This document shows positions 1-64,000 of a DNA stretch of 64,000 nt, piece by piece. The position numbers and the translations under genes were made by a program. The notes under the pieces were generated by a model. The model had not been told where the DNA came from. It did not search any database and saw only the letters and a program-made list of their open reading frames with translations. How positions within the stretch are numbered: position 1 is the first letter of the stretch; every line of letters starts with the position of its first letter. The stretch is from a virus (taxonomy: Duplodnaviria; Heunggongvirae; Uroviricota; Caudoviricetes), in IMG/VR virus record IMGVR_UViG_3300002835_005179, positions 1 to 64,000 of that record. The stretch is one strand, 5' to 3'.

Positions 1-1059
1 ACTGGTGGAGATTATGGATATGTAATATCCAACAATACTGGCGTAGCCAGTAAACGACTTCTTGTTGGCGGATCTACTGTTGAATTTCTAGTTAGCGGCG
101 CAGAAAAAGGCCGTTTTAACTCTGATGGGAAGTTTGGTATTGGAACGACGAGTCCATTAACCACACTACATGTAGGTGCTGTTGCTGCCCTCGACGGCGA
201 TGTCACTCTTAGTGCTGGCACTAACATGGTGTATGCCACTGCTACTAGTGGGGCGGCGCTGACCTGGAATGCAACCACCAATGGTGGATATGCAAACACC
301 ATCATGGCTAGATTACAGCCTCGCCAGGACACTGGCGCAAACTACTGCTTGGATGTATTCTGCGGTACCTGGAACAACAACAACTCTGCTGGCACTGCTA
401 TTGCTACATTCTCAAGTTCTGGCAATGTCGGTATTGGAACGCAAAGTCCATCTAAGAAAGGTTCCGTAGGGACTGCCGGGACGGACGGCTTTGCGATCCA
501 GTATTCCCCCACCTCGCAAGAAGTTTTTTCAGTTACGGCAAACACAGGGACTGGCGAGACAAAATTCTTTTGCGATACCAATTACTTCCAGACGTTCTAC
601 ACGAATAACTCTGAAAAGATGCGTGTTAATACTGATGGATACCTTCTTGTTGGATACGCTTCTTCAAACGGATCATACAAACTCCAGGTTAACTCTCAGA
701 TATTTGCTACTAACGCAACCATCGCTACCTCTGATGGACAATACAAGCAGAACGTTGTTTCGTTGCAGTCTGGTTTGGACGTGATAGAAAAGCTCAATCC
801 AGTCACTTTTAACTGGAAGGATCACGATATTCACAACTTTGAGAGTGGTACTCAGGTTGGCTTCATCGCTCAGGAAGTTAAGGAGGTTCTTGCGGATACT
901 CCGTACCTGGATTCAGTCATCAAGCGCAACGAGCTAAAGCGAGACGATGGATCTGTTGAAGAATTCTACGGCATGGCGGATGCCAAGCTGATCCCCGTAT
1001 TGGTCAAAGCAATTCAAGAACTGAAGGCAGAGATTGACCTTCTGAAAGCAGGAAATTAA
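1..1059 (+). CDS. Tail fibre/spike protein, 5' end cut by the window edge, with a C-terminal intramolecular-chaperone (peptidase S74-like) domain
   Basis: Frame 1 is open from nt 1 into track ORF 226..1059. Fibre repeat motifs are present (RFNSDGKFGIGTTSPLTTLHV, SSSGNVGIGTQSP, MRVNTDGYLLVG). The C-terminus LNPVTFNWK..GFIAQEV..LIPVLVKAIQELKAEIDLLK is typical of auto-cleaving chaperone domains. Confidence 0.75.
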   Translation, partial: TGGDYGYVISNNTGVASKRLLVGGSTVEFLVSGAEKGRFNSDGKFGIGTTSPLTTLHVGAVAALDGDVTLSAGTNMVYATATSGAALTWNATTNGGYANTIMARLQPRQDTGANYCLDVFCGTWNNNNSAGTAIATFSSSGNVGIGTQSPSKKGSVGTAGTDGFAIQYSPTSQEVFSVTANTGTGETKFFCDTNYFQTFYTNNSEKMRVNTDGYLLVGYASSNGSYKLQVNSQIFATNATIATSDGQYKQNVVSLQSGLDVIEKLNPVTFNWKDHDIHNFESGTQVGFIAQEVKEVLADTPYLDSVIKRNELKRDDGSVEEFYGMADAKLIPVLVKAIQELKAEIDLLKAGN

Positions 1060-1182
1060 TGGCTATCACATACGATTGGATCTTCAACCCCTTTGATTCA
1101 AGGATCGACTAGATGGATCAAAGAACTTTCTGAACAAAATAAACAGTTATTAGAAGAGATAAATAAATTAAAAGGGTAATAT

Positions 1183-1512
1183 ATGGCAATTAATTTTACG
1201 TGGCAATTCAGCAACTTCAAAGTCAAACCAAGTTTGGATGAACTAGAAGATGTATTGGTTTCCTATGAATGGCGAAGAGGAGCAAAAGATGGAGAGTATT
1301 TTATAGATTGTTATGGTTTATTATCTCTATCAGATCCTGACCGAGATTCTTTTAAAGATTATGAAACTTTAACAAAAGATGATATAATTAACTGGACTAT
1401 TTCCAAATTAACACAAGAAACTGTTGATAATTATGATTTAAGTTTGGTGTCTCAGATTGAAAATTTGAAGAATCCGCCATTAATAACCAAACCCGTTCCT
1501 TGGAGCGAATAA
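1183..1512 (+). CDS. Hypothetical protein (109 aa)
   Basis: Track ORF with an ATG start, tightly packed upstream of the terminase genes (its stop is 1 nt before the next ATG). Confidence 0.5.
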   Translation: MAINFTWQFSNFKVKPSLDELEDVLVSYEWRRGAKDGEYFIDCYGLLSLSDPDRDSFKDYETLTKDDIINWTISKLTQETVDNYDLSLVSQIENLKNPPLITKPVPWSE

Positions 1513-1513
1513 A

Positions 1514-1900
1514 ATGATCGATGATAAATTGAATGAAATCTTCGATATAGAGTCTACACCAAATCAATCAGATATCATTAAAAACGTCCCACCAGTACGA
1601 GAAGATATTGATGAAGATATTGAAGCAGCAAAAAAGATACATCGTGATCTAATGGAAAAATCACAAGATGCTTTAGATAATCTGATTGAATTTGCAAAAG
1701 CATCTGAATCACCACGTGCATATGAAGTTGTTGCCAATCTTATTAAGACGACTTCAGAAGTTGCAAAAACACTAGTAGAAATCAAGAATAAAGAAACAAA
1801 AGCTAAACCAGAAATTCAGAATAATACACAGAATAATCTTTTCGTCGGTTCAACTGCAGAATTACAGAAGTTCTTGAAAGGACAAAAAGAAGATGTTTAA
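1514..1900 (+). CDS. Terminase small subunit candidate (gp16 position)
   Basis: 128-aa acidic/helical ORF immediately upstream of, and overlapping by 8 nt, the large terminase gene, as gene 16 does in T4. Called by position only. Confidence 0.5.
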   Translation: MIDDKLNEIFDIESTPNQSDIIKNVPPVREDIDEDIEAAKKIHRDLMEKSQDALDNLIEFAKASESPRAYEVVANLIKTTSEVAKTLVEIKNKETKAKPEIQNNTQNNLFVGSTAELQKFLKGQKEDV

Positions 1901-3482
1901 TACAGGTGATAAGAATTATTATCTAAATCCACAAATAAAAAGATCTGGATTATCGGAAGAATACACCACAGAACAGATTCAAGAGTATGTTAAATGTTCA
2001 CAGGATCCAATATACTTTATAGAAAATTATGTAGAGATTAATTCTCTTGATAAAGGATTCGTGAAATTCAAAACACGTGGTTATCAACAAGATCTAATAG
2101 AAAAATACCATAAAAATAAAAAGAATATTGTACTTTCAAGTAGACAGAGTGGAAAAACGATTACTACTGCATCATTCATTCTTTGGTATATATTCTTTAA
2201 TCCTGATAAGAATGTTGCAATTCTAGCAAATAAAGCTGCAGTAGCAAGAGAAATTCTAGCAAGAATAGTTGCTTCTTTCGAACGAATACCATTCTTCTTA
2301 CAACCTGGTGTTAAAATTCTAAATAAAGGTTCTGTAGAATTGGGTAATTCTTCTAGAATAATTGCATCTGCAACTTCAGCATCCGCAATTCGTGGTTTTT
2401 CAGTTTCGTTACTTTATCTAGATGAATTTGGTTTCGTAGATAATGCGGAAGAATTCTTTAGATCAGTTATTCCAACAATTTCATCGGGCGAAACAACAAA
2501 AGTTATTATTTCATCTACACCAAATGGGTTGAATCTTTTCCATAAATTGTGGAAAGATGCTATAGATGGAAATAATGATTATGTACCGACAGAGATAACT
2601 TGGGATCAAGTTCCAGGAAGAGACGAATCTTGGAAGAATCTACAAATTGCGCAACTCGGAGAACATGGATTTAGACAAGAATTCGGAAATGAATTTCTTG
2701 GATCTTCGAATACTCTAATTTCTGGATATAAATTGCAATCTCTAACTTGGGAAAAACCAAAATTAGATTCTGATTCTTTAATTATTTTGGAAGAACCTAT
2801 TCAAAATCATAATTATGTAATTTCAGTAGATTCTTCTAGAGGAGTCGAAAATGATTATTCAGTTGCAATTGTTATCGATACAACACAAATTCCATATAAA
2901 ATAGTTGCAAGATTTAAAGATAATACAACTAGACCAATACTTCTACCGAATATCATTGTTGATTTGGCAAAGAAATATAATATGGCATTTTTGTTAATAG
3001 AAAGAAATACAGTAGGACAAACAGTTGCAGAATCCTGTTATTGGGATTTAGAATATGAAAATATATTCACAACTATTCCAGGAAAATCTGGACAAGAATT
3101 ACGATCATCATTTTCAAAATCAAATAAAATCGGTGTTGAAATGACTTCACAAGTGAAAAGATTGGGTACTTCTATTCTAAAAACGCTTGTTGAAGAAGAT
3201 AAGTTAATTAATTATACAGAAGATATTGTTAATGAATTATATTCATTTATTAATAAACATGGTTCTTGGGGTGGAGAAGCAGGAAAACATGATGATCTTG
3301 TTATGTCTTTAGTGTTGTTTTCTTGGGCGACAAACCAATCTTTCTTTAAAGAAATAACAAATTCTGATTTAAGAAAATCGTTTTTCGATTCACAGGAAGA
3401 ATCTGTAGAAGAAATCTATTCTTTTGCTGGAATTACTACTGGATCTGAAGAAGAAACTGCAGATAATTCTTGGTTAATTTAG
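1893..3482 (+). CDS. gp17: Terminase large subunit (T4 gp17-like)
   Basis: Walker A SSRQSGKT, Walker B LLYLDEFGF, a C-terminal nuclease-type region, and 529 aa. Ends in TAG. Confidence 0.9.
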   Translation: MFNTGDKNYYLNPQIKRSGLSEEYTTEQIQEYVKCSQDPIYFIENYVEINSLDKGFVKFKTRGYQQDLIEKYHKNKKNIVLSSRQSGKTITTASFILWYIFFNPDKNVAILANKAAVAREILARIVASFERIPFFLQPGVKILNKGSVELGNSSRIIASATSASAIRGFSVSLLYLDEFGFVDNAEEFFRSVIPTISSGETTKVIISSTPNGLNLFHKLWKDAIDGNNDYVPTEITWDQVPGRDESWKNLQIAQLGEHGFRQEFGNEFLGSSNTLISGYKLQSLTWEKPKLDSDSLIILEEPIQNHNYVISVDSSRGVENDYSVAIVIDTTQIPYKIVARFKDNTTRPILLPNIIVDLAKKYNMAFLLIERNTVGQTVAESCYWDLEYENIFTTIPGKSGQELRSSFSKSNKIGVEMTSQVKRLGTSILKTLVEEDKLINYTEDIVNELYSFINKHGSWGGEAGKHDDLVMSLVLFSWATNQSFFKEITNSDLRKSFFDSQEESVEEIYSFAGITTGSEEETADNSWLI

Positions 3483-3495
3483 AAAACCCTTTTTT

Positions 3496-3503
3496 TATAA
3501 ATA
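3496..3503 (+). promoter_or_regulatory. T4-type late promoter TATAAATA
   Basis: Exact TATAAATA about 55 nt upstream of the sheath gene, followed by an AAGGAG ribosome-binding site. Confidence 0.6.
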
Positions 3504-3557
3504 TAACTAGAAATATATATTCGAAAGAATAAAAACCTCTCAACAAGGAGAAAAATA

Positions 3558-5498
3558 ATGGCTTTTCAGCTTAGTCCAGGCGTAAATGTTTCTGAAATCG
3601 ATTTAACAACTACGGTTCCTGCAGTTGCAACTTCAATTGGAGCAATTGCTGGCGCTTTCCAATGGGGCCCAGTTTTAGAAATAAGAACAATTTCTTCAGA
3701 AATTGAATTAATAGATACTTTCTTTAAACCAAATAACACTGTTGCAGATACTTTCTTTTCTGCAGCAAATTTCTTACAATATTCTAATGCTCTAAGAGTT
3801 GTTAGAAATGTTGGTACTGATGCTAGAAATGCAACAAATGGCGCTTCTGGTATTTCCGGATTGACTATTGCAAATGCTGGTGTGTCAAATAATATGGCAC
3901 CAGGAACTTTTGCATTATCATTTACAGGTGCTACTGGAGCAGGTTCTGGTGCTGCTGGTACTGCAACTATATCTTATGGTGCAACAGGAGCAATTGTTTC
4001 TGCAGTAACTCTGACAAATGCAGGATCAGGATATACTTCTGCTCCAACAGTTGGTATTACAGGTGCTACAGGATTTACTACAAATTTCTCTATCACATCA
4101 TCAACTGCAAATACTTTAATTATTAAGAATGAAACTGATTATCAACAAAATTATATTTCTGGTTCAGCTTCAGCTGCTGGTACTTGGACTGCAAAGTATC
4201 CAGGAATCTTAGGAAATTCTCTGAAAGTTTCAATTTGCGACTCTCAAACTTTTTCCAGTTGGACATATAAGAATGCATTTACAGTAACACCAGGAACTTC
4301 TGATTATGTATCTACTCGTGGTGGTTCTAATGACGAATTGCATGTTATTGTTATTGACGAAGATGGTGCGTTTACTGGAACGCCAGGAACAGTATTAGAA
4401 AAATATGCTTTCTTATCAAAAGCTTCTGATGCTAAGACTGAATCCGGAGAAACTAATTATTATGCAAATGTAATCAATACCAAGTCACAATATATCTGGT
4501 GGACTAATCACCCTTCAGTTGGTGTTGATTGGGGTTCTGCCTCAACTGGTATTGCATTCGATCTATCCGGTCCTCTAACTGCTTCATTATCTGCAGGAGT
4601 TGATGCAAATACATTAACTAATGGCGAAATCCAAGCTGGTTATGATCTATTTGCCGATCCAGAAACTATTGACGTAAATCTAATTATTGGTGGATCTTCA
4701 AATACTACTGTCGGAACTTATCTAGTCCAATCTATTGCAGAAAATAGAAAGGATGCTATTGTGTTCTTATCACCAGCCAAATCAGATGTTGTAGATAATA
4801 AAGGACAAGAAGTAACTGACATAACAACAACCAAAAATGCACTACAATTGTCATCATCTTATGCTGTTTTTGATTCTGGTTGGAAGTATCAATACGATAA
4901 GTACAATGATGTATTCCGCTGGGTTCCTCTAAATGCAGATATTGCTGGTCTATGTGCTAGAACCGATCAAACTAACGATCCATGGTTCTCGCCAGCTGGA
5001 TTTAACAGAGGAAATATCAAAAACGTTGTGAAGTTGGCATTCAATCCAGATAAGGCTGATAGAGATGATCTATATAAGATCGGCGTCAATCCTGTGGTAA
5101 CTTTCCCAGGACAAGGCACTATCTTATATGGAGATAAGACTCTTCTTTCTAAGCCTTCTGCTTTCGATAGAATCAATGTTCGTAGATTATTCATTGTTCT
5201 TGAAAAGGCAATTGCAACTGCTTCTAAATTCTCTCTATTTGAATTGAACGACGAATTTACTAGAGCACAATTTATTGGATTAGTTGAACCTTATCTACGA
5301 GATGTGCAAGGTAGAAGAGGAATTATCGATTTCAAGGTTGTGTGTGACGAAACCAATAATACTCCTCAAGTAATTGATTCTAATTCATTCGTTGGTGATA
5401 TCTATATTAAGCCAGCAAGATCTATCAATTTCATTCAATTGAATTTCGTAGCTGTCAGAACTGGCGTGGAATTTTCTGAGATTGTTGGACAATTCTAA
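3558..5498 (+). CDS. gp18: Contractile tail sheath protein (gp18-like) with an inserted Gly/Ala/Thr-rich domain
   Basis: 646 aa. N-terminus MAFQLSPGVNVSEIDLT and C-terminal RINVRRLFIVLEKAI..FIGLVEPYLRDVQ resemble T4 gp18. Lies between the terminase and tube genes. Confidence 0.85.
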   Translation: MAFQLSPGVNVSEIDLTTTVPAVATSIGAIAGAFQWGPVLEIRTISSEIELIDTFFKPNNTVADTFFSAANFLQYSNALRVVRNVGTDARNATNGASGISGLTIANAGVSNNMAPGTFALSFTGATGAGSGAAGTATISYGATGAIVSAVTLTNAGSGYTSAPTVGITGATGFTTNFSITSSTANTLIIKNETDYQQNYISGSASAAGTWTAKYPGILGNSLKVSICDSQTFSSWTYKNAFTVTPGTSDYVSTRGGSNDELHVIVIDEDGAFTGTPGTVLEKYAFLSKASDAKTESGETNYYANVINTKSQYIWWTNHPSVGVDWGSASTGIAFDLSGPLTASLSAGVDANTLTNGEIQAGYDLFADPETIDVNLIIGGSSNTTVGTYLVQSIAENRKDAIVFLSPAKSDVVDNKGQEVTDITTTKNALQLSSSYAVFDSGWKYQYDKYNDVFRWVPLNADIAGLCARTDQTNDPWFSPAGFNRGNIKNVVKLAFNPDKADRDDLYKIGVNPVVTFPGQGTILYGDKTLLSKPSAFDRINVRRLFIVLEKAIATASKFSLFELNDEFTRAQFIGLVEPYLRDVQGRRGIIDFKVVCDETNNTPQVIDSNSFVGDIYIKPARSINFIQLNFVAVRTGVEFSEIVGQF

Positions 5499-5501
5499 TG
5501 A

Positions 5502-5526
5502 TGGGAGGAGAAATCCTCCCATTTCT
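5502..5526 (+). terminator. Rho-independent terminator-like hairpin
   Basis: TGGGAGGA-gaaa-TCCTCCCA followed by TTTCT, directly after the sheath stop codon. Confidence 0.6.
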
Positions 5527-5560
5527 AACGAATAAATAAGAATAAAGGATTTAAACACAT

Positions 5561-6073
5561 ATGCCATTTAACTTAACAAATTTCAAAGGAGCGTTTGCTG
5601 CAGAAGGCGCAAGACCTACTCTGTTTGAAGCAGATGTTTTTGGAGGAGGGATTGGTCCAGACTTCAAATTCCATTGCAAGGCGGCACAATTACCAGGAAA
5701 GACAATAGGAATTGTTGAAGTTCCTTATTTTGGTAGAAAAATTAAGGTAGCTGGTGATCAAACGTTCGCAGAATGGACTGTAACTGTGATGAATGAAGAA
5801 ACATTCAATGTCAGAAACGCATTCGAAAGATGGATGAGTGGAATTAATGCTCATGTTAGAAACGTGAAAACTGATGGTGGTTATAAAACAACTACAGCTC
5901 AAGTTCGTCAATATTCAAAAGAAGGAACTGTATTAAAGAGATATAATTTCGTCGGAATATGGCCTTCTGATATTGCACCAATAGATGTTTCTTGGGAATC
6001 TAATGATACAATTGAAGAATTTACAGTAACTCTTCAATATGATTGGTGGGAATCAGTTCCTAATATTAATTAA
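5561..6073 (+). CDS. gp19: Tail tube protein (gp19-like)
   Basis: 170 aa, directly after the sheath gene. MPFNLTNFKG..ARPTLFE resembles the gp19 N-terminus. Confidence 0.8.
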   Translation: MPFNLTNFKGAFAAEGARPTLFEADVFGGGIGPDFKFHCKAAQLPGKTIGIVEVPYFGRKIKVAGDQTFAEWTVTVMNEETFNVRNAFERWMSGINAHVRNVKTDGGYKTTTAQVRQYSKEGTVLKRYNFVGIWPSDIAPIDVSWESNDTIEEFTVTLQYDWWESVPNIN

Positions 6074-6084
6074 GGATTCACTGA

Positions 6085-7695
6085 ATGTTTGATTTTTTTG
6101 GTTTTACTATCAAGAGAAAAGGTCCGGAAGAGGAGAAAGAATTACTTTCTCCTGTTCCACCACAATCTGACGACGAAGCTACTATAGTAACTTCTAGTGG
6201 TGGTTTCGTCAACACATCGTTTAATACGGAGTTTTCTTCTTCAGATAAGAGAGTTCTGATAAACAAATATAGAGAACTTTCTCTTATGCCAGAAATCGAA
6301 TCGGCAATTGATGAAATCGTTAACGAAGCAATTGTTACCGGAGACCCAGAATCTCCGGTCGGAGTTATTTTAGACCGTCTTCCTTTTTCAGAAGATATTA
6401 AAGAAGTAATACAAGACGAATTTTCTGCAGTCTTGAATCTACTTGATTTCAATGAAAATGCTTACGAAATATTCAAAAGATGGTATATAGATGGAAGATT
6501 ATTCTTTTCAGTTGTAATTGATTCGAAGAATACAAAAGATGGTATTCAAGAACTAAGATATATTGATCCAAGAGAAATTGAAAAGATCAGAGAAGTGAAA
6601 GAAGAATTTTCTAAGCGTGGTGTGAAGTTACAAAAGACTGTACAAGAATATTATTTTTATAAAAACGATATTAAGTTACCTGCAGATTCAGTAGCATATT
6701 GTAACTCAGGATTGATTGATTATAAAAATAAAGCAACAGTAATTTCGTACTTACACAAATCAATTAAACCGTACAATCAATTGAGAATGTTAGAAGATGC
6801 TACTGTAATCTACAGGTTAGCAAGAGCTCCTGAAAGAAGAGTCTTCAAGATTGGAACTGGTGGGCTTCCAAAAATTAAAGCAGAACAATATGTAAATTCA
6901 TTGATGAATAAGTTCAGAAATAAGATTGTATATGATCAAGCAACAGGAGATCTCAGAGACGATTCAAGAACTCTATCCGTTCTTGAAGATTTCTGGATTC
7001 CAGTTGGAGAAGATGGTAAGACAACAGACATCTCTACTCTACCTGGTGGACAAAATCTCGGTGAAATGGGAGATGTGGAATACTTCCGCAAGAAATTATA
7101 TAATGCCCTACATGTCCCAATCACTAGAATTTCAGAAGGATCTACATTCAATACAGGTAGATCTGCAGAAATAGATAGAGAAGAAGTTAAGTTTAACAAA
7201 TTTATTAAAAGATTAAGAGTGAGATTCTCTTCTATCTTCACAGATCTTCTGAGAACTCAGTTAATTCTAAAGAATATTATAACTACTGAAGAATGGGATA
7301 CTTATGTGAAGAACAATATTTATTATGACTTCAGAAAAGATTCTCACTTCGCAGAATATAATGAAGCTGAAATCATGTCTAGAAGAATGGAATTGGCCTC
7401 ATCTGCAATAAGTTTAGGTGATAATTATTTCTCTGAAGATTATATTAAGAAACACTTCTTGAAGTTATCTGATGAAGAATTGAAGGAAATGGAAACAGAT
7501 AAAGAATCTGTTCCTGATGAAGAGACTCCTGTAGAACCTGAGATGGATCTAGGAATGTCGGACCTTGGTAATCCTTCTCCTGAAGAACTTCCACCATTAG
7601 AAACTCCAGAGATTTCTAACATTGAATTACCTCAACAAAATCCCTCAACAATTATAAATAAGAAAGGGAAAGAAAATGAACCTAGAAAATTTTAA
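6085..7695 (+). CDS. gp20: Portal vertex protein (gp20-like)
   Basis: 536 aa with motifs LEDATVIYRLARAPERRVF and LEDFWIPV typical of T4 gp20. Its position is syntenic. Confidence 0.85.
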   Translation: MFDFFGFTIKRKGPEEEKELLSPVPPQSDDEATIVTSSGGFVNTSFNTEFSSSDKRVLINKYRELSLMPEIESAIDEIVNEAIVTGDPESPVGVILDRLPFSEDIKEVIQDEFSAVLNLLDFNENAYEIFKRWYIDGRLFFSVVIDSKNTKDGIQELRYIDPREIEKIREVKEEFSKRGVKLQKTVQEYYFYKNDIKLPADSVAYCNSGLIDYKNKATVISYLHKSIKPYNQLRMLEDATVIYRLARAPERRVFKIGTGGLPKIKAEQYVNSLMNKFRNKIVYDQATGDLRDDSRTLSVLEDFWIPVGEDGKTTDISTLPGGQNLGEMGDVEYFRKKLYNALHVPITRISEGSTFNTGRSAEIDREEVKFNKFIKRLRVRFSSIFTDLLRTQLILKNIITTEEWDTYVKNNIYYDFRKDSHFAEYNEAEIMSRRMELASSAISLGDNYFSEDYIKKHFLKLSDEELKEMETDKESVPDEETPVEPEMDLGMSDLGNPSPEELPPLETPEISNIELPQQNPSTIINKKGKENEPRKF

Positions 7696-8068
7696 GCAAG
7701 CATATGTAAAGACAATATCGGAATCAACAGATGATTCGGATCTCACGAATTATATCAGATCTATTGTAGAAGAAGCGGTAACTGAAGGCAAACTATCTAG
7801 TTTAGCGAAAACGGCGGTCGGACGTTTAGGGAAAATGGCTGGGATTGGATCAAAAAACGAACCAAATTTTGGCTTCAAACCAAAAGACAAAGTTGGTACT
7901 CCAAAAGAACAAGAACAAGCCATGGAACAATTAGATAATATTAGAAATTATTTTATGGAGATAGATGATTTACTAAGAATATTAGATACCAAAATCAAGA
8001 ATGAATACATTGATGACTTTATTGATGAATTCAATGAGTTACTCGTAGATCTTAAATCATTAAAATAA
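7676..8068 (+). CDS. Prohead-core-position protein (130 aa) with N-terminal MNLENFKQAY leader
   Basis: Occupies the gp67/68 position between portal and protease. Its N-terminus is shared with ORFs 13070 and 30000. Confidence 0.45.
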   Translation: MNLENFKQAYVKTISESTDDSDLTNYIRSIVEEAVTEGKLSSLAKTAVGRLGKMAGIGSKNEPNFGFKPKDKVGTPKEQEQAMEQLDNIRNYFMEIDDLLRILDTKIKNEYIDDFIDEFNELLVDLKSLK

Positions 8069-8084
8069 AATAGAGTATAATATT

Positions 8085-8108
8085 GTGAGGCTCCTGCAGG
8101 AGCCTCAC
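8085..8108 (+). other. Perfect 24-bp palindrome / RNA stem-loop
   Basis: GTGAGGCTCCTG|CAGGAGCCTCAC lies between genes with no T-run. The track GTG-start ORF 8085 begins inside it and is probably too long. Confidence 0.4.
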
Positions 8109-8126
8109 ACGGAGATCGAGGATTAT

Positions 8127-8282
8127 ATGACACAAACCGAAAGAACAAAAATTGAAACCATTATTAATTATTGCAAAGAAGATAATCCGCAAGCAATAAA
8201 ACCACTAATGAACTCTTTAATTGCTAGTAGAATTTCTCATTTATTAGATCAAAAGAGAGATCAAATTAAGAAAGAGATATAA
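8127..8282 (+). CDS. Hypothetical small protein (51 aa)
   Basis: ATG at 8127 is preceded by GAGG. I prefer this to the GTG start at 8085, which lies inside the palindrome. Confidence 0.4.
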   Translation: MTQTERTKIETIINYCKEDNPQAIKPLMNSLIASRISHLLDQKRDQIKKEI

Positions 8283-8285
8283 TAA

Positions 8286-8705
8286 ATGGCGACAACAACT
8301 ATCTTAAGACAAGACGAAAATTCTGCAGTTGTTACTATTTCTGGTGCTGGAGCAGAAACTCTAGCATTCGTTTTACATCCAGGTGGTGCAACAGGTCCAA
8401 TCGGCGCCACTGGTTTCGCTGGAACAACAGGCGTTGGAATTGTTTCTTTAGAAAAGATAGATTGGTCTATCACAGGAACTAACAAAATCTCATTATATTT
8501 CAACGGATCAACTGATCAATTGATTGGTCATTATGATGGATCTGGTAGAATTGATTATTATAGAGATTATCAAACTAAGATTACTAATATCGCCCCAGCC
8601 ACAGATTCAACAATCTTATTAACTTCTACTACATCCGATCCATATGTTCTTGTTATGAAACTAGAAAAAACATCGGGATTTGTTAAGGTTGGACAATACT
8701 CTTAA
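8286..8705 (+). CDS. Hypothetical head-module protein (139 aa)
   Basis: Track ORF in the head-gene operon. Contains a short GATGPIGATGFAGTTG tract. Confidence 0.5.
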   Translation: MATTTILRQDENSAVVTISGAGAETLAFVLHPGGATGPIGATGFAGTTGVGIVSLEKIDWSITGTNKISLYFNGSTDQLIGHYDGSGRIDYYRDYQTKITNIAPATDSTILLTSTTSDPYVLVMKLEKTSGFVKVGQYS

Positions 8706-8974
8706 TGCTTAACGAAAAAACAGTTAAGATGGGTCAGAAAATCCGCTACGATAGGGTTCGTGGCGGTAAGATTCAACGTAAGAAGATTAAATCTGCTAAA
8801 GCAGGATATAGAGTTTCTGGTAAAAAATTAGTTAGAATGAATCCCGCTGAAAAAAGAAAACGAGCAATATCTGCTAGAAAAGCGTCAAGAAAAAGAGCAG
8901 CAAAATTATCATCAATCTTAAAGAAAAGAAAGATCTCAATTAAAAAAGGTAAAAGAGCAGGAATATACAAATGA
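8705..8974 (+). CDS. Highly basic Lys/Arg-rich protein (89 aa), possible internal/core DNA-binding protein
   Basis: Extreme K/R content. Overlaps its neighbours through TAATG and ATGA junctions and lies just upstream of the prohead protease. Confidence 0.5.
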   Translation: MLNEKTVKMGQKIRYDRVRGGKIQRKKIKSAKAGYRVSGKKLVRMNPAEKRKRAISARKASRKRAAKLSSILKKRKISIKKGKRAGIYK

Positions 8975-9612
8975 AACTATTAACAGAAGTAAATGAATTC
9001 ATAAAAATTGTTTCAGAATCTGCTGAAGGTAAACCAAAAGATTATTTTATTGAAGGTATTTTCATCCAATGCGAGAAGCCAAATAGAAATAATAGAGTAT
9101 ATAAGATGGAATATATGCAACCAGAAGTAGATCGTTATGTTGAAGAATACGTCAACAAGAATAGAGCTTTTGGTGAATTAGGTCATCCAGATAATCCTAC
9201 AATTAATCTAGATAGAGTATCGCATCTTATTACTGTTCTAGAACAAAAAGGTAATGATTATATCGGTAAAGCAAAAGTTCTAGATACACCAAACGGAAAG
9301 ATTGTTAAAGCATTTATCGATGGTGGTTGTATGTTAGGTGTTTCTACTAGAGGATTAGGTTCTCTTCAACAAGAAAAGTCTTTTTCTATGGTTCAACCAG
9401 ATTACAAAATTATGACTGCCGCAGATATTGTTGCTGATCCATCTGCGCACGAAGCATTTGTGGAAGCTGTTATGGAATCAAAAGAATGGGTTTGGAATAA
9501 TGGAATTGTGAAGGAAGTAACTATTGATTCATATAAGAAGAAGCTAACAACATCAAAAAGATTACAAGAAGATAAGATTGCCATTTTTACAGACTTTCTT
9601 TCGAGATTGTAA
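8971..9612 (+). CDS. gp21: Prohead core protease (gp21-like)
   Basis: Motifs FGELGHPD and GVSTRGLGS are typical of the T4 gp21 family. Position is syntenic. Confidence 0.85.
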   Translation: MKLLTEVNEFIKIVSESAEGKPKDYFIEGIFIQCEKPNRNNRVYKMEYMQPEVDRYVEEYVNKNRAFGELGHPDNPTINLDRVSHLITVLEQKGNDYIGKAKVLDTPNGKIVKAFIDGGCMLGVSTRGLGSLQQEKSFSMVQPDYKIMTAADIVADPSAHEAFVEAVMESKEWVWNNGIVKEVTIDSYKKKLTTSKRLQEDKIAIFTDFLSRL

Positions 9613-9649
9613 ATTTAATAAATAAATTAAGAATATAGGAGAATAATTA

Positions 9650-10801
9650 ATGGAAAACAAACAAGATCCATTTGATTCAATCTTCGAAGGCATCGATCTT
9701 CCGGAAGATTTTGCTGCTAAGTTGAAGAAAGCATTCGACGATGCAGTTGATGAAAAATTAAAACAAGCAACTAAAGGTGTTATGAAAACTGAAGAGGAAG
9801 AGGAGATTGTTCATCTAGAATCCGAAGGTGAGATGGAAGATGATGAGGAAGAAGTTGTAGAACAAGACGAATCTAAAACATATTCTCTTGAAGATATCAG
9901 AGCACTATTAACTGATATCGATATCGTCAGATTACTACAATCTTCAGACGTAGAAAGAACAAAATTCTTAAATTCTATGCGTGCTGCAGTTACAGATCTA
10001 TCTGGCAACAGTATAGCAGAACCGTTCTTATCTCTAGTCATGAGTATTATACAAGTGATCGCAGATGATTCTAGAATTTCTACTATGATTGCAAGAGAAC
10101 TTAAAGATATGGAAACTGAGAAAAGCTCAGAAGAGCCAGCTGATAACATGAATCAAGTTAAAGTTAATGCTGAACTTGAAGTTTATGAAAATGTTATCGA
10201 ATCAGTAGATAAGTATCTAACTTATGTTGCTGAATCGTGGATCGAAGAAAACGCTCTAGCTGTTGAACAAGGTCTAAAGATTGAGATCATGGAATCTTTC
10301 TGGAATGGATTAAAGACTCTATACGTCGAAAATAATATTGTTCTACCAGAAGAAATTAATGTTGTTGAAGATCTAAATACAAAAATTGCCGATCTAGAAT
10401 CAACTCTTTCTGAGGAAAAGCAAGCATTTGCTGAAGAATTATCTAAGCAAAAGGCTCAATATGAAGAAAAGATAAACGAAGAAATTAATAGATCAATTGT
10501 ATACAAAAACAAAGCAGAAGAATCTACTAAGAAAGCTGTATTTGAATCAGTTTCAAAGGATCTATCTCTTTCACAAAAAGAAAGATTTGCGAAGTTAACA
10601 GAATCTGTAACTTATGAATCAAAGAAATCTTACGAAGAAAAGTTGAAAGATATTGTTAAGAATGCGTTCGATTCTTCTAAACCAAAGAAGAAATTGACCG
10701 AAGAATCAATGATTGAAGTATCTGAAGAAAATACAATTATTTCTGAAGATCCTATCATGAACCTTTATTCTCAAGCAATTTCTAAGAATGTCAAGTTTTA
10801 A
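9650..10801 (+). CDS. gp22: Prohead scaffolding protein (gp22-like)
   Basis: 383 aa, very acidic, with coiled-coil-type composition. Lies between the protease and the major capsid gene. Confidence 0.7.
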   Translation: MENKQDPFDSIFEGIDLPEDFAAKLKKAFDDAVDEKLKQATKGVMKTEEEEEIVHLESEGEMEDDEEEVVEQDESKTYSLEDIRALLTDIDIVRLLQSSDVERTKFLNSMRAAVTDLSGNSIAEPFLSLVMSIIQVIADDSRISTMIARELKDMETEKSSEEPADNMNQVKVNAELEVYENVIESVDKYLTYVAESWIEENALAVEQGLKIEIMESFWNGLKTLYVENNIVLPEEINVVEDLNTKIADLESTLSEEKQAFAEELSKQKAQYEEKINEEINRSIVYKNKAEESTKKAVFESVSKDLSLSQKERFAKLTESVTYESKKSYEEKLKDIVKNAFDSSKPKKKLTEESMIEVSEENTIISEDPIMNLYSQAISKNVKF

Positions 10802-10806
10802 TTTTT

Positions 10807-10814
10807 TATAAATA
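10807..10814 (+). promoter_or_regulatory. T4-type late promoter TATAAATA
   Basis: Exact TATAAATA 31 nt upstream of the capsid gene, followed by AAGGAG. Confidence 0.6.
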
Positions 10815-10844
10815 CTATTATAAATTTATTTCTTAAGGAGAAAT

Positions 10845-12104
10845 ATGTCTAATCTACAAAACAAATGGAAAGCGATTCTGGAACACCCAGAAGCTGCTCC
10901 AATTAAGGACGCTTACAGAAAGCAAGTAACTGCAGTTCTTTTAGAAAACCAAGAAAAGGCTCTAGCAGAATCAAGAAAGATCATCACTGAATCTGGTGTT
11001 CCATCAAACGTTGCAGGAAACGTTGATAAGTTTGATCCAATTCTAATTGCTCTAGTTCGTAGATCTATGCCAAATCTAATGGCTTATGATATCTGCGGCG
11101 TTCAGCCAATGAACATGCCAACAGGTTTGATCTTCGCAATGAAGTCAAAGTATGGTTCAGGCGCAACTGGTCCTCTATCTTCAACTGAAGCTCTATTCAA
11201 TGAAGCAGATACTGACTTCTCTGGAACTGGTACTCACCAAGATAATATCTTTAGAACTTCTTCAGATACACTATCTACTTATGGTACTGGTATGGCAACT
11301 GCAGACGGCGAAGGTTTCTCACCACTAAACATGGGTTTCTCTATCGAGAAGGTAACAGTTACTGCAAAGACTCGTGCTCTAAAGGCAGAATACTCTCTAG
11401 AATTGGCACAAGACCTAAAGGCTATGCACAATCTAGATGCAGAATCTGAGCTATCTAACATCCTATCAACTGAAATCATGGCAGAAATCAACCGTGAAGT
11501 TATCAGAACTCTATACAAGATTGCAAAGTCTGGTGCATCTTCTGGTACAACTACAGCAGGTTATTTCGATCTTGATACAGATTCTGACGGACGTTGGTCA
11601 GTTGAAAGATTCAAGGGTCTAATGTTCCATGCTGAAAGAGAAGCAAACCAAATTGCAAAGGCAACTCGTAGAGGAAAGGGTAATATCATTATCTGCTCTT
11701 CTGACGTAGCATCTGCTCTAGCAATGGCAGGCAAGCTAGATTATACTCCAGCTCTATCTACTGATCTAAACGTCGACGATACTGGTAATACATTTGCTGG
11801 TGTTCTAAACGGCAAGTACAAGGTCTATGTTGATCCATACTTCGCAGTAGGTTCTGGCGTAACATTCTCTGACGTCATGGTTGTTGGGTACAAGGGATCT
11901 AACGCTTATGACGCTGGTTTATTCTACTGCCCATACGTTCCATTACAAATGGTCAAGGCAGTTGATCCAGATACATTCCAGCCAAAAATAGGTTTCAAGA
12001 CCCGCTACGGCATGGTCGCAAACCCACTATCTGGCGACGGAAACACTCTAGGTGCAGCTTCCAACGATTATTATAGACTCGTCAAAATTAAAAATATTCT
12101 CTAA
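10845..12104 (+). CDS. gp23: Major capsid protein (gp23-like)
   Basis: 419 aa. The N-terminal propeptide-like region and the block VRRSMPNLMAYDICGVQPM are typical of T4 gp23. Confidence 0.9.
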   Translation: MSNLQNKWKAILEHPEAAPIKDAYRKQVTAVLLENQEKALAESRKIITESGVPSNVAGNVDKFDPILIALVRRSMPNLMAYDICGVQPMNMPTGLIFAMKSKYGSGATGPLSSTEALFNEADTDFSGTGTHQDNIFRTSSDTLSTYGTGMATADGEGFSPLNMGFSIEKVTVTAKTRALKAEYSLELAQDLKAMHNLDAESELSNILSTEIMAEINREVIRTLYKIAKSGASSGTTTAGYFDLDTDSDGRWSVERFKGLMFHAEREANQIAKATRRGKGNIIICSSDVASALAMAGKLDYTPALSTDLNVDDTGNTFAGVLNGKYKVYVDPYFAVGSGVTFSDVMVVGYKGSNAYDAGLFYCPYVPLQMVKAVDPDTFQPKIGFKTRYGMVANPLSGDGNTLGAASNDYYRLVKIKNIL

Positions 12105-12127
12105 ATTAGAGGATAGCAATAAACTAA

Positions 12128-12152
12128 GGGAACCTTCGGGTTCCCTTTTTTT
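12128..12152 (+). terminator. Rho-independent terminator
   Basis: GGGAACC-ttcg-GGTTCCC followed by T7. Confidence 0.8.
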
Positions 12153-12246
12153 GTCTCGAAATTTGTATTTTACTAAATAAGAATGAGGATACTAGATGCA
12201 ACTAACATCCAATACCCTCTAAACACATACTAAGGACAATTAGCAT

Positions 12247-13056
12247 ATGCCTAATAATATTTATTGTACATACCTTACAATCTACAAAGGTAACAAACTC
12301 CCTCTATATTATATTGGTTCAACTTCTGTTAATAGAATTAACAAAGGTTATCATGGAACCGTGTCTTCTAAGAAATATAAAGATATCTATAAACAAGAAT
12401 TAATATCTAATCCTCACCTATTCAAAACAAAAATACTTACAACACATGAAACCAGAGAAGAAGCTTATGAGAAAGAATTGTTCTTTCAAATAAAATTATC
12501 TGTAGTTAAATCACCAATGTATTTCAATGAATCATTGGCTGTGACAAATGGTTATTTTGGTCGTGCTCTAAATGGAAAAGATAATCCCCTACACGGTAAG
12601 AATCATTCAGAAGAAACAAGAAGAAAGATGTCTGAGAATAGAAAAGGAAAATATAAAGGAATTCCTAAGTCTGAAGAACATAAAAGAAAAATTGCATTGG
12701 CAAATACAGGTAAGAAACATTCTGAAGAATCTAAACGAAAAATGTCTTTAAATCATATTGGTATTGTTGCTTCTGATGAAACTAAGAAGAAATTATCTGA
12801 TATGAGAAAGGGTGAAAAGCATCCTCTTTATGGAAAGACACATTCTCCAGAATCAATTCAGAAGATGAAAGAGACGCATAGTAATCGTTCAGAAGAAACA
12901 CTAAAGAAGCTGTCTGCTGCCAAGAGTGGTGAAAATAATCCTAGTTATGGAAAGAAATGGTTCCATAATCCCATTACCTTAGAACAAATTAGGATCCATC
13001 CTAACAATCCTCCATCTGGATTCTTTCCTGGTAGAATTCCTAAAATTAATAAATAG
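12247..13056 (+). CDS. Free-standing GIY-YIG homing endonuclease (Seg-like) with repeated NUMOD3-type motifs
   Basis: N-terminus IYCTYLTIYKGNKLPLYYIGST, followed by repeats of the type HSEETRRKMS and HSEESKRKMS. Inserted after the capsid terminator. Ends in TAG. Confidence 0.8.
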   Translation: MPNNIYCTYLTIYKGNKLPLYYIGSTSVNRINKGYHGTVSSKKYKDIYKQELISNPHLFKTKILTTHETREEAYEKELFFQIKLSVVKSPMYFNESLAVTNGYFGRALNGKDNPLHGKNHSEETRRKMSENRKGKYKGIPKSEEHKRKIALANTGKKHSEESKRKMSLNHIGIVASDETKKKLSDMRKGEKHPLYGKTHSPESIQKMKETHSNRSEETLKKLSAAKSGENNPSYGKKWFHNPITLEQIRIHPNNPPSGFFPGRIPKINK

Positions 13057-13069
13057 ATGAGAGGAATAT

Positions 13070-13327
13070 ATGAACCTAGAAAATTTTAAAGAAGCTTATT
13101 TAACAGTTATTAATGAAGAAATTGAAGAGACCGAAGTAGTCGAAACAGAAGTAACTGATGTCGATGAAGAAACACCTGAAAACGAATTATCTGCAGCAGA
13201 TCATTTTAAGATGGGTGTTATGGCTTTGATGGGTAAGATGGATGCTTCCGAAGAAGAGAATGAAATGATCAATGATTTGGTTGCATCAATCATTTCAGAT
13301 CTTAACGATTCAATGTCTGGTGATTAA
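13070..13327 (+). CDS. Small acidic protein (85 aa) with MNLENFKEAY leader
   Basis: The first 20 nt are identical to the start of ORF 7676. Confidence 0.45.
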   Translation: MNLENFKEAYLTVINEEIEETEVVETEVTDVDEETPENELSAADHFKMGVMALMGKMDASEEENEMINDLVASIISDLNDSMSGD

Positions 13328-13914
13328 TACCATTCTACAATCTTATCGGCAATTCCATATCTTACTGCTTCTTCGGCAGAAAGCCACACATCGTGAGACG
13401 GCAAAAGAATTTCTCTTACCTTCTTTTCATTCAATCCTGTACACTTCTTATAATGAGCAAGCATTCTCTGGGTAGTTAATTCAAACTCTTTATTTCTTGC
13501 ATACAATTCATGTTCTTTTCCAAAAGAACCCCAAGAGAATTGATGTGAAAGGATAGAAGTATTCTGTGTAATATATCTCTTTCCTTTCTTTCCAGCCATG
13601 AAAATTGCAAGTCCAGCAGAAGCGATTGTCCCTAACCCAAAAGTAGAGATATCAATCTCGGATCCTTTCATAATATCAATAAGGGCAAATCCAGAACAAA
13701 GATCACCACCAACTGAATTAATCAGCATCCTGATTTCTGTTCGATCTTTTTGATCTTGGAAATTGGAATTTCTCTCAACAATATACTGAATAGCATCAGA
13801 TGTAGATTCTATGTTTATCTCGCCAGAGAGAAGATAATAACCTGCTCCCTCGAAGGAGATATACATCTGAGGAATCTCTGGCTTTGGTTTGATTTTAGAC
13901 ATTTTAGTTCTCAT
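13324..13914 (-). CDS. clpP: ClpP-family serine peptidase
   Basis: INSVGGD, TIASAGLAIFMAG (Ser), ILSHQ (His) and a C-terminal EEAVRYGIADKI match ClpP blocks. Start set at MRT (13914), which overlaps the upstream small ORF through ATGA. Confidence 0.8.
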   Translation of the reverse strand: MRTKMSKIKPKPEIPQMYISFEGAGYYLLSGEINIESTSDAIQYIVERNSNFQDQKDRTEIRMLINSVGGDLCSGFALIDIMKGSEIDISTFGLGTIASAGLAIFMAGKKGKRYITQNTSILSHQFSWGSFGKEHELYARNKEFELTTQRMLAHYKKCTGLNEKKVREILLPSHDVWLSAEEAVRYGIADKIVEWY

Positions 13915-14075
13915 TTCGGTTGAGGAATCGAACTCCAACGAAAATATTTATCAGATGAATATAAGGACTCAACAATCCTAGAAGCATCAAAGGGATTAGA
14001 GGCTTGCACCTCATAATCCCTCATCATTACGGATCTTTGTTGACCGCAATAAAATGAGCACTTGTATGTTGTCAT
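13911..14075 (-). CDS. Small ORF (54 aa) between the SPFH and ClpP genes
   Basis: Below the track cutoff. The ATG lies 1 nt after the SPFH stop and ends in an ATGA overlap with ClpP, so the region has tight operon packing. Confidence 0.35.
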   Translation of the reverse strand: MTTYKCSFYCGQQRSVMMRDYEVQASNPFDASRIVESLYSSDKYFRWSSIPQPK

Positions 14076-14076
14076 G

Positions 14077-14868
14077 TTACTTCACATTAACTAGAGGAAC
14101 AGCATTTGTACCAAGAATCATAGTGCAATTCGATTTAGAACAAGCTTCGATTTGTAACATACGAAGATATTGATCTGGAGTTAAGCCTCTAGAATCCTGA
14201 TATGCACGATCTGCTTCAGCACGTTTAATCTCAGCCGACTTACGAGACTCTTCAGCAAGAGCTCTTTGTGTTTCAGTCTTAGATCGTTGTTGTTGAACAC
14301 CCGTTTCATTATATGCCGCAATAATTTCTTTTTGTGGAGAAATCTTACCAAGCGATACATCTAAAACTTTTACAGGAATCTTATGTTTGGTTACATATTC
14401 TTGTAATTGAATTTCTAATTCTCGTTCAACTTTCTCTACAACCTCTTGTTGTAGTGCCAATTCTGGCATTGAATATTGTCGAACTTGATTACGATTCATT
14501 GTTTGGAAAGGTCGTTGAATATTCTTCTGATAGAATTCCGGCCCAAAATTCACTACTAGAGCAACAGAATCTGTAATTTGTAGAAGAACGGAAGCATGAT
14601 AATCAATTGGATTATTATCCTTGGGCATAATATCATCAAATGGCTCGTCATATTTAATTGGCTTCTTATCTACATCATAAGAATCTGTAGATAGAGCCAC
14701 GATAACAGAACCAGGTTTAATTGGTTCCTTGTCAATACCACCATGACCAAACAACCATGGTTTATAGATTAGAACTGCTTCATGTCCAGGTTCAACATTT
14801 ACTCTCGTACAAGAAGTTCCCATTAGAACCAAACATAAACTAAATACAACTGCAATTTTCTTAATCAT
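14077..14868 (-). CDS. SPFH/band-7 (stomatin/prohibitin-like) lipoprotein
   Basis: Signal peptide with lipobox LMGTSC, an SPFH-like core, and a charged helical tail (AEESRKSAEIKRAEADRA). Confidence 0.75.
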   Translation of the reverse strand: MIKKIAVVFSLCLVLMGTSCTRVNVEPGHEAVLIYKPWLFGHGGIDKEPIKPGSVIVALSTDSYDVDKKPIKYDEPFDDIMPKDNNPIDYHASVLLQITDSVALVVNFGPEFYQKNIQRPFQTMNRNQVRQYSMPELALQQEVVEKVERELEIQLQEYVTKHKIPVKVLDVSLGKISPQKEIIAAYNETGVQQQRSKTETQRALAEESRKSAEIKRAEADRAYQDSRGLTPDQYLRMLQIEACSKSNCTMILGTNAVPLVNVK

Positions 14869-14881
14869 TATTTCTCCTTAA

Positions 14882-15040
14882 TTATTCAAACCGAATCTTT
14901 CGGGTCTTCTTCTTTTCTTGAGTCGTATCAAAGAAAAGTGATATGATCTCATCAAAAGATTCTTCATTAGTCTTGATTCGAACCGAAGGATTATCGGTTG
15001 TGTAAATCGAAAAACAATCATTAGAGAACTTAACTAGCAT
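14882..15040 (-). CDS. Small ORF (52 aa)
   Basis: Fills the gap between UvdE and SPFH. Its ATG overlaps the UvdE end by 11 nt. No homology evidence. Confidence 0.3.
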   Translation of the reverse strand: MLVKFSNDCFSIYTTDNPSVRIKTNEESFDEIISLFFDTTQEKKKTRKIRFE

Positions 15041-15956
15041 AATTACTCTCCTTAAGAATTTTCATTAGAGCCAAATCTTTTGCTTTTGTTTCTAGATCAA
15101 GATAGAAATCTTTTCCATAATCATCAGGAAGCGAATTAATATAATCAGAGTGAGCAGTTCGATTACATACAATTCCTTCATGAATCGCTTTTGATTCTGA
15201 ATAATGGAATAGAGGAACCTCTTTCCAAGTAGAGAAAGCCATATCGAATGCTTCTTCTTCAGTTAATTCATATTCATTACCATTATATAACGAATGATGG
15301 AAGAAGTCAAACGTCAGAGGAATTCCAATCTTCGAGTGAATATCCAAGAATAGATGAGATGTAGAATATGACGATTGTTTATCATCATTCTCCACAACAA
15401 GTCTCTTCTTCATACTATCAGATAATCTTCCAAAGTTTGCACAGAATCGATCGGAAGTCTCTTCGGAATAAGACATTCCAACATGGATATTAATTGGATA
15501 AAATTCACTGGCCTCAAGACCCATATGATTCATGATAGAATTGTGAATCTCTAAATCTTTGATCGAATTTAGAACAACATTCTCTTTCATCGATCCCAAC
15601 TTAACAAATGGACCAGGATGAAATGATAATCTCATATCATAATATTTTGCCAAAGACCCAATATCTTGTAGGATGCTTTTAATTTTCGACCAATCAGGAA
15701 GATCTTCGAATACATATTCTGAAGCCCAAGGAAACATCTCGGAAGACATGCGGAAATTCTTAATCTTATTCTGGCCATTCCAATCTACAATCCTGAGTAG
15801 ATCTGACACGTTCTGAACAATAAGATCCGACGCATAATCTATTCCTTTTGTGAGGAATGTATCTTTGCGCATGGTTCTATTAGAAGTAAGTCCTAATGAT
15901 TTCTGGAGAGTAAGATTAATGCAACAATATCCAGGATAAATCACAATTGATCCCAA
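15030..15956 (-). CDS. uvdE: UV damage endonuclease (UvdE)
   Basis: GYCCINL, SFHPGPF, INIHVG, VVENDDK and FDFFHH blocks align with the UvdE family. Confidence 0.85.
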   Translation of the reverse strand: MGSIVIYPGYCCINLTLQKSLGLTSNRTMRKDTFLTKGIDYASDLIVQNVSDLLRIVDWNGQNKIKNFRMSSEMFPWASEYVFEDLPDWSKIKSILQDIGSLAKYYDMRLSFHPGPFVKLGSMKENVVLNSIKDLEIHNSIMNHMGLEASEFYPINIHVGMSYSEETSDRFCANFGRLSDSMKKRLVVENDDKQSSYSTSHLFLDIHSKIGIPLTFDFFHHSLYNGNEYELTEEEAFDMAFSTWKEVPLFHYSESKAIHEGIVCNRTAHSDYINSLPDDYGKDFYLDLETKAKDLALMKILKESNYAS

Positions 15957-16360
15957 CCTTCTGTTTCAAGAGTATAATATACTTTCTTGATATCAAATTC
16001 AAATATTGCCCGCATACAACCAGAACAAGGTTTCGCCAACCCATAGACTATACTATTAGTCAAAATATCATACTTAACACGACAAACATATAGACTAACT
16101 TTCTTGAAATCTTCTACATCTATTTGTCTCAATGCATTCTTAATTGCAGATATCTCTGCGTGTAGATAGATAGACAGATCTTTGTTTGTTGCATATTTAG
16201 CTTGGAGTGGAGATGATTTCATAGAATTTACTCCAACCGAAACTATCTTGTTTTTGTAAACAATAGCGGCAGCAAGTTTAGCGCCAGAAACTTTCGGATT
16301 AGCTATCGCTATTTGTTTGAGGAGAGAAAAGACTCTAGAGATCTTCAGCTCAGATTCCAT
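15941..16360 (-). CDS. Cytidine/deoxycytidylate deaminase-family protein
   Basis: Zinc motifs HAE (LHAEISAI) and PCSGC. Confidence 0.8.
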   Translation of the reverse strand: MESELKISRVFSLLKQIAIANPKVSGAKLAAAIVYKNKIVSVGVNSMKSSPLQAKYATNKDLSIYLHAEISAIKNALRQIDVEDFKKVSLYVCRVKYDILTNSIVYGLAKPCSGCMRAIFEFDIKKVYYTLETEGWDQL

Positions 16361-16366
16361 ACATTA

Positions 16367-16395
16367 AGTATACCGTATCCGACGGGTAAAGTCAA
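16367..16395 (-). promoter_or_regulatory. Sigma70-like promoter TTGACT-N17-TATACT placed 6 nt before ATG
   Basis: Minus strand reads GCTTGACTttacccgtcggatacggTATACTtaatgtATG. Confidence 0.55.
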
Positions 16396-16400
16396 GCTCA

Positions 16401-16913
16401 TCAAAAATTAAAATATTTTAATTTTGTTCGGTAGATCGAGTCGTCAATCTCTTTCAAGAATTCGAACCAATTACTCGCAATCTTGACATTTAGATAATCA
16501 CACACCATCTTGACATTACCATATCTCCAAAAATCTTCTGTACAATACACAATCGTTTTTCGACCGGATTTACCGATCGATCTTCCGAATAAGCCTAATT
16601 CTAGTAACGTAATAGGAGATTTAGTATTCGGATCAAAATAATAACAGTTAATATCTGAATTTTCTTGACACCGCAATTCCCACATCACTTGTTCGTGAAA
16701 TCTTGGATCATCCGGATGCTGCCTCCAGGATGAATCCCAGTCATCACGACGGGGATTCATAACAACAACATCTTCATGAAGAGATAGATGTTGGATTACA
16801 CGGTCTTGCCAATTATCAGCGATACCCATCTCAATAGATCCACCAAGAAAGATGGTGATATTTTCAAGGTGCTTTGCAGTCAACTTAGTTGGAGGTTTGA
16901 TTACATTAAACAT
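16401..16913 (-). CDS. Nucleoside 2-deoxyribosyltransferase-like protein
   Basis: IFLGGSIEMGIADNWQ-type motif. Start moved to MFNVIK (16913), because the longer track ORF overlaps the prs gene. Confidence 0.55.
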   Translation of the reverse strand: MFNVIKPPTKLTAKHLENITIFLGGSIEMGIADNWQDRVIQHLSLHEDVVVMNPRRDDWDSSWRQHPDDPRFHEQVMWELRCQENSDINCYYFDPNTKSPITLLELGLFGRSIGKSGRKTIVYCTEDFWRYGNVKMVCDYLNVKIASNWFEFLKEIDDSIYRTKLKYFNF

Positions 16914-17790
16914 ATAAACTATCCAATTCTTCTTTCGCAATTTCAGCCATCCAATCAATAACGTCAATAACTTCGACATTATCAGAAATACCAGACTCTG
17001 TGAAAGAATTTGTTGTGTAGATCTTATCAAAGTATTTCGATAGATCATCGAATCCTTTCGAGAAGATTCCGTGTGTCACAAACAACCGAAGATTTGGGAT
17101 CTGCAACTTTTCAGCAATACCCAAGAAAGTTCCACCACCATCACAGATATCGTCGATGATATAAGAATTTCGTGTCGTGTCTTTGATTACTGGAACTTCG
17201 AAACCAAGAAATCTGCCAGTAACAGGATCACGTTTCTTTTTGCAGTAATATTTCGGATGATTATCGGAAAGCATATCAGCATATCTATTCTTCGCACCTT
17301 CATCCGGAAAGATAATATTTGCTTCAGGATCAGTTACAAGAATTTCTTGAATAATCTTATTAATCGGAATATCTTTATACTCATAATCAAACCTGTTAGA
17401 ATGACAATCTAAAGTATAGATTTTTGCATATGGCCAGACGCAGGTAATGATATTCAAGAAAACTTTCTTACCGAGACAATCTCCTTCTACGAAGCGACGA
17501 TCGGCTCTTGAATATGGAAGATAAGGAATCACAACAGCAATATTATTGGATGGCATAGACAAAGTAATATCGTTGATTGCATCTTGCAACAGAAGCAACT
17601 TCATTACATCATCGGAATTCTTAATTCGATGAATTAAGACAACACCAAAACACGAAGTCAATGCTTTGATAGTTTCGGGTTTGAGGCGAACCTGAAGTTC
17701 GCCTCCTGGATACTTAAACCACTCGTACGAATTTTCGTCGATACGCAATACATTACGATTGGACACGAACACGCTCCTTAATGGTTTCAA
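16906..17790 (-). CDS. prs: Ribose-phosphate pyrophosphokinase (PRPP synthetase)
   Basis: PRPP-binding loop IIDDICDGGGTF and length 294 aa. Confidence 0.8.
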   Translation of the reverse strand: MKPLRSVFVSNRNVLRIDENSYEWFKYPGGELQVRLKPETIKALTSCFGVVLIHRIKNSDDVMKLLLLQDAINDITLSMPSNNIAVVIPYLPYSRADRRFVEGDCLGKKVFLNIITCVWPYAKIYTLDCHSNRFDYEYKDIPINKIIQEILVTDPEANIIFPDEGAKNRYADMLSDNHPKYYCKKKRDPVTGRFLGFEVPVIKDTTRNSYIIDDICDGGGTFLGIAEKLQIPNLRLFVTHGIFSKGFDDLSKYFDKIYTTNSFTESGISDNVEVIDVIDWMAEIAKEELDSLYV

Positions 17791-19228
17791 ACTTCACTTT
17801 ATTCAGTATACCGTCTTTCAAGATGCAAGTCAAGTCGCAATTTTCAAGTTCTTCGAGAGTCGCTTCTTCCTTACAAATCCAGTTGTTATTTTCTGGAGTC
17901 CAATCTGGAGCCTTGTAGACAGCAAGAATACCTTTACGAGATTTCTTCATTCCAGAATCAGTCTTTGGATCCTTAAAGATAGGAATGATTTTTCCATCTT
18001 TTTCGATAGCAGTCGCCTTCATTGCGAATCCGAAAGTGTCTCTTGTGACATACTCATAAGTATATGACCCGACACCAAACACCATATTATATGGTGAGAT
18101 CTTCAATTTCTCAACGATGCCAGATAGAATCTGGCGTGCACGATCCAACGTAATCGAATCACCATAGATACAACCTGCTTTGTTGATCATACGATTATGA
18201 TCCAAACCAAAAACTTCTTTCAGAAGAGCCAAGACACCAAGATCAGCTGGTCCATTACCTCGTTCTTGAATGCTAGAATTATTCTTGCCTAGTACAATCT
18301 CAACAGGATCACCGGAATCAGGACGAATAACAATCTTACCGTTACGAGCAATGATTTTATCTTTCAAACGAGGCATGAAGTCTGTTAGAACAGTCCACAG
18401 ATCCCAAGTATCAGAAACGATCGAAACGATTCCTTCTGGATAGATATCTTCAACTAGACGACGGAAAGTTTCAAATTCGTCTTCTTTACCACCAGCACAC
18501 ATAACAGAGTGCTCTGTAGCAGGAACAGAAGAACCTGTCGTAGCAATGTTTGCATCATAATAATGCTCAGCTGCTAGAATAGCAGGGATAGTATCAGTTC
18601 CATTGAACGATAGAAGGTGACCCATACCAGAAGCTACTGCATCACCTAGAGACGACATACCACGCATGGAGAAATCGTGGAATTGATAATCGATGAAACC
18701 AAAATCAGTCTCTCCTGCTTTTCGTGCCCATTCCATACCAATCTTACGATATTCAAGAGCAGTCGTTGCCGAAGTGTATGGTTTCCAAATAGATAGAGAA
18801 AGAATCGTTTCTAGGAAATTAGGAAGCCAGAAAGCGTGGTCGACTGTATTGTAAATGACAAGAGATGGAATTCCAATATTAACCGAATATCCTTCCGGAA
18901 TTGCGTAGATGTTAATAGGAAGACGTCCTTCATCATGAAGTGCCTTGATGTGGTCTGTTTTGGGATTCTGAATTCCAAGAGTTTTAGAGATTACACGGAC
19001 ATATTCTGCTTCTACTTCGATCCAAGGTACAGAGAAAAAGCTATTATCGAATTCCTTCAGAAGATCAAGTAGAAAATACTGGTGTCCAAAAACAACAATT
19101 TTTTCAATACCAGGGACACGAGATTTTCGTGCAGTCCAATTTGAGTAGACTCGTGTCACTCCTTCTGGATATTGGCGAACGTGATCAATCTTGTAGAAGT
19201 CTGCTAAGAGAACTGGGATGGTGTTCAT
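17753..19228 (-). CDS. nadV: Nicotinamide phosphoribosyltransferase (NAMPT/NadV)
   Basis: N-terminus NTIPVLLADFYKIDHVRQYP and the block FHDFSMRGMSS. Start set at MNTIP (19228). Confidence 0.85.
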   Translation of the reverse strand: MNTIPVLLADFYKIDHVRQYPEGVTRVYSNWTARKSRVPGIEKIVVFGHQYFLLDLLKEFDNSFFSVPWIEVEAEYVRVISKTLGIQNPKTDHIKALHDEGRLPINIYAIPEGYSVNIGIPSLVIYNTVDHAFWLPNFLETILSLSIWKPYTSATTALEYRKIGMEWARKAGETDFGFIDYQFHDFSMRGMSSLGDAVASGMGHLLSFNGTDTIPAILAAEHYYDANIATTGSSVPATEHSVMCAGGKEDEFETFRRLVEDIYPEGIVSIVSDTWDLWTVLTDFMPRLKDKIIARNGKIVIRPDSGDPVEIVLGKNNSSIQERGNGPADLGVLALLKEVFGLDHNRMINKAGCIYGDSITLDRARQILSGIVEKLKISPYNMVFGVGSYTYEYVTRDTFGFAMKATAIEKDGKIIPIFKDPKTDSGMKKSRKGILAVYKAPDWTPENNNWICKEEATLEELENCDLTCILKDGILNKVKFETIKERVRVQS

Positions 19229-19279
19229 AATTAACCTTTCTTTATTCATTATACTAAATATAGAATCAGAAAGCAAGCT

Positions 19280-19480
19280 TTACTTAAAAATAGTTGCCAA
19301 AAACAGGAAGAACCCAGCAAGCAAAAACAAACCAAGGAATATTGCGGCTGGAATCCAAAGAGGAGAGAGTACCCAAAGCCAAGACCAGGTAATGTGACCA
19401 GTTAATTTCAATCCGATGAATAGTAGTCCAAACATCGGATTGAAAGAGAACGAAACATTGAAGTTTTTTTCAGAAGCCAT
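19280..19480 (-). CDS. Small membrane protein (66 aa)
   Basis: Two hydrophobic segments. First gene of the leftward block. Confidence 0.5.
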   Translation of the reverse strand: MASEKNFNVSFSFNPMFGLLFIGLKLTGHITWSWLWVLSPLWIPAAIFLGLFLLAGFFLFLATIFK

Positions 19481-19570
19481 TTCAGTTTAATATTCCTTTC
19501 AATCGGTACATACCCATTATAGCGTACTGAGTCAAGCATGTAAAGGTTTTCTAGAAAAAATAAAAAAAAA

Positions 19571-19680
19571 AAAGAATATCTCCTTTATTTTCAATATCTT
19601 ACTGCAAACTATTGATTCTAAAGAGAATATTCTTTCGAAAAAAACTTGCTTCGGTTGAATGGATAAGGTATAATGGTTCT
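19571..19680 (+). promoter_or_regulatory. Conserved promoter cassette, copy A (GAATAT-box, TCAAT..ATTGA dyad, TTGCTT-N17-TATAAT-N6-ATG)
   Basis: Aligns over about 110 nt with 41130-41236 and the reverse complement of 63877-64000. -35 at 19646-19651, -10 at 19669-19674, ATG at 19681. Confidence 0.65.
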
Positions 19681-19911
19681 ATGAAAAGGAAAACTGTTCG
19701 GGTGACTGATGTTGTCGATACTGTGAATCGAATTTTAGATGTTTCCACGTGTTCTGTCGATACTCGCTGGGGCATGATTGCTGTTCTTGAACAGATTCTT
19801 CACGACTCAGGAAATTACAAGGGATATAATAATGTCAAAGACGGAAAGATTTGTGGATACAAAGAACAGCCTGATGACACGAGACGATATTATTATGGCG
19901 GGACGAAGTAA
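19681..19911 (+). CDS. Hypothetical protein (76 aa)
   Basis: The ATG at 19681 lies exactly 6 nt after TATAAT. The track ORF uses an upstream TTG inside the promoter cassette. Confidence 0.5.
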   Translation: MKRKTVRVTDVVDTVNRILDVSTCSVDTRWGMIAVLEQILHDSGNYKGYNNVKDGKICGYKEQPDDTRRYYYGGTK

Positions 19912-19967
19912 GTTGTTTTGTTTGGTGTTGTGGTATTGCTGAAATTTATGGTCGCAGTTAATTTTGA

Positions 19968-19996
19968 TTGACGACTAAACCGCAATTTAGTAAAAT
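19968..19996 (+). promoter_or_regulatory. Sigma70-like promoter TTGACG-N17-TAAAAT
   Basis: Followed by a leader containing an AAGGAG site and the ATG at 20017. Confidence 0.4.
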
Positions 19997-20016
19997 AATT
20001 CTAAGGAGAAATAATT

Positions 20017-20283
20017 ATGAAGAAGATTCTTACAGAAGTACAGGGCGAAGGTTTGGTTGCCCTTCTAGGTGAGCATGTGATGTTGTTCTGTGCGAACTAC
20101 ATCTATGCTGGTACACTCACTGGAGTGAACGATACATGTGTCCTTCTAGACGATGCGAAGATTGTTTATGAGACTGGTCCGTTCAGCGATGCGAAGTACA
20201 AGGACGCTCAGAGTCTTCCTACCAAGTCTTGGTATATCCAGACTTCTGCGATTGAGTCTTTCGGCATCGGCAAGAAGGGTTAA
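20017..20283 (+). CDS. Hypothetical protein (88 aa) with Sm/LSm-like motif
   Basis: VMLFCANYIYAGTLTGVNDTCVLLDDAKIV resembles an Sm1 motif (G-x-L-x3-D..hydrophobic-L-x-D). Strong ribosome-binding site and its own terminator. Confidence 0.5.
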   Translation: MKKILTEVQGEGLVALLGEHVMLFCANYIYAGTLTGVNDTCVLLDDAKIVYETGPFSDAKYKDAQSLPTKSWYIQTSAIESFGIGKKG

Positions 20284-20285
20284 GT

Positions 20286-20319
20286 GATGGGGGATTTAAA
20301 ATCCCCCATCCTTTTATTT
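20286..20319 (+). terminator. Rho-independent terminator
   Basis: GATGGGGGAT-ttaaa-ATCCCCCATC followed by CTTTTATTT. Confidence 0.75.
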
Positions 20320-20421
20320 GTTCTATGAAAAATATGTTTACAAGAGAACTTGTAAAAATATTGCATCTAGATCTGGTTCTAATTCATCTGGTTGGTCGGT
20401 AGCAACTTGGACTCCTACATC

Positions 20422-20607
20422 ATGAAGAAATCAATTTACAAAAGAAATATTGGGTCTAGGTCTTGGTCTGGGTCTAGGTCTTGGTCTTGGTCTGGGTCTT
20501 GGTCTGGGTCTTGGTCTGAGTCTAGGTCTAGGTCTGAGTCTAGGTCTAGGTCTGAGTCTAGGTCTGGGTCTGGGTCTGGGTCTTGGTCTTGGTCTAGGTC
20601 TAACTAA
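20422..20607 (+). CDS. Ser-Xaa dipeptide-repeat small protein, copy 1 (61 aa)
   Basis: Leader MKKSIYKRNIG, then (S-[RWGE])n encoded by (TCTNGG)n, ending RSN-TAA 4 nt before the next ATG. Confidence 0.5.
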   Translation: MKKSIYKRNIGSRSWSGSRSWSWSGSWSGSWSESRSRSESRSRSESRSGSGSGSWSWSRSN

Positions 20608-20611
20608 AAAT

Positions 20612-20854
20612 ATGATAAAGAAATCAATTTACAAAAGAAATATTGGGTCTTGGTCTAGGTCTGGGTCTAGGTCTGGGTCTGAGTCTAGGTCTGAGTCTTG
20701 GTCTTGGTCTGGGTCTGAGTCTAGGTCTGAGTCTGGGTCTTGGTCTAGGTCTTGGTCTGAGTCTTGGTCTAGGTCTGGGTCTGGGTCTAGGTCTAGGTCT
20801 AGGTTTAGGTCTGGGTCTAGGTCTAGGTTTAGGTTTAGGTCTGGGTCTAACTAA
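20612..20854 (+). CDS. Ser-Xaa dipeptide-repeat small protein, copy 2 (80 aa)
   Basis: Leader MIKKSIYKRNIG plus the repeat, ending GSN-TAA. Confidence 0.5.
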   Translation: MIKKSIYKRNIGSWSRSGSRSGSESRSESWSWSGSESRSESGSWSRSWSESWSRSGSGSRSRSRFRSGSRSRFRFRSGSN

Positions 20855-20858
20855 AAAT

Positions 20859-21083
20859 ATGATAAAGAAATCAATTTACAAAAGAATTATTTGGTCTAGG
20901 TCTGGGTCTGAGTCTGGGTCTAGGTCTTGGTCTGAGTCTGGGTCTTGGTCTTGGTCTTGGTCTTGGTCTGAGTCTTGGTCTGGGTCTAGGTCTTGGTCTG
21001 GGTCTGGGTCTTGGTCTTGGTCTGGGTCTGAGTCTGGGTCTTGGTCTAGGTCTAGGTCTGGGTCTAGGTCTGGGTCTAACTAA
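20859..21083 (+). CDS. Ser-Xaa dipeptide-repeat small protein, copy 3 (74 aa)
   Basis: Leader MIKKSIYKRIIW plus the repeat, ending GSN-TAA. Confidence 0.5.
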   Translation: MIKKSIYKRIIWSRSGSESGSRSWSESGSWSWSWSWSESWSGSRSWSGSGSWSWSGSESGSWSRSRSGSRSGSN

Positions 21084-21087
21084 AAAT

Positions 21088-21123
21088 ATGATAAAGAAAT
21101 CAATTTACAAAAGAATTATTTGA
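21088..21123 (+). pseudogene. Truncated fourth copy (leader only, MIKKSIYKRII-stop)
   Basis: Same leader DNA as copies 2 and 3, but it runs into TGA with no repeat array. Confidence 0.4.
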
Positions 21124-21165
21124 TCAATGTAGTATAATTGTATACAACTGACAAGGTTATTAATA

Positions 21166-23391
21166 ATGATTATTTCACATTCTCCTGATAATAATGTTGT
21201 TCTTTCTTCTATTGATAGAACAGATGAATTTAAAATCAAGAATTCTTCGAAAGCATTCTCGATTTTAAGTTCTGGTTTATATGCAAATAAGATTAAAGCG
21301 ATTATTCGAGAACTTTCTTGTAATGCTTATGATTCGCATGTGGCAGCAGGAAAGAAGGATATTCCGTTTGACGTACACCTTCCTAATCGTATTGAACCAT
21401 GGTTCTCTATTCGTGATTATGGAACTGGTCTAGATGACACACAAGTGAAATCTATCTATACAACTTATTTCGAATCAACGAAAACGCATTCGAATGAATT
21501 CGTTGGTGCACTTGGACTTGGTTCCAAATCACCATTCAGTTATACTGAAAACTTCAGCATCACTACGATTAAGAACGGTAAGTGTTGGATTTTTAGTGCG
21601 TTCGTGAATGAACATGGCATCCCTTCCATTGCGTCTATGGGAGTTTCTGATACGACAGAACCGAACGGCGTTGAGATTAAATTTTCAGTAGATAACCAAG
21701 ACGATATCGTTAAGTTTGTCACAGAAGCTCCTAACGTATTTATCTGGTTCGAGACACAACCAAATATCTCCGGTAATAGAGAGTATACATTATCTTTCGA
21801 TTACGTCGTTAAAAGAGAAAAGAATTACGAAGAACAGAATATCATACCAGGAATTCATGTATTATCTACAAGAGGTTATGGTACTAGTAAAGCTCTGATG
21901 GGAAATATCTGTTATCCTATTGATGTTCCAAACGCAAAAACGAATTTAACGGATAAACTGCATTCTTTACTATCCAATAATCTTGTAATGGAATTCAATA
22001 TTGGAGAATTAGATTTCCAAGCTTCTCGAGAAGGTTTGGCTTACACTCCGTTGACTATTTCTTCAATCAAGAATAAACTTCAAAAGTTAAGTGATTCATT
22101 GTACTGTATTCTAGATGAACAAGCTAAACAACACAATCATAATTCTTGGTTTCTTGCAGATTTCTTAGTTAATAAAAATTCTCTTCCTATTTGGAAGATG
22201 ACTGTGACAGAATATGTAAATAATAATAACTTAAATGTTGTCGCAATTAACAAATACAATAATTTACATGAAATCTATTACAATGTAATTTCTATTTCGC
22301 GAGAAAAGTGTTCTGAATTCAATATTTCAATTAATTCTTTCGAAAAGGATTCGTATTCTGGAAGAACTAGAAGATATGATCTAAATAACTCTGGCATTAA
22401 TATGTATCAAACATGTTCAAAATACAAGTTCATTATTAATGATACGACTATTGGTGCTGGAGAAAGATGTAAACGATATATCGATAATCTAGAAACAGGA
22501 CACAAGATAAAGAAATTTATCCTTTTACAGAAAATCGATAAAGATAAAGATATGAATCTTGAAGAATTCTTCAAGTCAATAAGTAATCCACCAGATGATA
22601 TTATCATAAATGTTTCTACCCTTCCGGAATTGGAAAAGAAAAAGAGAACCAAAGATGTAACAGTTGTTAAAATACAAGAAGATAATAGAAAATATTACAA
22701 TCCAAATTATACTTGGAAAGAATGTGGTAAATTACAAGATCTAAATAACACGACGAATACCATGTATTATATTCCTCTTTCTGGGTATAATGTTATTTCA
22801 AATTACACTACTGACTTTAAAGGAGTCTATAAATTATTGAAAGAATGTGGTTTTTTTGGACCGATTGGTTCACGTATGACTATTTATGGAATCAGAAAAG
22901 GGGATATTGAATCACTTTCGAATTATCCAAATTGGATAAATATTGAACGTGTTATTATCGATAAATTACAATCCGAAAAAGAATCCATTAAGAATCGAAT
23001 TTATGCAGATTTGAATATTGACTGCATCAATAAATTCAAGTATAATAAAAATATATTGGATAAATTGAATGATAATTCTCCATTCAAGAAAGTTGTTCAA
23101 GAATTCAATATAACAAATAATTCGAAAAACAACAAACCAGGTTCAATTAATTCCTATATGATGTTGGCGAATATATATTCCAACGATAATATCTATAAAG
23201 AATTAAAGGAATTCCAGTTGGCGGCAGAAACTAAAGTGCAAACAATTTTAAATAGATATCCATTATTACGTTATATGGTTGATATTGATTCTTATTTGTT
23301 TGAAACAGACAAAAATAGATATGATGTATTTGCAGGATACATTAATTTAATTGACGATCAGAAAAAGGAGTTAACATGTTCCCTTACTTAA
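21166..23391 (+). CDS. rIIA: rIIA-like protein (GHKL ATPase-type N-terminus)
   Basis: 741 aa. N-terminal IRELSCNAYDS..DYGTGL..GALGLGSKS matches an HATPase_c-like pattern. Directly upstream of rIIB. Confidence 0.8.
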   Translation: MIISHSPDNNVVLSSIDRTDEFKIKNSSKAFSILSSGLYANKIKAIIRELSCNAYDSHVAAGKKDIPFDVHLPNRIEPWFSIRDYGTGLDDTQVKSIYTTYFESTKTHSNEFVGALGLGSKSPFSYTENFSITTIKNGKCWIFSAFVNEHGIPSIASMGVSDTTEPNGVEIKFSVDNQDDIVKFVTEAPNVFIWFETQPNISGNREYTLSFDYVVKREKNYEEQNIIPGIHVLSTRGYGTSKALMGNICYPIDVPNAKTNLTDKLHSLLSNNLVMEFNIGELDFQASREGLAYTPLTISSIKNKLQKLSDSLYCILDEQAKQHNHNSWFLADFLVNKNSLPIWKMTVTEYVNNNNLNVVAINKYNNLHEIYYNVISISREKCSEFNISINSFEKDSYSGRTRRYDLNNSGINMYQTCSKYKFIINDTTIGAGERCKRYIDNLETGHKIKKFILLQKIDKDKDMNLEEFFKSISNPPDDIIINVSTLPELEKKKRTKDVTVVKIQEDNRKYYNPNYTWKECGKLQDLNNTTNTMYYIPLSGYNVISNYTTDFKGVYKLLKECGFFGPIGSRMTIYGIRKGDIESLSNYPNWINIERVIIDKLQSEKESIKNRIYADLNIDCINKFKYNKNILDKLNDNSPFKKVVQEFNITNNSKNNKPGSINSYMMLANIYSNDNIYKELKEFQLAAETKVQTILNRYPLLRYMVDIDSYLFETDKNRYDVFAGYINLIDDQKKELTCSLT

Positions 23392-24137
23392 TTCAAGGTT
23401 CTAACATTATTATTGTGATTGGGTCGAAGACTCATACAATCAACAAACAACATCTTTCTTATAACAAGATTGTAGATGCCATCAAGACAAGCGATTGGGA
23501 TACTGTGAAGGATCTCATTGAACCAAAGAAAGCCATTCTGAAGTATGGTGCTGGGAATATCTCAATCCAAGGTGACAAGATCTTCTGGAAGGATGAGGAG
23601 TTCACTAATTATTTATCAGATAAGATTGTTTCTATGTTCCAAGAAGGATTTCCAATTGAACCGATGGTTCTATTTATGGAGAATCTAATGAAGAATCCAT
23701 CGAAGCGTGCAGTTAACGAACTGTATGGTTTCTTGGAAAAGGGGAAAATGCCTATTACTTCAGATGGTTGTTTCCTTGCTTACAAGCGTGTCCGTTCTGA
23801 TTATAAAGACGTACATAGCGGAACATTCGATAATTCAGTAGGCAAGATCGTTCAGATGGAACGAAATAAAGTAGACGACGACAAGGATCGAACTTGTTCC
23901 AGCGGTTTACATTTCTGTTCTGAAGAATATCTAAAGCATTTCTCTGGTGAACGAATTATGATCTTGAAGATTAATCCACGTGATGTGGTTTCAATTCCTG
24001 CAGATTATAATGATTCTAAGGGTCGATGCTGCCGTTATGAAGTTATCGGAGAACTTGGAGCCGAAACGAATCCTAAGGATGCTTTCCAAGAGCCAGTACA
24101 AGATAATGGTATTGGTATCTGGATTGAAGTTGGGTAA
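23376..24137 (+). CDS. rIIB: rIIB-like protein
   Basis: Blocks FMENLMKNPSKRAVNELYGFL, TFDNSVGKIV, TCSSGLHFCS and NPRDVVSIPADYNDSKGRCCRYEV parallel T4 rIIB. Confidence 0.85.
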   Translation: MFPYLIQGSNIIIVIGSKTHTINKQHLSYNKIVDAIKTSDWDTVKDLIEPKKAILKYGAGNISIQGDKIFWKDEEFTNYLSDKIVSMFQEGFPIEPMVLFMENLMKNPSKRAVNELYGFLEKGKMPITSDGCFLAYKRVRSDYKDVHSGTFDNSVGKIVQMERNKVDDDKDRTCSSGLHFCSEEYLKHFSGERIMILKINPRDVVSIPADYNDSKGRCCRYEVIGELGAETNPKDAFQEPVQDNGIGIWIEVG

Positions 24138-24145
24138 AAGATATT

Positions 24146-24220
24146 GCGCTTGTAGCATAATGGTAATGTAGAAGATTCTAAACCTTCGAGATGAGAGTTC
24201 GATTCTCTCCAAGCGCACCA
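24146..24220 (+). tRNA. tRNA with anticodon CUA (amber suppressor type), CCA encoded
   Basis: - Acceptor stem GCGCTTG/CAAGCGC.
- D arm GCAT-AATGGTA-ATGT.
- Anticodon stem GAAGA/CCTTC with one A-C mismatch, loop TT-CTA-AA.
- Variable region GAGAT.
- T arm GAGAG-TTCGATT-CTCTC.
- Discriminator A followed by CCA. Confidence 0.8.
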
Positions 24221-24270
24221 AATTAAAAGAGGAATATATGACATAGAAGACTAAAATTAAGTGTGAATAT

Positions 24271-24492
24271 TTGATTTTTCACTTCAATAAGAAACATCTT
24301 GAAGATCCTTCCATTCCAATGTGGTCGATCAAAGCAAAAGGTGAAACTTATTATGTGAAGCATGTAGATTGTGCTCTACCATGGAGCACAAAAGAAACTC
24401 CTGATAATCCTCATACAAAAGGATCTATCAAAATCAAAAATTGTACTTTGACAATAGACTATCTAGATAATGCTTATATAACGGGAGAGTAA
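24271..24492 (+). CDS. Hypothetical protein (73 aa, TTG start)
   Basis: Track ORF with conserved-looking PWSTKETPDNPHTKGS. An alternative ATG exists at 24319. Confidence 0.45.
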   Translation: MIFHFNKKHLEDPSIPMWSIKAKGETYYVKHVDCALPWSTKETPDNPHTKGSIKIKNCTLTIDYLDNAYITGE

Positions 24493-24512
24493 AATCTCCC
24501 GTTTCATTTTTT
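24482..24512 (+). terminator. Rho-independent terminator
   Basis: CGGGAGA-gtaaaa-TCTCCCG followed by TTTCATTTTTT. Confidence 0.7.
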
Positions 24513-24520
24513 TATAAATA
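24513..24520 (+). promoter_or_regulatory. T4-type late promoter TATAAATA
   Basis: Exact TATAAATA 20 nt upstream of the ATG at 24540. Heads the 24.5-33.3 kb operon. Confidence 0.6.
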
Positions 24521-24539
24521 CTCTTGGAGTATAATAGTC

Positions 24540-24770
24540 ATGTTCACAATTAATTCAGCAACCAATCCTAATGATCGAAATCTTAATAATTATTATCTAA
24601 AACATTTTAAAAATAATAATAAATTGTCTCAAGAATTGAAGAAACAAATAACACCAAAACTTATTTCTGATGCTATCAAAGAAGCAATATCACAATCAAA
24701 AAAAACCAAGGACAAGGGATATAAATTAGAATTCACAATCGACGGTATAAAACCCGTAGAGGAACAGTAA
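24540..24770 (+). CDS. Hypothetical protein (76 aa)
   Basis: Track ORF, first gene after the late promoter. Joined to the next gene by a TAATG overlap. Confidence 0.5.
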   Translation: MFTINSATNPNDRNLNNYYLKHFKNNNKLSQELKKQITPKLISDAIKEAISQSKKTKDKGYKLEFTIDGIKPVEEQ

Positions 24771-25762
24771 TGTTATCTTTTAAATCTTTTCTTATACTAG
24801 AAGGTGGCGTCGGGGGCCACATGGCGCATGTTTTTGACATATCTTCAACTGGAAAAGAATTGATTGGAGTATTTAAGGAAGCAATCAAATTCATCAATTC
24901 TGGTAAGACATCTGTTAAGATAGATGGAATCAATGCTTCACTTCGTTTGGTTGAAGGAAAATTTGTTCTAGATCGTGGTTCGGCAAAGCCTTTGGATATT
25001 AAAGGAATTCGTCCAGAAGATTTGGAAGATAGATTTGGACAAGGACATGGATTTGTTGAAAAAGGAAAGAAGATAATTGACATTTTTGACACAGCTTATC
25101 CGAAAATTAAGCCAGAATTGGAGAAACTTGGTCTTTTAAATAATCCTAATATCTTATTCAATACTGAGTATGTTGAAGGTAAGACTAATGTTGTTCAATA
25201 TGAAGGAATCGATAATTTCTTAGCAATCCATGGATTAAAAGAAATTAAGGTTAATAAGACAAATCCAAAGACTGGCGTTGTTACATCAAGAGTAGCTTCC
25301 AATATTTCATTCGATCAAACAACAATGGCTTCTCTTATCAAGAAATTAGATGAAGTTGCAAAAGCTTTTGGATTTAAAGTTCTCGGTAATGTTGGTGTAA
25401 CATTCAAAGAGAACCCTGATTTAACCAAGGTTTTATCAGAAGAGATTACTCTAAACGAACAAACTAAAACGCTTGGAGAATGGTTATCTAATCTGACATT
25501 TAAGACTCCTCTAATTACAAGAGCAAAATTCATCCAAATTATGAACTCAGATAAGAAAGATCTTACTGAGAAACAACTTACAGATTATCTAGTTTATATT
25601 GCAACTATTCGCCTTGGTGATGAAATTCTTAATAGTTCAACTTCAGATCTAGGCGATCTTAAAGGTCAAGAAGGAATCGTCATAAGAAGATCTGATAATT
25701 CTTTATACAAAATAACTGGATCGTTTATTCTTCGTGGATTAGAATCTACATTTGGAAAGTAA
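24770..25762 (+). CDS. Ligase-like nucleotidyltransferase candidate with capsid-targeting-like N-terminus
   Basis: N-terminus MLSFKSFLILE. Candidate motif I VKIDG, motif III FNTEYVEG, motif IV QEGIVIRR and motif V LYKITGSF. The assignment is inferred from motifs only. Confidence 0.45.
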   Translation: MLSFKSFLILEGGVGGHMAHVFDISSTGKELIGVFKEAIKFINSGKTSVKIDGINASLRLVEGKFVLDRGSAKPLDIKGIRPEDLEDRFGQGHGFVEKGKKIIDIFDTAYPKIKPELEKLGLLNNPNILFNTEYVEGKTNVVQYEGIDNFLAIHGLKEIKVNKTNPKTGVVTSRVASNISFDQTTMASLIKKLDEVAKAFGFKVLGNVGVTFKENPDLTKVLSEEITLNEQTKTLGEWLSNLTFKTPLITRAKFIQIMNSDKKDLTEKQLTDYLVYIATIRLGDEILNSSTSDLGDLKGQEGIVIRRSDNSLYKITGSFILRGLESTFGK

Positions 25763-25763
25763 T

Positions 25764-27926
25764 ATGTCTAAGAAATATTTCGCACGTCTATCTAAGTCTA
25801 CAGCTACTAAAAGAAAAACATTCTGGAAGAAACTTGGTTCTTATCCGTTCACTAAAGATGAGTATGATCGTGCGGAAAAAGTTCCTGGAGATGCGAAGTC
25901 TGAGACAAGACCATCGCAATATAATAAGAAGTATAGAGAAATGTATGAAGCAGTACATAATGAAGCTCCTTATCTAAAATGGGGTATTATTTCTCCAACT
26001 GGTAAAGTTATTTCTGGCGATGAATATAAAAGTAGTGATAATTTGAATCATGCATCATTTCTTGTCAGACTTGGGTTAGAAAAAGAATACGATCTAAATG
26101 GGAAAAATTCGAACTATTCAAGATATGCTATTTTGAAGGATGTCTATGGATTAACCTCAATAATAACCATACCAGGTCGTGCAAAAATTGATTCTGTTAT
26201 AAAAGCATGGAAAAATATTCCGATGGGAGATGATATATTAATCTTACTTAGTAAGTATAATGATGATGAATATGAAGGTCCTTCATCTAAAGCTCTATCG
26301 TGGTTAAAACAATATAAATCAAAAGTACAAGAAGAATATGACGAAATCAGTGAATCCAGATCAATCAAGGCGCTTCAAAAGAAAGCAAAAGCTTCTGGTG
26401 TTCCTTATTCTATCTTGAAGCGAGTTTATAATCGTGGTATGGCTGCTTGGGTTACAGGACACAGACCAGGTGCAACACAATCTGCTTGGGCATTTGCAAG
26501 AGTCAATTCGTTCCTAACAAAAGGAAAGACTTGGTATGGGCCAGATGCAGATCTCGCGAAGAAAGCAAGAAAGTATCTACAAGAAGCTCATTTTATACCA
26601 CAATATTTTGATTGGGGCTGGATTGATGATCGTGGAAATATTCAATATCCAGAAGAGCATGATAGAACACATACATCTATTCTAAGAAGATTAACAGAAA
26701 AACAACCTGAATATAATTTGGGCGATAGGCCAACAGAAACTGATGCAACAAAACAAGGTTGGATTCGTTGGGTAGTTGAATACAGCAATTCTGAATTTGT
26801 TTTATTTTTCAATACAAAGAAATTGATTAAAACGATAAAGATGTATAGATCTATAGAAAATATTGTAAATAAACATAAAGATTCGTCATATATTTCATTT
26901 GATTTGCCTAGAAAATTTATACAATCTAGAACGAGGAACGAATTCATGTTAGAGCTATCTAAGGTATTTGGAATAAAAGAAGATCAAGATTACGAAATAG
27001 AAATGATTTCTGGACAATTAAAGAAAATTATAGATCTATCTACAGATACCTTGAATATTATCCAGAATCAGTCAGAAATTCCTGCATGGATTCAAGATAA
27101 GATCTCAGTTTCTACTCATAACGCAGAAGCAATATTTGATTACTACAATTATTCGGAAGAAAAGATTCAAGAAGAAACGCAGATGAAGAAAGTTGTCATA
27201 TTTCCAGGTGGTTTCCATCCATTCCATAAAGGCCATTATTCGGTTTATACTGCAATCAAAAAGAAATTTCCAGATGCAGATGTATATGTTGCTTCAACAA
27301 ACGAACAAACCGAAAGACCATTTTCATTTGAAGATAAAAAATATCTAGCAAGTCAACTAGGAGTTCCTGAGAAATCATTCGTTGAAGTAAAGATTCCATA
27401 TGTTGCTACAGAGATTACACGGAAATATGATAAAAAGAATACGATAGTTATCTTTGCTATTTCTGGAAAAGATCCAGATAGAATCTCTTACACAAAGAAA
27501 GATGGTACACCAGGATACTTTGCAGAATGGACTGGTGAAAATGTCGAACCATTTGAATCAAAAGGATATATCTTTATTACACCAAAGGTAGATTTTAAGA
27601 TTGCAGGTAAACAAGTTGATTCTGCTTCAATGATTAGAAAAATGTATAAAGAAGCTGATGATTCAGAAAAGAATCAAATTATCAAAGATATGTATCCTGG
27701 TGGTGATGTCAAAAATATTAAAAAAATCTTAGACAATAATTTGATAGATTCTACACAAGAATCAGTAGAAATTATTTCTGAAACTATCAGATGCAGTAAG
27801 AAGACTGGTAAGAATATCTGTTTCGTATTCTCTAAAAAGGGTAAGAAGATGGGTGGTCCATATTCTGAAACGAAAGCCAAGAAAAGACTCAGACAAATTG
27901 AATTCTTCAAACATTTAAATAAATAA
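25764..27926 (+). CDS. Multidomain protein: two WGWI-type repeats, an RGMAAW..GHRPG..ARVNSF domain, and a C-terminal NMN-adenylyltransferase-like (GxFxPxHxGH) domain
   Basis: Start is the ATG at 25764 (track uses TTG at 25752). The C-terminal region has PGGFHPFHKGH and VDSASMIR, matching cytidylyltransferase/NMNAT signatures. Confidence 0.6.
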   Translation: MSKKYFARLSKSTATKRKTFWKKLGSYPFTKDEYDRAEKVPGDAKSETRPSQYNKKYREMYEAVHNEAPYLKWGIISPTGKVISGDEYKSSDNLNHASFLVRLGLEKEYDLNGKNSNYSRYAILKDVYGLTSIITIPGRAKIDSVIKAWKNIPMGDDILILLSKYNDDEYEGPSSKALSWLKQYKSKVQEEYDEISESRSIKALQKKAKASGVPYSILKRVYNRGMAAWVTGHRPGATQSAWAFARVNSFLTKGKTWYGPDADLAKKARKYLQEAHFIPQYFDWGWIDDRGNIQYPEEHDRTHTSILRRLTEKQPEYNLGDRPTETDATKQGWIRWVVEYSNSEFVLFFNTKKLIKTIKMYRSIENIVNKHKDSSYISFDLPRKFIQSRTRNEFMLELSKVFGIKEDQDYEIEMISGQLKKIIDLSTDTLNIIQNQSEIPAWIQDKISVSTHNAEAIFDYYNYSEEKIQEETQMKKVVIFPGGFHPFHKGHYSVYTAIKKKFPDADVYVASTNEQTERPFSFEDKKYLASQLGVPEKSFVEVKIPYVATEITRKYDKKNTIVIFAISGKDPDRISYTKKDGTPGYFAEWTGENVEPFESKGYIFITPKVDFKIAGKQVDSASMIRKMYKEADDSEKNQIIKDMYPGGDVKNIKKILDNNLIDSTQESVEIISETIRCSKKTGKNICFVFSKKGKKMGGPYSETKAKKRLRQIEFFKHLNK

Positions 27927-27941
27927 CGATAAGGAAAGAAA

Positions 27942-29990
27942 ATGAAAAATTTTTCACAAATACGAAACGAAATCAATATCCAAAATAAATCTTTATTGAC
28001 TGAAGAATCACAGTTATTCGGATTAGATGAAACACATTTAATTGAGTCGATAGATATTCTATCTAAGAATTTAATTCTAGCTTCTCTGATTACAGAACAG
28101 ATTTCTGATTCAGAAATTAAAGAGATTGTCGATTCAATTCCACTAGATGTAGATAAATTAGAAGATTATATGATTCAAACCAAGAACAATATTGTAATTG
28201 TTAATTGGGATGGATCAAAAGCTTCTGTAGAAGTAGACGGAAAGGAAATTGATATTCCTGGTGTTGTAAATAATCCTGAAGCTCTGCGTGGTGCTGTTGA
28301 AGGAATTCTTCAAGATTATCCTATGTCTGAAGAAGTTACACAAGATGATTTGGCAGATGTTCTATATAATATTCCAACAGATACAAAAGAGTTAATTGGT
28401 AAAGAATTTGATATAAATGGCGATAAGTTATCTGTAGACTGGAATTCGGAAACAGGATCTGTAAAAGTTTCTTTGAATGGAAAATCTATTGATATTAATG
28501 ATAAAGCTTATGATTTGGATACATTGGCACAAGCAATTATGAAGGCTGTTGGATCAGATTCTAAAGAAAAAGAAGAACCAAAGAAAGATGATAAGCCTGT
28601 AACTGATCCTGAAACGAAGAAGAAACTGGCAGTACTTAATACAATAATCAAACCAAGATTAATTTACAAATATGCAAATACAAGTACAGATAGAAATAGA
28701 GTAATTGCAGCTCTAACTGATTATATTAAAACTGGTTCAGATGAATCAAAGACAACTGCCGATTTAGATCAAAGAGCTCTAGTTGATCTCTTATTCGATT
28801 TAGTTGATGTATTAGTTACAAATAGAAATCTAGCAACTCTAGTTACAAAGAATGCAACAGCTGCTTCAGTTTCTGAATCTGTTATTCTTGAAGCAAAGAA
28901 GAAATCAAAGAAGAAGCCGCCTACAGAAGAAGGTGTCGATGTTAAGTTAGATATGCTTTTGAAACTTGGTCTTGTTGATCAGAAGTTGTATAATAGAGCA
29001 AAGAAAGCTCTTTCAAATAAGAAAGCAGCTGGAACAGTTCCTTATTTAAGAAATCTTCTATTTGATTTATTGGATAGATTAATTTCTTATATCAAGAAAG
29101 ATCCTACTCTATATAATAGAATTAGAATCAACGTCATGAAAGAAATGAAAGGAATTCTTCCAACAAAGAAAGATCTTGATGAAGCATCATGTGCTGGAAA
29201 GAAAGCTGCCGAAGAAGGTAAGGGAAAAGAAGTCCCTGAATCATATTCAAGACACTACTTCACAAAAGAAGCTTGGTTAGAAGGTTTCGATTCTTGGGAT
29301 GGAACTATAACTAATATTAATTCGGAAGAGGAAGAAATGAAAACATTCAAAGAATTTAATGAAACATTCAAAGAAGAACAAGAAACAAATGAATCGGTAA
29401 AGTTATCTGAATTAAATGTTATTAATGATGTTATAAATGGATTGGAGATCTTATCAACAACTCCTTTTGCAAATCTAGAAGAAGCTGAGAGCGAAATTAA
29501 ATCTCTATTAGGAACTATCGGTTTGTCATTTGATAATCTTGAAGATGGCGAGATTCCTTTAGATTCAATTGACGGCGAAAATGCAGTTCTTTCTGTATTT
29601 TCTGCAGACGAAACGGTAGAAGATGAATTGGAAGGAGATATGGTTTTAAAATGTTCCATTTCTGAAGGAGAATCTGGTGTAACAGTTTCTGCTGAAATTA
29701 TGGTTTACTTCGAAGATGGAGAAGCAGTTGCATTGACTGACGTTGAATTTGAAGTAGAGAAAGAAGATGGCGAGGAAGCCGAAGACGAAATGGAAGATAA
29801 TCTAGAAGAAGAATTTGAAACTGGTAAAGTCTTTAACGTCATCTTATTCAAGCCAACCACAAGAAGATTCTTATCTTCAATTATCCACGCAAACTCAGTA
29901 GAAGAAGTTGAGAAGATTGTTTCAGAAGAAATGCCTTTGTATGTAGTTCACTCAATTAATCCTATTGAAGTAACAGATACAACTAAATAA
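27942..29990 (+). CDS. Large acidic hypothetical protein (682 aa)
   Basis: Long uninterrupted ORF with ribosome-binding site AAGGAAAG. N-terminus MKNFSQIRNE is CTS-like. Confidence 0.55.
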   Translation: MKNFSQIRNEINIQNKSLLTEESQLFGLDETHLIESIDILSKNLILASLITEQISDSEIKEIVDSIPLDVDKLEDYMIQTKNNIVIVNWDGSKASVEVDGKEIDIPGVVNNPEALRGAVEGILQDYPMSEEVTQDDLADVLYNIPTDTKELIGKEFDINGDKLSVDWNSETGSVKVSLNGKSIDINDKAYDLDTLAQAIMKAVGSDSKEKEEPKKDDKPVTDPETKKKLAVLNTIIKPRLIYKYANTSTDRNRVIAALTDYIKTGSDESKTTADLDQRALVDLLFDLVDVLVTNRNLATLVTKNATAASVSESVILEAKKKSKKKPPTEEGVDVKLDMLLKLGLVDQKLYNRAKKALSNKKAAGTVPYLRNLLFDLLDRLISYIKKDPTLYNRIRINVMKEMKGILPTKKDLDEASCAGKKAAEEGKGKEVPESYSRHYFTKEAWLEGFDSWDGTITNINSEEEEMKTFKEFNETFKEEQETNESVKLSELNVINDVINGLEILSTTPFANLEEAESEIKSLLGTIGLSFDNLEDGEIPLDSIDGENAVLSVFSADETVEDELEGDMVLKCSISEGESGVTVSAEIMVYFEDGEAVALTDVEFEVEKEDGEEAEDEMEDNLEEEFETGKVFNVILFKPTTRRFLSSIIHANSVEEVEKIVSEEMPLYVVHSINPIEVTDTTK

Positions 29991-29999
29991 GGGAATAAC

Positions 30000-30287
30000 A
30001 TGAATTCATTTACTAAAGCATATATGGAAGTCCTCAACGAAGGTACCTTCTTGATGGGACAAGATACAACTCTTGCAGATATCTTAAAGGAAACTAAGTT
30101 TGAAGATTTTTCTAAATCAGATTTTGATGCATTTGCTGGTGTGGAAACAGATAATCCTGTTATAGGAACATATAAAGATTATCAGATAATCATAGATGGT
30201 AATGACATTATATTGATATCTGATAATGAAGAATCAGCTGGTTTTTCTCAAAAGATCTTTTCGTTGAAGTTACAATCAACCATTTAA
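30000..30287 (+). CDS. Small acidic protein (95 aa), MNSFTKAYMEVLNE leader
   Basis: Track ORF. N-terminus is related to ORFs 7676 and 13070. Confidence 0.45.
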   Translation: MNSFTKAYMEVLNEGTFLMGQDTTLADILKETKFEDFSKSDFDAFAGVETDNPVIGTYKDYQIIIDGNDIILISDNEESAGFSQKIFSLKLQSTI

Positions 30288-30676
30288 TGATTCTAAATTT
30301 AACAAAAGACAATATTAAATTATATGCAGCCAGTGTTTACCAAAATCCTGGCTGCGCTTCGTCTTTAGAATTTGAAGAGGATTATCTTCGAATCAAATAT
30401 CTGAAGACGATTTTATATAAATATCTAAATAACAAGAGTATAAATATTCGTATTTTGTTAAATCATATTATTTGTATACAGAATGTTTTTCCTGGAGAAG
30501 CAACTGCTAAGATCTTATTCGTTGTGTTTTCTGAATCTTCGTGGAATGCATTAGCAACAATCTTGATCTATTTGTCTTTGATGCCTCCAGAAATTAGAGG
30601 AATAACGGGAAAAACGATTACTCTATCATCAATATCTATAGACAATAATCTATTAGAAAAATTAAAGGAACTATGA
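30287..30676 (+). CDS. Hypothetical protein (129 aa)
   Basis: Track ORF, joined to its neighbours by a TAATG junction upstream and an ATGA overlap downstream. Confidence 0.45.
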   Translation: MILNLTKDNIKLYAASVYQNPGCASSLEFEEDYLRIKYLKTILYKYLNNKSINIRILLNHIICIQNVFPGEATAKILFVVFSESSWNALATILIYLSLMPPEIRGITGKTITLSSISIDNNLLEKLKEL

Positions 30677-31584
30677 TGTTACTAGAAGGCGTTTACGGAA
30701 GTTTCAAATTAACTGAAGATTCAGCAAATAAGTTAACTGAATGGATAAAAGATAACAATGTTATAGAACCTGTTGAAGATGAAGATTTACATATCACAAC
30801 AACATACTCAAAGGTAGATCCGAAACAAGAAATAACTCCTTCCGAAAAGAACAATATCAGATTAGATCATAAAGAATTTTCTATAGCAACATATGGTCGG
30901 GCTTTGGTTATTGAAGTGGAATCGAAAGATCTCGAAACAATTCATAAATCAGCAATAGATTCTGGCGCTTCTTATGATTACGAAACTTATAAACCGCACA
31001 TAACCATTTCTTATAATGCAGAAGCAAACGAAAACATAATTCCTCTTCTATTTCCTCCAGATTTTGATATCGTTCTTTCTCATGAAGAAGTAGAACCTCT
31101 AAATTATAATTTTTGGGGTTGGATTAAGCCTGATGGTTCTCTTCTTCTTCCAACAGAAAAGATGAGGTACTCTTATAATGAGTATTCACACATAGATGTA
31201 TTAAAAAAACAACAAAAATCAATTTCTAGTTATGACGCAGCATATAAATTGAATTATATTCGTTTCTATGTAGAAACGGCATTAGATCGCCTTGTTTTTG
31301 ATTGTCCAAACACAGTTCCTGCTTCTATTGTTGAAAAAGGATACAAGAATATTCTATATTATGTCAGAACTAAACAATTCAAATTTTATATAAAAAAGAA
31401 AAAAGGTCGTAACGAAACTCATGATTTTGAAACAATTGATAGTGGCAATTCTTTACAAGAATTGCTTGCCAAATTGGTGAAGCTGCAGGAATCAGATGCA
31501 CCCGCCAATTCAACAGCAAATATTGCTACTTATGCAAAACCAATGACATTTAAGATGTTTAAAAGAAAAATGGATTTGAAATAG
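30673..31584 (+). CDS. 2H phosphoesterase (LigT/CPDase-like) fused to a WGWI-type C-terminal domain
   Basis: Two HxT/S motifs (LHITTTYS and PHITISYN), then NFWGWIKPDGS, which is related to the repeats in ORF 25764. Ends in TAG. Confidence 0.6.
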   Translation: MMLLEGVYGSFKLTEDSANKLTEWIKDNNVIEPVEDEDLHITTTYSKVDPKQEITPSEKNNIRLDHKEFSIATYGRALVIEVESKDLETIHKSAIDSGASYDYETYKPHITISYNAEANENIIPLLFPPDFDIVLSHEEVEPLNYNFWGWIKPDGSLLLPTEKMRYSYNEYSHIDVLKKQQKSISSYDAAYKLNYIRFYVETALDRLVFDCPNTVPASIVEKGYKNILYYVRTKQFKFYIKKKKGRNETHDFETIDSGNSLQELLAKLVKLQESDAPANSTANIATYAKPMTFKMFKRKMDLK

Positions 31585-31591
31585 GTGTTTT

Positions 31592-31966
31592 ATGGACAAG
31601 GGTTTAGAACAAATGGAAAAAGACGTCCAAGAAATTAAAGTTCAAGTAGAACTTGTCAAGAAAGACATTCAACAATTCCAAAAAGTAGTGGATAAACTAG
31701 ACACAACAAACGATAAAATTCAAGAGTTGATTAATAACATAACAACCATCACAACACAACATCAACAAAAAATAGTTGACTCGGAAACGAATTCTAAGTA
31801 TATCTGGGAAGAAATTGCTGATGTTAAAAAACAAATTGCTTCCGAGAAAAAAACTATAGAAGAAAGATTAACTGATTTAGAAAAATCAAAGTGGATGTTA
31901 ATTGGTGGTGTATCTTTCTTAACTCTATTGATGAATATTGTTTCTACTTTTGTAAAGAGTAATTAA
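31592..31966 (+). CDS. Coiled-coil protein with C-terminal transmembrane anchor (124 aa)
   Basis: Heptad-like charged region followed by WMLIGGVSFLTLLMNIVSTFV. Confidence 0.5.
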   Translation: MDKGLEQMEKDVQEIKVQVELVKKDIQQFQKVVDKLDTTNDKIQELINNITTITTQHQQKIVDSETNSKYIWEEIADVKKQIASEKKTIEERLTDLEKSKWMLIGGVSFLTLLMNIVSTFVKSN

Positions 31967-33286
31967 ATGAAATCCTTCAAACAATTTCTTATTGAAAACG
32001 AATTATCTATTGGTAAATGGGAAATTATTGCCTCAACTGAAAGAAGAAGAAAGTATGCTGAAAATCTATTCGATCTAGTTCAAACAGCATATAAGGACAC
32101 ACCATATGGTTCATTTATTAAAACTGTAGATAATGTAATTAATGGTATTAAGAATGAAACAGATCCAACAAAACCACCGACAATTTCAGATTGGCAAGTA
32201 ATTAATCTAGACTCAGATCCATATGCAGAAGCCACAGTATTCTATAGAAAAAATAGATCAGATGAAACTTGGATTGGAAATAAGATACAAGGTATAGGAC
32301 ATGATGGAAGATATCATAATAGAATTAAATCATCTCAGTATGCTGTAGAAAAGATTGTTGAATTGATTAATGAAGAGGGTTGGTGGATAGAAGTTTCAGA
32401 TGCGTTGAAATACATTTTATTTAAAAGATATAATGGAAAATTTCCTGTTGTTTCTGATGTTGTGTTTTTGAGAAAATTATATAATGATCCAACTCTTGAA
32501 ATGATTGATGAAGTTACATACACTAGAGATATTGGTAGTGGAAGAATCCAGGAATCTACCCTGGGAAAACCTGTTCTTAAGATGAAAGAAGAATCTCTAG
32601 ATGAAGGTCTTTCGGATTGGTTGAGGAATATTGTGCTCGCTGCTGGTCTATTCGCTTCGGGGGAGCAGGGTGCAGAAGCAAAAAGAATAACAGTTTATCC
32701 TGATGGTAAGGCAATTTATACTGATACAGGAAAACCAGTAATCAATAAATTACCCAAACTACAATCTACAAAGAATATATTATTAAATGTCAAAGCAGAT
32801 ACTCCTGATGAAAGAAAGAAACTTTTGAATAAGATGGCGATTGCTTCTGGAATAAAAGGAAACGAGTTAGAACATTTTATTGCACAAGCTAGTCATGAAA
32901 CATTAGATTTCTCGAAGCTTGAAGAAATTGGTTCTAATAATAAATTTGAATTAAAATATGGTCCGAATTCTAGAATAGGAAAAAAATTAGGTAACGATAC
33001 CAAAGGTGATGGGGCGAAATTCAAAGGACGTGGTTTCTTACAATTAACAGGTAAGTATAATTATGAGAAGATTGGTAAGATATTAAATCTAGATCTTGTT
33101 TCTAATCCTAATATGATTTCTAAGTATCCTGGTGTTGCAGCTGCTACTGCTATTGCTTATTGGAAATGGAGAGTTAAACCTAATGTTAAATCTTTCGCAA
33201 CAAAAGATACAGTTTCGAAAGTTACTAAGCAAATCTCCGGATCTAGTAAAGAAAAACATATAGATAGAAGAAAACCAAAAAAGTAG
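31967..33286 (+). CDS. Glycoside hydrolase family 19 (lysozyme/chitinase-like) protein with capsid-targeting-like N-terminus
   Basis: N-terminus MKSFKQFLIENE. C-terminal AQASHETLDF..GDGAKFKGRGFLQLTGKYNY..AYWKW matches the GH19 catalytic core. Ends in TAG. Confidence 0.7.
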   Translation: MKSFKQFLIENELSIGKWEIIASTERRRKYAENLFDLVQTAYKDTPYGSFIKTVDNVINGIKNETDPTKPPTISDWQVINLDSDPYAEATVFYRKNRSDETWIGNKIQGIGHDGRYHNRIKSSQYAVEKIVELINEEGWWIEVSDALKYILFKRYNGKFPVVSDVVFLRKLYNDPTLEMIDEVTYTRDIGSGRIQESTLGKPVLKMKEESLDEGLSDWLRNIVLAAGLFASGEQGAEAKRITVYPDGKAIYTDTGKPVINKLPKLQSTKNILLNVKADTPDERKKLLNKMAIASGIKGNELEHFIAQASHETLDFSKLEEIGSNNKFELKYGPNSRIGKKLGNDTKGDGAKFKGRGFLQLTGKYNYEKIGKILNLDLVSNPNMISKYPGVAAATAIAYWKWRVKPNVKSFATKDTVSKVTKQISGSSKEKHIDRRKPKK

Positions 33287-33306
33287 TTTTATAGGAAATG
33301 GTAAGT

Positions 33307-33390
33307 ATGAAATCATTTAAATCGTTCGTAACGGAAAAGAAATTTGCAGATCTTAAACCAACAAAAGGTAAATGGGCAAACTTATCATAA
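33307..33390 (+). pseudogene. 27-codon remnant paralogous to the N-terminus of ORF 31967
   Basis: MKSFKSFVTEKKFADLKPTKGKWANLS compared with MKSFKQFLIENELSIGKWEII. Confidence 0.35.
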
Positions 33391-33400
33391 GAATAAGTTA

Positions 33401-33429
33401 TTGCTTTCTTCAACTTAATAAGGTATAAT
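33401..33429 (+). promoter_or_regulatory. Sigma70-like promoter TTGCTT-N17-TATAAT
   Basis: Same AAGGTATAAT core as the cassette promoters. Lies upstream of gp55. Confidence 0.5.
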
Positions 33430-33452
33430 ATAGTTATATCATATGATTCATA

Positions 33453-33998
33453 ATGAGGTTTATGTCAAAAGAATACGTCAACAATCAAGAGTTACTACAA
33501 GCACTAGTTAACTATAAACAGTCTGTTGCAGAAGCCGAAAACACTGGATTACCGAAACCCAGGGTTCCTGAATATATTGGAGAATGCATTCTTAAGATTA
33601 CCGAGAATATTGCTAAAAGACCGAATTTTTCAGGTTATACATTTAGAGAAGATATGATAGGTGATGCTGTCGAAAACTGTCTATTATATCTTCATAACTT
33701 TAATGAGGAAGCTTCACAAAATGCATTTGGTTATTTCTCTAAGATTATCTGGTACGCATTCTTAAGAAGAATTGAAAAAGAATCTACAGAAACTTATGTC
33801 AAATTCAAATCTCTTGAAGCTTCTCCTTTATTCACAGATCACAAGATGGAATCTAAAAAATTCGTTAATCTTAATAAGTCTGTTCTGAATGAAAACACAA
33901 TTCATATCATTGAAAAATATGAAGAAAAGATATTGAGAAGAAAGAAGATAAAGGTTCTCGATGAGAGTCTAACTAAATTAGAGGAGTTTATGGAATAA
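33453..33998 (+). CDS. gp55: Late-transcription sigma factor (gp55-like)
   Basis: YVNNQELLQAL..RPNFSGYT..LHNF..AF aligns with T4 gp55. The ATG at 33462 (MSKEY) is an alternative start. Confidence 0.85.
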   Translation: MRFMSKEYVNNQELLQALVNYKQSVAEAENTGLPKPRVPEYIGECILKITENIAKRPNFSGYTFREDMIGDAVENCLLYLHNFNEEASQNAFGYFSKIIWYAFLRRIEKESTETYVKFKSLEASPLFTDHKMESKKFVNLNKSVLNENTIHIIEKYEEKILRRKKIKVLDESLTKLEEFME

Positions 33999-43208: not shown

Positions 43209-44012
43209 AATACGAGAAAGACGATTATTTTTTCTAGTTTCTACCATTTGAGATTTTTGTTTCAAACTAATAATTCGTCCTGGAATAAGTAAATGATTTG
43301 TATCGTCGATATGTTCTAGATCCTTTACTTTAATAAATATATTTTTTGTCCCATCATTATACCACTTCCCTCCCTTATTATTTTTCTTATTTTTATTTTC
43401 TATCAAAGAGGCGGACCGTTTTTTCTTCGTTTCTTCAGATTGTTTTTTATTAAAAGAAGGATTTTTAGAACCCAATTTAGATTCAGACATATTTTTTTTC
43501 TGTTTATCGGTTCTTTTTTGTCCGACGACATATGTATTGCCCAATTTAGATAAACCCATTTTCTTACGGTGAATTTCAGATTTTCTTTTACCTAGTAGTG
43601 CAGCAGATATTTCGGCTTTGGTTTCTGGAGTGTGGTTCTTTCCATACCTAGGAGACTTTTCTCCAGTTTTTCCATACATAGGAGACTTTTCTCCAGACCT
43701 TTTGTCTAGTGCTTCCGGAGTGTATTTATAACCAGACACCCCTTCCCCGCCATCGGTCTTATTTCTCAGGATTCCTGTTCCTAGATCTTTTCGACCATAA
43801 AACTGTATTAGTCTTATTTCTTCGTCGAAGGCTTCTGATTCTGACAGATTTTCGAAGAGAATAGATATTCTAGAAGATTCAACAGGACGAAATCGTCTCT
43901 TACACCAGGCTCTGTTACCCTGACCTTTTCCAATATAATATGGAGTCCCATCTTCTCTTAGAAAAGCATAGACATAGAATCTGGCTGGGTCTTTATAAAT
44001 AGTTTTAGACAT
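43191..44012 (-). CDS. Free-standing GIY-YIG homing endonuclease with NUMOD3-type repeats
   Basis: FYVYAFLREDGTPYYIGKGQGNRAW, followed by GEKSPMYGKTGEKSPRYGKNHTPETK. Start set at MSKTIY (44012), preceded by GGAGG. Confidence 0.8.
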   Translation of the reverse strand: MSKTIYKDPARFYVYAFLREDGTPYYIGKGQGNRAWCKRRFRPVESSRISILFENLSESEAFDEEIRLIQFYGRKDLGTGILRNKTDGGEGVSGYKYTPEALDKRSGEKSPMYGKTGEKSPRYGKNHTPETKAEISAALLGKRKSEIHRKKMGLSKLGNTYVVGQKRTDKQKKNMSESKLGSKNPSFNKKQSEETKKKRSASLIENKNKKNNKGGKWYNDGTKNIFIKVKDLEHIDDTNHLLIPGRIISLKQKSQMVETRKNNRLSRISDNKV

Positions 44013-44077
44013 ATAAGCTACCTCCCAAGTAGTTTGTGTGTTCAGATGGGAGAAAGCGAACACTTTCTCCCCATAAT

Positions 44078-44085
44078 TATTTATA
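44078..44085 (-). promoter_or_regulatory. T4-type late promoter TATAAATA (minus strand)
   Basis: Exact match on the minus strand upstream of the homing endonuclease gene. The hairpin GGAGAAAG..CTTTCTCC (44049-44070) lies between the promoter and the ribosome-binding site. Confidence 0.5.
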
Positions 44086-44108
44086 AAAATATATTCTTGA
44101 CTATTTTA

Positions 44109-44147
44109 TCAGAATTTGAAATTATCAAAGTTCTTCTTATATGAAGA
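44109..44147 (-). pseudogene. Duplicated relic of the helicase (gp41) gene 3' end
   Basis: About 38 of 41 nt are identical to 45063-45104. It encodes ..YKKNFDNFKF-stop, like the true gp41 C-terminus. Confidence 0.7.
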
Positions 44148-44212
44148 TCCTCACCGTACTTGCGAATTGTATGAAAGTTCTAATTGGTATAAGTTTAAGA
44201 AATTCATTCGCT

Positions 44213-44239
44213 TAGAAAAATAAAGGGGCCGCTGGCCCC
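44213..44239 (-). terminator. Rho-independent terminator
   Basis: Minus strand reads GGGGCC-agc-GGCCCC followed by TTTATTTTT. The TAG stop of ORF 44239 abuts the stem. Confidence 0.65.
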
Positions 44240-45051
44240 TATTTCTTTATTTGTAATAACATTTTCTGAAGTGCGTTAAATAGATTCTTCTCATTAGAGA
44301 ATTGTTCATAATTCATCATTAATTCTAAATCGTTATCTAACTTGGAATTAGTATTTGTCATAATCAATAAAGACTCATATTCTTCATATCCTTCCGTGTC
44401 AACATAAACAGATTCGACGGATTCAACTCCATCTGGAGTCATAAACACTGCAGACAATTCATCAGGATTTTCTGGAATAGAAGTAAGTTTATCTGACAAA
44501 GAAATAGATTCTATAAAATCATCTTTTGTTCTTTGTAACTCTTTGGATACAAATAATCTGACGCCAAGTATTGCCCAAATCTTGATTCCTTCTCTTCCAT
44601 ATAAATTCTTCCACATCTTTCTTGCACCAGCAGATTGAGTATCTAATGCTGCAAGATTGATTCCCCTCTTTATCAATCCCATATATGTTGTAGGCATAAT
44701 TCCTTTTCCAATATATTCTGTTTTCAAATATGAATTGATGATCTCATAAAAATCATATCCGTACCGATTATATATTGGTCTCTTGTATAGATGCAACATA
44801 CCAATACATCTTGGGGTCTTGTTGACCATAACCCAATTAGTTATGTATGTTACTGGCCCCTTTGTAAAATATCTGACTTCTATAATAATATCATCTTTTG
44901 TTTTAAACAAAAGAGGCTTATCAAATTCACTATATATTGTTGCATATTCTTGTGAACTTGGAAAATCTCGTGTTGATTTAGCGAAATCTTTCGTGATTGA
45001 AAGATTTCGCTGTAATTCTACTATATGATTAGAAAATTCTTTAAATAACAT
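44239..45051 (-). CDS. Hypothetical protein (270 aa), weak GNAT-like motif
   Basis: EYIGKGIM..SAGARKMWKNL resembles GNAT motif A. The gene is bracketed by the gp41 3'-end duplication. Ends in TAG. Confidence 0.45.
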   Translation of the reverse strand: MLFKEFSNHIVELQRNLSITKDFAKSTRDFPSSQEYATIYSEFDKPLLFKTKDDIIIEVRYFTKGPVTYITNWVMVNKTPRCIGMLHLYKRPIYNRYGYDFYEIINSYLKTEYIGKGIMPTTYMGLIKRGINLAALDTQSAGARKMWKNLYGREGIKIWAILGVRLFVSKELQRTKDDFIESISLSDKLTSIPENPDELSAVFMTPDGVESVESVYVDTEGYEEYESLLIMTNTNSKLDNDLELMMNYEQFSNEKNLFNALQKMLLQIKK

Positions 45052-45062
45052 ACATATATTTA

Positions 45063-46463
45063 TTAGAATTTGAAATTATCGAAGTTCTTCTTATATTTCG
45101 AAGAACCATATCCTGAATCAAATTCACCATAATTATTATCCTGATAAGGATCTTGAATACCACCTTCTCCATCAATCTGAATATCACCGATATCAAATAA
45201 TCTCATCTTAGATCTATCAATACCAACCAAGAATTTCTTATTCTTAGTCACATCATTATATCTATTCTTCAACTGTTTAATCATCAACTGACCAAGTTTT
45301 TCTAATTCTTCTGTATTAATTAGAGCAATCATGAAATCGCAAGTGGCGGCGACGCCGAAACTTTCTGCAATATCACCCATACCAGCATCAGAATCAGACG
45401 CTCCAGATCTCGTAAATTGTGATGCGGATACGATCGGAAGATTAGCTTCTACAGCAAGACCACGAACTTCTTCAGCAATAGACTTAACCAACATATAAGA
45501 ATTTACTTGACCGTTATTCTTAATTCTTGAAGAAGCACAAATATTCAAATAATCAATATAGATAATATCTGGAATAAACTTCTTCTTTAGAGCAAGTTCA
45601 TGTAGAAGATATCTGAAGTGTGATACGTTGGCTGAACCAGTTGGATATTCCTTGATAACCAACTTGCCTGGTGTTCGACTTTCTAACTTATTAATTAGTG
45701 ATAAGAATTGTTTCTTAGAAATTTGTTTTAGAGTATCTAAGGTAATATCCAATAGATTCGCATCAATTCTCTCGGCGATTCTTTCTTCAGCCATTTCACA
45801 TGTAATATACAAAACATTCTTACCATCAAGAACATTAGAAGCTGCCATATGACACATCGCCAAAGTTTTTCCAGCATTAACACCACCAAGAATTAAGTTT
45901 AGCGTTTTTCTCGGAAGTCCTCCACCAGTAATAAGATTTAAATTCTGGATATCAAAACGAATTCTCTCTTCTTTCTTATGATAAAATTCAAATCTTGTTT
46001 CTGCATCAGAAACAAAATCATGACCAACTGATGGATCGAATGTAATTGCAAGAGCTTCTTTAAGAATTTCAGGAATAGAACCTTTATCTCTAGTATCTTT
46101 TTCATCAGATATAATCTTAATAGAATCTAAGATTGCATTATGCAATGATTTTTCTTTACAAAATGATTCAGTCTGTTTGATCAAGAATTTTAAATCAGTT
46201 TGCTCATTCTTCGACCAAGAATCTAATAGATTAGATATTACTTCTGAGTCTTCAATTTTAATCTTCTTAGATTCAGAAGTCATAATCTTAATAGCTTCTA
46301 CGGAAGCTTGTTTATTATATTCTGTGACAAACGAATTAATGAATTTAAATATACTTCTATCATTATGATCCGAAAAATATTCAGACTTTAGAAAGGGTAA
46401 TACTGATCTAGTATATTCTTCGTTATGTAAGAGATTCTTTAAAACCAAATGTTCAATTTTCAT
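45063..46463 (-). CDS. gp41: Replicative DNA helicase (gp41, DnaB-like)
   Basis: Walker A GGVNAGKTLAM and DnaB-type blocks. Start set at MKIEHL (46463), preceded by AGGAGAA. The longer track ORF reads into the degenerate repeat. Confidence 0.9.
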   Translation of the reverse strand: MKIEHLVLKNLLHNEEYTRSVLPFLKSEYFSDHNDRSIFKFINSFVTEYNKQASVEAIKIMTSESKKIKIEDSEVISNLLDSWSKNEQTDLKFLIKQTESFCKEKSLHNAILDSIKIISDEKDTRDKGSIPEILKEALAITFDPSVGHDFVSDAETRFEFYHKKEERIRFDIQNLNLITGGGLPRKTLNLILGGVNAGKTLAMCHMAASNVLDGKNVLYITCEMAEERIAERIDANLLDITLDTLKQISKKQFLSLINKLESRTPGKLVIKEYPTGSANVSHFRYLLHELALKKKFIPDIIYIDYLNICASSRIKNNGQVNSYMLVKSIAEEVRGLAVEANLPIVSASQFTRSGASDSDAGMGDIAESFGVAATCDFMIALINTEELEKLGQLMIKQLKNRYNDVTKNKKFLVGIDRSKMRLFDIGDIQIDGEGGIQDPYQDNNYGEFDSGYGSSKYKKNFDNFKF

Positions 46464-46674
46464 AATTAGTTTTCTCCTGTGATAACGACCAAGAATTAGA
46501 GTCTGAACCTGAGCCTGAAGAAGATAAATTTGCAGACCAAGATTCTGATTTGGGTATCTCTCCGGACCAAGACCAGGATCCCGATCTGCGTGAATTTCCA
46601 ATTCCACTCCATGATCCAGAAAATAAACGAGTCCAATATATATATTCTGATTTCTTTCTTAATTTGTGAATCAT
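46453..46674 (-). CDS. Diverged Ser/Gly/Trp-rich small protein (73 aa), member of the Ser-Xaa family
   Basis: Basic leader MIHKLRKKSEYIYW followed by SGSWSGIGNSRRSGSWSWSG.., using mixed Ser codons (tct, tca, agt, tcg, tcc). It has an ATGA overlap with the upstream gene and an 11-nt overlap with the gp41 start. Confidence 0.55.
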   Translation of the reverse strand: MIHKLRKKSEYIYWTRLFSGSWSGIGNSRRSGSWSWSGEIPKSESWSANLSSSGSGSDSNSWSLSQEKTNYEN

Positions 46675-46865
46675 AAATTGGATGTCCCGGATTTAGAACC
46701 ATATCGATATCTACTGTCGGTAATCCATGATAGATAATGATTAGATTGGCCAGACTTAGAAGATAAGAAGATACTCGAAGAGGTTCCGCATCTATGGAGA
46801 CCGGAGAAGAACCTCTTCTTGGAATTAAATCTCAATCTAATAGATTTTCTTTTTGTTGTTAACAT
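46671..46865 (-). CDS. Diverged Ser/Gly-rich small protein (64 aa), member of the Ser-Xaa family
   Basis: Basic leader MLTTKRKSIRLRFNSKKRFF followed by an S/G-rich tail with mixed Ser codons. Confidence 0.5.
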   Translation of the reverse strand: MLTTKRKSIRLRFNSKKRFFSGLHRCGTSSSIFLSSKSGQSNHYLSWITDSRYRYGSKSGTSNL

Positions 46866-46896
46866 ATTTCCATTTATCTTGAATAATCTAGAATAA

Positions 46897-47064
46897 TTAA
46901 TTTCCAGACCTAGACCAAGACCTAGACCTAGACCTAGACCAAGACTCAGACCTAGACTCAGACCTAGACCAAGACCCAGACCTAGACCTAGACCTAGACC
47001 AAGACCAAGACCAAGACCCAGACCTAGACCAAATAATTCTTTTGTAAATTGATTTCTTTATCAT
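46897..47064 (-). CDS. Ser-Xaa dipeptide-repeat small protein (55 aa)
   Basis: MIKKSIYKRIIW leader plus a (TCTNGG)n repeat, ending SGN-TAA. Confidence 0.5.
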   Translation of the reverse strand: MIKKSIYKRIIWSRSGSWSWSWSRSRSRSGSWSRSESRSESWSRSRSRSWSRSGN

Positions 47065-47068
47065 ATTT

Positions 47069-47275
47069 TTAGTTAGACCTAGACCCAGACCTAGACCTAG
47101 ACCAAGACTCAGACCTAGACCCAGACCAAGACCAAGACCCAGACCCAGACCAAGACCTAGACCTAGACCCAGACCAAGACCCAGACCCAGACCCAGACCC
47201 AGACCAAGACCAAGACCCAGACTCAGACCTAGACCTAGACCCAATATTTTTTTTGTAAATTGATTTCTTTATCAT
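47069..47275 (-). CDS. Ser-Xaa dipeptide-repeat small protein (68 aa)
   Basis: MIKKSIYKKNIG leader plus the repeat, ending RSN-TAA 4 nt before the next ATG. Confidence 0.5.
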   Translation of the reverse strand: MIKKSIYKKNIGSRSRSESGSWSWSGSGSGSGSWSGSRSRSWSGSGSWSWSGSRSESWSRSRSGSRSN

Positions 47276-47289
47276 ATTACAATTATAAC

Positions 47290-47628
47290 TTATTTTGTAA
47301 TATTAGTCAACTGGGAATCATTTGCATGCAAAATAGCATATTCTAATATCTTCTTAATTAATTTCTTGACAATTTGAATCAGAGTTTTATCATTACTGGA
47401 TACATTATTGGGAGAGTACACAACTGTCATATCAAACGTCAATATAGAAGAATCTTCTTCTTCACAAGTTATATCTGTTATTTCTATAATAGTTTCTTTA
47501 TGTTTTCCTTCATCTAATCTCAATAATATCTTTTCGTTATTGTTGTGTTCTGTAATAAAGAACGATGCTTTCATATCTGAAAATGGTACTATCTTATATG
47601 ATTCTTCTTTTTGTTTAGTATTTTTCAT
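47290..47628 (-). CDS. Hypothetical acidic protein (112 aa)
   Basis: Track ORF lying between UvsX and the repeat genes. Confidence 0.45.
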   Translation of the reverse strand: MKNTKQKEESYKIVPFSDMKASFFITEHNNNEKILLRLDEGKHKETIIEITDITCEEEDSSILTFDMTVVYSPNNVSSNDKTLIQIVKKLIKKILEYAILHANDSQLTNITK

Positions 47629-47652
47629 TTATATCTCCAAAAGAAAGAGGAC

Positions 47653-48693
47653 TTAGTCCTCTTCTGCATATTCTTCCGTTGTTTCATCTTCTACAATCTT
47701 ATTAGATAACTTAAATTTATAGATAACATAATCTTGAAAAGTTTTATCTTGCATAATAGATTCCCAAAAATCTTCAGTATTTGTGGCATCTAATCGATAA
47801 TTCTTATCTTCTCCTACTTTTTGGTACCATCCATTTTTTGGCTTGATTACATGTCCCGATTCCAAAGCGAGATCCATCAATCCAGAATATTTACTAATTC
47901 CGTCATTGAATTTAACTTGAAATGTTAATTTACTCTTCTCTTTTACGAATCTAGATTTCTCAATGTTGATAGTAAAATTATAACCCACTAGATCGGTACC
48001 ATCTTTTTCTTGTGTGCGTGTTACAATAAAAATCTGATTTGCAGAATATGTCACTGATGTACCACCACCAACGACGGCTTTAGAGTAGAGCTCCATTGTA
48101 GCATAAACGTGATTTATTACAAGACAAGGAATATCTTTCATAGTAAGATGGGGAGTAATGATTCTCAACAATGATCGAATCGATTTTGCTCTGGTCATAT
48201 CTGCAACTGATTTTTCATCAACAGCATCATCTACTTCTTTCTTAGAAGAAAGCGATCCTAATGAATCAATCATGACGAATACTTTATCACCACGTTGTAT
48301 TTCATTCAATCGTTTGACTATATCAAATTTAAGTTGTTCGATATGTTCGATTGGAATATGAATGATTCTAGAAGCGTCGATTCCATACATCTCAAGATAT
48401 TCTGGTGTAATACCAAACTCAGAATCATAGAGAAGTGCTACGGAATCTTCATACTTATCAAAGTAAGCCTTCATACAATAAAGAGAAAGAAGTGTCTTGT
48501 ATGACTTTGATTGTCCGGCAACTACAGTTAAACCTGGAACTAGACCACCATTCAGATCTCCAGAAAATGCAATATTTAAGATAGGAAGTTCGGTGCTAAT
48601 GCAATCTTTAATATTGAAGAACGATGATTCGGATAAGATCTCTGCGTTTTTTACAGATCCTGCTTTTTGTAATTTGTCTAATAGTTTACTCAT
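47653..48693 (-). CDS. uvsX: Recombinase UvsX (RecA-like)
   Basis: Walker A-like VAGQSKSYKT (compare T4 GPSKSFKS) and a RecA-fold block VFVMIDSLGSL. Confidence 0.9.
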   Translation of the reverse strand: MSKLLDKLQKAGSVKNAEILSESSFFNIKDCISTELPILNIAFSGDLNGGLVPGLTVVAGQSKSYKTLLSLYCMKAYFDKYEDSVALLYDSEFGITPEYLEMYGIDASRIIHIPIEHIEQLKFDIVKRLNEIQRGDKVFVMIDSLGSLSSKKEVDDAVDEKSVADMTRAKSIRSLLRIITPHLTMKDIPCLVINHVYATMELYSKAVVGGGTSVTYSANQIFIVTRTQEKDGTDLVGYNFTINIEKSRFVKEKSKLTFQVKFNDGISKYSGLMDLALESGHVIKPKNGWYQKVGEDKNYRLDATNTEDFWESIMQDKTFQDYVIYKFKLSNKIVEDETTEEYAEED

Positions 48694-48739
48694 TTGTTTC
48701 CTTTTGCTGTTTGATACAGGAGCTACCTGTGTTTAATAT

Positions 48740-51253
48740 TTAGTCGAAAAACGAATCAAGAGTTGATTTGTTTTCTAATGACCAAGAAATTGCATCTAAA
48801 ATAGTAGAAATAGGTTCTATAAAAGTCTTTTGAAATTGTAAATTGTAATCTATAAATTCATGTAATTTAAGTTCCGGAGGAAGAATTGAATTGAAAGAAA
48901 TTATATTCTCTCGAATCATATTCGGTTCTTTAAGATACAAGAATTTAATCTTTTCTCCTTCGTGGATCTCAGTATACTTCTTTAGAAGATCATTCTTTTT
49001 CAAGAGATTGTTGTAAACAAGTGAACCTCTTACATGTATTGGAGTTCCTTTTGTATAGATAGAAATATTAGATGAATATGTTTTTAGATTATTAACACCT
49101 CTGGGAAATGCAATATCTTCTGGAGAAAGCGAAAGAAATTCTTTTTTTACATTATCAATATATTCACGCAAATCAGACTCATTCGATTTCATGATAATTT
49201 TAATTGCTTCTTTAATTTTACCACGACAAAATTTTGGAGTTGAAGATTTAACAGCTTCAATACCCATGATTTTCATTTTTGGTTCTGAATATCTTACTCC
49301 TTCTGAATCATAAACATTTAACATATATCTTTTCTTTGCCGTCCAAATACCACGATCGGCGATCGATTCTCTCTTCATAATCATTTTCTGTGAGTATGAA
49401 TTTAGATAATCAGCTAGATCTTCATAAGAATCATTAATTATTTTCTGAAGTTGTTCTTTGCATATTTTATCTAGAAGATCAACTGTCTGTTCGTTAGTCT
49501 TATTGGGAAAGAATTTGTTTACTAGATCTTGAAGATCTAAATATGCCGAGTCCGTATCTATTGCGATAACATAATCTTTATTCGTTTTTAATATATTTCT
49601 TAGATATCCATTCAATCTATTAGAAACCCAACGAATAGCCAATTGGCCAGATACAGTAATTGATTCTGCAATTCTCTTATCTGAGAATCTAAAATATCTA
49701 TTGGCAATTGCACCATAAGCTGAATTCAATGCAATCTTCTTAGCCATCTGCAGATTCTTATACTTTGAGATATCATTCAGAATTTGCTTAGTATCTTCAC
49801 CAGTCTTATTTGCGGATTCTAAATCTTTTTCCGCTTGAATCATTTTTGACTTATAAATCTTACGTTGTTCGAACATCCAGGACATGAGCTGTGTCAAAAA
49901 TCCATCCTTATCTCTACGATACAATTGTCCTGTCGCAGACATTGAGAAATTATTTTTCTTTAAATCTGATAGATCTATCTCCTTAGATAACAATTTATCT
50001 ACAGAAATACCAGGAATAATCTTATCTATAATTGTGTCCGGAGAAAAATTCCCGCCCATAATAAGATGAGGGTACAGCGATTGTAAATCGAAAGAAACTA
50101 CCCAATTATAGAATCCAGGTCTGGGTTCTTTTACATAAGCTCCTTCAATTTCTTCTTTAATTGATTCTTGTCTTTCAGGAATAACATAACCTCTTGAAAG
50201 TAGATGATTGTAAATAATAACATCCCACATTCTAATTTGAGAGAATACGTCATCGAAATTGACTTTTGCGTCATAAGCCATAGTCATAGCCAACTCGATT
50301 AATTTCATCTTATTTTCAAGAGAAACAACTAAATCCACATCTTTCGCATTGTATTCGAGAAATTTATTATAATCTTCTTTATAAAGAAGGTGAAGAGAAC
50401 CATACTCAGAATAATCTAATTTATTTTCACCAAGTTCAACAGAAGCAATATAATCTAATTTATAAGATTCCTGAGCAGAGTAAGTGAATTTCTTATAGAG
50501 ATCTAGATAATCAAGAACAGAGATACCGAACATATCATATGTCTGGACTTTCTTACCCATAATTTCAATAGTCTCTTCACGTAAGATTTTCCATGGCGAA
50601 AGATTCTTTGCCTTGGCTTCACCAAATACACGTGTAATTCTATTGATTAGATAGGGAATATCGAAGAATTTAACGTGCCATCCCGAAACAACATCAGGAT
50701 AATTCGATTTCCAAACCTTCAAGAATTTCTCTAGTAATATCTCTTCAGATTCACAAGGAAGATATATCGCATCGGTCAAATTTCCTGTGAAATGATCAAA
50801 TCCCAATACAATCTTTTTCTCTAGATTAGAAAATTTAATTGTAATGGCATTAATTTCTTCAATGGCATTTGAAATAGAAGGAAATCCATTCTCACAAGTA
50901 CATTCGATATCTATATATGCAACCACAATATCTTCGGTTTTCCATTGTATATCACTGTTAGTGTTTTGTGATATCCATTGATATTGTGGTTGTATATTAC
51001 CATATACTGAGAAATTACCAACATCCTTATTGCGTGCGATAAATTCTCTTGTTTCTTTTACATTCCCAGCATCAAATTCAATAACAGGATATTCATCTAA
51101 GTTCTTAAATTCCGATACTGTATTTGGTGAAGAGGCAGGAATCCAGATTCTAGGATGAAAATCATTTATCCTATCTTGTTCTCGCTTCCTGTCCTCAACA
51201 TAACGAACATATAAAGTATTTCCCCAAGATTGAACATTAGTATAATATTTCAT
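48740..51253 (-). CDS. gp43: Family B DNA polymerase (gp43)
   Basis: Exo I YIDIECTC, SLYPHLIMG, KIALNSAYGA and AIDTDSAYL. Confidence 0.9.
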   Translation of the reverse strand: MKYYTNVQSWGNTLYVRYVEDRKREQDRINDFHPRIWIPASSPNTVSEFKNLDEYPVIEFDAGNVKETREFIARNKDVGNFSVYGNIQPQYQWISQNTNSDIQWKTEDIVVAYIDIECTCENGFPSISNAIEEINAITIKFSNLEKKIVLGFDHFTGNLTDAIYLPCESEEILLEKFLKVWKSNYPDVVSGWHVKFFDIPYLINRITRVFGEAKAKNLSPWKILREETIEIMGKKVQTYDMFGISVLDYLDLYKKFTYSAQESYKLDYIASVELGENKLDYSEYGSLHLLYKEDYNKFLEYNAKDVDLVVSLENKMKLIELAMTMAYDAKVNFDDVFSQIRMWDVIIYNHLLSRGYVIPERQESIKEEIEGAYVKEPRPGFYNWVVSFDLQSLYPHLIMGGNFSPDTIIDKIIPGISVDKLLSKEIDLSDLKKNNFSMSATGQLYRRDKDGFLTQLMSWMFEQRKIYKSKMIQAEKDLESANKTGEDTKQILNDISKYKNLQMAKKIALNSAYGAIANRYFRFSDKRIAESITVSGQLAIRWVSNRLNGYLRNILKTNKDYVIAIDTDSAYLDLQDLVNKFFPNKTNEQTVDLLDKICKEQLQKIINDSYEDLADYLNSYSQKMIMKRESIADRGIWTAKKRYMLNVYDSEGVRYSEPKMKIMGIEAVKSSTPKFCRGKIKEAIKIIMKSNESDLREYIDNVKKEFLSLSPEDIAFPRGVNNLKTYSSNISIYTKGTPIHVRGSLVYNNLLKKNDLLKKYTEIHEGEKIKFLYLKEPNMIRENIISFNSILPPELKLHEFIDYNLQFQKTFIEPISTILDAISWSLENKSTLDSFFD

Positions 51254-51285
51254 ATTACTAATTATACTATATTATTTGTTATTTG

Positions 51286-51918
51286 TCAAGTAATTTGTAT
51301 CTTAGATGAGAAGTCATTTACTTTTGCAAGCAGAGACGCACCATATCCGGAATCTAGATTAAGTCCTCTGCCACCAATTACTTGTGTTACTGCTCTATCT
51401 GCATCGGCTTGATTTGTGAATTGTATTTTTCCAGATAATCCAACCAATACAAATTTAACAGAAATAATTGCAGAAATATTTCTATCAGTTACCAACAGAT
51501 CTGGATCTTGGATAATATTGAATCCACATAGATCACCATACGTTTTATAATTTGATCTACCAGTTAATTGGATGTATCCTCTCCCACGATAAGTCCAACC
51601 ATCTCCTGGATTAACATTACCCATTCCCCTACCAATAACATTGGTATTTCCATAAATCAATTCAGCAAATTCTTGTGGATTGCATTTTATTCTTGACAAT
51701 TCTGAATCTGACAATCGATAAACCCTAGAACCAAATATAGATTTGATTCTAGAATTATCTGTTTTACAATAATTTAGATTTTCTTCTTTTGGGATTAAAC
51801 CACACTCTTTATATGCATTGGATATTATCGCTTTTTTTAAAAAATCACATTTAATACCGCAAGCTACACATGCATCTAATATTGGTTGTATAAGTTGTTT
51901 ATCCATATCTATGTCCAA
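51286..51918 (-). CDS. GH19-like lysozyme (endolysin candidate)
   Basis: GDGWTYRGRGYIQLTGRSNYKTYG matches the GH19 core. Confidence 0.65.
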   Translation of the reverse strand: MDIDMDKQLIQPILDACVACGIKCDFLKKAIISNAYKECGLIPKEENLNYCKTDNSRIKSIFGSRVYRLSDSELSRIKCNPQEFAELIYGNTNVIGRGMGNVNPGDGWTYRGRGYIQLTGRSNYKTYGDLCGFNIIQDPDLLVTDRNISAIISVKFVLVGLSGKIQFTNQADADRAVTQVIGGRGLNLDSGYGASLLAKVNDFSSKIQIT

Positions 51919-52559
51919 AGAAATCGTCTAATCTTAATAAGACGAATTAACATTTGTTCGTCTTCTTTATCATATTTAGCTTCAATCTTTGTGATTGTTT
52001 TAAACACTTGTCTTTCTTGTTTGGTTGACCGTTTTAAAGTATAATATGTTTCTCCATCACGTTGGACTTCAACAAGATCATCTCTGAGAGTTTTGCCTTT
52101 AAATACTTCATAATAATTAGCTTCAACATATGGATCTGGTCTATTTGGTCGTGTTTCTTTCCACCAAGTATAAAGATCTAGAACTTCTTTTGCTGCTTTA
52201 GCTTGATGCACTAATTCAGTTTGATTAATCTTCCAATTCAAATATTCGATACCATCTTCTGGAGAACGAAATCTTCGAAATTTCTTGTCGAACCAAGATA
52301 ATTTTGAATACTTAGATCTATCAGTCCATGTATTCATCCATGCTTTTTCGATCTCAACGAAATCAACAAGAAGATTAAAATTAACATGTAACATACGAGT
52401 GTCGGTGTCATAATAACCTGGCTCCAACCCAGTATTTACGATATGATATCTTCTACATGTTCTGAAACGAACCCAATCCAATACCAGAATATACTTATCT
52501 TTAAGCATATAAAGAATATCTTCAATCTGTTCTTTCCAATAGTTTTTGTATTTCATCAT
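51909..52559 (-). CDS. Hypothetical protein (216 aa)
   Basis: Track ORF. Confidence 0.45.
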   Translation of the reverse strand: MMKYKNYWKEQIEDILYMLKDKYILVLDWVRFRTCRRYHIVNTGLEPGYYDTDTRMLHVNFNLLVDFVEIEKAWMNTWTDRSKYSKLSWFDKKFRRFRSPEDGIEYLNWKINQTELVHQAKAAKEVLDLYTWWKETRPNRPDPYVEANYYEVFKGKTLRDDLVEVQRDGETYYTLKRSTKQERQVFKTITKIEAKYDKEDEQMLIRLIKIRRFLWT

Positions 52560-52607
52560 GAATTCCTTCTTGTGGTTTTTAGTGAATGTATTCTATAACC
52601 ACTAAAA

Positions 52608-55600
52608 TTAAAAATTTAGTCTTAGACTTAACTGTAGTTGTCTTGAAGTTCCTAGACCAACAGTTTTATCAAGTGTTGATTGTATCGTTCCAAATACAGC
52701 TCCCTTTGTTACATCATTGTAAGATTGACCGGGTTGTAGTGTATTAGACTGACCAATTCTGGATGGAATTGCATTTGGTAATTGTGCTGGAGGATTTGTA
52801 AAATTTACATTATTAAAGATGTTATATAATTCTGTTCTGAAAATTAAATTGTATTTGTCTTTAGCATAAATCTTTTTCTGAAGAGTTAGATCTGCTTGGA
52901 AAAGCATTGGACCTCTCAACGAGTATCTAGAAGCGTTTCCAAAATATCCAGGCAACGGAACTGAGAAAGCAGCAGGATTCAAGAAAATTGTTTTATCAGT
53001 ATTTTTGATATATGACGAAACTCCTAATACATAATCAGGTCTGCGGATTTGTCTTGTTTGTCCACCACCAGGAACATTAATAACAGCTACAGAATTAGAC
53101 CCTACAGAACTATTATAGTACAATCCAGATGATTTGTCAAGAAAGATTATGTCGTTTCTTACGATTAATGGATCAAGAGGAAGACCTGATCTGGTATTGA
53201 TAACAGAACCAATCTGCCACGTTTTCCATTCATACAATCCAACAATATTTAAATTGTGACGAATATCCGCTGCATTATTACCATAATCGGTTCTCCAATT
53301 GAAAGGATTTGCAACAGTTACAGTTTCATTTGAACCACCAGATGAACCGATTGATCTTCCCCATGTATATGATACACCATAAATTAGGCCGCTCTTCGTT
53401 TTTCTGTTTAGAGTTGCCTGTAAAGCATTATAATGATCATTACCACCTGATGTTTTTACATCAACTTCAGCAAATCTATCACCAAATTGTCTCTTTACAG
53501 TTCCAGTAGGAGTTACATCTGTGATTAGATTTCCAAGTGTTCTAATGAACAAATTTCTACCAAGAGAACCAACATACGCAACAGTTAAAACATTATCTTT
53601 AATTTGTTGTTGAACTGATGCTGTATATGAATAAACAGTTTCCGGAATATTATAACCCGAAGAATAAGCTCTTGGTTGAAAACGAAGATTTGGGTCATTG
53701 ATATTGTAAGAAGCAATAATAGAAGTTGGATTAATCGGATAAGTTGTATTAGTTAGAGTCTTACTAACACGATCAGATTCAAATGGTTGGATAAGATCTT
53801 CTGGTTGTCCTGGTCCAAAATAAACACCAGTTCCTACACGAAATACAGTCTTACCATTTAGAGAATTTGGACTCCATGTTCCAGATAATCTTGGCGAAAA
53901 ATTATCTTTATTTGAACGATAGACAGGAAGATTATTTGGTAAAATGTTTCCTGTTTCTGGTGACCAATTAACTAATAGATTTCTCTTTTCCTTGAAAACT
54001 GAATAGAATTCATATCTAATTCCATAATTAACAGTAAAGTTAGAAGATGCTTTCCATTCATCTTGTATATAACCAATTAAATAATTCTGAGTAATTTCTC
54101 TTTCTCCAGTTGCTCTATTATTAAATGGAGAAGGTGCAGAAAGATCACCCAAGAATTGTATTTGAAGTGGTCGATTATTAATTAGATCTTCTACGTTTGA
54201 GAAACTATAAGTTGTTCCACCAAGACGATCTGTAAATAAACGGATAAATCTTAATTCTCCACCAAACTTAAAATTATGAGAAGAATTAATCCATGAAAAA
54301 TTATCAATCAAAGTAATTGAAGTATTAGTATAAGGTTGTCCACGACCATTTGTAGCAGAATTTGATCTTACTAGACCACCAGCAGTAGCAAATCCTGTGC
54401 TTGAACCTTGTGTTGTAATACCAGATAAAGCAACGCCACCAGTTAGATTAATTGAAATATCTGCTGGATTAAAGTTATTTACAATTGGTGCAGTTCCCCA
54501 TGCTCTTGTTTTATAAGCATTTAATCCAATCTTGGTTTCATTAATCTTCTGTGGTGTGATAATCCATTGAACATTTGCTACAGCATTTTGTGGAACCGCA
54601 GTAACATCAATAGAATTTCCAGTAACACCTAGTGGTTGAATTGACTTACCACTATCTCTGAAGTAACGGAAATATCCAGAAAGATTATCTGAAATTTTTG
54701 AATCTAATCTTAGACCAAACGAATTTTCATCTACAGTCTGTTTTCTATCAATAGCAACAATAGAAGCATTCGGATCTGTTGTTGGAATATTTCCAACTGG
54801 ATAAAGTGCTAGAAGATTTCTAACTTGTGGAACTGCTCTTGCTTTTGCTGTTTCTGATGGAACAGCTTCTCTAAACGGAACCGATTGTCTCTGTCTTAGA
54901 CCTTCATATGATGCAAACCAAAAAGTCTTATCTTGCTTTACTGGACCACCAACAGAGCCACCAAATTGATTTAGACGTAAAGGATTCTTAGCAGCATCAA
55001 AGAAATTTCTAGAATCTAATACATTATTTCTAAGATATTCAAAAACACCACCATGAATCTTATTACCACCAGACTTAGTTACAATTGTGATTTGACCACC
55101 AGTTCCTGTACCATATTCTGCTGGATAATTATTAGATTCAACACGAAATTCTTGAACATTTTCCATTGAAGATTGTAATCTAAAGAATGAAGAAATCTGC
55201 CCATTTAGATTACCCGGAGAAGCATCAATAATAGAAGATCCTTCAATTCCATCATATTTAATAGCATTTTGTTGATTAGATCTACCACTAAACTTAATAT
55301 TATCAAATGTACCACCGCCAGCAGTTGAAGCACCAGGAGCTAATAGATATAACTGTGAAATTTGTCTACCATTTAGCGGAAGATTTGAAACTTCTCTTTC
55401 AGAAACATTAACACCAATCTTCGCTGAAGATGTATCGATAGTCGTAACTTCACCACCTTCAACAATAATTTCAGTCTTAATAATTTGAGGTACTAAGATG
55501 AAATTGATACCAATAGATTCATTAACCAATAATTTAATTCCTGTTTTCTGTGTATTTGCAAAACCGGGAGCAGAAGCTTTTACATTATAAGATGAAGCAG

Positions 55601-55793
55601 GTAGATTTGTGATAATGTATTCACCAACTTCATTTGTTACCACTTCTCTTACAGATCCAGTTTTTTCATTCTGAATCTTAACAGTTGCACCAATAATTAC
55701 TTCTTCATTCTTGTCAAAAATCTTTCCTCTAATCGAAGCTTCTTGACAAAATAAGCTAGTCGTTAATAAAAATAAACTTAATAAATATTTCAT
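52608..55793 (-). CDS. TonB-dependent-receptor-like (Oar-type) outer-membrane beta-barrel protein with an N-terminal carboxypeptidase-regulatory-like domain
   Basis: Signal peptide MKYLLSLFLLTTSLFCQEA. CarboxypepD_reg-like segment (IRGKIFD..GATVKI..TNEVGEYIITNLP..Y.V). Plug-like segment (LPLNGRQISQLYLLAPGA..IKFSGRS). Long alternating beta-strand region ending in the OMP signature LSLRLNF. Confidence 0.8.
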   Translation of the reverse strand: MKYLLSLFLLTTSLFCQEASIRGKIFDKNEEVIIGATVKIQNEKTGSVREVVTNEVGEYIITNLPASSYNVKASAPGFANTQKTGIKLLVNESIGINFILVPQIIKTEIIVEGGEVTTIDTSSAKIGVNVSEREVSNLPLNGRQISQLYLLAPGASTAGGGTFDNIKFSGRSNQQNAIKYDGIEGSSIIDASPGNLNGQISSFFRLQSSMENVQEFRVESNNYPAEYGTGTGGQITIVTKSGGNKIHGGVFEYLRNNVLDSRNFFDAAKNPLRLNQFGGSVGGPVKQDKTFWFASYEGLRQRQSVPFREAVPSETAKARAVPQVRNLLALYPVGNIPTTDPNASIVAIDRKQTVDENSFGLRLDSKISDNLSGYFRYFRDSGKSIQPLGVTGNSIDVTAVPQNAVANVQWIITPQKINETKIGLNAYKTRAWGTAPIVNNFNPADISINLTGGVALSGITTQGSSTGFATAGGLVRSNSATNGRGQPYTNTSITLIDNFSWINSSHNFKFGGELRFIRLFTDRLGGTTYSFSNVEDLINNRPLQIQFLGDLSAPSPFNNRATGEREITQNYLIGYIQDEWKASSNFTVNYGIRYEFYSVFKEKRNLLVNWSPETGNILPNNLPVYRSNKDNFSPRLSGTWSPNSLNGKTVFRVGTGVYFGPGQPEDLIQPFESDRVSKTLTNTTYPINPTSIIASYNINDPNLRFQPRAYSSGYNIPETVYSYTASVQQQIKDNVLTVAYVGSLGRNLFIRTLGNLITDVTPTGTVKRQFGDRFAEVDVKTSGGNDHYNALQATLNRKTKSGLIYGVSYTWGRSIGSSGGSNETVTVANPFNWRTDYGNNAADIRHNLNIVGLYEWKTWQIGSVINTRSGLPLDPLIVRNDIIFLDKSSGLYYNSSVGSNSVAVINVPGGGQTRQIRRPDYVLGVSSYIKNTDKTIFLNPAAFSVPLPGYFGNASRYSLRGPMLFQADLTLQKKIYAKDKYNLIFRTELYNIFNNVNFTNPPAQLPNAIPSRIGQSNTLQPGQSYNDVTKGAVFGTIQSTLDKTVGLGTSRQLQLSLRLNF

Positions 55794-55841
55794 ACATTCC
55801 TTTATTACTATTTGGTTACTTTTCTTTCATTTAAAACACGT

Positions 55842-55863
55842 GAACGGCAATTAATTGCCGTTC
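55842..55863 (-). terminator. Perfect 22-nt palindromic hairpin (terminator/attenuator candidate)
   Basis: GAACGGCAATT|AATTGCCGTTC lies between the thioredoxin and OMP genes. T-rich sequence follows on the plus strand and GTTTT follows on the minus strand. Confidence 0.45.
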
Positions 55864-55909
55864 ATTTTATTTATGTAATTCGTACAACATCTGATATTTC
55901 TAACATCAT

Positions 55910-56176
55910 CTAAGACAACTCATCAATTACATCTTGAATATATTTCTTAGTCTTAGAACCAACAAATCTGAAGATCTCTTCGTTACGATGATTCACGAAT
56001 ACCACTGTTGGTAGTGATTTAATCTTATATTCGATAGCAGCATTCCCATCTTCTTCAGAATCTACATCCTTCACAACAAATTCATGACTAGGATTCGATA
56101 CCTTCAATTCTTCTATGATTGGCTCTAGAGCCACACAAGCGGAACACCATTCTGCCCCAAATTTAATTATTTGCAT
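55910..56176 (-). CDS. trx: Thioredoxin
   Basis: Active site WCSAC and a thioredoxin-length ORF (88 aa). Confidence 0.8.
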   Translation of the reverse strand: MQIIKFGAEWCSACVALEPIIEELKVSNPSHEFVVKDVDSEEDGNAAIEYKIKSLPTVVFVNHRNEEIFRFVGSKTKKYIQDVIDELS

Positions 56177-56213
56177 ATTAACCTTTCAAGATTAGGGGAG
56201 TTTCCTCCCCTCA

Positions 56214-56642
56214 TTATAATTCTTTGATATTGAATTTCTTCGGCTTCTTCGATTCAGGAAGAACCAATTCAAGATCAATACTCAACATACCATTTTTATA
56301 ATCAACATCTGTTACTTCGACATATTCACCTAGAGTGAATGATCTAATAAATTCTCTTTCAGCAATTCCCTTATGAACATAAGTCACACCTTCAGGAAGA
56401 GGCTTTGGTTCTGCCTTTCCTTTAACGTGCAATTGATTGTCTTCTACTGTTACTTCCAAATCTTCTGGCGCAAATCCAGCTACAGCAAAAGTGATATTGA
56501 ACTTAGAATCTTCACTCTTTGTTAGATTGTATGGAGGATAAGTGCCTGATTGTTTGGCTTGTTCATTCCAGAAAGAAGTCACGTTATCATAATTGAATAG
56601 TGGAAAAGATAGTGGATCTAATGTAATGCGTCTGTAAGTCAT
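56214..56642 (-). CDS. Small heat-shock protein (Hsp20/IbpA-like)
   Basis: PPYNL..FNITFAVAGFAPEDLEVTVEDNQLHVKG..ERSF pattern of the alpha-crystallin domain. Confidence 0.85.
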   Translation of the reverse strand: MTYRRITLDPLSFPLFNYDNVTSFWNEQAKQSGTYPPYNLTKSEDSKFNITFAVAGFAPEDLEVTVEDNQLHVKGKAEPKPLPEGVTYVHKGIAEREFIRSFTLGEYVEVTDVDYKNGMLSIDLELVLPESKKPKKFNIKEL

Positions 56643-56721
56643 TGTTTTTCTCCTAGTTAAAGCGAGTAAGTTGTGAGAATCCGATAGGCATTCTCAATAC
56701 TATTTATTATACTAAAAATTT

Positions 56722-56931
56722 CTATCCATTCAAAATCCGTTTATCGGAGAAATATTGAATATTTGGTGTTGTTTGTGGGTATGTATTTGTAATTGTTGGA
56801 TATTGATTTGGATAATAATTCCAATAGTTTTTTTGTTTAGTAGAAATCTTTATCGTTCCTTCTGATTCTAATGTAACTTCTACTCCATCATCAATATGAA
56901 GTTCTATGTCATTTATCTTGATTTTTTTCAT
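56722..56931 (-). CDS. Hypothetical protein (69 aa)
   Basis: Track ORF. Confidence 0.4.
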   Translation of the reverse strand: MKKIKINDIELHIDDGVEVTLESEGTIKISTKQKNYWNYYPNQYPTITNTYPQTTPNIQYFSDKRILNG

Positions 56932-56940
56932 AATACTCCT

Positions 56941-56970
56941 ATAATGAAAATGGGAGGAACGAGTCCTCCC
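56941..56970 (-). terminator. Rho-independent terminator
   Basis: Minus strand reads GGGAGGA-ctcgt-TCCTCCC followed by ATTTTCATT. Confidence 0.65.
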
Positions 56971-56991
56971 ACCATTTTAATTGTTTTTGTT

Positions 56992-57711
56992 TTAAGCGTC
57001 TGGGAAGATAGTATCTTCTGCGTCGCCCATTGTTGCAGCAGGAACACTCATAGCAACTAGAGTTTCATATAACTTGCGATTATATCTTCCACCCATAATA
57101 ACAGTTCCAACTACACCAGTTGCTCCAGTAGAACCAATGGTAACAGTTGGGGCGGAAGTTGTATAAGACCCTCCGTTAGTTACTGTTACACTAGTTACTG
57201 CTCCAGCAGCTGAAACAACTGCAACACCAGATGCTCCACCTGTAGAGAAAACGACTGGTGGAGGTGCAGCAGGATTATATCCAGTCGCTCCTGTTGTATT
57301 TAAATTAATTTCTTTAACATAACCAGCACCTTGTACTACTTTAACCCAACCAGCATGTGCTGGACCTGGATTAATTAGAGCTCCTGTTGGACCAGTAGCA
57401 CCCATTTCTTTTGTATCTACACCAAAAGTTTGAGTTTTCTTTTCTGTTTCAGAAAGATATTTTGGCATCTCAGAAACGAAGAATCCTGTTGATCCTGATG
57501 CTAGATAGATTGAACTTTCTAATGTGATTGATGTATTGGAATTAACTGTAACGACTGCAGCTTTCTGTGTTCCTGATGCAAATAGATCGCCATTCTCAAC
57601 TTCTGTTAAGAATGTTGTATCAACACCAGTAACAGTTACTCCAGTTGCGCCGCCAGTATTTACTGATGTTCCAGACAGGAATTTAACTTCTTTATTTCCC
57701 CAAAGTGACAT
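56992..57711 (-). CDS. Structural-type protein (239 aa) with GATG tracts and a GSYTTSAPTV domain
   Basis: VTSVTVTNGGSYTTSAPTVTIGSTGATG parallels the insertion in the sheath protein. Confidence 0.5.
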   Translation of the reverse strand: MSLWGNKEVKFLSGTSVNTGGATGVTVTGVDTTFLTEVENGDLFASGTQKAAVVTVNSNTSITLESSIYLASGSTGFFVSEMPKYLSETEKKTQTFGVDTKEMGATGPTGALINPGPAHAGWVKVVQGAGYVKEINLNTTGATGYNPAAPPPVVFSTGGASGVAVVSAAGAVTSVTVTNGGSYTTSAPTVTIGSTGATGVVGTVIMGGRYNRKLYETLVAMSVPAATMGDAEDTIFPDA

Positions 57712-57776
57712 GTATTTCTCCTTGATCCTTATAGCTATAATTGTAGGATATATATCTATTTATTAAAATTTGATAT

Positions 57777-58172
57777 TCAACCAAGGAGTTTCTTAATCCA
57801 TCCAAATCTCTTATAATCGTATGTTTTTAGACATTCCATACAATGTCGTCCTAATAATTTGGGATGAAATTTCTTTGGAACAGTTTGAATTCCACATATC
57901 CAAGCATCTTTCTCAGTATGCCAACATTTTCCTTCTTGAAAGAGAATTACGTGACCTATCTCATGTATTAACATGGACGTCATCTTTTCCCAATCCATAT
58001 TAGATTTATCTGCATAAAGAATAATATATCCATCCGAACCAGCTACACCATTTACGATTCTATCTTCTGTTTTTGTTTTTGCGTGTTCGTAATATGATGT
58101 GTCTATCTGGATAGATATATCTTCTTTATCGGTTATCCAATCAACTAATTCCTGGAATATCTTTTTCTTCAT
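57777..58172 (-). CDS. Small HExxH metallopeptidase-like protein
   Basis: MLIHEIGHVILF..HTEKDAW is a paralogue of ORF 41705. Confidence 0.55.
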   Translation of the reverse strand: MKKKIFQELVDWITDKEDISIQIDTSYYEHAKTKTEDRIVNGVAGSDGYIILYADKSNMDWEKMTSMLIHEIGHVILFQEGKCWHTEKDAWICGIQTVPKKFHPKLLGRHCMECLKTYDYKRFGWIKKLLG

Positions 58173-59176
58173 GAAAATATATTATTATATTGTCTTCGTA
58201 CCTTAATGAATTTTTGTTTGCCAATGAACTCCGTTAGATTTGATGCACCAACATATGTACAAGCTGACCTCAATCCACCAAGAATATCAAGAACGGTTTC
58301 TTCTAGAGGTTTAGTGTGTTTATATAGATCTACTCGTTTCCCTTCAGAAGTTTTGTAATTTGAAACGCCACCAGAATACTTATCCATAGCATCTTTCGAT
58401 GACATACCATAGAATGTAGTTCCAGTTTCATTATGACCAGCAAACATTCCACCTAACATAACAAATCTAGCTCCGGCTCCAAAAGCTTTTGCAACATCTC
58501 CTGGAGATGTGCATCCACCATCAGATACAACATCATACACATCATTAAGATTCAGTAGAGCCGAGAATTGTGGAACCCCAATTCCTGTTTTAATTCTTGT
58601 AGTACATACAGATCCAGATCCAATACCAAATTTAATGAAGTCGGCTCCAACACTAACCAACGACTGGCATCCTCTATTAGTAACAACGTTCCCGGCCATA
58701 ATGAATTTATCTGAAAATCTTCTTCTAAATTTAGAAACACATTCATGAAATGCTTGTGTATATCCATTTGCAACATCTAAACAGATAAATTTAATTTTCG
58801 GATCATATTCCAAGATCTCAGATATATTCTGTAATTCTTTTTCTGAAATCCCGGCAGAGATACCGATATACTCTGAATCGTATTCGTGCTTCTTGAAATC
58901 TTCGACAGTATAAAACTTATGAAGTATTGTCAACATCTTAAATTTTGATAAGACACGTTCTACTTCAAAAGTTCCAATAACATCCATGTTAGATGCACAA
59001 ATAGGAATTCCGGACCAAACCAAATTACCATTAGTATATCTTACTTCTAGATTCACATCCGATCTAGAATTAACTTTTGTGAGTGTATTATTAGGACGAA
59101 TCAGAACGTCACAGAAATCTAGATATTCTTCTAATTCTTCCGTCTTACTTGCATAATGAGATTCTTCACCTATCAT
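58169..59176 (-). CDS. guaC: GMP reductase (GuaC)
   Basis: GIGSGSVCTTRIKTGIGVPQ and VSDGGCTSPGDVAKAFGAGARFVMLGGMFAGH closely parallel GuaC. Length is 335 aa. Confidence 0.85.
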   Translation of the reverse strand: MIGEESHYASKTEELEEYLDFCDVLIRPNNTLTKVNSRSDVNLEVRYTNGNLVWSGIPICASNMDVIGTFEVERVLSKFKMLTILHKFYTVEDFKKHEYDSEYIGISAGISEKELQNISEILEYDPKIKFICLDVANGYTQAFHECVSKFRRRFSDKFIMAGNVVTNRGCQSLVSVGADFIKFGIGSGSVCTTRIKTGIGVPQFSALLNLNDVYDVVSDGGCTSPGDVAKAFGAGARFVMLGGMFAGHNETGTTFYGMSSKDAMDKYSGGVSNYKTSEGKRVDLYKHTKPLEETVLDILGGLRSACTYVGASNLTEFIGKQKFIKVRRQYNNIFS

Positions 59177-59682
59177 TTTCCGGTACTCCCAATTCCACCA
59201 ATTCTATCTGTAATTTGCTCAGGCTTGTTATAAGTTTGCGATAGACAATAATTTTCCATCTTCAATAATTCACCCTGAGCAATTCTATCACCATTCTTTA
59301 AATTAACCGTTTGTGTAGAAGTATTTACCAGCATAATAAAGGTTTCGTGGAAATAATCTTGATCTACAACTCCTTCAGAATTGGCCAAGAATAAACCTTG
59401 TTTGAATGCCACAGAAGAACGAATATGAATTCGTAATGAGTAATCTTCTGGAATCTTGAAGATCAAGCCTGTTGGGATTAACATTCTATCGCCAGGTTTA
59501 ATGAGAACGGAATCTTCATGAATGCCGACTAAGATCTCTTTATTTCCTGGAGTATAACATTTAATTTTATTGCCTGTTTTGATCCATGCATGAATGTCGA
59601 AACAAGCTGATGATAAAGTTGCAAATCTAGGTTCTAGAACTTCTTCTGCCACTTTCCAATATTCTAATGATAAATTACTCAT
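59173..59682 (-). CDS. dut: dUTP diphosphatase (trimeric dUTPase)
   Basis: Five dUTPase motifs are recognisable, including GVVDQDY, GDRIAQG and RIGGIGSTGK. Confidence 0.8.
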   Translation of the reverse strand: MSNLSLEYWKVAEEVLEPRFATLSSACFDIHAWIKTGNKIKCYTPGNKEILVGIHEDSVLIKPGDRMLIPTGLIFKIPEDYSLRIHIRSSVAFKQGLFLANSEGVVDQDYFHETFIMLVNTSTQTVNLKNGDRIAQGELLKMENYCLSQTYNKPEQITDRIGGIGSTGK

Positions 59683-59683
59683 A

Positions 59684-59878
59684 TTATTCTACCTTATGTT
59701 GTTCAACTCTTCCCTTCAATAATCCAACTAGCGCCCCCAGAATAAAAATAACTTGCGAATCTGCATCCTTGAAACCGATGTGCTTCAAACACGCAACGAC
59801 ACCAATAAGGAAGATCAATATAACTATTGATCCCCCCTCGGTCTCGAGCGATCTTAAAAATTTCACCCAATAATCCAT
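59684..59878 (-). CDS. Small two-TM membrane protein (64 aa)
   Basis: Start set at MDYW (59878). Hydrophobic segments are SIVILIFLIGVVACL and VIFILGALVGLL. Confidence 0.4.
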   Translation of the reverse strand: MDYWVKFLRSLETEGGSIVILIFLIGVVACLKHIGFKDADSQVIFILGALVGLLKGRVEQHKVE

Positions 59879-59891
59879 TATTGTTTTCTTT

Positions 59892-60260
59892 TTAATTTTT
59901 CGTTGTTTGTTCTTGTTTGTATTTGGCATATGCTAATTCTACAGCTGTATTAGCAAGATAGTCAGACACAGGATCAGGATTTGAAGCAACAATAACTTTC
60001 TTTGCTAAATCTCTTAGGGCAATAGATTTATCCATACCAGGAGTAAATAGACCTGCAAATCCTAGTCTCTCATAAGCTTCTAGAATCTTATCATCAGTCT
60101 TTGTTGGCGTAAGAAGTGCAATCTTCTTGACTACTGGTAGGGCTTTGTTAACGAGTGGCGATAATTGTTCTAGTAATGCAATAAAATCATTTGCATTTTG
60201 ACCGAACAATTTCGTAAAGAAATTCTTAACTGTATTAAATAAATTTTTCAACCAATTCAT
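59892..60260 (-). CDS. Hypothetical protein (122 aa)
   Basis: Track ORF. Confidence 0.45.
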   Translation of the reverse strand: MNWLKNLFNTVKNFFTKLFGQNANDFIALLEQLSPLVNKALPVVKKIALLTPTKTDDKILEAYERLGFAGLFTPGMDKSIALRDLAKKVIVASNPDPVSDYLANTAVELAYAKYKQEQTTKN

Positions 60261-60280
60261 ATATTAACTCCTATATCTAT

Positions 60281-60988
60281 TTATCTGCGTGTTACATTGT
60301 AATAAACTAATGTTGCGTTTGCACCTATACCAAGTATTCTATCATACCATTTTGGTTTAGTCAATCTATCGATATTGTTCGTAATTTTTGTTACGTTATC
60401 AAGAATCACGGGAACTCCATTTGCAAACGAAGTAGAAACTTTATTAATCTCGTTAGTTATTTTTGGAACTTCTTTATTAAATGTTAAGAAAGAATTAGAT
60501 CCGGATCTTGCCATATTTCTTGTGTCTATCAATACATCTGTAAAAAGATTTGGCCAACAAGAATCATTATATACGCAATTCATTCGTTCATTAATCGGCG
60601 TTATTGTATTTGTGAAATCTCTTGGTATGGTTCTATAATCTCTGGAGAGTGCTATAGATTCGTCTGTTATACGATCTAAATTTGTATTCAATTTTTCGAC
60701 TGATGCGAAAGTTTTTGATTCTATATTCTCTATTCTAGAGAATAGATTCTTTTCTATAGAAATAATTCTGTTATCTATTTTAGATAGAGCAGTGTTTGTT
60801 GTTTTTGTAAAATCTTGTCTTACTAATGAGATCTCTGTAAGTAATTTAGTATGCGTCTGGTTAAAGTCTTTAGCAATAGAATCTAGCGTCTTGTTTATAT
60901 TGACCAAGAATATGACAGAATATATAAAGAAACAAGCAATACTTAGATTCTTAATGATACCAGATATTTTATCTATTCGTTCAAACAT
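60281..60988 (-). CDS. Membrane-anchored hypothetical protein (235 aa)
   Basis: N-terminal TM segment LSIACFFIYSVIFLV followed by a helical region. Confidence 0.45.
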   Translation of the reverse strand: MFERIDKISGIIKNLSIACFFIYSVIFLVNINKTLDSIAKDFNQTHTKLLTEISLVRQDFTKTTNTALSKIDNRIISIEKNLFSRIENIESKTFASVEKLNTNLDRITDESIALSRDYRTIPRDFTNTITPINERMNCVYNDSCWPNLFTDVLIDTRNMARSGSNSFLTFNKEVPKITNEINKVSTSFANGVPVILDNVTKITNNIDRLTKPKWYDRILGIGANATLVYYNVTRR

Positions 60989-61260
60989 TTCTTAACATCT
61001 TCTCTGTTTATTGGCAACACAAATTTACTAGTTAATTCAGCATTAATATATACATGCACTAGTGGTGTTGTTCTAATTCTATATTTCGCATAAGATTCCA
61101 AATACTCTTCCGTATCAAGAACACGAATTTCATGACCCAAATCTTTTAATACAGAAAATAATGTCTTTGTCAAAATAGAAGATGTGTCACCAAATATAAT
61201 AATACACTTTTTATTTTGTTCTACAAAATTATCTATGTCAGTTAATTGGAGTTTTGTCAT
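60973..61260 (-). CDS. Thioredoxin-fold-like small protein without CxxC (95 aa)
   Basis: Pattern CIIIFGD..TTPLVHVY. Weak assignment. Confidence 0.35.
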   Translation of the reverse strand: MTKLQLTDIDNFVEQNKKCIIIFGDTSSILTKTLFSVLKDLGHEIRVLDTEEYLESYAKYRIRTTPLVHVYINAELTSKFVLPINREDVKKCLNE

Positions 61261-61525
61261 GTATTTCCATCGAGTACATTTGATTTAATGCAATCATCTC
61301 GTTACCATGTCTGATAATTTCTTCCATATTCAGCAATTCGATATTTAGTGAATTACCAATTACTTCTGTTGTATTCCAGAGATAATCCAAATTCATTTCC
61401 AATAAACCATCTTGGCTCGGAAACAACCCCAATTTCAACAGATACATTTGTAATGCTACAAGAAAATATCTTTGAGACTCAAGGACTTCTTTAAGTTCAG
61501 TTTTTTTCATAATAGATTTGTGCAT
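61238..61525 (-). CDS. Hypothetical protein (95 aa)
   Basis: Track ORF. The start is uncertain because it overlaps the upstream gene by 29 nt. Confidence 0.35.
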   Translation of the reverse strand: MHKSIMKKTELKEVLESQRYFLVALQMYLLKLGLFPSQDGLLEMNLDYLWNTTEVIGNSLNIELLNMEEIIRHGNEMIALNQMYSMEIHDKTPIN

Positions 61526-61910
61526 TCCGTTTCTGTTCTAAGAACTGTTGTTTTCTGGCCTCACTGAAACCTTCTAAGAAGGCTTGGGTTTCTTCATCAG
61601 ACATAGATGAAATTTTATGTAGAATGTCGTACGATAGTATACACGATTCTATGAACACACCAAAATATTCTCTATATTCAAATAATTTCATCAAATTAAA
61701 AACAAAAAATATAACTGGCACAATATACCAAACGACATTATCTGGTTTCGAGATAAACAAATAACTAATAAATGCCATCGAAACAATGAATAAACCGATC
61801 CGAACGGCAAACGAAATTGACATAATCATCTTAAAAGATGCAGGATCTTCTAAGATCGTTTGCATTAAAGATGGTGAGTATTTGGAATCAGTGATTGTTT
61901 TGAGTAACAT
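61497..61910 (-). CDS. Membrane protein (137 aa)
   Basis: Two or three hydrophobic segments. Confidence 0.45.
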   Translation of the reverse strand: MLLKTITDSKYSPSLMQTILEDPASFKMIMSISFAVRIGLFIVSMAFISYLFISKPDNVVWYIVPVIFFVFNLMKLFEYREYFGVFIESCILSYDILHKISSMSDEETQAFLEGFSEARKQQFLEQKRNAQIYYEKN

Positions 61911-61944
61911 AAGATATTGATTGTGGGGTCACGCCCCACAATAT

Positions 61945-62160
61945 TTATAGTGTGTAATAAATTTCGACTGAACCATTACGATTCTTCTTGGCTTCAGTTC
62001 GAATCTTAAAACCTTCCTTGCGAAGACTCGATACTACAGCTCGGGCATTTGCAATACCAAGATCACGTTGGGCCTGTCGAGCCGTTAGTTGATTACGATT
62101 CTTTCGTGAGAGTACATGTAGTACACGTTCCTTTTGAGTCATATCAGTTAATCGTTCCAT
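61945..62160 (-). CDS. Small winged-helix/HTH-like DNA-binding protein (71 aa)
   Basis: LTARQAQRDLGIANARAVVSSLRKEGF pattern. GC-richer than its neighbours. Confidence 0.45.
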   Translation of the reverse strand: MERLTDMTQKERVLHVLSRKNRNQLTARQAQRDLGIANARAVVSSLRKEGFKIRTEAKKNRNGSVEIYYTL

Positions 62161-62174
62161 TCATTTCTCCTAAT

Positions 62175-63116
62175 TTAAAATTCAACATCAATTAAACCAC
62201 ACTGAAAAACAGGAAGGTTGAGTTCTTTCCAACATTCCCTGATGACCTGTGGTCGATCGTCAAAGACTACAATTACATTATACTTATCTTTTACATATAA
62301 GTCAAACAATTCTTTCTTGACAAGCGAATCACGACGGCGATCGCCTTCTTTGCGCATGTGCAATTCAACACAATAATCGCTGGTAAAATTAGTCTTATGA
62401 TTTTCAACTTCAAGTCCACACTTATCATTTGTCCAACGAACAGTGGGTTCCAAAGCCTTCTCTGACCGACCAGAGAAAACAAACACTTTGAGTTCTGGAT
62501 TCGCAGTCATCATTGAGATGATAGTGAATAGAACGTGCTGACGAACATCATCCTGATACACCTTATGCTCATCATAAGGACCACGATCCTTCATCTGAGC
62601 CATGGTACCATCGATATCGACGATGATACAGTCAGGCAGTTTGTTCGGAATCCAAGCAGGCAGATCACGATCTACAGGTGTCTTCATGAATTGATTATAC
62701 ATGTTACGAATTACCTTTTCGCCAACCTGAGCGAACTCATCACGCAATGAGTTACGACGAATACATTCTTCAAGAGAAACGTGGCGGAAGTCTACAATCT
62801 CAATCACATACCCAAGTTTCTCGCAAGATTCCTTGGTAGATTTAAGGGTCTTCGGATTCAGATGAGTATTATCGATCACAATATCTGCTTTGACAAGCGC
62901 TCTGGCAACAATCAACATCTCACGATTCGCCCGAACTGCGTCTTCAATCTTTGGAGACCAGTTACGATGACCAAGCGATTCATAGATAGCATTTCGAATG
63001 TCGTCGTTATTGATTCGAACAATAATATTCTCATCCGTAGAATTCTTCTCGCAGAAGTCTTTCGCCCAAGTAGATTTACCAGAAGCAGGTAAACCGATAG
63101 TAATATATGCTTTCAT
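62175..63116 (-). CDS. pseT: Polynucleotide 5'-kinase/3'-phosphatase (T4 PseT-like)
   Basis: N-terminal P-loop GLPASGKST and C-terminal HAD motif IIVDIDGT. Confidence 0.85.
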   Translation of the reverse strand: MKAYITIGLPASGKSTWAKDFCEKNSTDENIIVRINNDDIRNAIYESLGHRNWSPKIEDAVRANREMLIVARALVKADIVIDNTHLNPKTLKSTKESCEKLGYVIEIVDFRHVSLEECIRRNSLRDEFAQVGEKVIRNMYNQFMKTPVDRDLPAWIPNKLPDCIIVDIDGTMAQMKDRGPYDEHKVYQDDVRQHVLFTIISMMTANPELKVFVFSGRSEKALEPTVRWTNDKCGLEVENHKTNFTSDYCVELHMRKEGDRRRDSLVKKELFDLYVKDKYNVIVVFDDRPQVIRECWKELNLPVFQCGLIDVEF

Positions 63117-63196
63117 TAGAGAACCACCGTATACAAAACGATAATCAAAATTAGAGCGGCGAAGGCCAGGAAGTCTTTGATGTCACTCATACTCAT
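63116..63196 (-). CDS. Candidate 26-aa hydrophobic peptide
   Basis: MSMSDIKDFLAFAALILIIVLYTVVL. The ATG lies 6 nt after TATACT, and a TAATG junction links it to the pseT start. Confidence 0.3.
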   Translation of the reverse strand: MSMSDIKDFLAFAALILIIVLYTVVL

Positions 63197-63202
63197 ATTA
63201 AT

Positions 63203-63231
63203 AGTATACCGTATTGTGTTCAAAATATCAA
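63203..63231 (-). promoter_or_regulatory. Sigma70-like promoter TTGATA-N17-TATACT placed 6 nt before ATG
   Basis: Minus strand reads TTGATAttttgaacacaatacggTATACTattaatATG. Confidence 0.5.
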
Positions 63232-63434
63232 TCGATGACAAATCTTTTTTTCTGAACTGGAGCCCACATCAGATGCTCCTCATTAATCCATTCTGGATAG
63301 AATCGACCATTCAAGATATCACAATGTCGCTGGATCTCAAGATTCGATGCTACAGAATCATAGAGAACTTCACCAGTCATTCGTTCTACAATAGCATTAC
63401 CAATAACCATAAACCGATCGATGTTGCTATTCAT
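63228..63434 (-). CDS. Hypothetical protein (68 aa)
   Basis: Track ORF. Confidence 0.4.
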   Translation of the reverse strand: MNSNIDRFMVIGNAIVERMTGEVLYDSVASNLEIQRHCDILNGRFYPEWINEEHLMWAPVQKKRFVID

Positions 63435-63617
63435 TTAATTTTCCTTTAAGAGATATTCGTTAGAGATTGTCTTGAACGAGATGTTTGGATCAAAGATAGA
63501 CTTCCAAACAAGTCCTTCACGCTTCATATCAGGATTCAAAACAGAATTCCCATCAGCCATATTCAGCATTACATCAACGCTAGAGCCAATCAATCCACTT
63601 TCGTTTATTATACGCAT
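63435..63617 (-). CDS. Small protein (60 aa) resembling a ligase C-terminal fragment
   Basis: REGLVWKS..ISFKTISNEYLL resembles nucleotidyltransferase motifs IV and V. No KxDG motif upstream. Confidence 0.3.
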   Translation of the reverse strand: MRIINESGLIGSSVDVMLNMADGNSVLNPDMKREGLVWKSIFDPNISFKTISNEYLLKEN

Positions 63618-63627
63618 GTATCCTCTA

Positions 63628-63876
63628 TTAAACTTGAGTTAGAAATAATGAGTCCTCATTATCTTTAATGAATTTCAGGACATCAAATAAAGTGTTCAAA
63701 ATTTTATGATCATACGAATATTTCGAAGGGGACTTGGGATCAACATAACGGTGTTCAAAGGAACAATTGTTAGCATCGTACGATCCAATATACTCGTCGG
63801 TCTTGATGTCATAAAAATCCAACCAAGAACCAGTCAACGAAGGACCGATTTTAATTTTAGAAGTAGCGACGATCAT
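63628..63876 (-). CDS. Hypothetical protein (82 aa)
   Basis: Track ORF. The ATG lies exactly 6 nt after the TATAAT of cassette copy C. Confidence 0.45.
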   Translation of the reverse strand: MIVATSKIKIGPSLTGSWLDFYDIKTDEYIGSYDANNCSFEHRYVDPKSPSKYSYDHKILNTLFDVLKFIKDNEDSLFLTQV

Positions 63877-64000
63877 ACAACCATTATACCTGATCCAAAA
63901 CCGAGGAGCAAGTTTTTTTGAAAGAATATCTCATTTAAAATCAATGACTTGCTGCAAGTGATTGAAAACAAATAGAATATTCTTTCACACAATCTTCAAG
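63877..64000 (-). promoter_or_regulatory. Conserved promoter cassette, copy C (minus orientation, runs off the window)
   Basis: Minus strand reads GAATATTC..TTTTCAATCACTTGCAGCAAGTCATTGA..GAGATATTCTTTCAAAAAAACTTGCTC-N17-TATAAT-ggttgt-ATG. Confidence 0.65.

Follow-up and report, generated by a model that had tools for sequence, protein, structure and literature searches.

Promoters abutting start codons suggest leaderless early mRNAs in an uncultivated T4-like phage

Our analysis points to leaderless mRNAs for promoter-proximal early genes of a T4-like phage. In about half of what appear to be its strong early promoters of sigma-70 type, the last T of the -10 box is followed at 6-8 nt by the A of an ATG, the position where transcription would normally start. 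We consider leaderless mRNAs the probable and best explanation of this arrangement, from which we infer promoter activity, position of the transcription start, early timing and the route of translation. The gene layout itself is real and of an already known kind, found here in a new phage lineage.

The DNA analysed (hereafter the window) comprises 64,000 nt, positions 1-64,000 of the record IMGVR_UViG_3300002835_005179 (Caudoviricetes), and its source is an uncultivated T4-like myovirus. The phage genome has a G+C content of 34%; a megablast search of 50,697 phage records with the region returned no match, and the closest cultured relatives are cyanophages, with ∼50% identity of DNA polymerase. 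A TonB-dependent receptor hints at a host from Bryobacteraceae/Acidobacteriota, and the two-piece tmRNA, which found no match in phage records, is of the alphaproteobacterial type. Recoding of TAG, an idea that came from a CUA tRNA, was dropped: 13 of 92 ORFs end in TAG, and TAG read-through lengthens ORFs by merely 4-23 codons.

The promoter sites and the genes behind them are listed below in window positions, minus-strand sites being read on the minus strand.

16358-16395, minus strand: dCMP deaminase promoter; -35 TTGACT 16395-16390, 17-nt spacer, ATACGG 16378-16373, -10 TATACT 16372-16367, N6 taatgt, ATG 16360-16358
15941-16360, minus strand: dCMP deaminase gene
41015-41051, minus strand: promoter of the 254-aa protein (phrog_5855); -35 TTGATT 41051-41046, 16-nt spacer, -10 TATACT 41029-41024, N6 gaatgt, ATG 41017-41015
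40253-41017, minus strand: gene of the 254-aa protein (phrog_5855)
63116-63231, minus strand: promoter at ATG 63196; -35 TTGATA 63231-63226, 17-nt spacer, -10 TATACT 63208-63203, N6 attaat, ATG 63196-63194
62175-63116, minus strand: polynucleotide kinase gene
19646-19683, plus strand: TATAAT-type promoter; -35 TTGCTT 19646-19651, -10 19669-19674, ggttct, ATG 19681
19681-19911, plus strand: ORF of 76 aa at ATG 19681
41203-41239, plus strand: TATAAT-type promoter, divergent partner of the 41017 promoter; -35 TTGATT 41203-41208, -10 41225-41230, ggttat, ATG 41237
41237-41626, plus strand: ORF of 129 aa at ATG 41237
41018-41236, both strands: divergent control region, two overlapping copies of a ∼130-nt cassette, one per strand
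63874-63911, minus strand: TATAAT-type promoter; -35 TTGCTC 63911-63906, -10 63888-63883, ggttgt, ATG 63876
63628-63876, minus strand: ORF of 82 aa at ATG 63876
51251-51289, minus strand: DNA polymerase gp43 promoter; consensus TTGACA-N17-TATAAT, hexamers at 51289-51284 and 51266-51261
48740-51253, minus strand: DNA polymerase gp43 gene; N7 tagtaat between -10 and ATG 51253, no upstream Shine-Dalgarno
39309-39345, minus strand: DUF6915 protein promoter; TTGACT-N17-TATAAT-aaatt (N5)-ATG 39311, gene 38916-39311
47273-47310, minus strand: promoter of a hexamer-repeat ORF; TTGACT-N17-TATAAT-tgtaat (N6)-ATG 47275
59927-59965, minus strand: weaker promoter; CTGACT-N18-TAGAAT-tagcat (N6)-ATG 59929, ORF of 81 aa at 59684-59929
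17766-17833, minus strand: leadered ATACGG-like promoter; -35 TTGACT 17833-17828, AGACGG, -10 TATACT 17810-17805

The first-pass annotation had described three minus-strand sites of the form TTGAnn-N16/17-ATACGGTATACT-N6-ATG, and they are present exactly so at ATGs 16360, 41017 and 63196. Its three TATAAT-ggttNt-ATG sites, at 19681 (plus), 41237 (plus) and 63876 (minus), and the divergent promoter pair at 41018-41236 are likewise borne out. The 12-mer ATACGGTATACT occurs as three exact copies and one with a single mismatch against 0.19 expected, a total of four that none of 100 shuffles reached, and TATAATGGTTNTATG is found three times, at 19669-19683 (plus), 41225-41239 (plus) and 63888-63874 (minus), against 0.07 expected. 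To these six we add four promoters 5-7 nt from an ATG (51253, 47275, 39311 and 59929). ATG 47275 opens an ORF made of (GGTCTN)n hexamer repeats, at their first unit, and the coding status of this ORF is doubtful.

Thus, ten ATGs are located 5-7 nt past a -10 box that has its -35 box at 16-18 nt, and 6 nt is the most frequent -10-to-ATG distance. That this geometry exceeds chance, as the first-pass annotation had proposed, follows from the strict promoter-like sites of the window, 7 of 35 of which have an ORF-opening ATG at 5-7 nt (Poisson P∼1.5e-6; ATGs opening ORFs of at least 25 aa, background 0.18 per offset); pooled relatives give 9 of 42 strict sites (P∼2e-7). Viewed from the genes, of the 118 first ATGs in ORFs no shorter than 60 aa, seven have a -10-like hexamer at offset 6, versus ∼1% per offset for all ATGs. 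In cyanophage Syn9, taken as a negative control, one of 57 strict sites falls at 5-7 nt, and the promoter-to-ATG distance peaks at 22-23 nt. Generic sigma-70 consensus matches show no excess over shuffles in a promoter scan of this AT-rich DNA, and generic promoter and terminator scans, whose counts are at chance level, were excluded from the evidence. It is thus the top-scoring sites, together with their distance to the ATG, that carry the signal. Hexamers of these sites match 9-12 of 12 consensus positions and lie 16-18 bp apart, as in sigma-70-type promoters, and A-tracts are present upstream of -35 at the ATG-abutting promoters. By analogy to T4-type phages, we infer recognition by host holoenzyme and early timing.

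The start codons differ from those of other genes in their context. All ten promoter-abutting starts are ATG, and the base before them is T in 10 of 10 cases versus 13 of 36 Shine-Dalgarno-led starts (Fisher P = 0.0006), which fits the preference for pyrimidine at -1 and purine at +1 in start-site selection. None of these ATGs has a usable Shine-Dalgarno, even on read-through RNA; the anti-SD duplex energy at the DNA polymerase start is +0.7 kcal/mol, whereas most other genes have AAGGAG-like sites with energies from -6 to -11 kcal/mol. Genes that follow TATAAATA late promoters are among those with AAGGAG-type sites. The GG, AAGG or ACGG just upstream of -10 pairs with anti-SD at -4 to -4.8 kcal/mol, ∼13 nt from the ATG, and GG or AAGG there could act as a weak, distant Shine-Dalgarno on read-through RNAs. 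Eight putative leaderless mRNAs, folded over their initial 40 nt, had a free AUG and energies no different from those of shuffles. At some sites, spacings of 5 and 8 nt imply a transcription start displaced from the A by 1-2 nt. Metagenomes were also scanned for contigs whose 5' end lies at the ATG, which might be assembled transcripts, and gave upstream-extending DNA contigs and chance matches only.

Conservation agrees with this picture. Metagenome relatives (numbered with the prefix L) keep the promoter-ATG spacing at the same genes despite differing promoter sequences. For DNA polymerase, where the window was compared with L028-L036 and L063, all nine relatives with 70-99% identity have -10 at 5-7 nt from the ATG; spacers of their promoters are unrelated, discriminators, that of the window included, read tagtaat, atatt, agttact, tgatt, atataat and agatt, and the polymerase N-terminus (M-x-K-I/Y-Y-T-N) is alignable from the ATG. 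The 254-aa gene has four different promoters, with spacings N6, N6, N6 and N8, its orthologues having TATAAT-ggttat-ATG in L001 and L002, TAGAAT-agaatt-ATG in L003 and TATAAT-ggttctat-ATG in L036. Orthologues of dCMP deaminase carry -10 at N6 (L005-L009, TACAAT-aaaagt-ATG) or N8 (L004), and even distant orthologues of the 129-aa gene in L029, L031 and L035 (31-37% protein identity) retain it at N6. In ungapped comparisons codon-like conservation begins precisely at the ATG, with amino-acid and third-position patterns conserved from codon 1, and upstream of it just the -35 and -10 positions are kept.

The claim that promoters abut start codons and so give rise to leaderless mRNAs is thus supported as far as sequence reaches, by the spacing peak, conservation, T at -1 and the lack of Shine-Dalgarno. 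In the mechanism that we propose, host RNA polymerase holoenzyme would initiate at the A in the T(-1)A(+1) context, and the resulting mRNA would begin with 5'-AUG and lack a Shine-Dalgarno. The promoter-proximal cistron would then be translated leaderless by a ribosome with initiator tRNA that binds the 5'-terminal AUG, and downstream cistrons on the same transcript would use ordinary AAGGAG-type sites.

The sites with ATACGG had been set apart as a second promoter class; we do not find support for this division. ATACGG/TATACT and ATAAGG/TATAAT fit a single consensus, ATA(A/C)GGTATA(A/C)T, and the two are variants of one promoter family. The 41017 promoter has the ∼130-nt upstream cassette in common with TATAAT sites, and both types are found at orthologous genes: the 254-aa gene has TATACT-gaatgt in the window and TATAAT-ggttat in L001, and the same promoter has gaatgt in L029 and ggttat in L031. 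One ATACGG-like promoter, at 17810, is leadered. It carries AGACGGTATACT at 17816-17805 (minus strand), with no adjoining ATG, is located within the 3' end of the NAMPT gene and precedes a ∼38-nt 5' UTR with AAGGAG and then GTG 17766 of a PRPP-synthetase-like gene. A and C covary at -17 and -8 (ATAA..TATAAT versus ATAC..TATACT); a functional meaning of this was weighed, and the covariation was put down to shared descent because relatives mix both types. Nor does ATACGG form an extended -10, since TG at -15/-14 is absent from all of these sites; sequence before -10 reads (A/C)GG-TATA(A/C)T, and G-14 alone is in common with the extended -10.

Placement of these promoters at the first genes of early units also lacks support. 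The promoters of 16360 and 63196 occupy the space directly after the upstream stop codon, and no terminator was found before them; read-through transcripts must therefore also exist, and both promoters are as much internal as they are starts of units. ATG 63196 opens only a 26-codon hydrophobic ORF (63116-63196, minus strand); its stop TAA (63118-63116) and the polynucleotide kinase ATG overlap as TAATG (63118-63114). Upstream of ATG 63196, TTG 63241 is in frame. The leaderless cistron here would be the 26-codon ORF, and the UAAUG stop/start overlap probably couples translation into the kinase. In the window the kinase itself may have a weak GGTGG site. In L036 the kinase is joined in frame to this same promoter and ATG and so gains a 13-aa extension, and no Shine-Dalgarno was found before the conserved internal Met of this kinase. 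L036 came via the DNA polymerase search; relatives of the window kinase are 99-100% or 37% identical, and those of the 26-codon ORF only 99-100%.

Part of the promoter family appears to travel as a repeated cassette of ∼130 nt, which contains palindromes and hairpins with GAATAT motifs, an A-tract, -35, -10 and the ATG. Besides the two copies in the divergent control region, others are found at ∼19560-19683 (plus) and 63874-64000 (minus), four in all. In relatives the 3' end of the cassette precedes different genes, and genes alternate between predicted leaderless and Shine-Dalgarno-led forms. Similar elements, the PeSL (promoter-early stem-loop) cassettes, were described from T4-type phages (Arbiol et al. 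2010, PMC2839356; Comeau et al. 2014, PMC4122927). Like PeSLs, the window cassette is repeated and intergenic, combines a strong early promoter resembling the sigma-70 type with an AT-rich tract and a stem-loop or palindrome, precedes small genes of unknown function and may be swapped among loci and genomes. However, published PeSLs end with a Shine-Dalgarno followed by the start codon (PMC2839356; PMC4122927), whereas the 3' end of the window cassette consists of -10, 6 nt and ATG; stems of PeSLs are G/C-rich and lie within or beside the promoter, while the A/T-rich GAATAT palindromes of the window lie upstream of -35. We tentatively suggest, as a possible but less likely reading, that a whole lineage of T4-like phages from freshwater uses portable cassettes of promoter plus start codon, PeSL-like but with the Shine-Dalgarno lost, for core replication genes as well.

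Several other explanations of the constant spacing have to be weighed. It might be a by-product of copying of a recombination-prone cassette, reflecting shared descent and not selection for leaderless expression. The ∼130-nt cassette common to four sites is in line with this, as are ggttNt in three sites, its recurrence at other genes in relatives L001, L031 and L036, and ATACGGTATACTattaatATG, which is identical in L036. We nevertheless judge it improbable, since promoters outside the cassette (the polymerase in six versions, 39311, 47275 and 59929) keep 5-7 nt with unrelated spacers and discriminators. Moreover, a copied cassette that carries the ATG still yields a leaderless gene, so copying explains the spread and not a different function. 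That promoter-like hexamers and ATGs should fall together by pure chance in AT-rich DNA has next to no credibility: generic consensus matches are indeed as common as in shuffles, but P is ∼1e-6 in the window and ∼2e-7 in relatives, and the spacing is conserved at orthologous genes and absent in Syn9.

A more serious competitor, though still an unlikely one, assumes mainly longer read-through transcripts on which the A/T-rich, promoter-like stretch is a non-canonical translation signal, with AAGG/ACGG as a distant weak Shine-Dalgarno or an S1-binding enhancer, and resemblance to promoters is secondary. The lack of a terminator between the upstream gene and the promoter at 16360 and 63196, pairing of AAGGT/ACGGT with anti-SD at 13 nt from the ATG (-4 to -4.8 kcal/mol) and the chance-level frequency of generic promoter-like matches in AT-rich DNA all speak for it. 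Yet the -35 TTGAnn is kept 16-18 nt from -10, also in orthologues of otherwise unrelated sequence, and is preceded by A-tracts. The distance that is conserved is that from -10 to ATG and not from GG to ATG, GG being often absent from the polymerase promoters. T at -1 in all ten cases fits start-site selection rather than ribosome binding, and at 41018-41236 neither strand has an upstream gene from which read-through could come. Finally, start codons might be mis-assigned, with true starts downstream behind their own ribosome-binding sites and leaders that merely look coding. At 63196, indeed, the product could be the kinase alone, made from an 80-nt leader with the weak GGTGG site. Elsewhere this is very improbable: at 16360 and 41017 no start codon of the ORF precedes the ATG, the deaminase has no further in-frame start before Met47, conservation patterns run from codon 1, the polymerase N-terminus aligns from the ATG and an independent gene caller made the same start choices, that of 41017 included.

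In bacteria the accepted leaderless signature is that a -10 box precedes the first operon gene by 6-8 nt while internal genes are Shine-Dalgarno-led, and such sets include 'group C' of GeneMarkS-2, TA-led genes (Zheng et al. 2011) and the -10 motif adjoining ORFs in Deinococcus-Thermus (PMC6028130; PMC3160421; PMC12340547). Bacterial group C or TA-led genes and the window both have a TANNNT -10 near the start, no Shine-Dalgarno there and internal genes led by Shine-Dalgarno; the -10-like TANNNT that ends 5-8 nt before the start in 'group C' is found at the ten sites of the window at N5-N7. Leaderless mRNAs, the architecture known from Actinobacteria and Deinococcus, are the best reading of the window layout. 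Differences are evident too: window promoters match the full consensus and have an A-tract and a strong -35, in contrast to the -10-only bacterial ones, and there are about ten of them, of early type, versus a third of all genes in bacterial systems, where leaderless starts were mapped, while those of the window are predicted from sequence.

Among phages, the classic leaderless mRNA is that of lambda cI from PRM, where the sigma-70 start is the A of AUG and there is no Shine-Dalgarno. Lambda has one regulatory gene of the lysogenic state in this form, whereas in the window many lytic-cycle genes, DNA polymerase included, are predicted to be leaderless. Middle and late transcripts of Thermus phage phiYS40 are reportedly leaderless as well (work of Sevostyanova and colleagues, 2007). 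This phage resembles the window phage in making many lytic-phage genes from leaderless mRNAs, as predicted in the latter, but it belongs to another lineage with another promoter type and its host to a phylum where leaderless genes are the norm. Moreover, its leaderless classes are middle and late, while those of the window are sigma-70-type, presumably early, and the late TATAAATA promoters are leadered. The cultured relatives Syn9 and HTVC008M (Kyanoviridae) have the T4-like genome organisation and sigma-70-type early promoters of the window phage. In Pelagibacter phage HTVC008M endonuclease V has TATAAT-N6-ATG and a hypothetical gene TAGGAT-N7-ATG, DNA polymerase and primase are at N12 and N11, and over the 50 kb covered the short-distance pattern does not reach significance. 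Literature on leaderless early genes in T4-like phages, cyanophages and SAR11 phages yielded reference-list mentions only, and we found no report of leaderless genes in Syn9 or HTVC008M.

T4 and its relatives are textbook examples of Shine-Dalgarno-dependent initiation and control, which in T4 includes repression by RegA, cleavage of GGAG sites by RegB and binding of gp43 to its own ribosome-binding site. Early mRNAs that lack a 5' leader, as predicted here for DNA polymerase and others, would be out of reach of these controls. Should the tentative cassette idea hold, any ORF recombined behind the ATG would be expressed at once from a leaderless early mRNA, and DNA polymerase, together with helicase and dUTPase in relatives, would depend on the leaderless route. 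A translational operator of T4 type on the polymerase mRNA would be excluded, a class of messages would be translated independently of Shine-Dalgarno recognition during host takeover, and the PeSL idea of mobile regulatory cassettes would be extended to a form that carries the start codon. For phage metagenomes, gene callers whose start models expect a ribosome-binding site may misplace such starts. About ten natural candidate leaderless promoters make a simple, testable set, and a leaderless T4-like lineage must infect a host that translates 5'-AUG mRNAs well.

The three ATACGG-TATACT promoters that the first-pass annotation had placed six nucleotides before the ATG of leftward genes are all present as described, in addition to TATAAT-ggttNt-ATG at 19681 and 41237 (plus strand) and 63876 (minus strand). 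Scanning the window for -35/-10 pairs and then taking the distance to the next ATG yielded four promoter-abutting ATGs beyond these six. The three former sites and the four new ones are as follows (N5-N8, nucleotides between -10 hexamer and ATG; lower-case letters, those nucleotides).

ATG 16360: -35 TTGACT, spacer 17, ATACGG-TATACT, N6 taatgt; dCMP deaminase
ATG 41017: -35 TTGATT, spacer 16, ATACGG-TATACT, N6 gaatgt; 254-aa protein
ATG 63196: -35 TTGATA, spacer 17, ATACGG-TATACT, N6 attaat; 26-codon ORF
ATG 51253: TTGACA-N17-TATAAT-N7-ATG; DNA polymerase
ATG 47275: -10 to ATG N6
ATG 39311: -10 to ATG N5
ATG 59929: -10 TAGAAT, N6

Both the 12-mer ATACGG-TATACT and TATAATGGTTNTATG are far above chance frequency in the window. 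The shared geometry, too, is beyond chance: 7 of the 35 strict promoter-like sites are followed at 5-7 nt by an ATG whose ORF is 25 aa or longer, against a background of 0.18 per offset (Poisson P~1.5e-6). Conversely, of 118 ATGs that come first in long ORFs, 7 have a -10-like hexamer at offset 6; for all ATGs the figure is about 1% per offset. Generic promoter consensus matches show no enrichment in the AT-rich DNA of the window; the signal comes from the best sites and from how far they lie from the ATG.

The strongest evidence for the predicted leaderless layout is the comparison with loci of related phages, mostly metagenome contigs (L-numbers). The 254-aa gene, which follows TATACT-gaatgt-ATG in the window, has TTGCTT-N17-TATAAT-ggttat-ATG in L001/L002 (78% identity), TTGACA-N17-TAGAAT-agaatt-ATG in L003 and TATAAT-ggttctat-ATG in L036, and dCMP deaminase has GTGACA-N17-TACAAT-aaaagt-ATG in L005-L009 and TATACT-N8-ATG in L004. 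In every relative of 70-99% identity the DNA polymerase ATG lies 5-7 nt behind a -10, with six different spacer and discriminator sequences, and orthologues of the 129-aa gene (ATG 41237) still have N6 at only 31-37% identity. In ungapped comparisons codon-patterned identity begins exactly at ATG, and upstream of it only -35 and -10 positions are conserved. Among the pooled relatives, 9 of 42 strict sites have an ATG at 5-7 nt (P~2e-7). This peak is absent in the control cyanophage Syn9, where promoter-to-ATG distances cluster at 22-23 nt; Pelagibacter phage HTVC008M has some short distances (N6, N7, N11, N12), not significant in the 50 kb examined. A motif common to the early promoters of HTVC008M, aGCTTGACT-N14-TGTGATATAAT, contains a genuine TG extended -10. 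Two starts annotated in this phage, at positions 14857 and 25690 of L115 (HTVC008M 75001-125000), are probably mis-called; they overlap a consensus promoter or lie ahead of one, with a GTG located within TTGACT-N17-TAGGAT and an ATG that overlaps TATAAT. The near-identical variants L119, L128 and L129 (metagenome contigs Ga0315903_10020506, Ga0315901_10011918 and Ga0315902_10013373) have only 13 codons of the 254-aa gene (MEKLTAAEYRQLK, then stop) after the 41017-type promoter, which suggests a frameshift or disrupted allele in part of the population.

The ATACGG-TATACT sites had been taken for a second promoter class, a division that our data do not support. Around the -10, one pattern, ATA(A/C)GGTATA(A/C)T, covers both groups, the ~130-nt block upstream of the 41017 site is also found at the three TATAAT sites, and orthologous genes carry either type across genomes; the related loci L029 and L031 even share one promoter, followed by gaatgt in the first and by ggttat in the second. 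The ATACGG hexamer, which had been proposed as an extended -10, is not of the TGn type, and one promoter resembling it is leadered: this fourth copy of the 12-mer, AGACGGTATACT at 17816-17805, has a good -35 and is followed by a ~38-nt leader with AAGGAG and by GTG 17766. The upstream block is a repeated regulatory cassette.

~19560-19683, plus strand: ~130-nt cassette
41018-41236, both strands: cassette
63874-64000, minus strand: cassette

Upstream of its A-tract and -35 lie GAATAT-containing palindromes, e.g. AGAATATTCT and GAGAATATTCTTCggAAGAATATCTC, and a 9-bp hairpin, AATGACTTG..CAAGTCATT; the cassette may serve a regulator as its operator, or recombination may take place there.

The base before ATG is T at all ten promoter-abutting sites versus 13 of 36 Shine-Dalgarno-led starts (P=0.0006), and also at all sites of relatives in one of the orthologue comparisons. 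Bacterial RNA polymerase prefers to initiate in a T(-1)A(+1) context seven nucleotides past the -10. Most genes of the window have strong AAGGAG-type ribosome-binding sites; no Shine-Dalgarno sequence precedes the promoter-abutting ATGs, even on read-through RNA, and the anti-SD duplex energy at the DNA polymerase ATG is +0.7 kcal/mol. The promoter at 63196 recurs unchanged in L036 as ATACGGTATACT-attaat-ATG; there the ATG continues in frame into the polynucleotide kinase, adding 13 residues to it, and the conserved internal Met lacks a Shine-Dalgarno sequence. The promoter-proximal ATG has therefore been retained as a start while the sequel changes. The accepted mark of leaderless transcription in bacteria is that a transcription unit has a -10 box 6-8 nt ahead of its first gene and Shine-Dalgarno-led genes inside (PMC6028130; PMC3160421; PMC12340547). 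We consider it probable that transcription from these promoters begins at the AUG or no more than 1-2 nt from it, the promoter-proximal cistron being translated without a ribosome-binding site. A scan of metagenomes gave no contigs starting at the ATG.

Systematic leaderless initiation for the first gene of early units, as originally put forward, is thus supported in part, through promoter-to-ATG geometry, conservation, T(-1) and lack of Shine-Dalgarno sequences. ATG 63196 opens only a 26-codon hydrophobic ORF whose stop overlaps the polynucleotide kinase ATG as TAATG, and the leaderless mini-ORF would probably couple translation into the kinase. It is the weakest single case: a GGTGG upstream of the kinase may be a site of its own, and the kinase relatives, 99-100% or 37% identical, leave the mini-ORF putative. 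Since the promoters at 16360 and 63196 occupy the gap directly after the upstream gene's stop codon, with no terminator found in between, "first gene of a unit" is too simple for these two of the three. The layout is confined to sigma-70-type promoters. Genes behind T4-type late promoters (TATAAATA), among them the probable major capsid gene at 10845, have leaders and Shine-Dalgarno sites.

10800-10845: late promoter motif
24500-24540: late promoter motif
44063-44100: late promoter motif
61910-61960: late promoter motif

The 64-kb window (33-38% G+C) encodes T4-type large terminase, tail sheath, rIIA, DNA polymerase gp43, UvsX, gp41-like helicase, RNA ligase, polynucleotide kinase, dCMP deaminase, NAMPT and a PRPP-synthetase-like protein. 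None of 50,697 phage records is a near-identical match, the DNA polymerases of T4-like cyanophages match its own at about 50% identity, and metagenome assemblies contain the same phage and relatives; it is therefore an uncultivated T4-like myovirus. Several further features were observed.

52608-55793, minus strand: TonB-dependent outer-membrane receptor, 1061 aa (CarboxypepD_reg, OMP_b-brl_4)
37828-38207, minus strand: permuted (two-piece) tmRNA gene, alphaproteobacterial type (Rfam RF04321, 99.9 bits; RF01849, 92.9 bits)
24146-24220, plus strand: the only tRNA, anticodon CUA (amber suppressor; tRNA-Pyl per ARAGORN)
20453-21078, plus strand: GGTCTN hexamer array, about 104 copies
46906-47241, minus strand: GGTCTN hexamer array, about 56 copies
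38450-38923, minus strand: ORF beside a DUF6915 gene, with a weak RF-1 (peptidyl-tRNA hydrolase/ArfB-like) match in pre-computed Pfam marks (also locus L022, 4549-4765)

Host leads conflict: the receptor, an unusual auxiliary gene for a phage, points to Bryobacteraceae (best cellular homologues about 48-60% identical, in Bryobacteraceae/Acidobacteriota MAGs; phage-lineage homologues 68-97%), whereas the tmRNA is of alphaproteobacterial type. The latter was not reported by ARAGORN and has no blastn match among phage records. Wholesale TAG recoding, as the CUA tRNA might suggest, is unlikely, since TAG ends 13 of 92 predicted ORFs and readthrough would add only 4-23 codons. The GGTCTN arrays are organised in units each starting ATGATAAAGAAATCAATTTACAAAA; translation in the ATG frame would give (Gly/Arg/Trp/Glu)-Ser repeats up to a TAA, and translation in the +1 frame (Gly-Leu)n, in which the variable base falls at the wobble position. 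A Pfam scan of 38450-38914 gave no hit at all.

The repeated blocks resemble the promoter-early stem-loop (PeSL) cassettes of T4-type phages (PMC2839356; PMC4122927). Published PeSLs, however, end with a Shine-Dalgarno sequence and start codon, while the cassette described here runs from the -10 straight into ATG. We found no report in the literature of leaderless early genes in T4-like phages, and phiKZ is reported to have no leaderless genes. Leaderless phage mRNAs as such are already known, from lambda cI transcribed from PRM and from middle and late genes of Thermus phage phiYS40. The gp41-like helicase and dUTPase-like genes (45063-46463 and 59173-59682, both minus strand) are Shine-Dalgarno-led in the window, and their orthologues in relatives start 6-7 nt after a consensus -10 (L036, L030, L093, L029 and L031). 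Across genomes, orthologous genes thus appear to switch between the Shine-Dalgarno-led and the leaderless state.

Follow-up and report, generated by a model that had tools for sequence, protein, structure and literature searches.

Promoter-early stem-loop (PeSL) cassettes of T4-type phages are the closest described counterparts of the element analysed here (Arbiol et al. 2010, PMC2839356; Comeau et al. 2014, PMC4122927). A PeSL is made up of a stem-loop, an AT-rich tract, a σ70 early promoter, a Shine-Dalgarno site and an ATG; PeSLs cluster in hyperplastic regions and at indels, and recombination between copies gives rise to mini-circles (PMC2839356, PMC4122927). The cassette that we describe resembles PeSLs in several respects: it belongs to a T4-like genome; it is a repeated intergenic module comprising an inverted repeat, an AT-rich tract, a near-consensus σ70 promoter with a 17-nt spacer downstream of that tract, and an ATG; and its copies lie by small, variable genes without known homologues, at insertion, deletion and replacement boundaries between relatives. 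It differs from PeSLs in having neither a Shine-Dalgarno site at the 3′ end of the module (the ATG lies at the predicted +1) nor a terminator-type stem-loop, the cassette repeat being 66 bp long, AT-rich, conserved in sequence across the lineage, devoid of a T-run and often located between divergent promoters. Our comparison suggests that, in being a self-contained and exchangeable early-promoter module, the cassette behaves as PeSLs do.

Leaderless messages are known from lambda cI transcribed from PRM and from actinobacterial genes, and Thermus phage phiYS40 is said to have been put forward as a leaderless example by Sevostyanova and colleagues in 2007. In Deinococcus-Thermus, leaderless expression proceeds from a −10 element placed beside the ORF (PMC12340547). 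The phage promoters analysed here share with these systems a −10 element that ends a few bases before the AUG, the lack of a ribosome-binding site and the use of this layout at many genes per genome; they differ in comprising a full −35/−10 promoter plus an upstream element, in belonging to a T4-like phage that has strong Shine-Dalgarno sites elsewhere, and in confining leaderless starts to the first gene of σ70-type units. The early promoters of T4 itself are strong σ70 promoters with UP-like A/T-rich upstream regions (review PMC2988021). The cassette promoters are likewise strong σ70 promoters in which an A-tract near −40 and A/T-rich sequence as far as about −60 are conserved; however, T4 early mRNAs are leadered, and conservation in the cassette reaches −110 in the form of an equally conserved mirrored arm, even where only one promoter is present. 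Halovirus HF2 carries promoters on intergenic repeats (PMC8707807). The likeness is that of a virus-wide repeated intergenic element supplying promoters to many transcription units, and the difference lies in an archaeal transcription system and unrelated sequences. We know of no inverted-repeat architecture in HF2. Our literature search found no report of a −10-next-to-ATG layout for T4-like phages, and we know of no earlier case in which a T4-like phage launches host-polymerase units, including its DNA polymerase gene, as leaderless mRNAs.

The stretch of DNA that we analysed (64,000 nucleotides, positions 1 to 64,000 of IMG/VR record IMGVR_UViG_3300002835_005179; hereafter the window) is a portion of an uncultured T4-like myophage of about 33% GC. 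It encodes the T4-type core proteins gp17 terminase, gp18 sheath, gp20 portal, gp43 family B DNA polymerase, a DnaB-like helicase and UvsX, together with NAMPT, ClpP, a ClpX-like ATPase, Hsp20, RNA ligase, polynucleotide kinase (PNK) and a TonB-type outer-membrane protein; beyond the window, public contigs that share its PNK gene encode NUDIX, gp32, gp59, a gp33-like coactivator, UvsW and UvsY. A megablast search of 8 kb of the window against 50,697 phage records returned no near-identical cultured phage, and cultured matches are distant and at the protein level (portal 44–48% and DNA polymerase about 50% identical to those of T4-like cyanophages). One gene of the window (44239–45051) is bracketed by 38-nt direct repeats of 95% identity. 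Rfam matches in the whole window comprise one tmRNA and one tRNA, both away from the cassettes, and no known RNA family covers a cassette. The tmRNA is of the two-piece kind and scores best as an alphaproteobacterial type; two-piece tmRNAs are common among pelagimyophage-like T4-type phages (PMC9004378). The outer-membrane protein is nearest to proteins of Acidobacteriota, but at 43–48% identity and from genomes of 55–66% GC. The −10 region of many cassette copies reads GCTATAAT, which we take to resemble alphaproteobacterial promoters; a Bacteroidota-type promoter (TAnnTTTG) does not fit the cassette sequence.

The cassette is a module of about 115 bp in which a 66-bp imperfect inverted repeat, composed of two 33-bp arms, is followed by a near-consensus host-type promoter that runs up to an ATG (Table 1). 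The same anatomy recurs in each copy: inverted repeat (about −110 to −45), A-tract (−44 to −37), TTGnnn, a spacer of 16–17 nt, TATAAT or TATACT, six nucleotides resembling GGTTCT with a pyrimidine as the last base, and the ATG. A 30-nt core pattern, with up to three mismatches allowed, matches the window four times and only at cassette sites (0.00 matches expected, 100 shuffles). The sequence-only reading of this DNA had placed the cassette at three positions, at all of which it is present; re-alignment of both strands raises the number of complete cassettes to four, and what had been described as a partial copy (41061–41129) is really the inverted repeat (41062–41127) of a minus-strand cassette driving gene 40253–41017, so the 41.1-kb intergenic region consists of two back-to-back cassettes. 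The palindromic boxes that had been noted on either side of a dyad also exist, although both GAATATTC boxes and the dyad belong to a single 66-bp inverted repeat; in our repeat search, the plus strand of 63921–63986 aligned to 19571–19636. Copies within one genome are only 71–77% identical to one another.

Table 1. Positions in the window of the predicted cassette features, related promoters and a candidate DNA-binding protein
Feature	Position	Strand	Details
Cassette 1 inverted repeat	19571..19636		66 bp, imperfect; common to divergent P19681(+) and P19480(−); nhmmer E 1e-27
Cassette 1 promoter	19637..19683	+	A-tract GAAAAAAAC 19637–19645; −35 TTGCTT 19646–19651; 17-nt spacer; −10 TATAAT 19669–19674; GGTTCT; ATG 19681; ORF 19681–19911, 76 aa
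Divergent promoter across cassette 1 repeat	19481..19544	−	TTTACA 19544–19539; N17; TATAAT 19521–19516
Cassette 2 promoter	41015..41061	−	A-tract; −35 TTGATT 41051–41046; 16-nt spacer; −10 TATACT 41029–41024; GAATGT; ATG 41017; ORF 40253–41017, 254 aa
Cassette 2 inverted repeat	41062..41127		Located by repeat search and both-strand alignment
Cassette 3 inverted repeat	41128..41193		Directly abuts cassette 2 repeat
Cassette 3 promoter	41194..41239	+	A-tract; −35 TTGATT 41203–41208; 16-nt spacer; −10 TATAAT 41225–41230; GGTTAT; ATG 41237; ORF 41237–41626, 129 aa
Cassette 4 inverted repeat	63921..63986		Distal arm and centre also encode the end of a same-strand NUDIX gene, including its stop codon
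Cassette 4 promoter	63874..63920	−	A-tract; −35 TTGCTC 63911–63906; 17-nt spacer; −10 TATAAT 63888–63883; GGTTGT; ATG 63876; ORF 63628–63876, 82 aa
Repeat-less leaderless-type promoter	16358..16395	−	TTGACT-N17-TATACT-TAATGT-ATG 16360 (dCMP deaminase)
Repeat-less leaderless-type promoter	39309..39345	−	TTGACT-N17-TATAAT-AAATT-ATG 39311 (DUF6915)
Repeat-less leaderless-type promoter	47273..47310	−	TTGACT-N17-TATAAT-TGTAAT-ATG 47275 (Ser-X repeat peptide)
Repeat-less leaderless-type promoter	51251..51289	−	TTGACA-N17-TATAAT-TAGTAAT-ATG 51253 (family B DNA polymerase, gp43 homologue)
Winged-HTH protein (Pfam HTH_39)	61945..62160	−	71 aa; cassette-4 operon; candidate DNA-binding protein

The cassettes had further been assigned to three strand-switch points. 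This holds at 19.5 and 41.1 kb, the two divergent strand switches of the window, each of which bears cassettes, but not at 63.9 kb, where the sizeable upstream ORFs all lie on the same strand (as seen in contigs L005 and L222–L225, which extend the window) in the order gp32, then NUDIX, the NUDIX gene being located past the window end. At the first cassette, the divergent promoter on the other side of the repeat is leadered, with 35 nt including AAAGGAA between its −10 element and the ATG at 19480 (gene 19280–19480), and has an orthologous copy in contigs L006/L007. The cassette-driven first genes have no Pfam matches and fall only into PHROGs of unknown function; the first gene of the cassette 4 operon is followed by an RNA-ligase remnant, PNK and a winged-HTH gene.

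Pattern scans of IMG/VR, followed by a profile search built from six copies, yielded 60 distinct cassette-plus-promoter copies in 47 loci, comprising the window and contigs of related phages in IMG/VR. If only ATGs that open an ORF of at least 30 aa are counted, one follows the −10 element at 6–9 nt in 48 of these 60 copies (at 6 nt in 32 copies, 7 nt in one, 8 nt in 11 and 9 nt in four); the remaining 12 have no such ATG and are decayed or leadered, as in L001_8715, where the ATG has become ATA and is followed by AAGGAA and a new ATG. The −10 hexamer is TATAAT in 42 copies, TATACT in 13 and TACAAT in five, and the segment between it and the ATG is conserved too, most commonly as GGTTCT. The downstream genes are mutually unrelated. 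Because copies recur across contigs of related phages, the possibility that the cassette is not conserved in relatives, a check named in the sequence-only reading, is refuted.

Our data on promoter position indicate that the −10-next-to-ATG layout extends beyond the cassettes. Promoter matches occur within 70 nt upstream of 84 gene starts in 14 cases; when every distance from 0 to 69 nt is scored, eight of the 14 lie at 5–7 nt from the ATG, six of them at exactly 6 nt, and the other six are single matches scattered over 20–63 nt. The eight close promoters are those of the four cassettes, where the gap is exactly 6 nt in every case and no Shine-Dalgarno sequence is present (as had been claimed for the starts at 19681, 41237 and 63876), and of four genes without a repeat. 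The leaderless geometry is thus a property of the σ70-type promoters of this phage and is not specific to the cassette, to which it had been ascribed. The DNA polymerase promoter matches the consensus at 12 of 12 positions, with no Shine-Dalgarno site before the ATG; the gp43 gene of cyanophage S-SM2 has no leaderless promoter and is translationally coupled to the gene upstream. Most internal genes have AAGGAG-type sites 7–14 nt upstream, and T4-type late motifs (TATAAATA) lie 15–65 nt before starts, most of which have a Shine-Dalgarno site. Totals of a generic promoter scan are not above those of shuffles (69 vs. 65; 40 vs. 44), so only top-scoring sites adjoining ATGs are informative; consensus promoters inside genes (15310, 17833, 18114, 23018) adjoin no usable ATG start.

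A purine flanked by pyrimidines at the seventh base after the −10 element is a preferred start for σ70 polymerase. In the cassettes this base is the A of the ATG, which is why transcription would start there, and an ATG 6 nt after the −10 element leaves no room for a Shine-Dalgarno site. MotA boxes characteristically lie about 12 nt from the −10 element (PMC4122927), and a MotA-type middle promoter was rejected on inspection, since the TGCTT within TTGCTT lies 17 nt from the −10 element and other copies carry TTGATT or TTGACT. The promoter with a leaderless start that had been predicted is borne out by geometry, by position-specific enrichment in the window (promoter matches peaking at 5–7 nt before the ATG) and by conservation across the 60 distinct copies before different genes, and we regard the promoter and leaderless parts of our reading as well supported by comparative sequence evidence. 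From this we infer promoter use, start site and timing, as well as translation of the first gene of each σ70-type unit from a leaderless mRNA and of the others via Shine-Dalgarno sites.

Comparisons with relatives point to a modular behaviour of the cassette. The sole block shared by contigs L006/L007 and the window is a bidirectional cassette of 186 bp at 92% identity, spanning from the leader of the minus-strand gene to the final base of the plus-strand −10 element, and the genes flanking it in L006/L007 are unrelated to those of the window on both sides. L098/L058 are 74–81% identical to the window and syntenic over 33–48 kb; homology ends 14 nt past the cassette 3 ATG and picks up again at the RNA ligase, gene 41747 has its homologue on the opposite side of the cassette pair, and further gaps coincide with promoter-flanked genes. 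L036/L064 keep the order cassette, PNK, winged-HTH gene and differ in the first gene. In L092, which is 99% identical to the window, the blocks stand in another order with a junction at cassette 2, where only 13 codons of the 254-aa gene are left and an additional core palindrome occurs; this rearrangement could be real or an assembly artefact. The cassettes thus appear to sit at the boundaries of variable gene modules, as published PeSL cassettes do, a feature that had gone unnoticed in the sequence-only reading. The module would mark such boundaries of early-gene exchange because it is self-contained up to the ATG; homology-driven recombination between copies is presumably inefficient, given their low identity within a genome.

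Three other explanations have to be weighed against a leaderless promoter module whose repeat acts as double-stranded DNA. We consider it very improbable that the TATAAT by the ATG is not an active −10 element, or that the annotated ATGs are wrong, so that the transcripts have normal leaders or other start codons. A minority of the family is indeed leadered with a Shine-Dalgarno site after the same promoter, L001_8715 and P19480 being examples; but the peak of promoter matches at 5–7 nt is sharp, there is no alternative promoter or Shine-Dalgarno site upstream, the position of the ATG is kept before unrelated ORFs, the start of the 254-aa protein is kept in its 75–78% identical homologues in L098/L058, and the DNA polymerase aligns with cyanophage gp43 from residue 1. 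It is also unlikely that the repeat is functionless, being the conserved core of a bidirectional promoter module, selfish or passively copied, and that its apparent conservation reflects recent spread and recombination between phages and not selection on binding. The 186-bp cassette shared between contigs with unrelated flanking genes and the location of cassettes at indel and replacement boundaries are what this account predicts, as is the free assortment of arm sub-blocks, each of which exists in two variants; however, the same positions are invariant or near-invariant in all 35 aligned copies whereas neighbouring positions and the promoter spacer vary freely, both arms persist even in copies that have a single promoter, phasing relative to the promoter is maintained (proximal-arm anchor to −10 element, 56–57 bp in 41 of 55 copies), and orthologous copies in 75–80% identical relatives diverge only in the variable blocks.

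The third explanation, to which we assign a similarly low probability, is that the cassette is a true PeSL, in which the repeat, once transcribed, folds into an RNA stem-loop and thereby ends or stabilises the upstream transcript, perhaps bidirectionally, before the promoter restarts transcription. T4-type PeSLs have a stem-loop just upstream of a σ70 early promoter, and one has been tested as a terminator (PMC2839356, PMC4122927). Consistent with such a role, the repeats fold better as RNA than shuffled sequences (−9 to −24 kcal/mol; z-scores −0.6 to −5.8), nine of 30 classifiable copies lie behind a same-strand gene, where a hairpin could matter (the NUDIX gene even enters the repeat), and one 4-bp arm block (CTCC/GGAG, TCTC/GAGA, CTCG/CGAG) covaries (75.8% vs. 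66.7% shuffled; none of 500 shuffles as high), which could reflect either pairing or shared descent. Symmetric positions of the repeat pair in 73.6% of cases, compared to 42–48% in slid registers, but within-column shuffles reach 75.7%, and the 53 distinct repeats pair at 66.2% observed vs. 68.0% shuffled; as shuffled columns pair at least as often as observed ones, there is no net compensatory covariation, and block-wise testing found the centre and T-tract blocks to be anti-correlated. G-T mismatches are no commoner than A-C mismatches in these 53 repeats (7.7% vs. 7.4%), so that the sense strand shows no hint of tolerating RNA wobble pairs. Internal loops interrupt the AT-rich stem, and 3′ of the repeat there is no U-tract but an A-run; a terminator scan of the window did not flag the repeats, yet detected GC-rich stems with T-runs after genes (e.g. 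20286–20310, 24480–24503, 44224–44240). In 21 of the 30 classifiable copies the repeat lies at a divergent junction, so no transcript enters it, and the arms are conserved as sequence, with a constant spacing to the −10 element. A terminator function, and a hairpin as the main function, are therefore not supported.

A protein-binding or architectural element that works at the level of DNA accounts for the evidence better than a terminator hairpin does. The conservation of arm sequence, the fixed register, the lack of net covariation and of a U-run, and the divergent placement together suggest that the repeat is recognised as double-stranded DNA: the two arms carry equal information per position (1.34 vs. 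1.28 bits) and present a mirrored profile of ATAT, TTT, TCA(A) and TT blocks about 7 bp apart. A role as a binding site is most likely. The repeat had been proposed to be the operator of a dedicated regulator, and its inverted half-sites, conserved by sequence and in fixed phase with the promoter, agree with that proposal; but it ends at about −45, overlapping neither the −35 element nor the −10 element nor the start, so it is not a classical overlapping repressor operator, and its position would better suit an activating or architectural role. The sequence fits an architectural protein of the host, or a UP-like function, just as well as the operator of a dedicated regulator. The proximal outer box together with the A-tract reads AGAATATTCTTTCGAAAAAAA, which in our estimation resembles the UP-element consensus, reportedly given by Estrem and co-workers in 1998 as AAAWWTWTTTTNNAAAA. 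Likewise, TCAA-N4-TT-purine in each arm presumably resembles the core of IHF sites (consensus WATCAANNNNTTR). IHF assists phage promoters such as Mu Pe and lambda pL. The cassette is like these in that each arm has TCAA, four variable bases and TT plus a purine, preceded by a T-tract, and in that the repeat is centred at about −77, a position from which upstream DNA could be delivered to the polymerase by a bending protein; it differs in that only a short degenerate motif is matched and that the two motifs, in head-to-head orientation, overlap each other. Neither an IHF nor a HU gene was seen in the window.

Of the scanned ORFs, only that of the winged-HTH protein yielded a candidate for DNA binding. 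The protein has conserved counterparts in L036 and L064, where its co-occurrence with the cassette is not separable from phylogeny, and a sequence search gave no solved homologue. We tentatively raise a two-layer early programme, which we think of as possible but rather doubtful, in which all σ70 units are leaderless and a subset is additionally under a lineage-specific, symmetric 66-bp operator through a dedicated phage protein, e.g. the winged-HTH protein. If this were true, early genes would be set apart from middle and late ones in how both their transcription and their translation are initiated, and newly acquired genes could be expressed from the cassette without a ribosome-binding site.

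On balance, we think it probable that an uncultured T4-like phage lineage has in the cassette a portable early-promoter module, which combines leaderless first genes, a repeat acting as a double-stranded DNA site and an exchange boundary. According to this model, host σ70 RNA polymerase would initiate on the A of the ATG. Ribosomes would then translate the opening gene of each early unit from leaderless mRNA, and the downstream and late genes via AAGGAG-type ribosome-binding sites. The repeat would function as double-stranded DNA rather than as a terminator hairpin, probably as an upstream binding or architectural site for the adjacent promoter, or for both promoters where these are divergent; the protein binding it would be symmetric, whether a regulator of the phage or a nucleoid protein of the host, and the outer box and A-tract resemble an UP element.

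A leaderless early regulon operating beside Shine-Dalgarno sites for other genes would bear on the translation apparatus of the uncultured host and suggests a route to separate control of early and late translation. Leaderless first genes are being missed, as the 82-aa first gene of cassette 4 is absent from the public gene calls for two contigs out of four that are identical. New genes could be plugged in compactly with a module that brings its own promoter and start codon and needs no ribosome-binding site; the notion of mobile regulatory cassettes, as developed for PeSLs, would thereby extend to a distant T4-like lineage, and the conserved 66-bp repeat gives the search for a new regulator a well-defined target.

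One contig from a related phage, L092 (10,615 nt in whole), shares 99% identity with window 40985-52580, with the order of its blocks changed: window block 44158-52580 comes first, with 40985-42883 after it. Where the two blocks meet, only 13 codons are left of the 254-aa gene that cassette 2 precedes (40253-41017), and an additional core palindrome, AATGACTTGCAACAAGTCATT, stands after them. Either the phage DNA is genuinely rearranged at a cassette, or the contig is a chimera produced in assembly. Gene 44239-45051 lies between 38-nt direct repeats that are 95% identical (44105-44142 and 45059-45096); in two contigs of relatives (L098 and L058), ~670 nt stands in place of window segment 42883-45057.

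In the operon of cassette 4 (63.9 kb, − strand), the match of the 60-aa ORF next after the first gene (63435-63617, −) to RNA ligases is limited to the C-terminal end (positions 345-393 of 398 in phrog_968). A full 338-aa RNA ligase gene occupies the same place in L223 (8666-9682), a contig otherwise near-identical to the window. Given this C-terminal-only match and the full gene in L223, we infer that the 60-aa ORF is a deletion remnant of an RNA ligase gene. The 82-aa cassette-driven ORF (window 63628-63876) is missing from the public gene calls of L222 and L225 (9241-9489 in both), i.e. two of the four contigs with identical DNA there, probably because it lacks a ribosome-binding site.

The gene at 19280-19480 (−), on the other side of the cassette-1 inverted repeat, has a Shine-Dalgarno-bearing leader (19481-19515, −; ATTGAAAGGAATATT) similar to the arm consensus of the repeats (ATTGAAAACAAAGGAGATATTC). 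This likeness may be chance or a clue to the origin of the arms.

Structural genes with an AAGGAG-type ribosome-binding site start 15-54 nt after the T4-type late promoter motif. Just past the window end, there is a gene for a gp33-like coactivator (L222 6506-6781). All five Ser-X ORFs begin with MIKKSIYK(R/K)NIGS; the dipeptide repeats that come next, Ser-X with X = W, R, G or E, span 50-60 residues and are encoded by DNA periodic at 12 nt. Their two clusters are inverted copies of each other (86-89% identity), and one of the five ORFs (47275) is under the control of a leaderless-type promoter, whose −10 element ends 6 nt before the ATG.

Positions of further features in the window
Feature	Position	Strand	Remark
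NUMOD3 gene	12247-13056	+	second NUMOD3 gene; common to several contigs unrelated in other respects
Auxiliary gene cluster	13324-19276	-	ClpP, SPFH/Band 7, UvdE UV endonuclease, dCMP deaminase
ClpP gene	13324-13914	-	within the auxiliary cluster
Ser-X ORFs (five small paralogues, two clusters)	20422-21083; 46897-47275	+; -	
tRNA, anticodon CTA	24146-24220	+	ARAGORN label tRNA-Pyl
Two-piece (permuted) tmRNA gene	37828-38207	-	Rfam
NUMOD3 homing-endonuclease-like gene	43191-44012	-	beside repeat-flanked gene 44239-45051
Outer-membrane beta-barrel protein, 1061 aa	52608-55793	-	phage-encoded; CarboxypepD_reg domain
Late promoter motif TATAAATA	3496-3503		upstream of gene 3558
Late promoter motif TATAAATA	7653-7660		upstream of gene 7676
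Late promoter motif TATAAATA	10807-10814		upstream of gene 10845
Late promoter motif TATAAATA	~24513-24520		upstream of gene 24540

The auxiliary cluster also encodes nucleoside 2-deoxyribosyltransferase-like, PRPP-synthetase-like and NAMPT (NAD salvage) proteins, and the CTA-anticodon tRNA is a predicted amber (UAG) suppressor. The beta-barrel protein is TonB-dependent-receptor-like; the proteins that match it best in bacterial genomes are in Bryobacterales/Acidobacteriota MAGs (43-48% identity), whose GC content of 55-66% is far above that of the phage. The tmRNA gene, absent from the ARAGORN output for the window, scores 99.9 bits with tmRNA_permuted and 92.9 bits with alpha_tmRNA, and adjoins a ClpX-like ATPase gene (36771-37793). 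As a host clue, this tmRNA points to the Alphaproteobacteria.

Follow-up and report, generated by a model that had tools for sequence, protein, structure and literature searches.

A block of TCTNGG hexamers in the genome of a tailed phage (Caudoviricetes) raises the question of what such a microsatellite is kept for: small proteins, a functional RNA or DNA repeat, or nothing at all. The block lies in the window, i.e. the whole stretch of 64,000 nucleotides analysed here (positions 1 to 64,000 of IMG/VR record IMGVR_UViG_3300002835_005179). The initial annotation had read it as tandem small genes, each with a basic leader followed by Ser-Xaa dipeptides, and all the units that it claimed are present in the sequence at the coordinates given: three full units of 61, 80 and 74 aa and a leader-only fourth occupy 20422-21123 (locus 1), with the next ATG placed 4 nt past every stop and with 25, 34 and 31 hexamers in the arrays of units 1-3. 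The leader MIKKS, assigned to each unit, is indeed found in unit 4, but unit 1 begins with MKKS instead. A degenerate member suspected upstream proved real, reading ..KYVYKRTCKNIASRSGSNSSGWS.. from a TTG start, with a TGA that overlaps the ATG of unit 1. Further upstream, a conserved gene at 20017-20283, hereafter the partner gene, had been overlooked. The features of locus 1, which adjoins rIIA/rIIB, are the following.

19968..19996, plus strand: promoter-like site ahead of the Sm-like gene, TTGACG-17-TAAAAT, 10 of 12 consensus positions matched; a consensus-scan match only, with no functional evidence implied
20017..20283, plus strand: partner gene for an acidic Sm/LSm-fold protein of 88 aa, preceded by an AGGAG Shine-Dalgarno box
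20286..20310, plus strand: terminator-like hairpin immediately 3' of the partner gene, an 11-bp stem followed by CTTTTATTTG
20318..20425, plus strand: old, decaying Ser-X unit of 35 codons with a TTG start and mixed AGA/GGT/TCA/TCG codons
20422..20607, plus strand: unit 1, Ser-X microprotein gene, 61 aa, net charge +9; MKKSIYKRNIG, Ser-X core, then RSN before the stop
20612..20854, plus strand: unit 2, Ser-X microprotein gene, 80 aa, net charge +13
20859..21083, plus strand: unit 3, Ser-X microprotein gene, 74 aa, net charge +6
21088..21123, plus strand: truncated unit 4, leader only (MIKKSIYKRII, then stop), followed after 43 nt by the rIIA start (21166)

The repeat block at 20453-21078 reaches a TRF score of 328-375, and the window contains the 28-nt leader sequence six times when up to two mismatches are allowed, against zero expected from 100 shuffles. 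A second Ser-X locus, likewise overlooked before, lies on the minus strand at 47275-46453 (locus 2). It comprises two young units (A and B) and two older, diverged copies (C and D), and no partner gene adjoins it.

47282..47310, minus strand: near-consensus promoter TTGACT-17-TATAAT, predicted from a consensus match only (11 of 12 positions)
47069..47275, minus strand: unit A, Ser-X microprotein gene, 68 aa, net charge +10
46897..47064, minus strand: unit B, Ser-X microprotein gene, 55 aa, net charge +12
46671..46865, minus strand: older diverged copy C, 64 aa, Ser-rich, with the basic leader MLTTKRKSIRLRF
46453..46674, minus strand: older copy D, 73 aa, reading ..SGSWSGIGNSRRSGSWSWSGEIPKSESWS.., with S-G/W alternation retained in mixed codons

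The predicted -10 box ends 6 nt ahead of the unit A ATG, a spacing that would suit an mRNA with no leader or almost none; the promoter sequence is identical in the relative L003 and reads TGgTATAAT-N6-ATG in L069. Copy C has mostly lost the Ser-X periodicity and is 97% identical to its counterpart in L003. Copy D has an overlap at either end, its ATG with the stop of C and its 3' end with the start of a probable helicase gene at about 46463. Within copy D, Ser is encoded by TCA (8), TCT (8), TCG (2), TCC (2) and AGT (1), Gly by GGA (5), GGC (1) and GGT (1), and Arg by AGA (2), CGT (1) and CGC (1).

The reading frame was assessed on 126 TCT-type arrays and on 164 arrays with any Ser codon, taken from unrelated viral contigs. 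The Ser-X frame is open in 163 of the 164, and an ATG stands 12-75 nt upstream in 132 of them, as compared to at most 21 for the other frames. Among the TCT arrays, an ATG for the Ser-X frame stands 15-75 nt upstream in 101 and one for the Gly-Leu frame in just one, with a stop no more than 30 nt downstream in 104. At the X position TAG is absent (0, vs GAG 56, CAG 30 and AAG 9), TGG accounting for about 30% of X codons. Other phages show AGGAGG-N7-ATG boxes and ATGA overlaps linking tandem units, and the leader is conserved at the codon level. The claim of tandem genes with a basic leader plus Ser-Xaa in the ATG frame is thus supported by frame-specific starts and stops in more than 160 arrays, and further backed by Shine-Dalgarno boxes, ATGA overlaps, stop avoidance and Ser-codon switches. 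Two findings that had been named in advance as fatal to it, a leader without codon-level conservation and arrays varying by non-multiples of 3, did not materialise: the leader is codon-conserved and the arrays vary in multiples of six only. On this sequence evidence the (TCTNGG)n blocks are very probably protein-coding, each unit being a small gene for a stand-alone microprotein.

Three other ways of reading the repeat were tried and rejected. The Gly-Leu frame (GGT CTN) was attractive since its N is synonymous and TTG-started ORFs of 115-146 aa are present, but an upstream ATG is found in only 1 of 126 and 5 of 164 arrays, and in TCG or AGC arrays this frame becomes Gly-Arg, Gly-Ala and so on. 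The antisense Arg-Pro frame, in which both N and the TCT/TCG switch are synonymous, has an ATG in 16 of 164 arrays and an ATG with a stop in 7, and was rejected also because TCA arrays place TGA there. Recoding of TAG by a tRNA with a CUA anticodon, which would open the third frame, was rejected for the window: TAG readthrough lengthens ORFs by a few codons only, and TAG terminates 9 of 60 window genes.

The microproteins have a median length of 64 aa (interquartile range 55-73 aa, ORF range 27-140 aa) and consist of a 7-12-residue N-terminal leader and 15-50 Ser-X dipeptides, with a net charge of about +10. Every second residue is Ser and X is split about evenly between Gly, Arg and Trp, with shares of 0.34/0.31/0.29 that recur in all three genome GC bins; Trp makes up 11% and Arg 13% of all residues, each Trp being flanked by two Ser. 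In the loci selected via the partner, Ser is encoded by TCT (1177), TCG (691), AGC (148), TCA (98) and TCC (51), and in MW202825 TCG, TCT and TCA are mixed in a single ORF. The X codons of young arrays are nearly all NGG (GGG 765 vs 51 for GGA, GGT and GGC together). Use of one Ser codon and of NGG codons within an array is explained by arrays that arise and turn over by replication slippage, and the NGG bias by the youth of the arrays and the single Trp codon; a constraint on NGG at the RNA or DNA level was considered and rejected, since old copies lose NGG and retain S-G/W. As the order of Gly, Arg and Trp is near random, bulk composition is what is kept. The codon comparisons indicate that selection is on the peptide rather than on GGTCT, and that what it preserves is reading frame, leader and bulk composition.

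Comparison of relatives at the same time indicates that the arrays turn over fast. The window has two units where L003 has one, with different cores between flanks that are 96-97% identical, and similar unit-number differences are found among the relatives L122-L124. The earlier view of a slippage-prone contingency locus is therefore correct as to fast changes in length and copy number, and repeat number does differ between close relatives as in phase-variable loci. However, neither frame nor promoter switching was found: with a 6-nt unit all length changes are in frame, hence no on/off switching, and 163 of 164 arrays are open.

The partner protein has the arrangement of the Sm fold, in which a short N-terminal helix precedes five antiparallel beta-strands that are strongly bent. 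It gave no Pfam match, LSM and Hfq models included, even at E <=1, and its family profile recovered no Sm protein from PDB sequences. An invariant Y-E-T-G occupies the canonical Sm Arg-Gly position and no Sm1/Sm2 match is seen, so that the protein may bind RNA non-canonically, or not. Its pI is about 4.9, vs 11.3-12 for the peptides. Two partner families, of 88 aa and 112 aa, are homologous (hhalign probability 95.6%, E 1.2e-8). Long partner homologs carry N-terminal extensions or tandem Sm domains, and the tandem double domain of the relatives P0121, P0126 and P0152 is suggestive only as regards ring formation by the partner. Ser-X ORFs that look large turned out to be long arrays or to be read in through the partner gene; neither among these nor among the long homologs was a natural Sm-SerX fusion seen, nor was there any fusion of Ser-X peptides, which stand alone, to other domains.

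When loci were picked via the partner alone, 72 of 80 had a Ser-X ORF just downstream; in about 32 loci its ATG and the partner stop overlap (offset -4), and in most the two lie no more than 11 nt apart. Leader type co-varies with the partner, being basic with the 88-aa family (MIKKSIYKRNIG...) and neutral or hydrophobic with the 112-aa family (MNQAILRxGW...). These regularities point to a two-gene module made up of the Ser-X gene and the upstream acidic Sm/LSm-fold gene, which we regard as very likely. The window itself is an exception in layout, with the hairpin and a 138-nt gap after the partner gene and no overlap; since five full young units face one partner gene, stoichiometric pairing is not obvious here. 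Where annotated, the neighbours of the module are replication and recombination genes, and a primase-helicase lies downstream of it in seven other loci. Apart from the Sm-like gene no neighbour is common to more than 8 of the 80 loci, a count that omits two minus-strand clusters at the array position, taken as antisense artefacts.

The TCT type is present in more than 117 contigs and the partner in 303 viral contigs, partner proteins fall into 529 clusters at 50% identity, and all homologs come from uncultured material. Megablast of the region found no cultured relative, tblastn of the 88-aa partner against 50,697 GenBank phage records (assumed to include T4-like phages) returned one metagenomic contig only, and tblastn with either partner family returned two metagenomic Manatee Spring contigs only. 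Cellular genomes yielded only 10 MAG contigs from unrelated phyla, and host inference from them was tried and rejected; a tmRNA of the alpha type does point to an alphaproteobacterial host. When a large protein database was queried with the peptide, 190 candidates came up and none received a score, which is ascribed to the composition filter of HMMER. The impression that no characterised phage family matches was borne out by the family databases, as Pfam, PHROGs, NCBIfam and PADLOC hold no equivalent of the Ser-X genes, and a literature search by motif strings and topics found no description of Ser-X peptides or of their pairing with an Sm-like protein. Contig ends often lie inside arrays. The Ser-X genes appear to be an unannotated class, abundant in environmental phages, that is missed by gene callers and family databases and breaks assemblies. 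They also offer an evolutionary case in which a microsatellite keeps making protein and selection constrains nothing beyond frame, leader and amino-acid composition.

As to what the module does, the best guess, a tentative one, makes the peptides polycations that bind nucleic acid early in infection as partners of the Sm-like protein; the explanation as a whole, which joins coding, module and mechanism, is given a probability of roughly 0.4. The peptides would be flexible or beta-prone polycations, with Arg and Trp as contact residues and Ser and Gly as spacers, and are likely to act early because the module lies amid replication genes and locus 2 has a predicted promoter of the sigma-70 type. 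The leader would dock each peptide onto the acidic Sm-like protein, itself probably a ring, and the two would form a multivalent assembly on RNA, or on nucleic acid of any kind, and so change the fate of host or phage RNA; in effect, Arg-rich tails would be given in trans to an Sm-like core. Designed polymers that phase-separate or bind nucleic acid make use of this kind of composition, 50% Ser with equal Gly, Arg and Trp. It would suit membrane-active Arg/Trp peptides, or a toxic polycation, just as well. The single-sequence AF2 model of unit 2 is a beta-meander, with a pLDDT of 74 in one of five models and 53-59 in the rest. In a bolder version, which we think improbable, the module would be a self-renewing RNP kit, in which the Sm-like ring with its leader-docked Arg/Trp peptides forms RNA-containing, condensate-like bodies early in infection, and slippage continually regenerates the composition-selected peptide genes. 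In any case, the link to an Sm-fold protein provides phage biology with an approachable system of a folded core and a low-complexity partner.

Several other explanations have to be weighed. The Arg/Trp-rich peptides might themselves be host-takeover toxins that coat ribosomes, nucleic acids or the inner membrane, with the acidic Sm-like protein as the chaperone that neutralises or escorts them; the layout, in which a small acidic gene precedes a small, very basic one and the two often overlap by 4 nt (ATGA), resembles a type II toxin-antitoxin operon. This is in keeping with the Trp and Arg contents, with amphipathic beta-strands arising from the alternation in the single confident AF2 model, and with the position of the module in early-gene regions, as at rIIA/rIIB, and peptides that are toxic or RNA-active would, if true, represent a new kind of host-takeover tool. 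However, tight stoichiometric neutralisation is hard to square with several peptide genes for one partner and with loci that lack a partner but have a promoter of their own, no toxin, antitoxin or defence model was matched in Pfam, NCBIfam or PADLOC, and no transmembrane or signal sequence is apparent in the peptides on inspection by eye; we consider this explanation unlikely. Less probable still is that the units are cis-acting translated leader ORFs, where ribosome traffic tunes or protects expression of the downstream gene (rIIA; a gp41-type helicase), the Sm-like protein acts on that RNA and the peptides are by-products. Both window loci do lie directly 5' of larger genes in the same orientation, the chain A-B-C-D overlaps into the helicase start, a primase-helicase follows the module in the seven further loci, and the T4 GoF(D25Y) mutant is described as raising RNA that carries the gene 41 5' region (PMC12152347). 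Mere by-products, however, would not retain Ser across codon-box switches or a GC-independent G:R:W ratio, partner-specific leaders would be unexpected for them, and downstream genes vary widely between loci.

The nucleic acid itself could be the agent, (NGG-UCU)n RNA or DNA acting on the Sm-like ring as a sponge or periodic ligand, or else forming G-rich structures, with translation incidental. The nearly exclusive NGG codons of young arrays, array RNA that folds better than shuffles (z = -5.8) and the RNA-chaperone fold of the partner would suit such a role, but copy D, without the NGG codons, still alternates S-G/W, and the placement of starts, stops and Shine-Dalgarno boxes and the absence of TAG are frame-specific. 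Since arrays also use TCG, AGC, TCA or TCC, GGUCU self-pairing cannot persist across array types; the functional (GGUCU)n RNA or DNA that the initial annotation offered as its alternative is disfavoured, GGTCT itself not being conserved. Codon switches, frame tests and copy D already largely refute this very unlikely explanation. Of similarly small probability, marginally lower, is a defence decoy, in which Trp in Gly/Ser would mimic the GW/WG 'Ago hooks' of eukaryotes, as plant-virus suppressors do, or Ser/Arg tracts would titrate a host modifying enzyme, blocking an immune protein, e.g. a prokaryotic Argonaute. The repeated Trp flanked by Ser or Gly in a low-complexity region does resemble GW182 and viral GW mimics, and hypervariability with copy-number change is typical of arms-race genes; against this, we know of no evidence for Trp-binding pockets in prokaryotic Argonautes, the neighbour survey and PADLOC linked the module to no defence or anti-defence gene, and the Sm-like partner and the equal Arg share are left unexplained. 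Functionless slippage products, i.e. selfish microsatellites open in one frame by chance, would agree with very fast turnover and with contig ends inside arrays, but this explanation is scarcely tenable: hundreds of independent phages share frame, leader, composition and partner, stops are avoided, the length distribution is narrow and decayed DNA repeats still encode S-G/W, so that the conservation data already contradict it.

The preferred reading, peptides that bind nucleic acid as partners of an Sm-like protein, can be set beside several known systems. The SD repeats of staphylococcal MSCRAMM adhesins (ClfA, SdrC/D) and the serine-rich repeat glycoproteins are likewise Ser-X sequences from short, length-variable DNA repeats, and their models are the only database models touched by the peptide, at 17-19 bits vs cut-offs of 999-2500; there, however, X is Asp and the repeat is the stalk of large secreted, wall-anchored proteins, whereas no signal peptide or anchor is apparent by eye in Ser-X ORFs. 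The C9orf72 GGGGCC expansion gives rise to poly-GR and poly-PR, Arg-rich polycations that bind RNA and ribosomes. Here too a hexanucleotide repeat is translated as a dipeptide repeat, but those are pathological non-ATG products, in contrast to the ATG-initiated, selected Ser-X genes, which have a leader and a partner. With RiPP precursors the Ser-X genes share their form of small tandem genes whose leader is conserved and whose core varies, although no conserved modifying enzyme was seen near Ser-X genes in the 80-locus neighbour survey, and overlapping co-oriented small genes (about 32 loci) are shared with type II toxin-antitoxin systems, although no known toxin or antitoxin family is represented. 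Ser-Arg dipeptides recall the RS domains of SR proteins, and Trp in Ser/Gly-rich low-complexity sequence recalls GW182, the multiple Trp flanked by Gly or Ser of GW/WG hooks being matched here by multiple Trp between Ser; yet Arg makes up no more than about 31% of X, neither an RRM nor any other folded domain is present, and the Ser-X setting is prokaryotic-viral with no known kinase or Argonaute partner.

In phage T4, GoF as well as MotB.1 and Frd.2 have been described as small early proteins of LSm-like fold with a five-stranded bent beta-sheet, for which post-transcriptional roles are suspected, and the GoF(D25Y) mutant as stabilising RNA with the 5' region of gene 41, the helicase gene (PMC12152347); locus 2 of the window sits exactly at a helicase 5' region. 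GoF as described there differs in its 141 aa, arranged as LSm-like domain, linker and C-terminal domain, vs the single 88-aa domain of the partner, and repeat-peptide genes are not mentioned in the Introduction and section 2.2 of that paper (PMC12152347). By tblastn against GenBank phages, the partner has no sequence similarity to the three T4 proteins. LSm-like proteins have been recognised in T4-type phages only very recently, and the module adds to that recognition. Among cellular proteins, Hfq joins an Sm-fold core to a disordered C-terminal tail, and the eukaryotic SmD1, SmD3, SmB and LSm4 join an Sm core to Arg-Gly dipeptide-repeat tails. The latter have in common with the phage module an Sm-fold core and a low-complexity, Arg-containing dipeptide repeat, but the phage core is acidic and without recognisable Sm motifs, and its repeat is separate and encoded downstream, Ser-based with Trp, multicopy and hypervariable. 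The self-renewing RNP kit, if true, would thus be a prokaryotic-virus counterpart of eukaryotic Sm cores with their RG, RS and GW low-complexity regions.

Ser-X ORFs, the small genes encoding a leader followed by Ser-Xaa dipeptide repeats, occur at two loci of this T4-like phage (34% GC), and no DNA-level relatives of the region were found among GenBank phages. Locus 1 lies immediately 5' of rIIA/rIIB, and its sequence agrees with the initial annotation in containing three units of 61, 80 and 74 aa and a truncated fourth, with the degenerate member that had been suspected to precede them present as a decayed unit:

20318-20425, plus strand, decayed Ser-X unit 0
20422-20607, plus strand, Ser-X unit 1, complete, 61 aa
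20612-20854, plus strand, Ser-X unit 2, complete, 80 aa
20859-21083, plus strand, Ser-X unit 3, complete, 74 aa
21088-21123, plus strand, Ser-X unit 4, leader-only remnant

Complete units end, as had been read earlier, in (R/G)SN-TAA with the next ATG 4 nt on; the repeat block gives TRF scores of 328-375, and the 28-nt leader is present in six copies across the window versus none in 100 shuffles. Locus 2 contains two units of 68 and 55 aa with the same leader and is situated between UvsX and a gp41-type helicase, with a family B DNA polymerase adjacent. Its putative promoter is near-consensus, only 6 nt separate the end of the -10 box from the first ATG, and the locus runs on past two older ORFs (units C and D) into the helicase gene. 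Relevant features around both loci are:

46906-47241, minus strand, reverse-complement hexamer of locus 2 (TRF)
45063-46607, minus strand, DnaB-like helicase, mechanically called 514-aa GTG ORF, 5' end over-extended into Ser-X unit D
47290-47628, minus strand, acidic ORF of 112 aa between UvsX and locus 2, same place as T4 gene 40
17753-19276, minus strand, nicotinamide phosphoribosyltransferase, NAD-salvage-type gene flanking the rII region
25752-27926, plus strand, 724-aa protein with DUF5824 and a cytidylyltransferase-like domain, NAD-salvage-type gene flanking the rII region
24146-24220, plus strand, tRNA with anticodon CUA (amber suppressor), directly 3' of rIIB, labelled tRNA-Pyl by ARAGORN (Rfam tRNA, 64 bits)
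37828-38207, minus strand, two-piece (permuted) alphaproteobacterial tmRNA, full-length match (Rfam RF01849, 92.9 bits; RF04321, 99.9 bits)

The first 48 residues of the helicase ORF read oddly and the Pfam DnaB N-terminal domain is matched from residue 50 on, the true start being probably the ATG (MKIEHL..) at 46463 and not the GTG at 46607. The 112-aa acidic ORF has only a sub-threshold match to Pfam PHD_like (E 0.0066), contains the locus 2 promoter in its 3' end and is kept in L003, a close relative of the window. The phage-encoded tmRNA hints at an alphaproteobacterial host. Recoding of TAG, considered given the CUA tRNA, was rejected since read-through lengthens ORFs by a few codons only; TAG is the stop of 9 of 60 window genes.

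In GGTCTN arrays, the variable base falls at a third codon position and is synonymous in both the (Gly-Leu)n frame of the same strand and the (Arg-Pro)n frame of the opposite strand, and hence the Ser-Xaa frame of the initial annotation could not be presumed. Scanning IMG/VR for six consecutive GGTCTN units revealed at least 117 contigs (GC 27% to 73% among the matches listed), with highly diverse short ATG-led leaders 5' of the arrays, such as MITKRTKWRR, MVTKRTKYR, MRGRNQKYA and MIRGKKQK, often an AGGAGG box 7 nt upstream and frequent ATGA overlaps between tandem units. Of the 126 non-redundant arrays, 101 have an ATG 15-75 nt upstream in the Ser-X frame versus one in the Gly-Leu frame, which was rejected, and 104 have a stop within 30 nt downstream. 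A six-frame test of 164 arrays, in which NGG could be paired with any Ser codon, found the Ser-X frame open in 163, led by ATG in 132 and with both ATG and nearby stop in 102. For the antisense Arg-Pro frame, likewise rejected, the last two counts were 16 and 7, and the remaining frames reached at most 21 and 8. At the alternate (X) position, TAG occurs 0 times versus 56 GAG, 30 CAG and 9 AAG, while TGG makes up about 30% of codons. This comparison supports the ATG frame originally proposed.

Many arrays sit 3' of a gene ending in ..IESFG.., resembling the window ORF 20017-20283, whose product, an acidic Sm/LSm-fold protein (the partner), has 287 unnamed homologs. As the hexamer search is skewed to TCT, a repeat-independent sample was drawn via this gene: searching with an alignment of 33 homologs gave 303 viral contigs, and 80 of these were retained. 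In 72 of the 80 the partner is immediately followed by a Ser-X ORF, and several of the exceptions are contigs with no more than 50-200 nt beyond the partner gene. Ten of the 80 (L129, L138, L145, L153, L157, L176, L186, L187, L193 and L199) stop about 50-250 nt past it, at or within the array; short-read assembly evidently fails at the repeats, so that more members probably exist than were counted. The other upstream gene type, about 112 aa long and with ..ASW(V/I)AD(S/T)GRF.., is homologous to the 88-aa family of the window (hhalign probability 95.6%, E 1.2e-8), and both are acidic (median pI about 5). The Ser-X ATG overlaps the partner stop in about 32 loci and is no more than 11 nt away in most; in the window, the partner gene is bracketed by a promoter-like site on its 5' side and a strong terminator-like hairpin on its 3' side, so that the first full unit begins 138 nt downstream with no overlap. 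No other conserved neighbours were found, the surroundings being replication, recombination and nucleotide-metabolism genes of differing phage types, and no partner/Ser-X fusions in the data examined. Three partner relatives (P0121, P0126, P0152; 186-218 aa) carry two Sm-like domains per chain, consistent with a self-associating domain. Comparison of loci shows the Ser-X genes to be genetically coupled to this acidic Sm-fold protein.

Over all loci, 199 distinct Ser-X ORFs, in tandem runs of 1 to 7 copies, have a median length of 64 aa (IQR 55-73) and a median net charge of +10, positive in 98%, with 38.5% Ser, 13.2% Gly, 12.9% Arg and 11.0% Trp. The leader M(I)KKSIYKRNI(W/G/V) is kept in close relatives of the window through synonymous AAG/AAA, TCA/TCT and ATT/ATC changes, i.e. 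conserved at the codon level, and core length and order vary with 1 to 4 copies per locus, bearing out the variable array length noted initially; at locus 2, L003 has one 67-aa unit versus two in the window, within flanks 96-97% identical. A single-sequence AF2 run yielded a three-stranded beta-meander in one of five models (pLDDT 74; others 53-59), weak evidence for such a fold. In GenBank MW202825.1, flagged UNVERIFIED_CONTAM, only the second of two Ser-X ORFs is annotated (UOF82383.1, hypothetical), and right behind them, after a third, truncated leader, an Illumina adapter fragment GATCGGAAGAGC is present (~3620-3640). Another small ORF type (L009 4680-4980, L083 11109-11405) combines (Ser-Trp)n with a hydrophobic, Leu/Ala-rich tail behind it (MLSPWSWSCSHSWSWSW...CAGDCALLLLALLALLALLALLGTLIGALMFWL); it could be a relative anchored in the membrane, or else a repeat protein of unrelated origin.

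The initial annotation had also offered (GGUCU)n RNA or DNA as the functional entity. Array RNA is indeed better folded than shuffled versions (z = -5.8), with predicted pairing that relies on GGUCU. However, serine codons in the partner-selected sample switch among TCT (1177), TCG (691), AGC (148), TCA (98) and TCC (51), nearly uniform within an array and different between phages, with TCG, TCT and TCA mixed in one MW202825 ORF. GGUCU is not kept in TCG or AGC arrays and, as AGC belongs to another codon box, the conserved feature is serine, making a functional nucleic acid repeat improbable. The X position is Gly 0.34, Arg 0.31 and Trp 0.29 in all GC bins (<40%, 40-50%, >50%), in near-random, slightly over-mixed order. 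X codons are almost solely NGG, AT-rich phages included, a bias we infer to arise because Trp is TGG only and Gly or Arg codons one substitution away must be NGG. Old copies explain this oddity, because unit 0 uses AGA and GGT, and unit D (46674-46453, minus strand) retains ..SGSWSG..SGSWSWSG..SESWS.. with five Ser codons, GGA/GGC/GGT for Gly and AGA/CGT/CGC for Arg; uniform serine codons and NGG therefore mark young arrays. On comparative grounds, we regard it as shown that Ser-X genes are translated and encode composition-selected polycationic microproteins.

Strongly basic leaders (roughly M-R-x-x-K-Q-K-Y/W-R) accompany the 88-aa family, and neutral or hydrophobic ones (such as MNQAILRxGW and MxxGFDR) the 112-aa family. 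Because leader type co-varies with partner family, and charges are complementary in the 88-aa family, the leader may dock the peptide onto the partner, and both together would, early in infection, act as a multivalent assembly binding RNA or another nucleic acid; we give this mechanism as a whole a probability of about 0.3. A toxic polycation with its chaperone is a somewhat less probable account. That the ORFs act in cis as leaders for downstream genes draws on their position ahead of the helicase and on the T4 GoF/gene 41 precedent (PMC12152347), but is at odds with peptide-level conservation and appears unlikely. It is very unlikely that the peptides serve as decoys for host defence, either as Trp-hooks or as substrates, and junk is slightly less likely still.

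PADLOC gave no match to the module, and in the literature searched, whose coverage is incomplete, Trp-bearing motif strings were absent and topic searches returned no published description. All carriers are uncultured, comprising two Manatee Spring contigs (GenBank), IMG/VR contigs and MAG contigs of unrelated phyla. Within that coverage, and with function unproven, we consider the partner and Ser-X module a system of a new kind. The resemblance of Ser-X peptides to RS domains, GW repeats, the RG tails of Sm proteins and staphylococcal SD repeats is limited to pattern, SD-repeat models scoring 17-19 bits versus cut-offs of about 1000 or more. The partner lacks Sm/LSm sequence motifs, and what it has in common with Sm/LSm proteins is the fold.

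Follow-up and report, generated by a model that had tools for sequence, protein, structure and literature searches.

Organisation of the locus

We analysed a stretch of 64,000 nucleotides of DNA from a tailed virus of the class Caudoviricetes (referred to as the window), in which a single tRNA gene lies between the rIIB gene and a small open reading frame that carries an in-frame TAG near its start. We refer to this TAG, together with the start codon ahead of it, as the gate, and to the reading frame behind it as the gated gene. The features of the locus are as follows.

21166-23391, plus strand: rIIA, from the list of open reading frames, upstream in the same-strand block
23376-24137, plus strand: rIIB, from the list of open reading frames, PF26926 (Phage_T4_rIIB) and the rIIB annotation of blastn hits
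24146..24220, plus strand: tRNA of amber suppressor type with anticodon CUA, 75 nt with encoded CCA, supported by ARAGORN, Rfam and six assemblies
24226..24234, plus strand: Shine-Dalgarno sequence AAAGAGGAA for the ATG at 24238, with GAGGA core and 5-nt spacer, from the sequence
24238..24246, plus strand: amber gate ATG ACA TAG, that is start, Thr codon and in-frame UAG as codon 3, from the sequence
24247..24492, plus strand: body of the gated gene, 81 codons and a TAA stop, a conserved open reading frame in frame with ATG-ACA-TAG
24480..24513, plus strand: intrinsic terminator with a 9-bp stem whose loop holds the TAA of the gated gene, followed by a T-run, from a terminator scan and the sequence

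The tRNA follows the rIIB stop at a distance of 8 nt, and rIIA, rIIB, the tRNA and the gated gene are probably transcribed together as far as the terminator at 24480-24513. A tmRNA is likewise encoded by the phage.

An intact tRNA with a conserved CUA anticodon

In the 64 kb ARAGORN reports a single tRNA (24146-24220, plus strand, anticodon cta), and the Rfam model RF00005 aligns with 24146-24217 end to end (model positions 1-71), with CUA at the anticodon site and a score of 64 bits (E=1.4e-11; gathering score 29). Read by structural element, the gene begins GCGCTTG TA GCAT AATGGTA ATGT A GAAGA TTCTAAA CCTTC and continues 3' of CCTTC as GAGAT GAGAG TTCGATT CTCTC CAAGCGC A CCA. This reading gives a 7-bp acceptor stem without mismatch, A14, a GG in the D loop, discriminator A73, the T loop TTCGATT and an anticodon loop of U32-U33-CUA-A37-A38, and the anticodon stem (GAAGA/CCTTC) has one mismatch, A31.C39. 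By RF00005, ARAGORN and the sequence reading alike this is a bacterial-type elongator tRNA, and it has the sequence hallmarks of an amber suppressor, with CUA at positions 34-36 flanked by U33 and a purine at 37. An earlier note, made from the letters of the window, had described a 75-nt cloverleaf with this acceptor stem, A14, G18G19, T loop, CCA and CUA anticodon as the only tRNA in the window; each of these details is borne out by our reading, ARAGORN likewise gives one tRNA and no different anticodon, and the A-C mismatch that the note had placed at 31:39 is present and recurs throughout the class.

The tRNA and the next 60 nt are 100% identical across six independent metagenome assemblies (JGI, ENA, Logan), so an assembly error is excluded for this region. 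An exact pattern search of IMG/VR returned no further exact copies, and the phage collection contained no relative above ~77% identity. The closest sense tRNAs scatter over Arg, Met, Lys, Trp, Thr and Leu at ~70-80% identity, with no consistent isotype.

We compared 44 distinct tRNA-CUA genes from related loci. All keep Y32-U33-CUA-A37-A38, with U33-CUA-A37 invariant, and all have the G1-C72 pair, while their stems show compensatory variation with 4-5 pair types per position. In the anticodon stem, position 31:39 is non-Watson-Crick in 23 of the 44 and position 27:43 in 19, and RNAalifold supports three pairs only in this stem across the set. Because of the 31:39 mismatch, several tRNAs of this class are mislabelled by tRNA finders. 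Judged from sequence comparison, these patterns show that the tRNA is intact and that its CUA anticodon is under selection.

Three further readings of the tRNA can be set aside as exceedingly improbable: the label tRNA-Pyl, which the GenBank entry for Rhizobium phage RHph_I1_18 also bears, is one that ARAGORN prints for any CUA, and in the window tRNA two bases (TA) separate the acceptor stem from the D stem, the D loop has 7 nt including GG, the variable loop has 5 nt and the anticodon stem 5 positions, where tRNA-Pyl has one base, a small D loop lacking GG, a variable loop of 3 nt and a stem of 6 bp; a decayed or mutated sense tRNA is at odds with CUA being kept across 44 diverged sequences; and an amber-reading initiator of bacterial type, which would combine a 1:72 mismatch with three G-C pairs in a row at the base of its anticodon stem, is excluded by the paired G1-C72 and an A/U-rich anticodon stem.

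A small gene begins with an in-frame TAG

The start codon of the gated gene lies 18 nt downstream of the tRNA and its TAG occupies 24244-24246. The GAGGA before ATG 24238 has no equivalent before the ordinary downstream starts of the window, TTG 24271 and ATG 24319; a Shine-Dalgarno sequence of at least 4 nt precedes 43 of the 76 window genes, versus 6.3% of random positions. No second layout of Shine-Dalgarno, ATG and early TAG occurs elsewhere within the 64-kb window. The earlier note had suggested TAG-containing targets elsewhere in the genome; the proposed target sits instead 18 nt 3' of the tRNA, in the same transcription unit. Its statement that no core gene is interrupted stands insofar as no long gene is split, and gives way for the downstream gene, which was overlooked because it is small and non-core and has the TAG as its third codon.

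The gated protein belongs to a family of ~80-aa, all-beta proteins with the motifs FHFNKKHL, PMW and STKETPDNPHTKG, for which we found 710 homologues. Pfam and PHROG gave no match, and matches in a BFVD structure search were limited to uncharacterised phage proteins. The AF2 model has a pLDDT of 91.7, and residues 2-14 after the TAG form its first beta-strand. The invariant FHFN and a near-invariant Cys are encoded 5' of both TTG 24271 and ATG 24319, and many related loci lack any ATG, GTG or TTG in the interval from the TAG to FHFN. In codon-position entropy, the pattern typical of coding sequence sets in with the first codon behind the TAG and is not seen ahead of the ATG. It is directly after the UAG that the conserved, structured portion of the protein starts.

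Standard gene callers miss or truncate the gated gene, and it is unannotated in the RHph_I1_18 record. Among five family members that had appeared to be free of TAG and were checked, two (loci L111 and L114) are in fact gated, and seemed TAG-free because the gene caller chose an internal ATG. Gln at the gate, as shown by many database homologues (MSQIEYAC, compared with MS*IEYAC), was rejected, as the DNA fetched for them (L108-L110) has TAG; the apparent Gln is an artefact that arose because the protein collection translated short contigs with code 15.

The gate is conserved among related phages

The pair of tRNA and gated gene is found again in well above a hundred contigs of related phages. 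Its carriers are T4-like and jumbo phages from water or soil, and those in culture have alphaproteobacterial hosts. The layout of Shine-Dalgarno, ATG, one to four codons and TAG is found in 55 of 56 distinct gene variants, with neither TAA nor TGA ever in place of TAG, and the distance from TAG to FHFN is 8-11 codons, again in 55 of 56. The TAG is codon 3 in 42 gated variants, codon 4 in 8, codon 5 in 4 and codon 6 in 1, and it is followed by A in 49 of them and by G in 6. At their own ends these genes use mixed stops (TAA 37, TGA 14, TAG 3). A census that was blind to codon 3 gave the same picture, with TAG in 94 of 94 distinct gene starts at a median nucleotide identity of 0.76. Third-position entropy at neighbouring synonymous sites is 1.12 bits, versus 0 at all three positions of the TAG.

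We scanned 1.32 Mb of related loci for early stops and recovered a Shine-Dalgarno sequence, ATG, 1-6 codons and TAG on the gated-gene family in 65 cases, versus 11 others, several of which are endonuclease insertions with a duplicated gate. The gate has the properties of a read-through site, in that stop type and position are conserved and coding constraint follows directly. In about 150 distinct variants the TAG is never swapped for a sense codon, a pattern which suggests that the gate itself is under selection.

Co-occurrence of the tRNA and the gate

A tRNA-CUA on the same strand was found near the gate in 48 of 56 distinct variants (47 upstream, 1 directly downstream), at a median distance of 353 nt and a minimum of 15. 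It is present in 73 of 84 members of a second set, which brings the overall proportion to ~86%, and in 41 of 80 loci of 20 kb it is the sole tRNA found. For the remaining ~13% of gated genes the fetched flanks contain no tRNA-CUA, and at some of them it is absent despite 10 kb on each side (L034/35, L051, L053, L112 and L114). The converse also occurs, for instance at L074 and in Stenotrophomonas phage RAS14, where a tRNA-CUA has no gate nearby; the tRNA may therefore have other roles. The tRNA-Sup-CTA of RAS14 (OP752703) has the same anticodon as the window tRNA and ~73% sequence similarity to it. Neither an FHFN-family gene nor an early-TAG gene was found beside the RAS14 tRNA, and it therefore seems to serve another purpose or target.

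The position after rIIB is not ancestral, because the tRNA is absent there in seven loci with 59-65% identical rIIB, as is the gated gene. Across related loci we found no general conserved neighbour of the module; peroxiredoxin, a Gly-rich protein, a RimK-like ligase and homing endonucleases accompany it in subsets only. At three loci (L048, L112 and L113) the FHFN gene itself starts normally, and the prefix of Shine-Dalgarno, ATG, one codon and TAG is found on a PTH2-like gene, which heads an operon with an 87-aa gene and then the FHFN gene; the window has no such PTH2-like gene. The gated PTH2-like genes score 17.4-19.6 bits against PF01981, below the cut-off of 23, with those of L113 and L048 spanning nearly the full profile, and ungated counterparts in Phosso (60.6 bits) and RHph_I1_18 (37.5 bits) lie above it. 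By this distribution the gate is a movable unit.

TAG remains an ordinary stop codon in the window

Under the standard code, a greedy gene set of 76 genes tiles the window, with stops distributed as TAA 52, TAG 12 and TGA 12. The five genes for which the earlier note had called TAG a genuine stop, the terminase among them, are all within the 12, and its conclusion that the window shows no genome-wide recoding agrees with this tiling. No long gene within the 64 kb is split by TAG. Of the features of a code-15-like genome, then, the window has the cognate phage tRNA and lacks split genes and TAG rarity. The first 100 kb of RHph_I1_18 are similar, with TAG stops in 11 of 134 genes, and same-frame neighbour pairs across a stop number 1 for TAG, 4 for TGA and 6 for TAA. 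In a search for further in-frame TAGs, alignment of read-through reading frames with uninterrupted ones in other loci gave 620 "sites" for TAG, 1077 for TGA and 515 for TAA, counts that are swamped by the shadow frames of conserved genes.

A proposed translational gate

The comparative evidence points to a dedicated pair of tRNA and gated gene. We consider it likely, from the conservation and linkage described above, that the tRNA is a functional phage-encoded amber suppressor with the next gene as its main, possibly only, client. Ribosomes would begin at ATG 24238, with its strong Shine-Dalgarno sequence, and meet the UAG at codon 3. In the absence of charged tRNA-CUA, host RF1 would free a Met-Thr dipeptide with no further product, and in its presence the UAG would be decoded as an amino acid to yield a beta-protein of ~84 aa. 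The UAG would serve as a translational gate and the adjacent tRNA as its key, with charging presumably by a host enzyme, as no dedicated synthetase is evident. From the sequence patterns we infer that read-through at the gate takes place in vivo and that the gate is regulatory.

The gate could act as a delay or as a threshold set by the ratio of tRNA to RF1. Alternatively, it could form part of a feedback loop if the product acts on the tRNA or on termination, an idea that draws on the link with a PTH2-like hydrolase and on analogy with the early in-frame UGA of prfB. In the autoregulation of prfB (RF2), that UGA senses RF2 activity via a +1 frameshift, with no special tRNA. In both cases an early stop would make expression report the balance between termination and alternative decoding; the product of prfB itself reads the stop, whereas here a dedicated tRNA would do so and the only tie of the product to the process is the PTH2-like operon link.

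The closest artificial parallel is the laboratory amber switch, in which an orthogonal tRNA-CUA and a gene with an early UAG gate expression (e.g. PMC6412442). In the proposed system, as in those switches, the gene would be off without a charged dedicated tRNA-CUA, and a UAG near the 5' end means that failure yields a tiny peptide. The anticodon loop YU-CUA-AA is also that of efficient engineered suppressors, their efficiency being taken from literature cited in PMC13092985. The phage system differs in being natural and virus-encoded, with no synthetase of its own in evidence. According to the same paper and work cited there, tRNAs with "unpinned" or shortened anticodon stems promote stop read-through, and G27.A43 together with CUA is reported to raise read-through of UAG. 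The phage tRNA class resembles these in that its anticodon stem is often mismatched at either end (31:39, 27:43), although the mismatch in the window is A.C at 31:39, next to the loop, and the case studied is 27:43.

Alternative explanations

Could the short frame ahead of the TAG be a leader, at which translation simply ends? ATG-NNN-TAG would then terminate, and synthesis of the protein would begin, through re-initiation or coupling, at the codon that follows (often AUU or AUA) or at an internal GTG or TTG, with tRNA-CUA unneeded or modulating. Minigenes of two to three codons with strong Shine-Dalgarno sequences are known regulators, as in the bar minigenes of lambda. At some loci a GTG or TTG lies 1-2 codons ahead of FHFN and is used by gene callers, and the codon after the TAG is mostly AUH (Ile), a possible weak start; it is Ile (ATH) in 28 of 38 sequences of the main class. 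These AUH codons leave some room for termination at the TAG followed by re-initiation. The same position, however, also holds Val (GTT), Thr, Lys and Asn codons, which are non-initiating, and the window itself has AAG. A protein begun at the internal GTG or TTG would lack the conserved Cys and the greater part of the first beta-strand. Since any stop codon would serve for re-initiation, the invariance of TAG (55/55 and 94/94), in AT-rich genomes dominated by TAA, counts against it, as does the co-location of a cognate tRNA-CUA in ~86%. We regard this explanation as unlikely.

A second possibility, that the tRNA manipulates termination in general, would have it read through TAG stops of the host or the phage, producing C-terminal extensions or disturbing proteins or defences of the host, with the gated gene as a secondary sensor or passenger. 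The occurrence of tRNA-CUA away from any gate in L074 and RAS14 is consistent with this, as is the tmRNA of the phage, which would suit a virus to which the state of ribosomes at message ends matters, and read-through would add tails of 4-23 aa to the 12 window genes that end in TAG. Nevertheless, these genes show no sign of adaptation to heavy read-through, because backup stops are no nearer after TAG-terminated genes than after others (p=0.87) and TAG is not avoided as a terminator. The tight linkage and the invariance of the gate further argue that the gate is the selected partner. General manipulation is compatible with a dedicated pair, not exclusive of it; as the main explanation it seems to us improbable, and manipulation of host termination and stage-specific read-through, both raised in the earlier note, are possible additional roles.

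Somewhat less probable still is a partial or stage-specific change of code of the kind known from gut phages, in which recoded genes would lie outside the window and the gated gene would be one of many. Phage suppressor tRNAs have been tied to TAG recoding of late genes (bioRxiv 10.1101/2021.08.26.457843), the genome is AT-rich (34% GC in the window), and the 64 kb seen come from a genome that is probably much larger. The late genes of the window, including the terminase, are nonetheless in the standard code, with TAG ending 12 of 76 genes and splitting none; the 100 kb of RHph_I1_18 hold no excess of TAG-split genes; and the early-TAG layout is almost confined to the gated-gene family (65 versus 11 in 1.32 Mb). 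In crAss-like, Lak and other gut phages, TAG is read as Gln (code 15) with the help of phage suppressor tRNAs (Borges et al., bioRxiv 10.1101/2021.08.26.457843; PMC9523058). The phages described here share with them a tRNA-CUA of their own in a standard-code host, an in-frame TAG that would tie phage genes to that tRNA, and a proposed use in the control of expression during infection. They differ in having a single invariant TAG, placed at codon 3-6, in one small gene or in the gene that heads a small operon, rather than many TAGs across late genes, in that TAG still ends ~16% of genes, in the physical linkage of the tRNA to its target, and in being aquatic or soil T4-like and jumbo phages, with cultured ones on Alphaproteobacteria.

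Implications

A full-text literature search returned no account of a tRNA-CUA linked to a single early-TAG gene. Suppressor tRNAs of phages with the standard code have so far been treated as curiosities or as steps towards a changed code. A conserved and physically linked client makes such an otherwise unexplained tRNA a testable device, single-site tRNA-dependent gating, and since a cultured phage-host pair that carries the module exists, the hypothesis is directly testable. The pair is RHph_I1_18 and Rhizobium phaseoli; in this phage the gated gene occupies about 11000-11230 on the minus strand and the tRNA(cta) 10911-10988, and the N-terminal peptide predicted across the UAG is Met-Ser-Glu-Phe-Met-X-Asn-Glu-Ser-Cys-Arg, where X stands for the residue at the UAG. 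There is also a consequence for annotation, as some pipelines silently translate the gated gene with TAG as Gln.

On balance we lean towards a virus-encoded "lock and key", in which a large group of T4-like and jumbo phages keep a suppressor mainly to open one invariant UAG on a small gene or operon. The invariance of the gate TAG in about 150 variants suggests a circuit that measures the balance of suppressor and RF1 or that times expression, and given the hydrolase link this circuit may feed back on the tRNA or on termination. If this is true, it would be a compact natural amber switch that works beside normal TAG termination, relevant to the genetic code and to the control of translation.

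Amber-suppressor-type tRNA and proposed gated gene in the window

Both ARAGORN and the Rfam tRNA model, which matches end to end at 24146-24217 with 64 bits (gathering score 29) and places CUA at the anticodon, agree with the earlier note on a tRNA with an amber-suppressor anticodon (tRNA-CUA). The relevant features of the region are:

24146-24220, + strand: tRNA, anticodon cta, the sole tRNA in the 64-kb window by ARAGORN
24238-24246, + strand: ATG ACA TAG
24247-24492, + strand: body of the small gene headed by this TAG
24480-24503 plus T-run, + strand: intrinsic terminator, a clean hairpin after the TAA of this gene (terminator scan)

All cloverleaf details described previously, including the A31.C39 mismatch, were borne out on reading the sequence: a perfect 7-bp acceptor stem (GCGCTTG/CAAGCGC), TA between acceptor and D stems, a D arm GCAT-AATGGTA-ATGT, an anticodon arm GAAGA-TTCTAAA-CCTTC, a variable loop GAGAT, a T arm GAGAG-TTCGATT-CTCTC, and a discriminator A followed by an encoded CCA. 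The tRNA and the next 60 nt are 100% identical in six independent assemblies, so the tRNA did not arise by sequencing error or recent damage. An identical copy of the rIIB protein, encoded immediately upstream, is present in 43 blocks of the public assembly collection.

Located 18 nt past the CCA of the tRNA is AAAGAGGAA, and 5 nt further ATG ACA TAG. Gene callers start the open reading frame in frame with this TAG at TTG 24271 (73 aa) or ATG 24319 (57 aa), neither of which has a Shine-Dalgarno (SD) sequence, whereas ATG 24238 is preceded by GAGGA; among the 76 window genes, 43 have an SD of 4 nt or more, as opposed to 6.3% of random positions. The family of this reading frame comprises 710 homologue matches, proteins of about 80 aa without a match in Pfam or PHROG, with the consensus xxxxCKExVFHFNKKHLxDPxIPMW...STKETPDNPHTKG... 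Starting at ATG 24319 would leave out the invariant FHFN, and starting at TTG 24271 the conserved Cys; translation must therefore begin further upstream, and ATG 24238, which makes TAG the third codon, is the sole candidate there. We refer to this arrangement of SD, ATG, a few codons and in-frame TAG as the gate, and found no second instance of it in the window. The earlier note was right about the lack of bulk recoding, but overlooked the small non-core gene right after the tRNA.

Given the terminator behind it, the gated gene, together with the tRNA, ends the rIIA-rIIB transcription block. Seven related loci (L001-L007) encode rIIB 59-65% and rIIA about 40% identical to those of the window (rIIB at 23376-24137, rIIA upstream of the module), but carry neither tRNA nor gated gene 3' of rIIB, and their downstream sequence shares nothing with the window; the module therefore occupies a variable junction in this lineage.

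Conservation of the gate

Three homologues whose database proteins begin at (V)FHFN all carry a hidden gate prefix (SD, ATG TTG TAG; SD, ATG GCT TTC TAG; SD, ATG GCA TAG). We surveyed the best 80 IMG/VR loci, which contain 56 distinct gene sequences, and in 55 of these a TAG lies 8-11 codons 5' of FHFN, after an SD, ATG and 1-4 codons. The TAG is codon 3 in 42 sequences, codon 4 in 8, codon 5 in 4 and codon 6 in 1; it is always followed by a purine (A 49, G 6), and TAA or TGA occurs at the gate in none of the 55. The gated genes themselves terminate with TAA (37), TGA (14) or TAG (3). Many of the best 80 loci lack any ATG, GTG or TTG from the gate TAG to FHFN, so the gated coding sequence is otherwise untranslatable in many relatives. 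Codon-position entropy shows a coding signature (positions 1-2 conserved, 3 free) that begins at the first codon past the TAG and is absent upstream of the gate ATG, and in an AlphaFold2 model built from 77 sequences (pLDDT 91.7) residues 2-14 past the TAG form the first long beta-strand. The gate UAG is invariant and opens a conserved coding sequence.

An IMG/VR search blind to codon 3 (ATG N6 ATH GAR N6 TGY NNN GAN NNN GTN TTY CAY TTY AAY) matched at least 120 contigs and recovered TAG as codon 3 in 94 of 94 distinct gene starts among the matches listed. Within these matches, median pairwise nucleotide identity is 0.76 (minimum 0.60), and mean third-position entropy is 1.12 bits versus zero at the three TAG positions. 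All single-step sense neighbours of TAG were available and none was seen in the 94 starts listed. With third positions this variable, the pattern indicates that the stop codon itself is kept by selection rather than just tolerated.

Linkage of the tRNA to the gate

With default settings, ARAGORN reports a same-strand tRNA-CUA upstream of the family gene in 52 of 78 parsed loci and in all 10 unparsed ones, and in 41 of 80 loci it is the sole tRNA in about 20 kb. Some absences are detection failures, because a 31:39 A.C or C.A mismatch makes the anticodon-loop register ambiguous: the program either skips the tRNA or shifts it to "tRNA-Arg(tct)" or "(ct)" (L026 87-161, L027 9613-9687, L043, L096, L076, L086, L058 and L064). 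Suppressor tRNAs of this class are consequently likely to be under-counted in surveys. Using a relaxed threshold and corrected register, we found tRNA-CUA with 48 of 56 distinct gene variants, upstream in 47 and directly downstream in 1, at a median distance of 353 nt (minimum 15, maximum 3381). In a second independent set it accompanies 73 of 84 genes, and for 6 of the 11 genes lacking it the available upstream stretch is shorter than 1.5 kb. No tRNA-CUA was found within 10 kb of the gated gene in L034/35, L051, L053, L112 and L114, and no gate near the tRNA-CUA in L074 and RAS14. Overall, the tRNA and the gate are physically linked and co-occurring.

The 44 distinct tRNA-CUA sequences are highly diverse, yet all keep Y32-U33-CUA-A37-A38, G1-C72 and an encoded CCA, and compensatory changes in their stems yield 4-5 pair types at each position; the tRNA is intact, amber-type and under selection. 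Position 31:39 is non-Watson-Crick in 23 of 44 (C.A 12, A.C 8) and 27:43 is mismatched in 19 of 44. A looser top anticodon-stem pair in tRNAs with a CUA anticodon was reported to increase UAG read-through (PMC13092985), and the 31:39 mismatch may have a similar effect.

A cultured example is Rhizobium phage RHph_I1_18 (MN988519.1), with the gate prefix SD-ATG AGT GAG TTC ATG TAG:

about 11000-11230 of MN988519.1 (L103 3974-4223), - strand: family gene, unannotated in the GenBank record, presumably because of its in-frame TAG

A tRNA(cta), annotated as "tRNA-Pyl", lies 10 nt 3' of the stop of this gene.

The gate as a movable prefix

Truly TAG-free family members have their Met at or after the TAG position (e.g. 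MIKLAC... versus MS*IELAC..., the asterisk denoting TAG); therefore "Met-X-UAG" is an add-on outside the fold. In L048, L112 and L113 the FHFN gene has its own start and is last in a tight operon, following genes for a PTH2-like hydrolase and an 87-aa protein, and the SD-ATG-NNN-TAG prefix is placed on the first, PTH2-like gene (MK*IDGKHYCYTFIRSDLP...; MA*ITEQ...YCYCFIRTDLP...; MS*INHVYTFIRTDLP...). These gated genes score 17-20 bits against the PTH2 profile, below the threshold of 23, though those of L113 and L048 span it nearly fully. The same gene order, ungated, is found in the ~470-490-kb jumbo phages Atu_ph07 (Agrobacterium; L104) and Phosso (Sinorhizobium; L105), in which a 173-176-aa protein consists of an N-terminal extension joined to the FHFN domain as its C-terminal half. 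The PTH2-like gene of Phosso scores 60.6 bits, and that of RHph_I1_18 (EVB91_115) 37.5 bits, the latter being unlinked, about 60 kb from the FHFN gene. The FHFN block of the two jumbo phages is a tRNA-repair-like neighborhood. Both blocks encode a PTH2 hydrolase and a phosphatase, and that of Atu_ph07 a T4-like RnlA RNA ligase.

In some related loci, homing endonuclease genes of the Seg-like GIY-YIG and HNH types have entered directly behind the gate and separate tRNA-CUA from the gated gene (L025 5417, L036 4470, L080 3119, L081 5327, L023 8182). A duplicated gate with the first family-gene codons (MA*IEY...) precedes each of them, and the gate region therefore looks like a homing site.

Standard code and probable host

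The window (34% GC) is densely coding under the standard code. Besides rIIA and rIIB it encodes a large terminase that shares 48-49% identity with its counterparts in T4-like cyanophages; DNA comparison with cultured phages yields matches to rIIB alone, and these are distant. In a greedy, codon-usage-scored set of 76 genes the stops are TAA 52, TAG 12 and TGA 12. Read-through of the 12 TAG terminators adds tails of merely 4-23 residues, treating TAG as sense yields no long ORF in the window except one antisense shadow, and the distance to the next TAA or TGA does not differ between TAG-terminated and other window genes (p=0.87). In agreement with the earlier note, the window shows no bulk recoding, and TAG outside the gate is a normal terminator. 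The first 100 kb of RHph_I1_18 likewise bear no sign of it: TAG terminates 11 of 134 genes and same-frame neighbor pairs across a stop number 1 for TAG versus 4 for TGA and 6 for TAA.

Rfam additionally identified a feature that is not among the ARAGORN calls for the window:

37828-38207, - strand: permuted two-piece alphaproteobacterial-type tmRNA (RF01849, 92.9 bits; RF04321, 99.9 bits)

Its apparent tag reading frame is ANTNVLVMSAAA, then UAA. Given this tmRNA type, and since the cultured phages with an FHFN family gene all infect Rhizobiales, the host is probably an alphaproteobacterium. RHph_I1_18 likewise has an annotated SsrA, adjoining a tRNA cluster.

Separately, 20392-21083 (+ strand) holds three tandem units of ~250 nt each, whose ORFs start MIKKSIYKR(N/I)IGS and continue into long Ser-Trp/Ser-Gly/Ser-Arg/Ser-Glu dipeptide repeats, or (GL)n in another frame. 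The number and size of the ORFs called here vary among the otherwise near-identical assemblies L009-L013, which suggests copy-number variation.

Proposed function of the module

The apparent glutamine at the gate was rejected as a guide to the inserted residue: family members with Q in place of TAG in a large protein collection (P0021-P0033 and similar; loci L108-L110, on short contigs) are artefacts of translation with code 15, as the DNA has TAG and the encoding contigs do not translate to the listed proteins. This database "Q" is a trap when inferring the inserted residue from homologues, and tRNA-CUA similarity points to no consistent isotype. A less probable alternative is that translation terminates at the gate UAG and starts anew on the next codon, which is often AUH, but this accounts neither for the exclusive use of TAG as the stop nor for the linkage of the cognate tRNA. 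We consider it probable that tRNA-CUA instead reads the gate UAG and so allows the adjoining gene to be translated.

Suppressor tRNAs in phages, and the recoding of TAG in their late genes, have been described before (PMC9523058). The module differs in that a single UAG holds a fixed position at the 5' end of just one small gene or operon, with a cis-linked tRNA-CUA and normal use of TAG elsewhere in the 64-kb window. Searches of open-access full texts and of bioRxiv turned up no account of a tRNA-CUA paired with a single early-TAG gene.

Mechanistically, tRNA-CUA would be charged by a host enzyme and compete with RF1 at the gate UAG. Failure of read-through would release a dipeptide and success would give the full protein, so that the balance between charged suppressor and RF1 would govern synthesis, and the gate could act as a delay, a threshold or a check on the host. 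The early UGA of prfB offers an analogy which, together with the link to PTH2, invites speculation about a feedback role.
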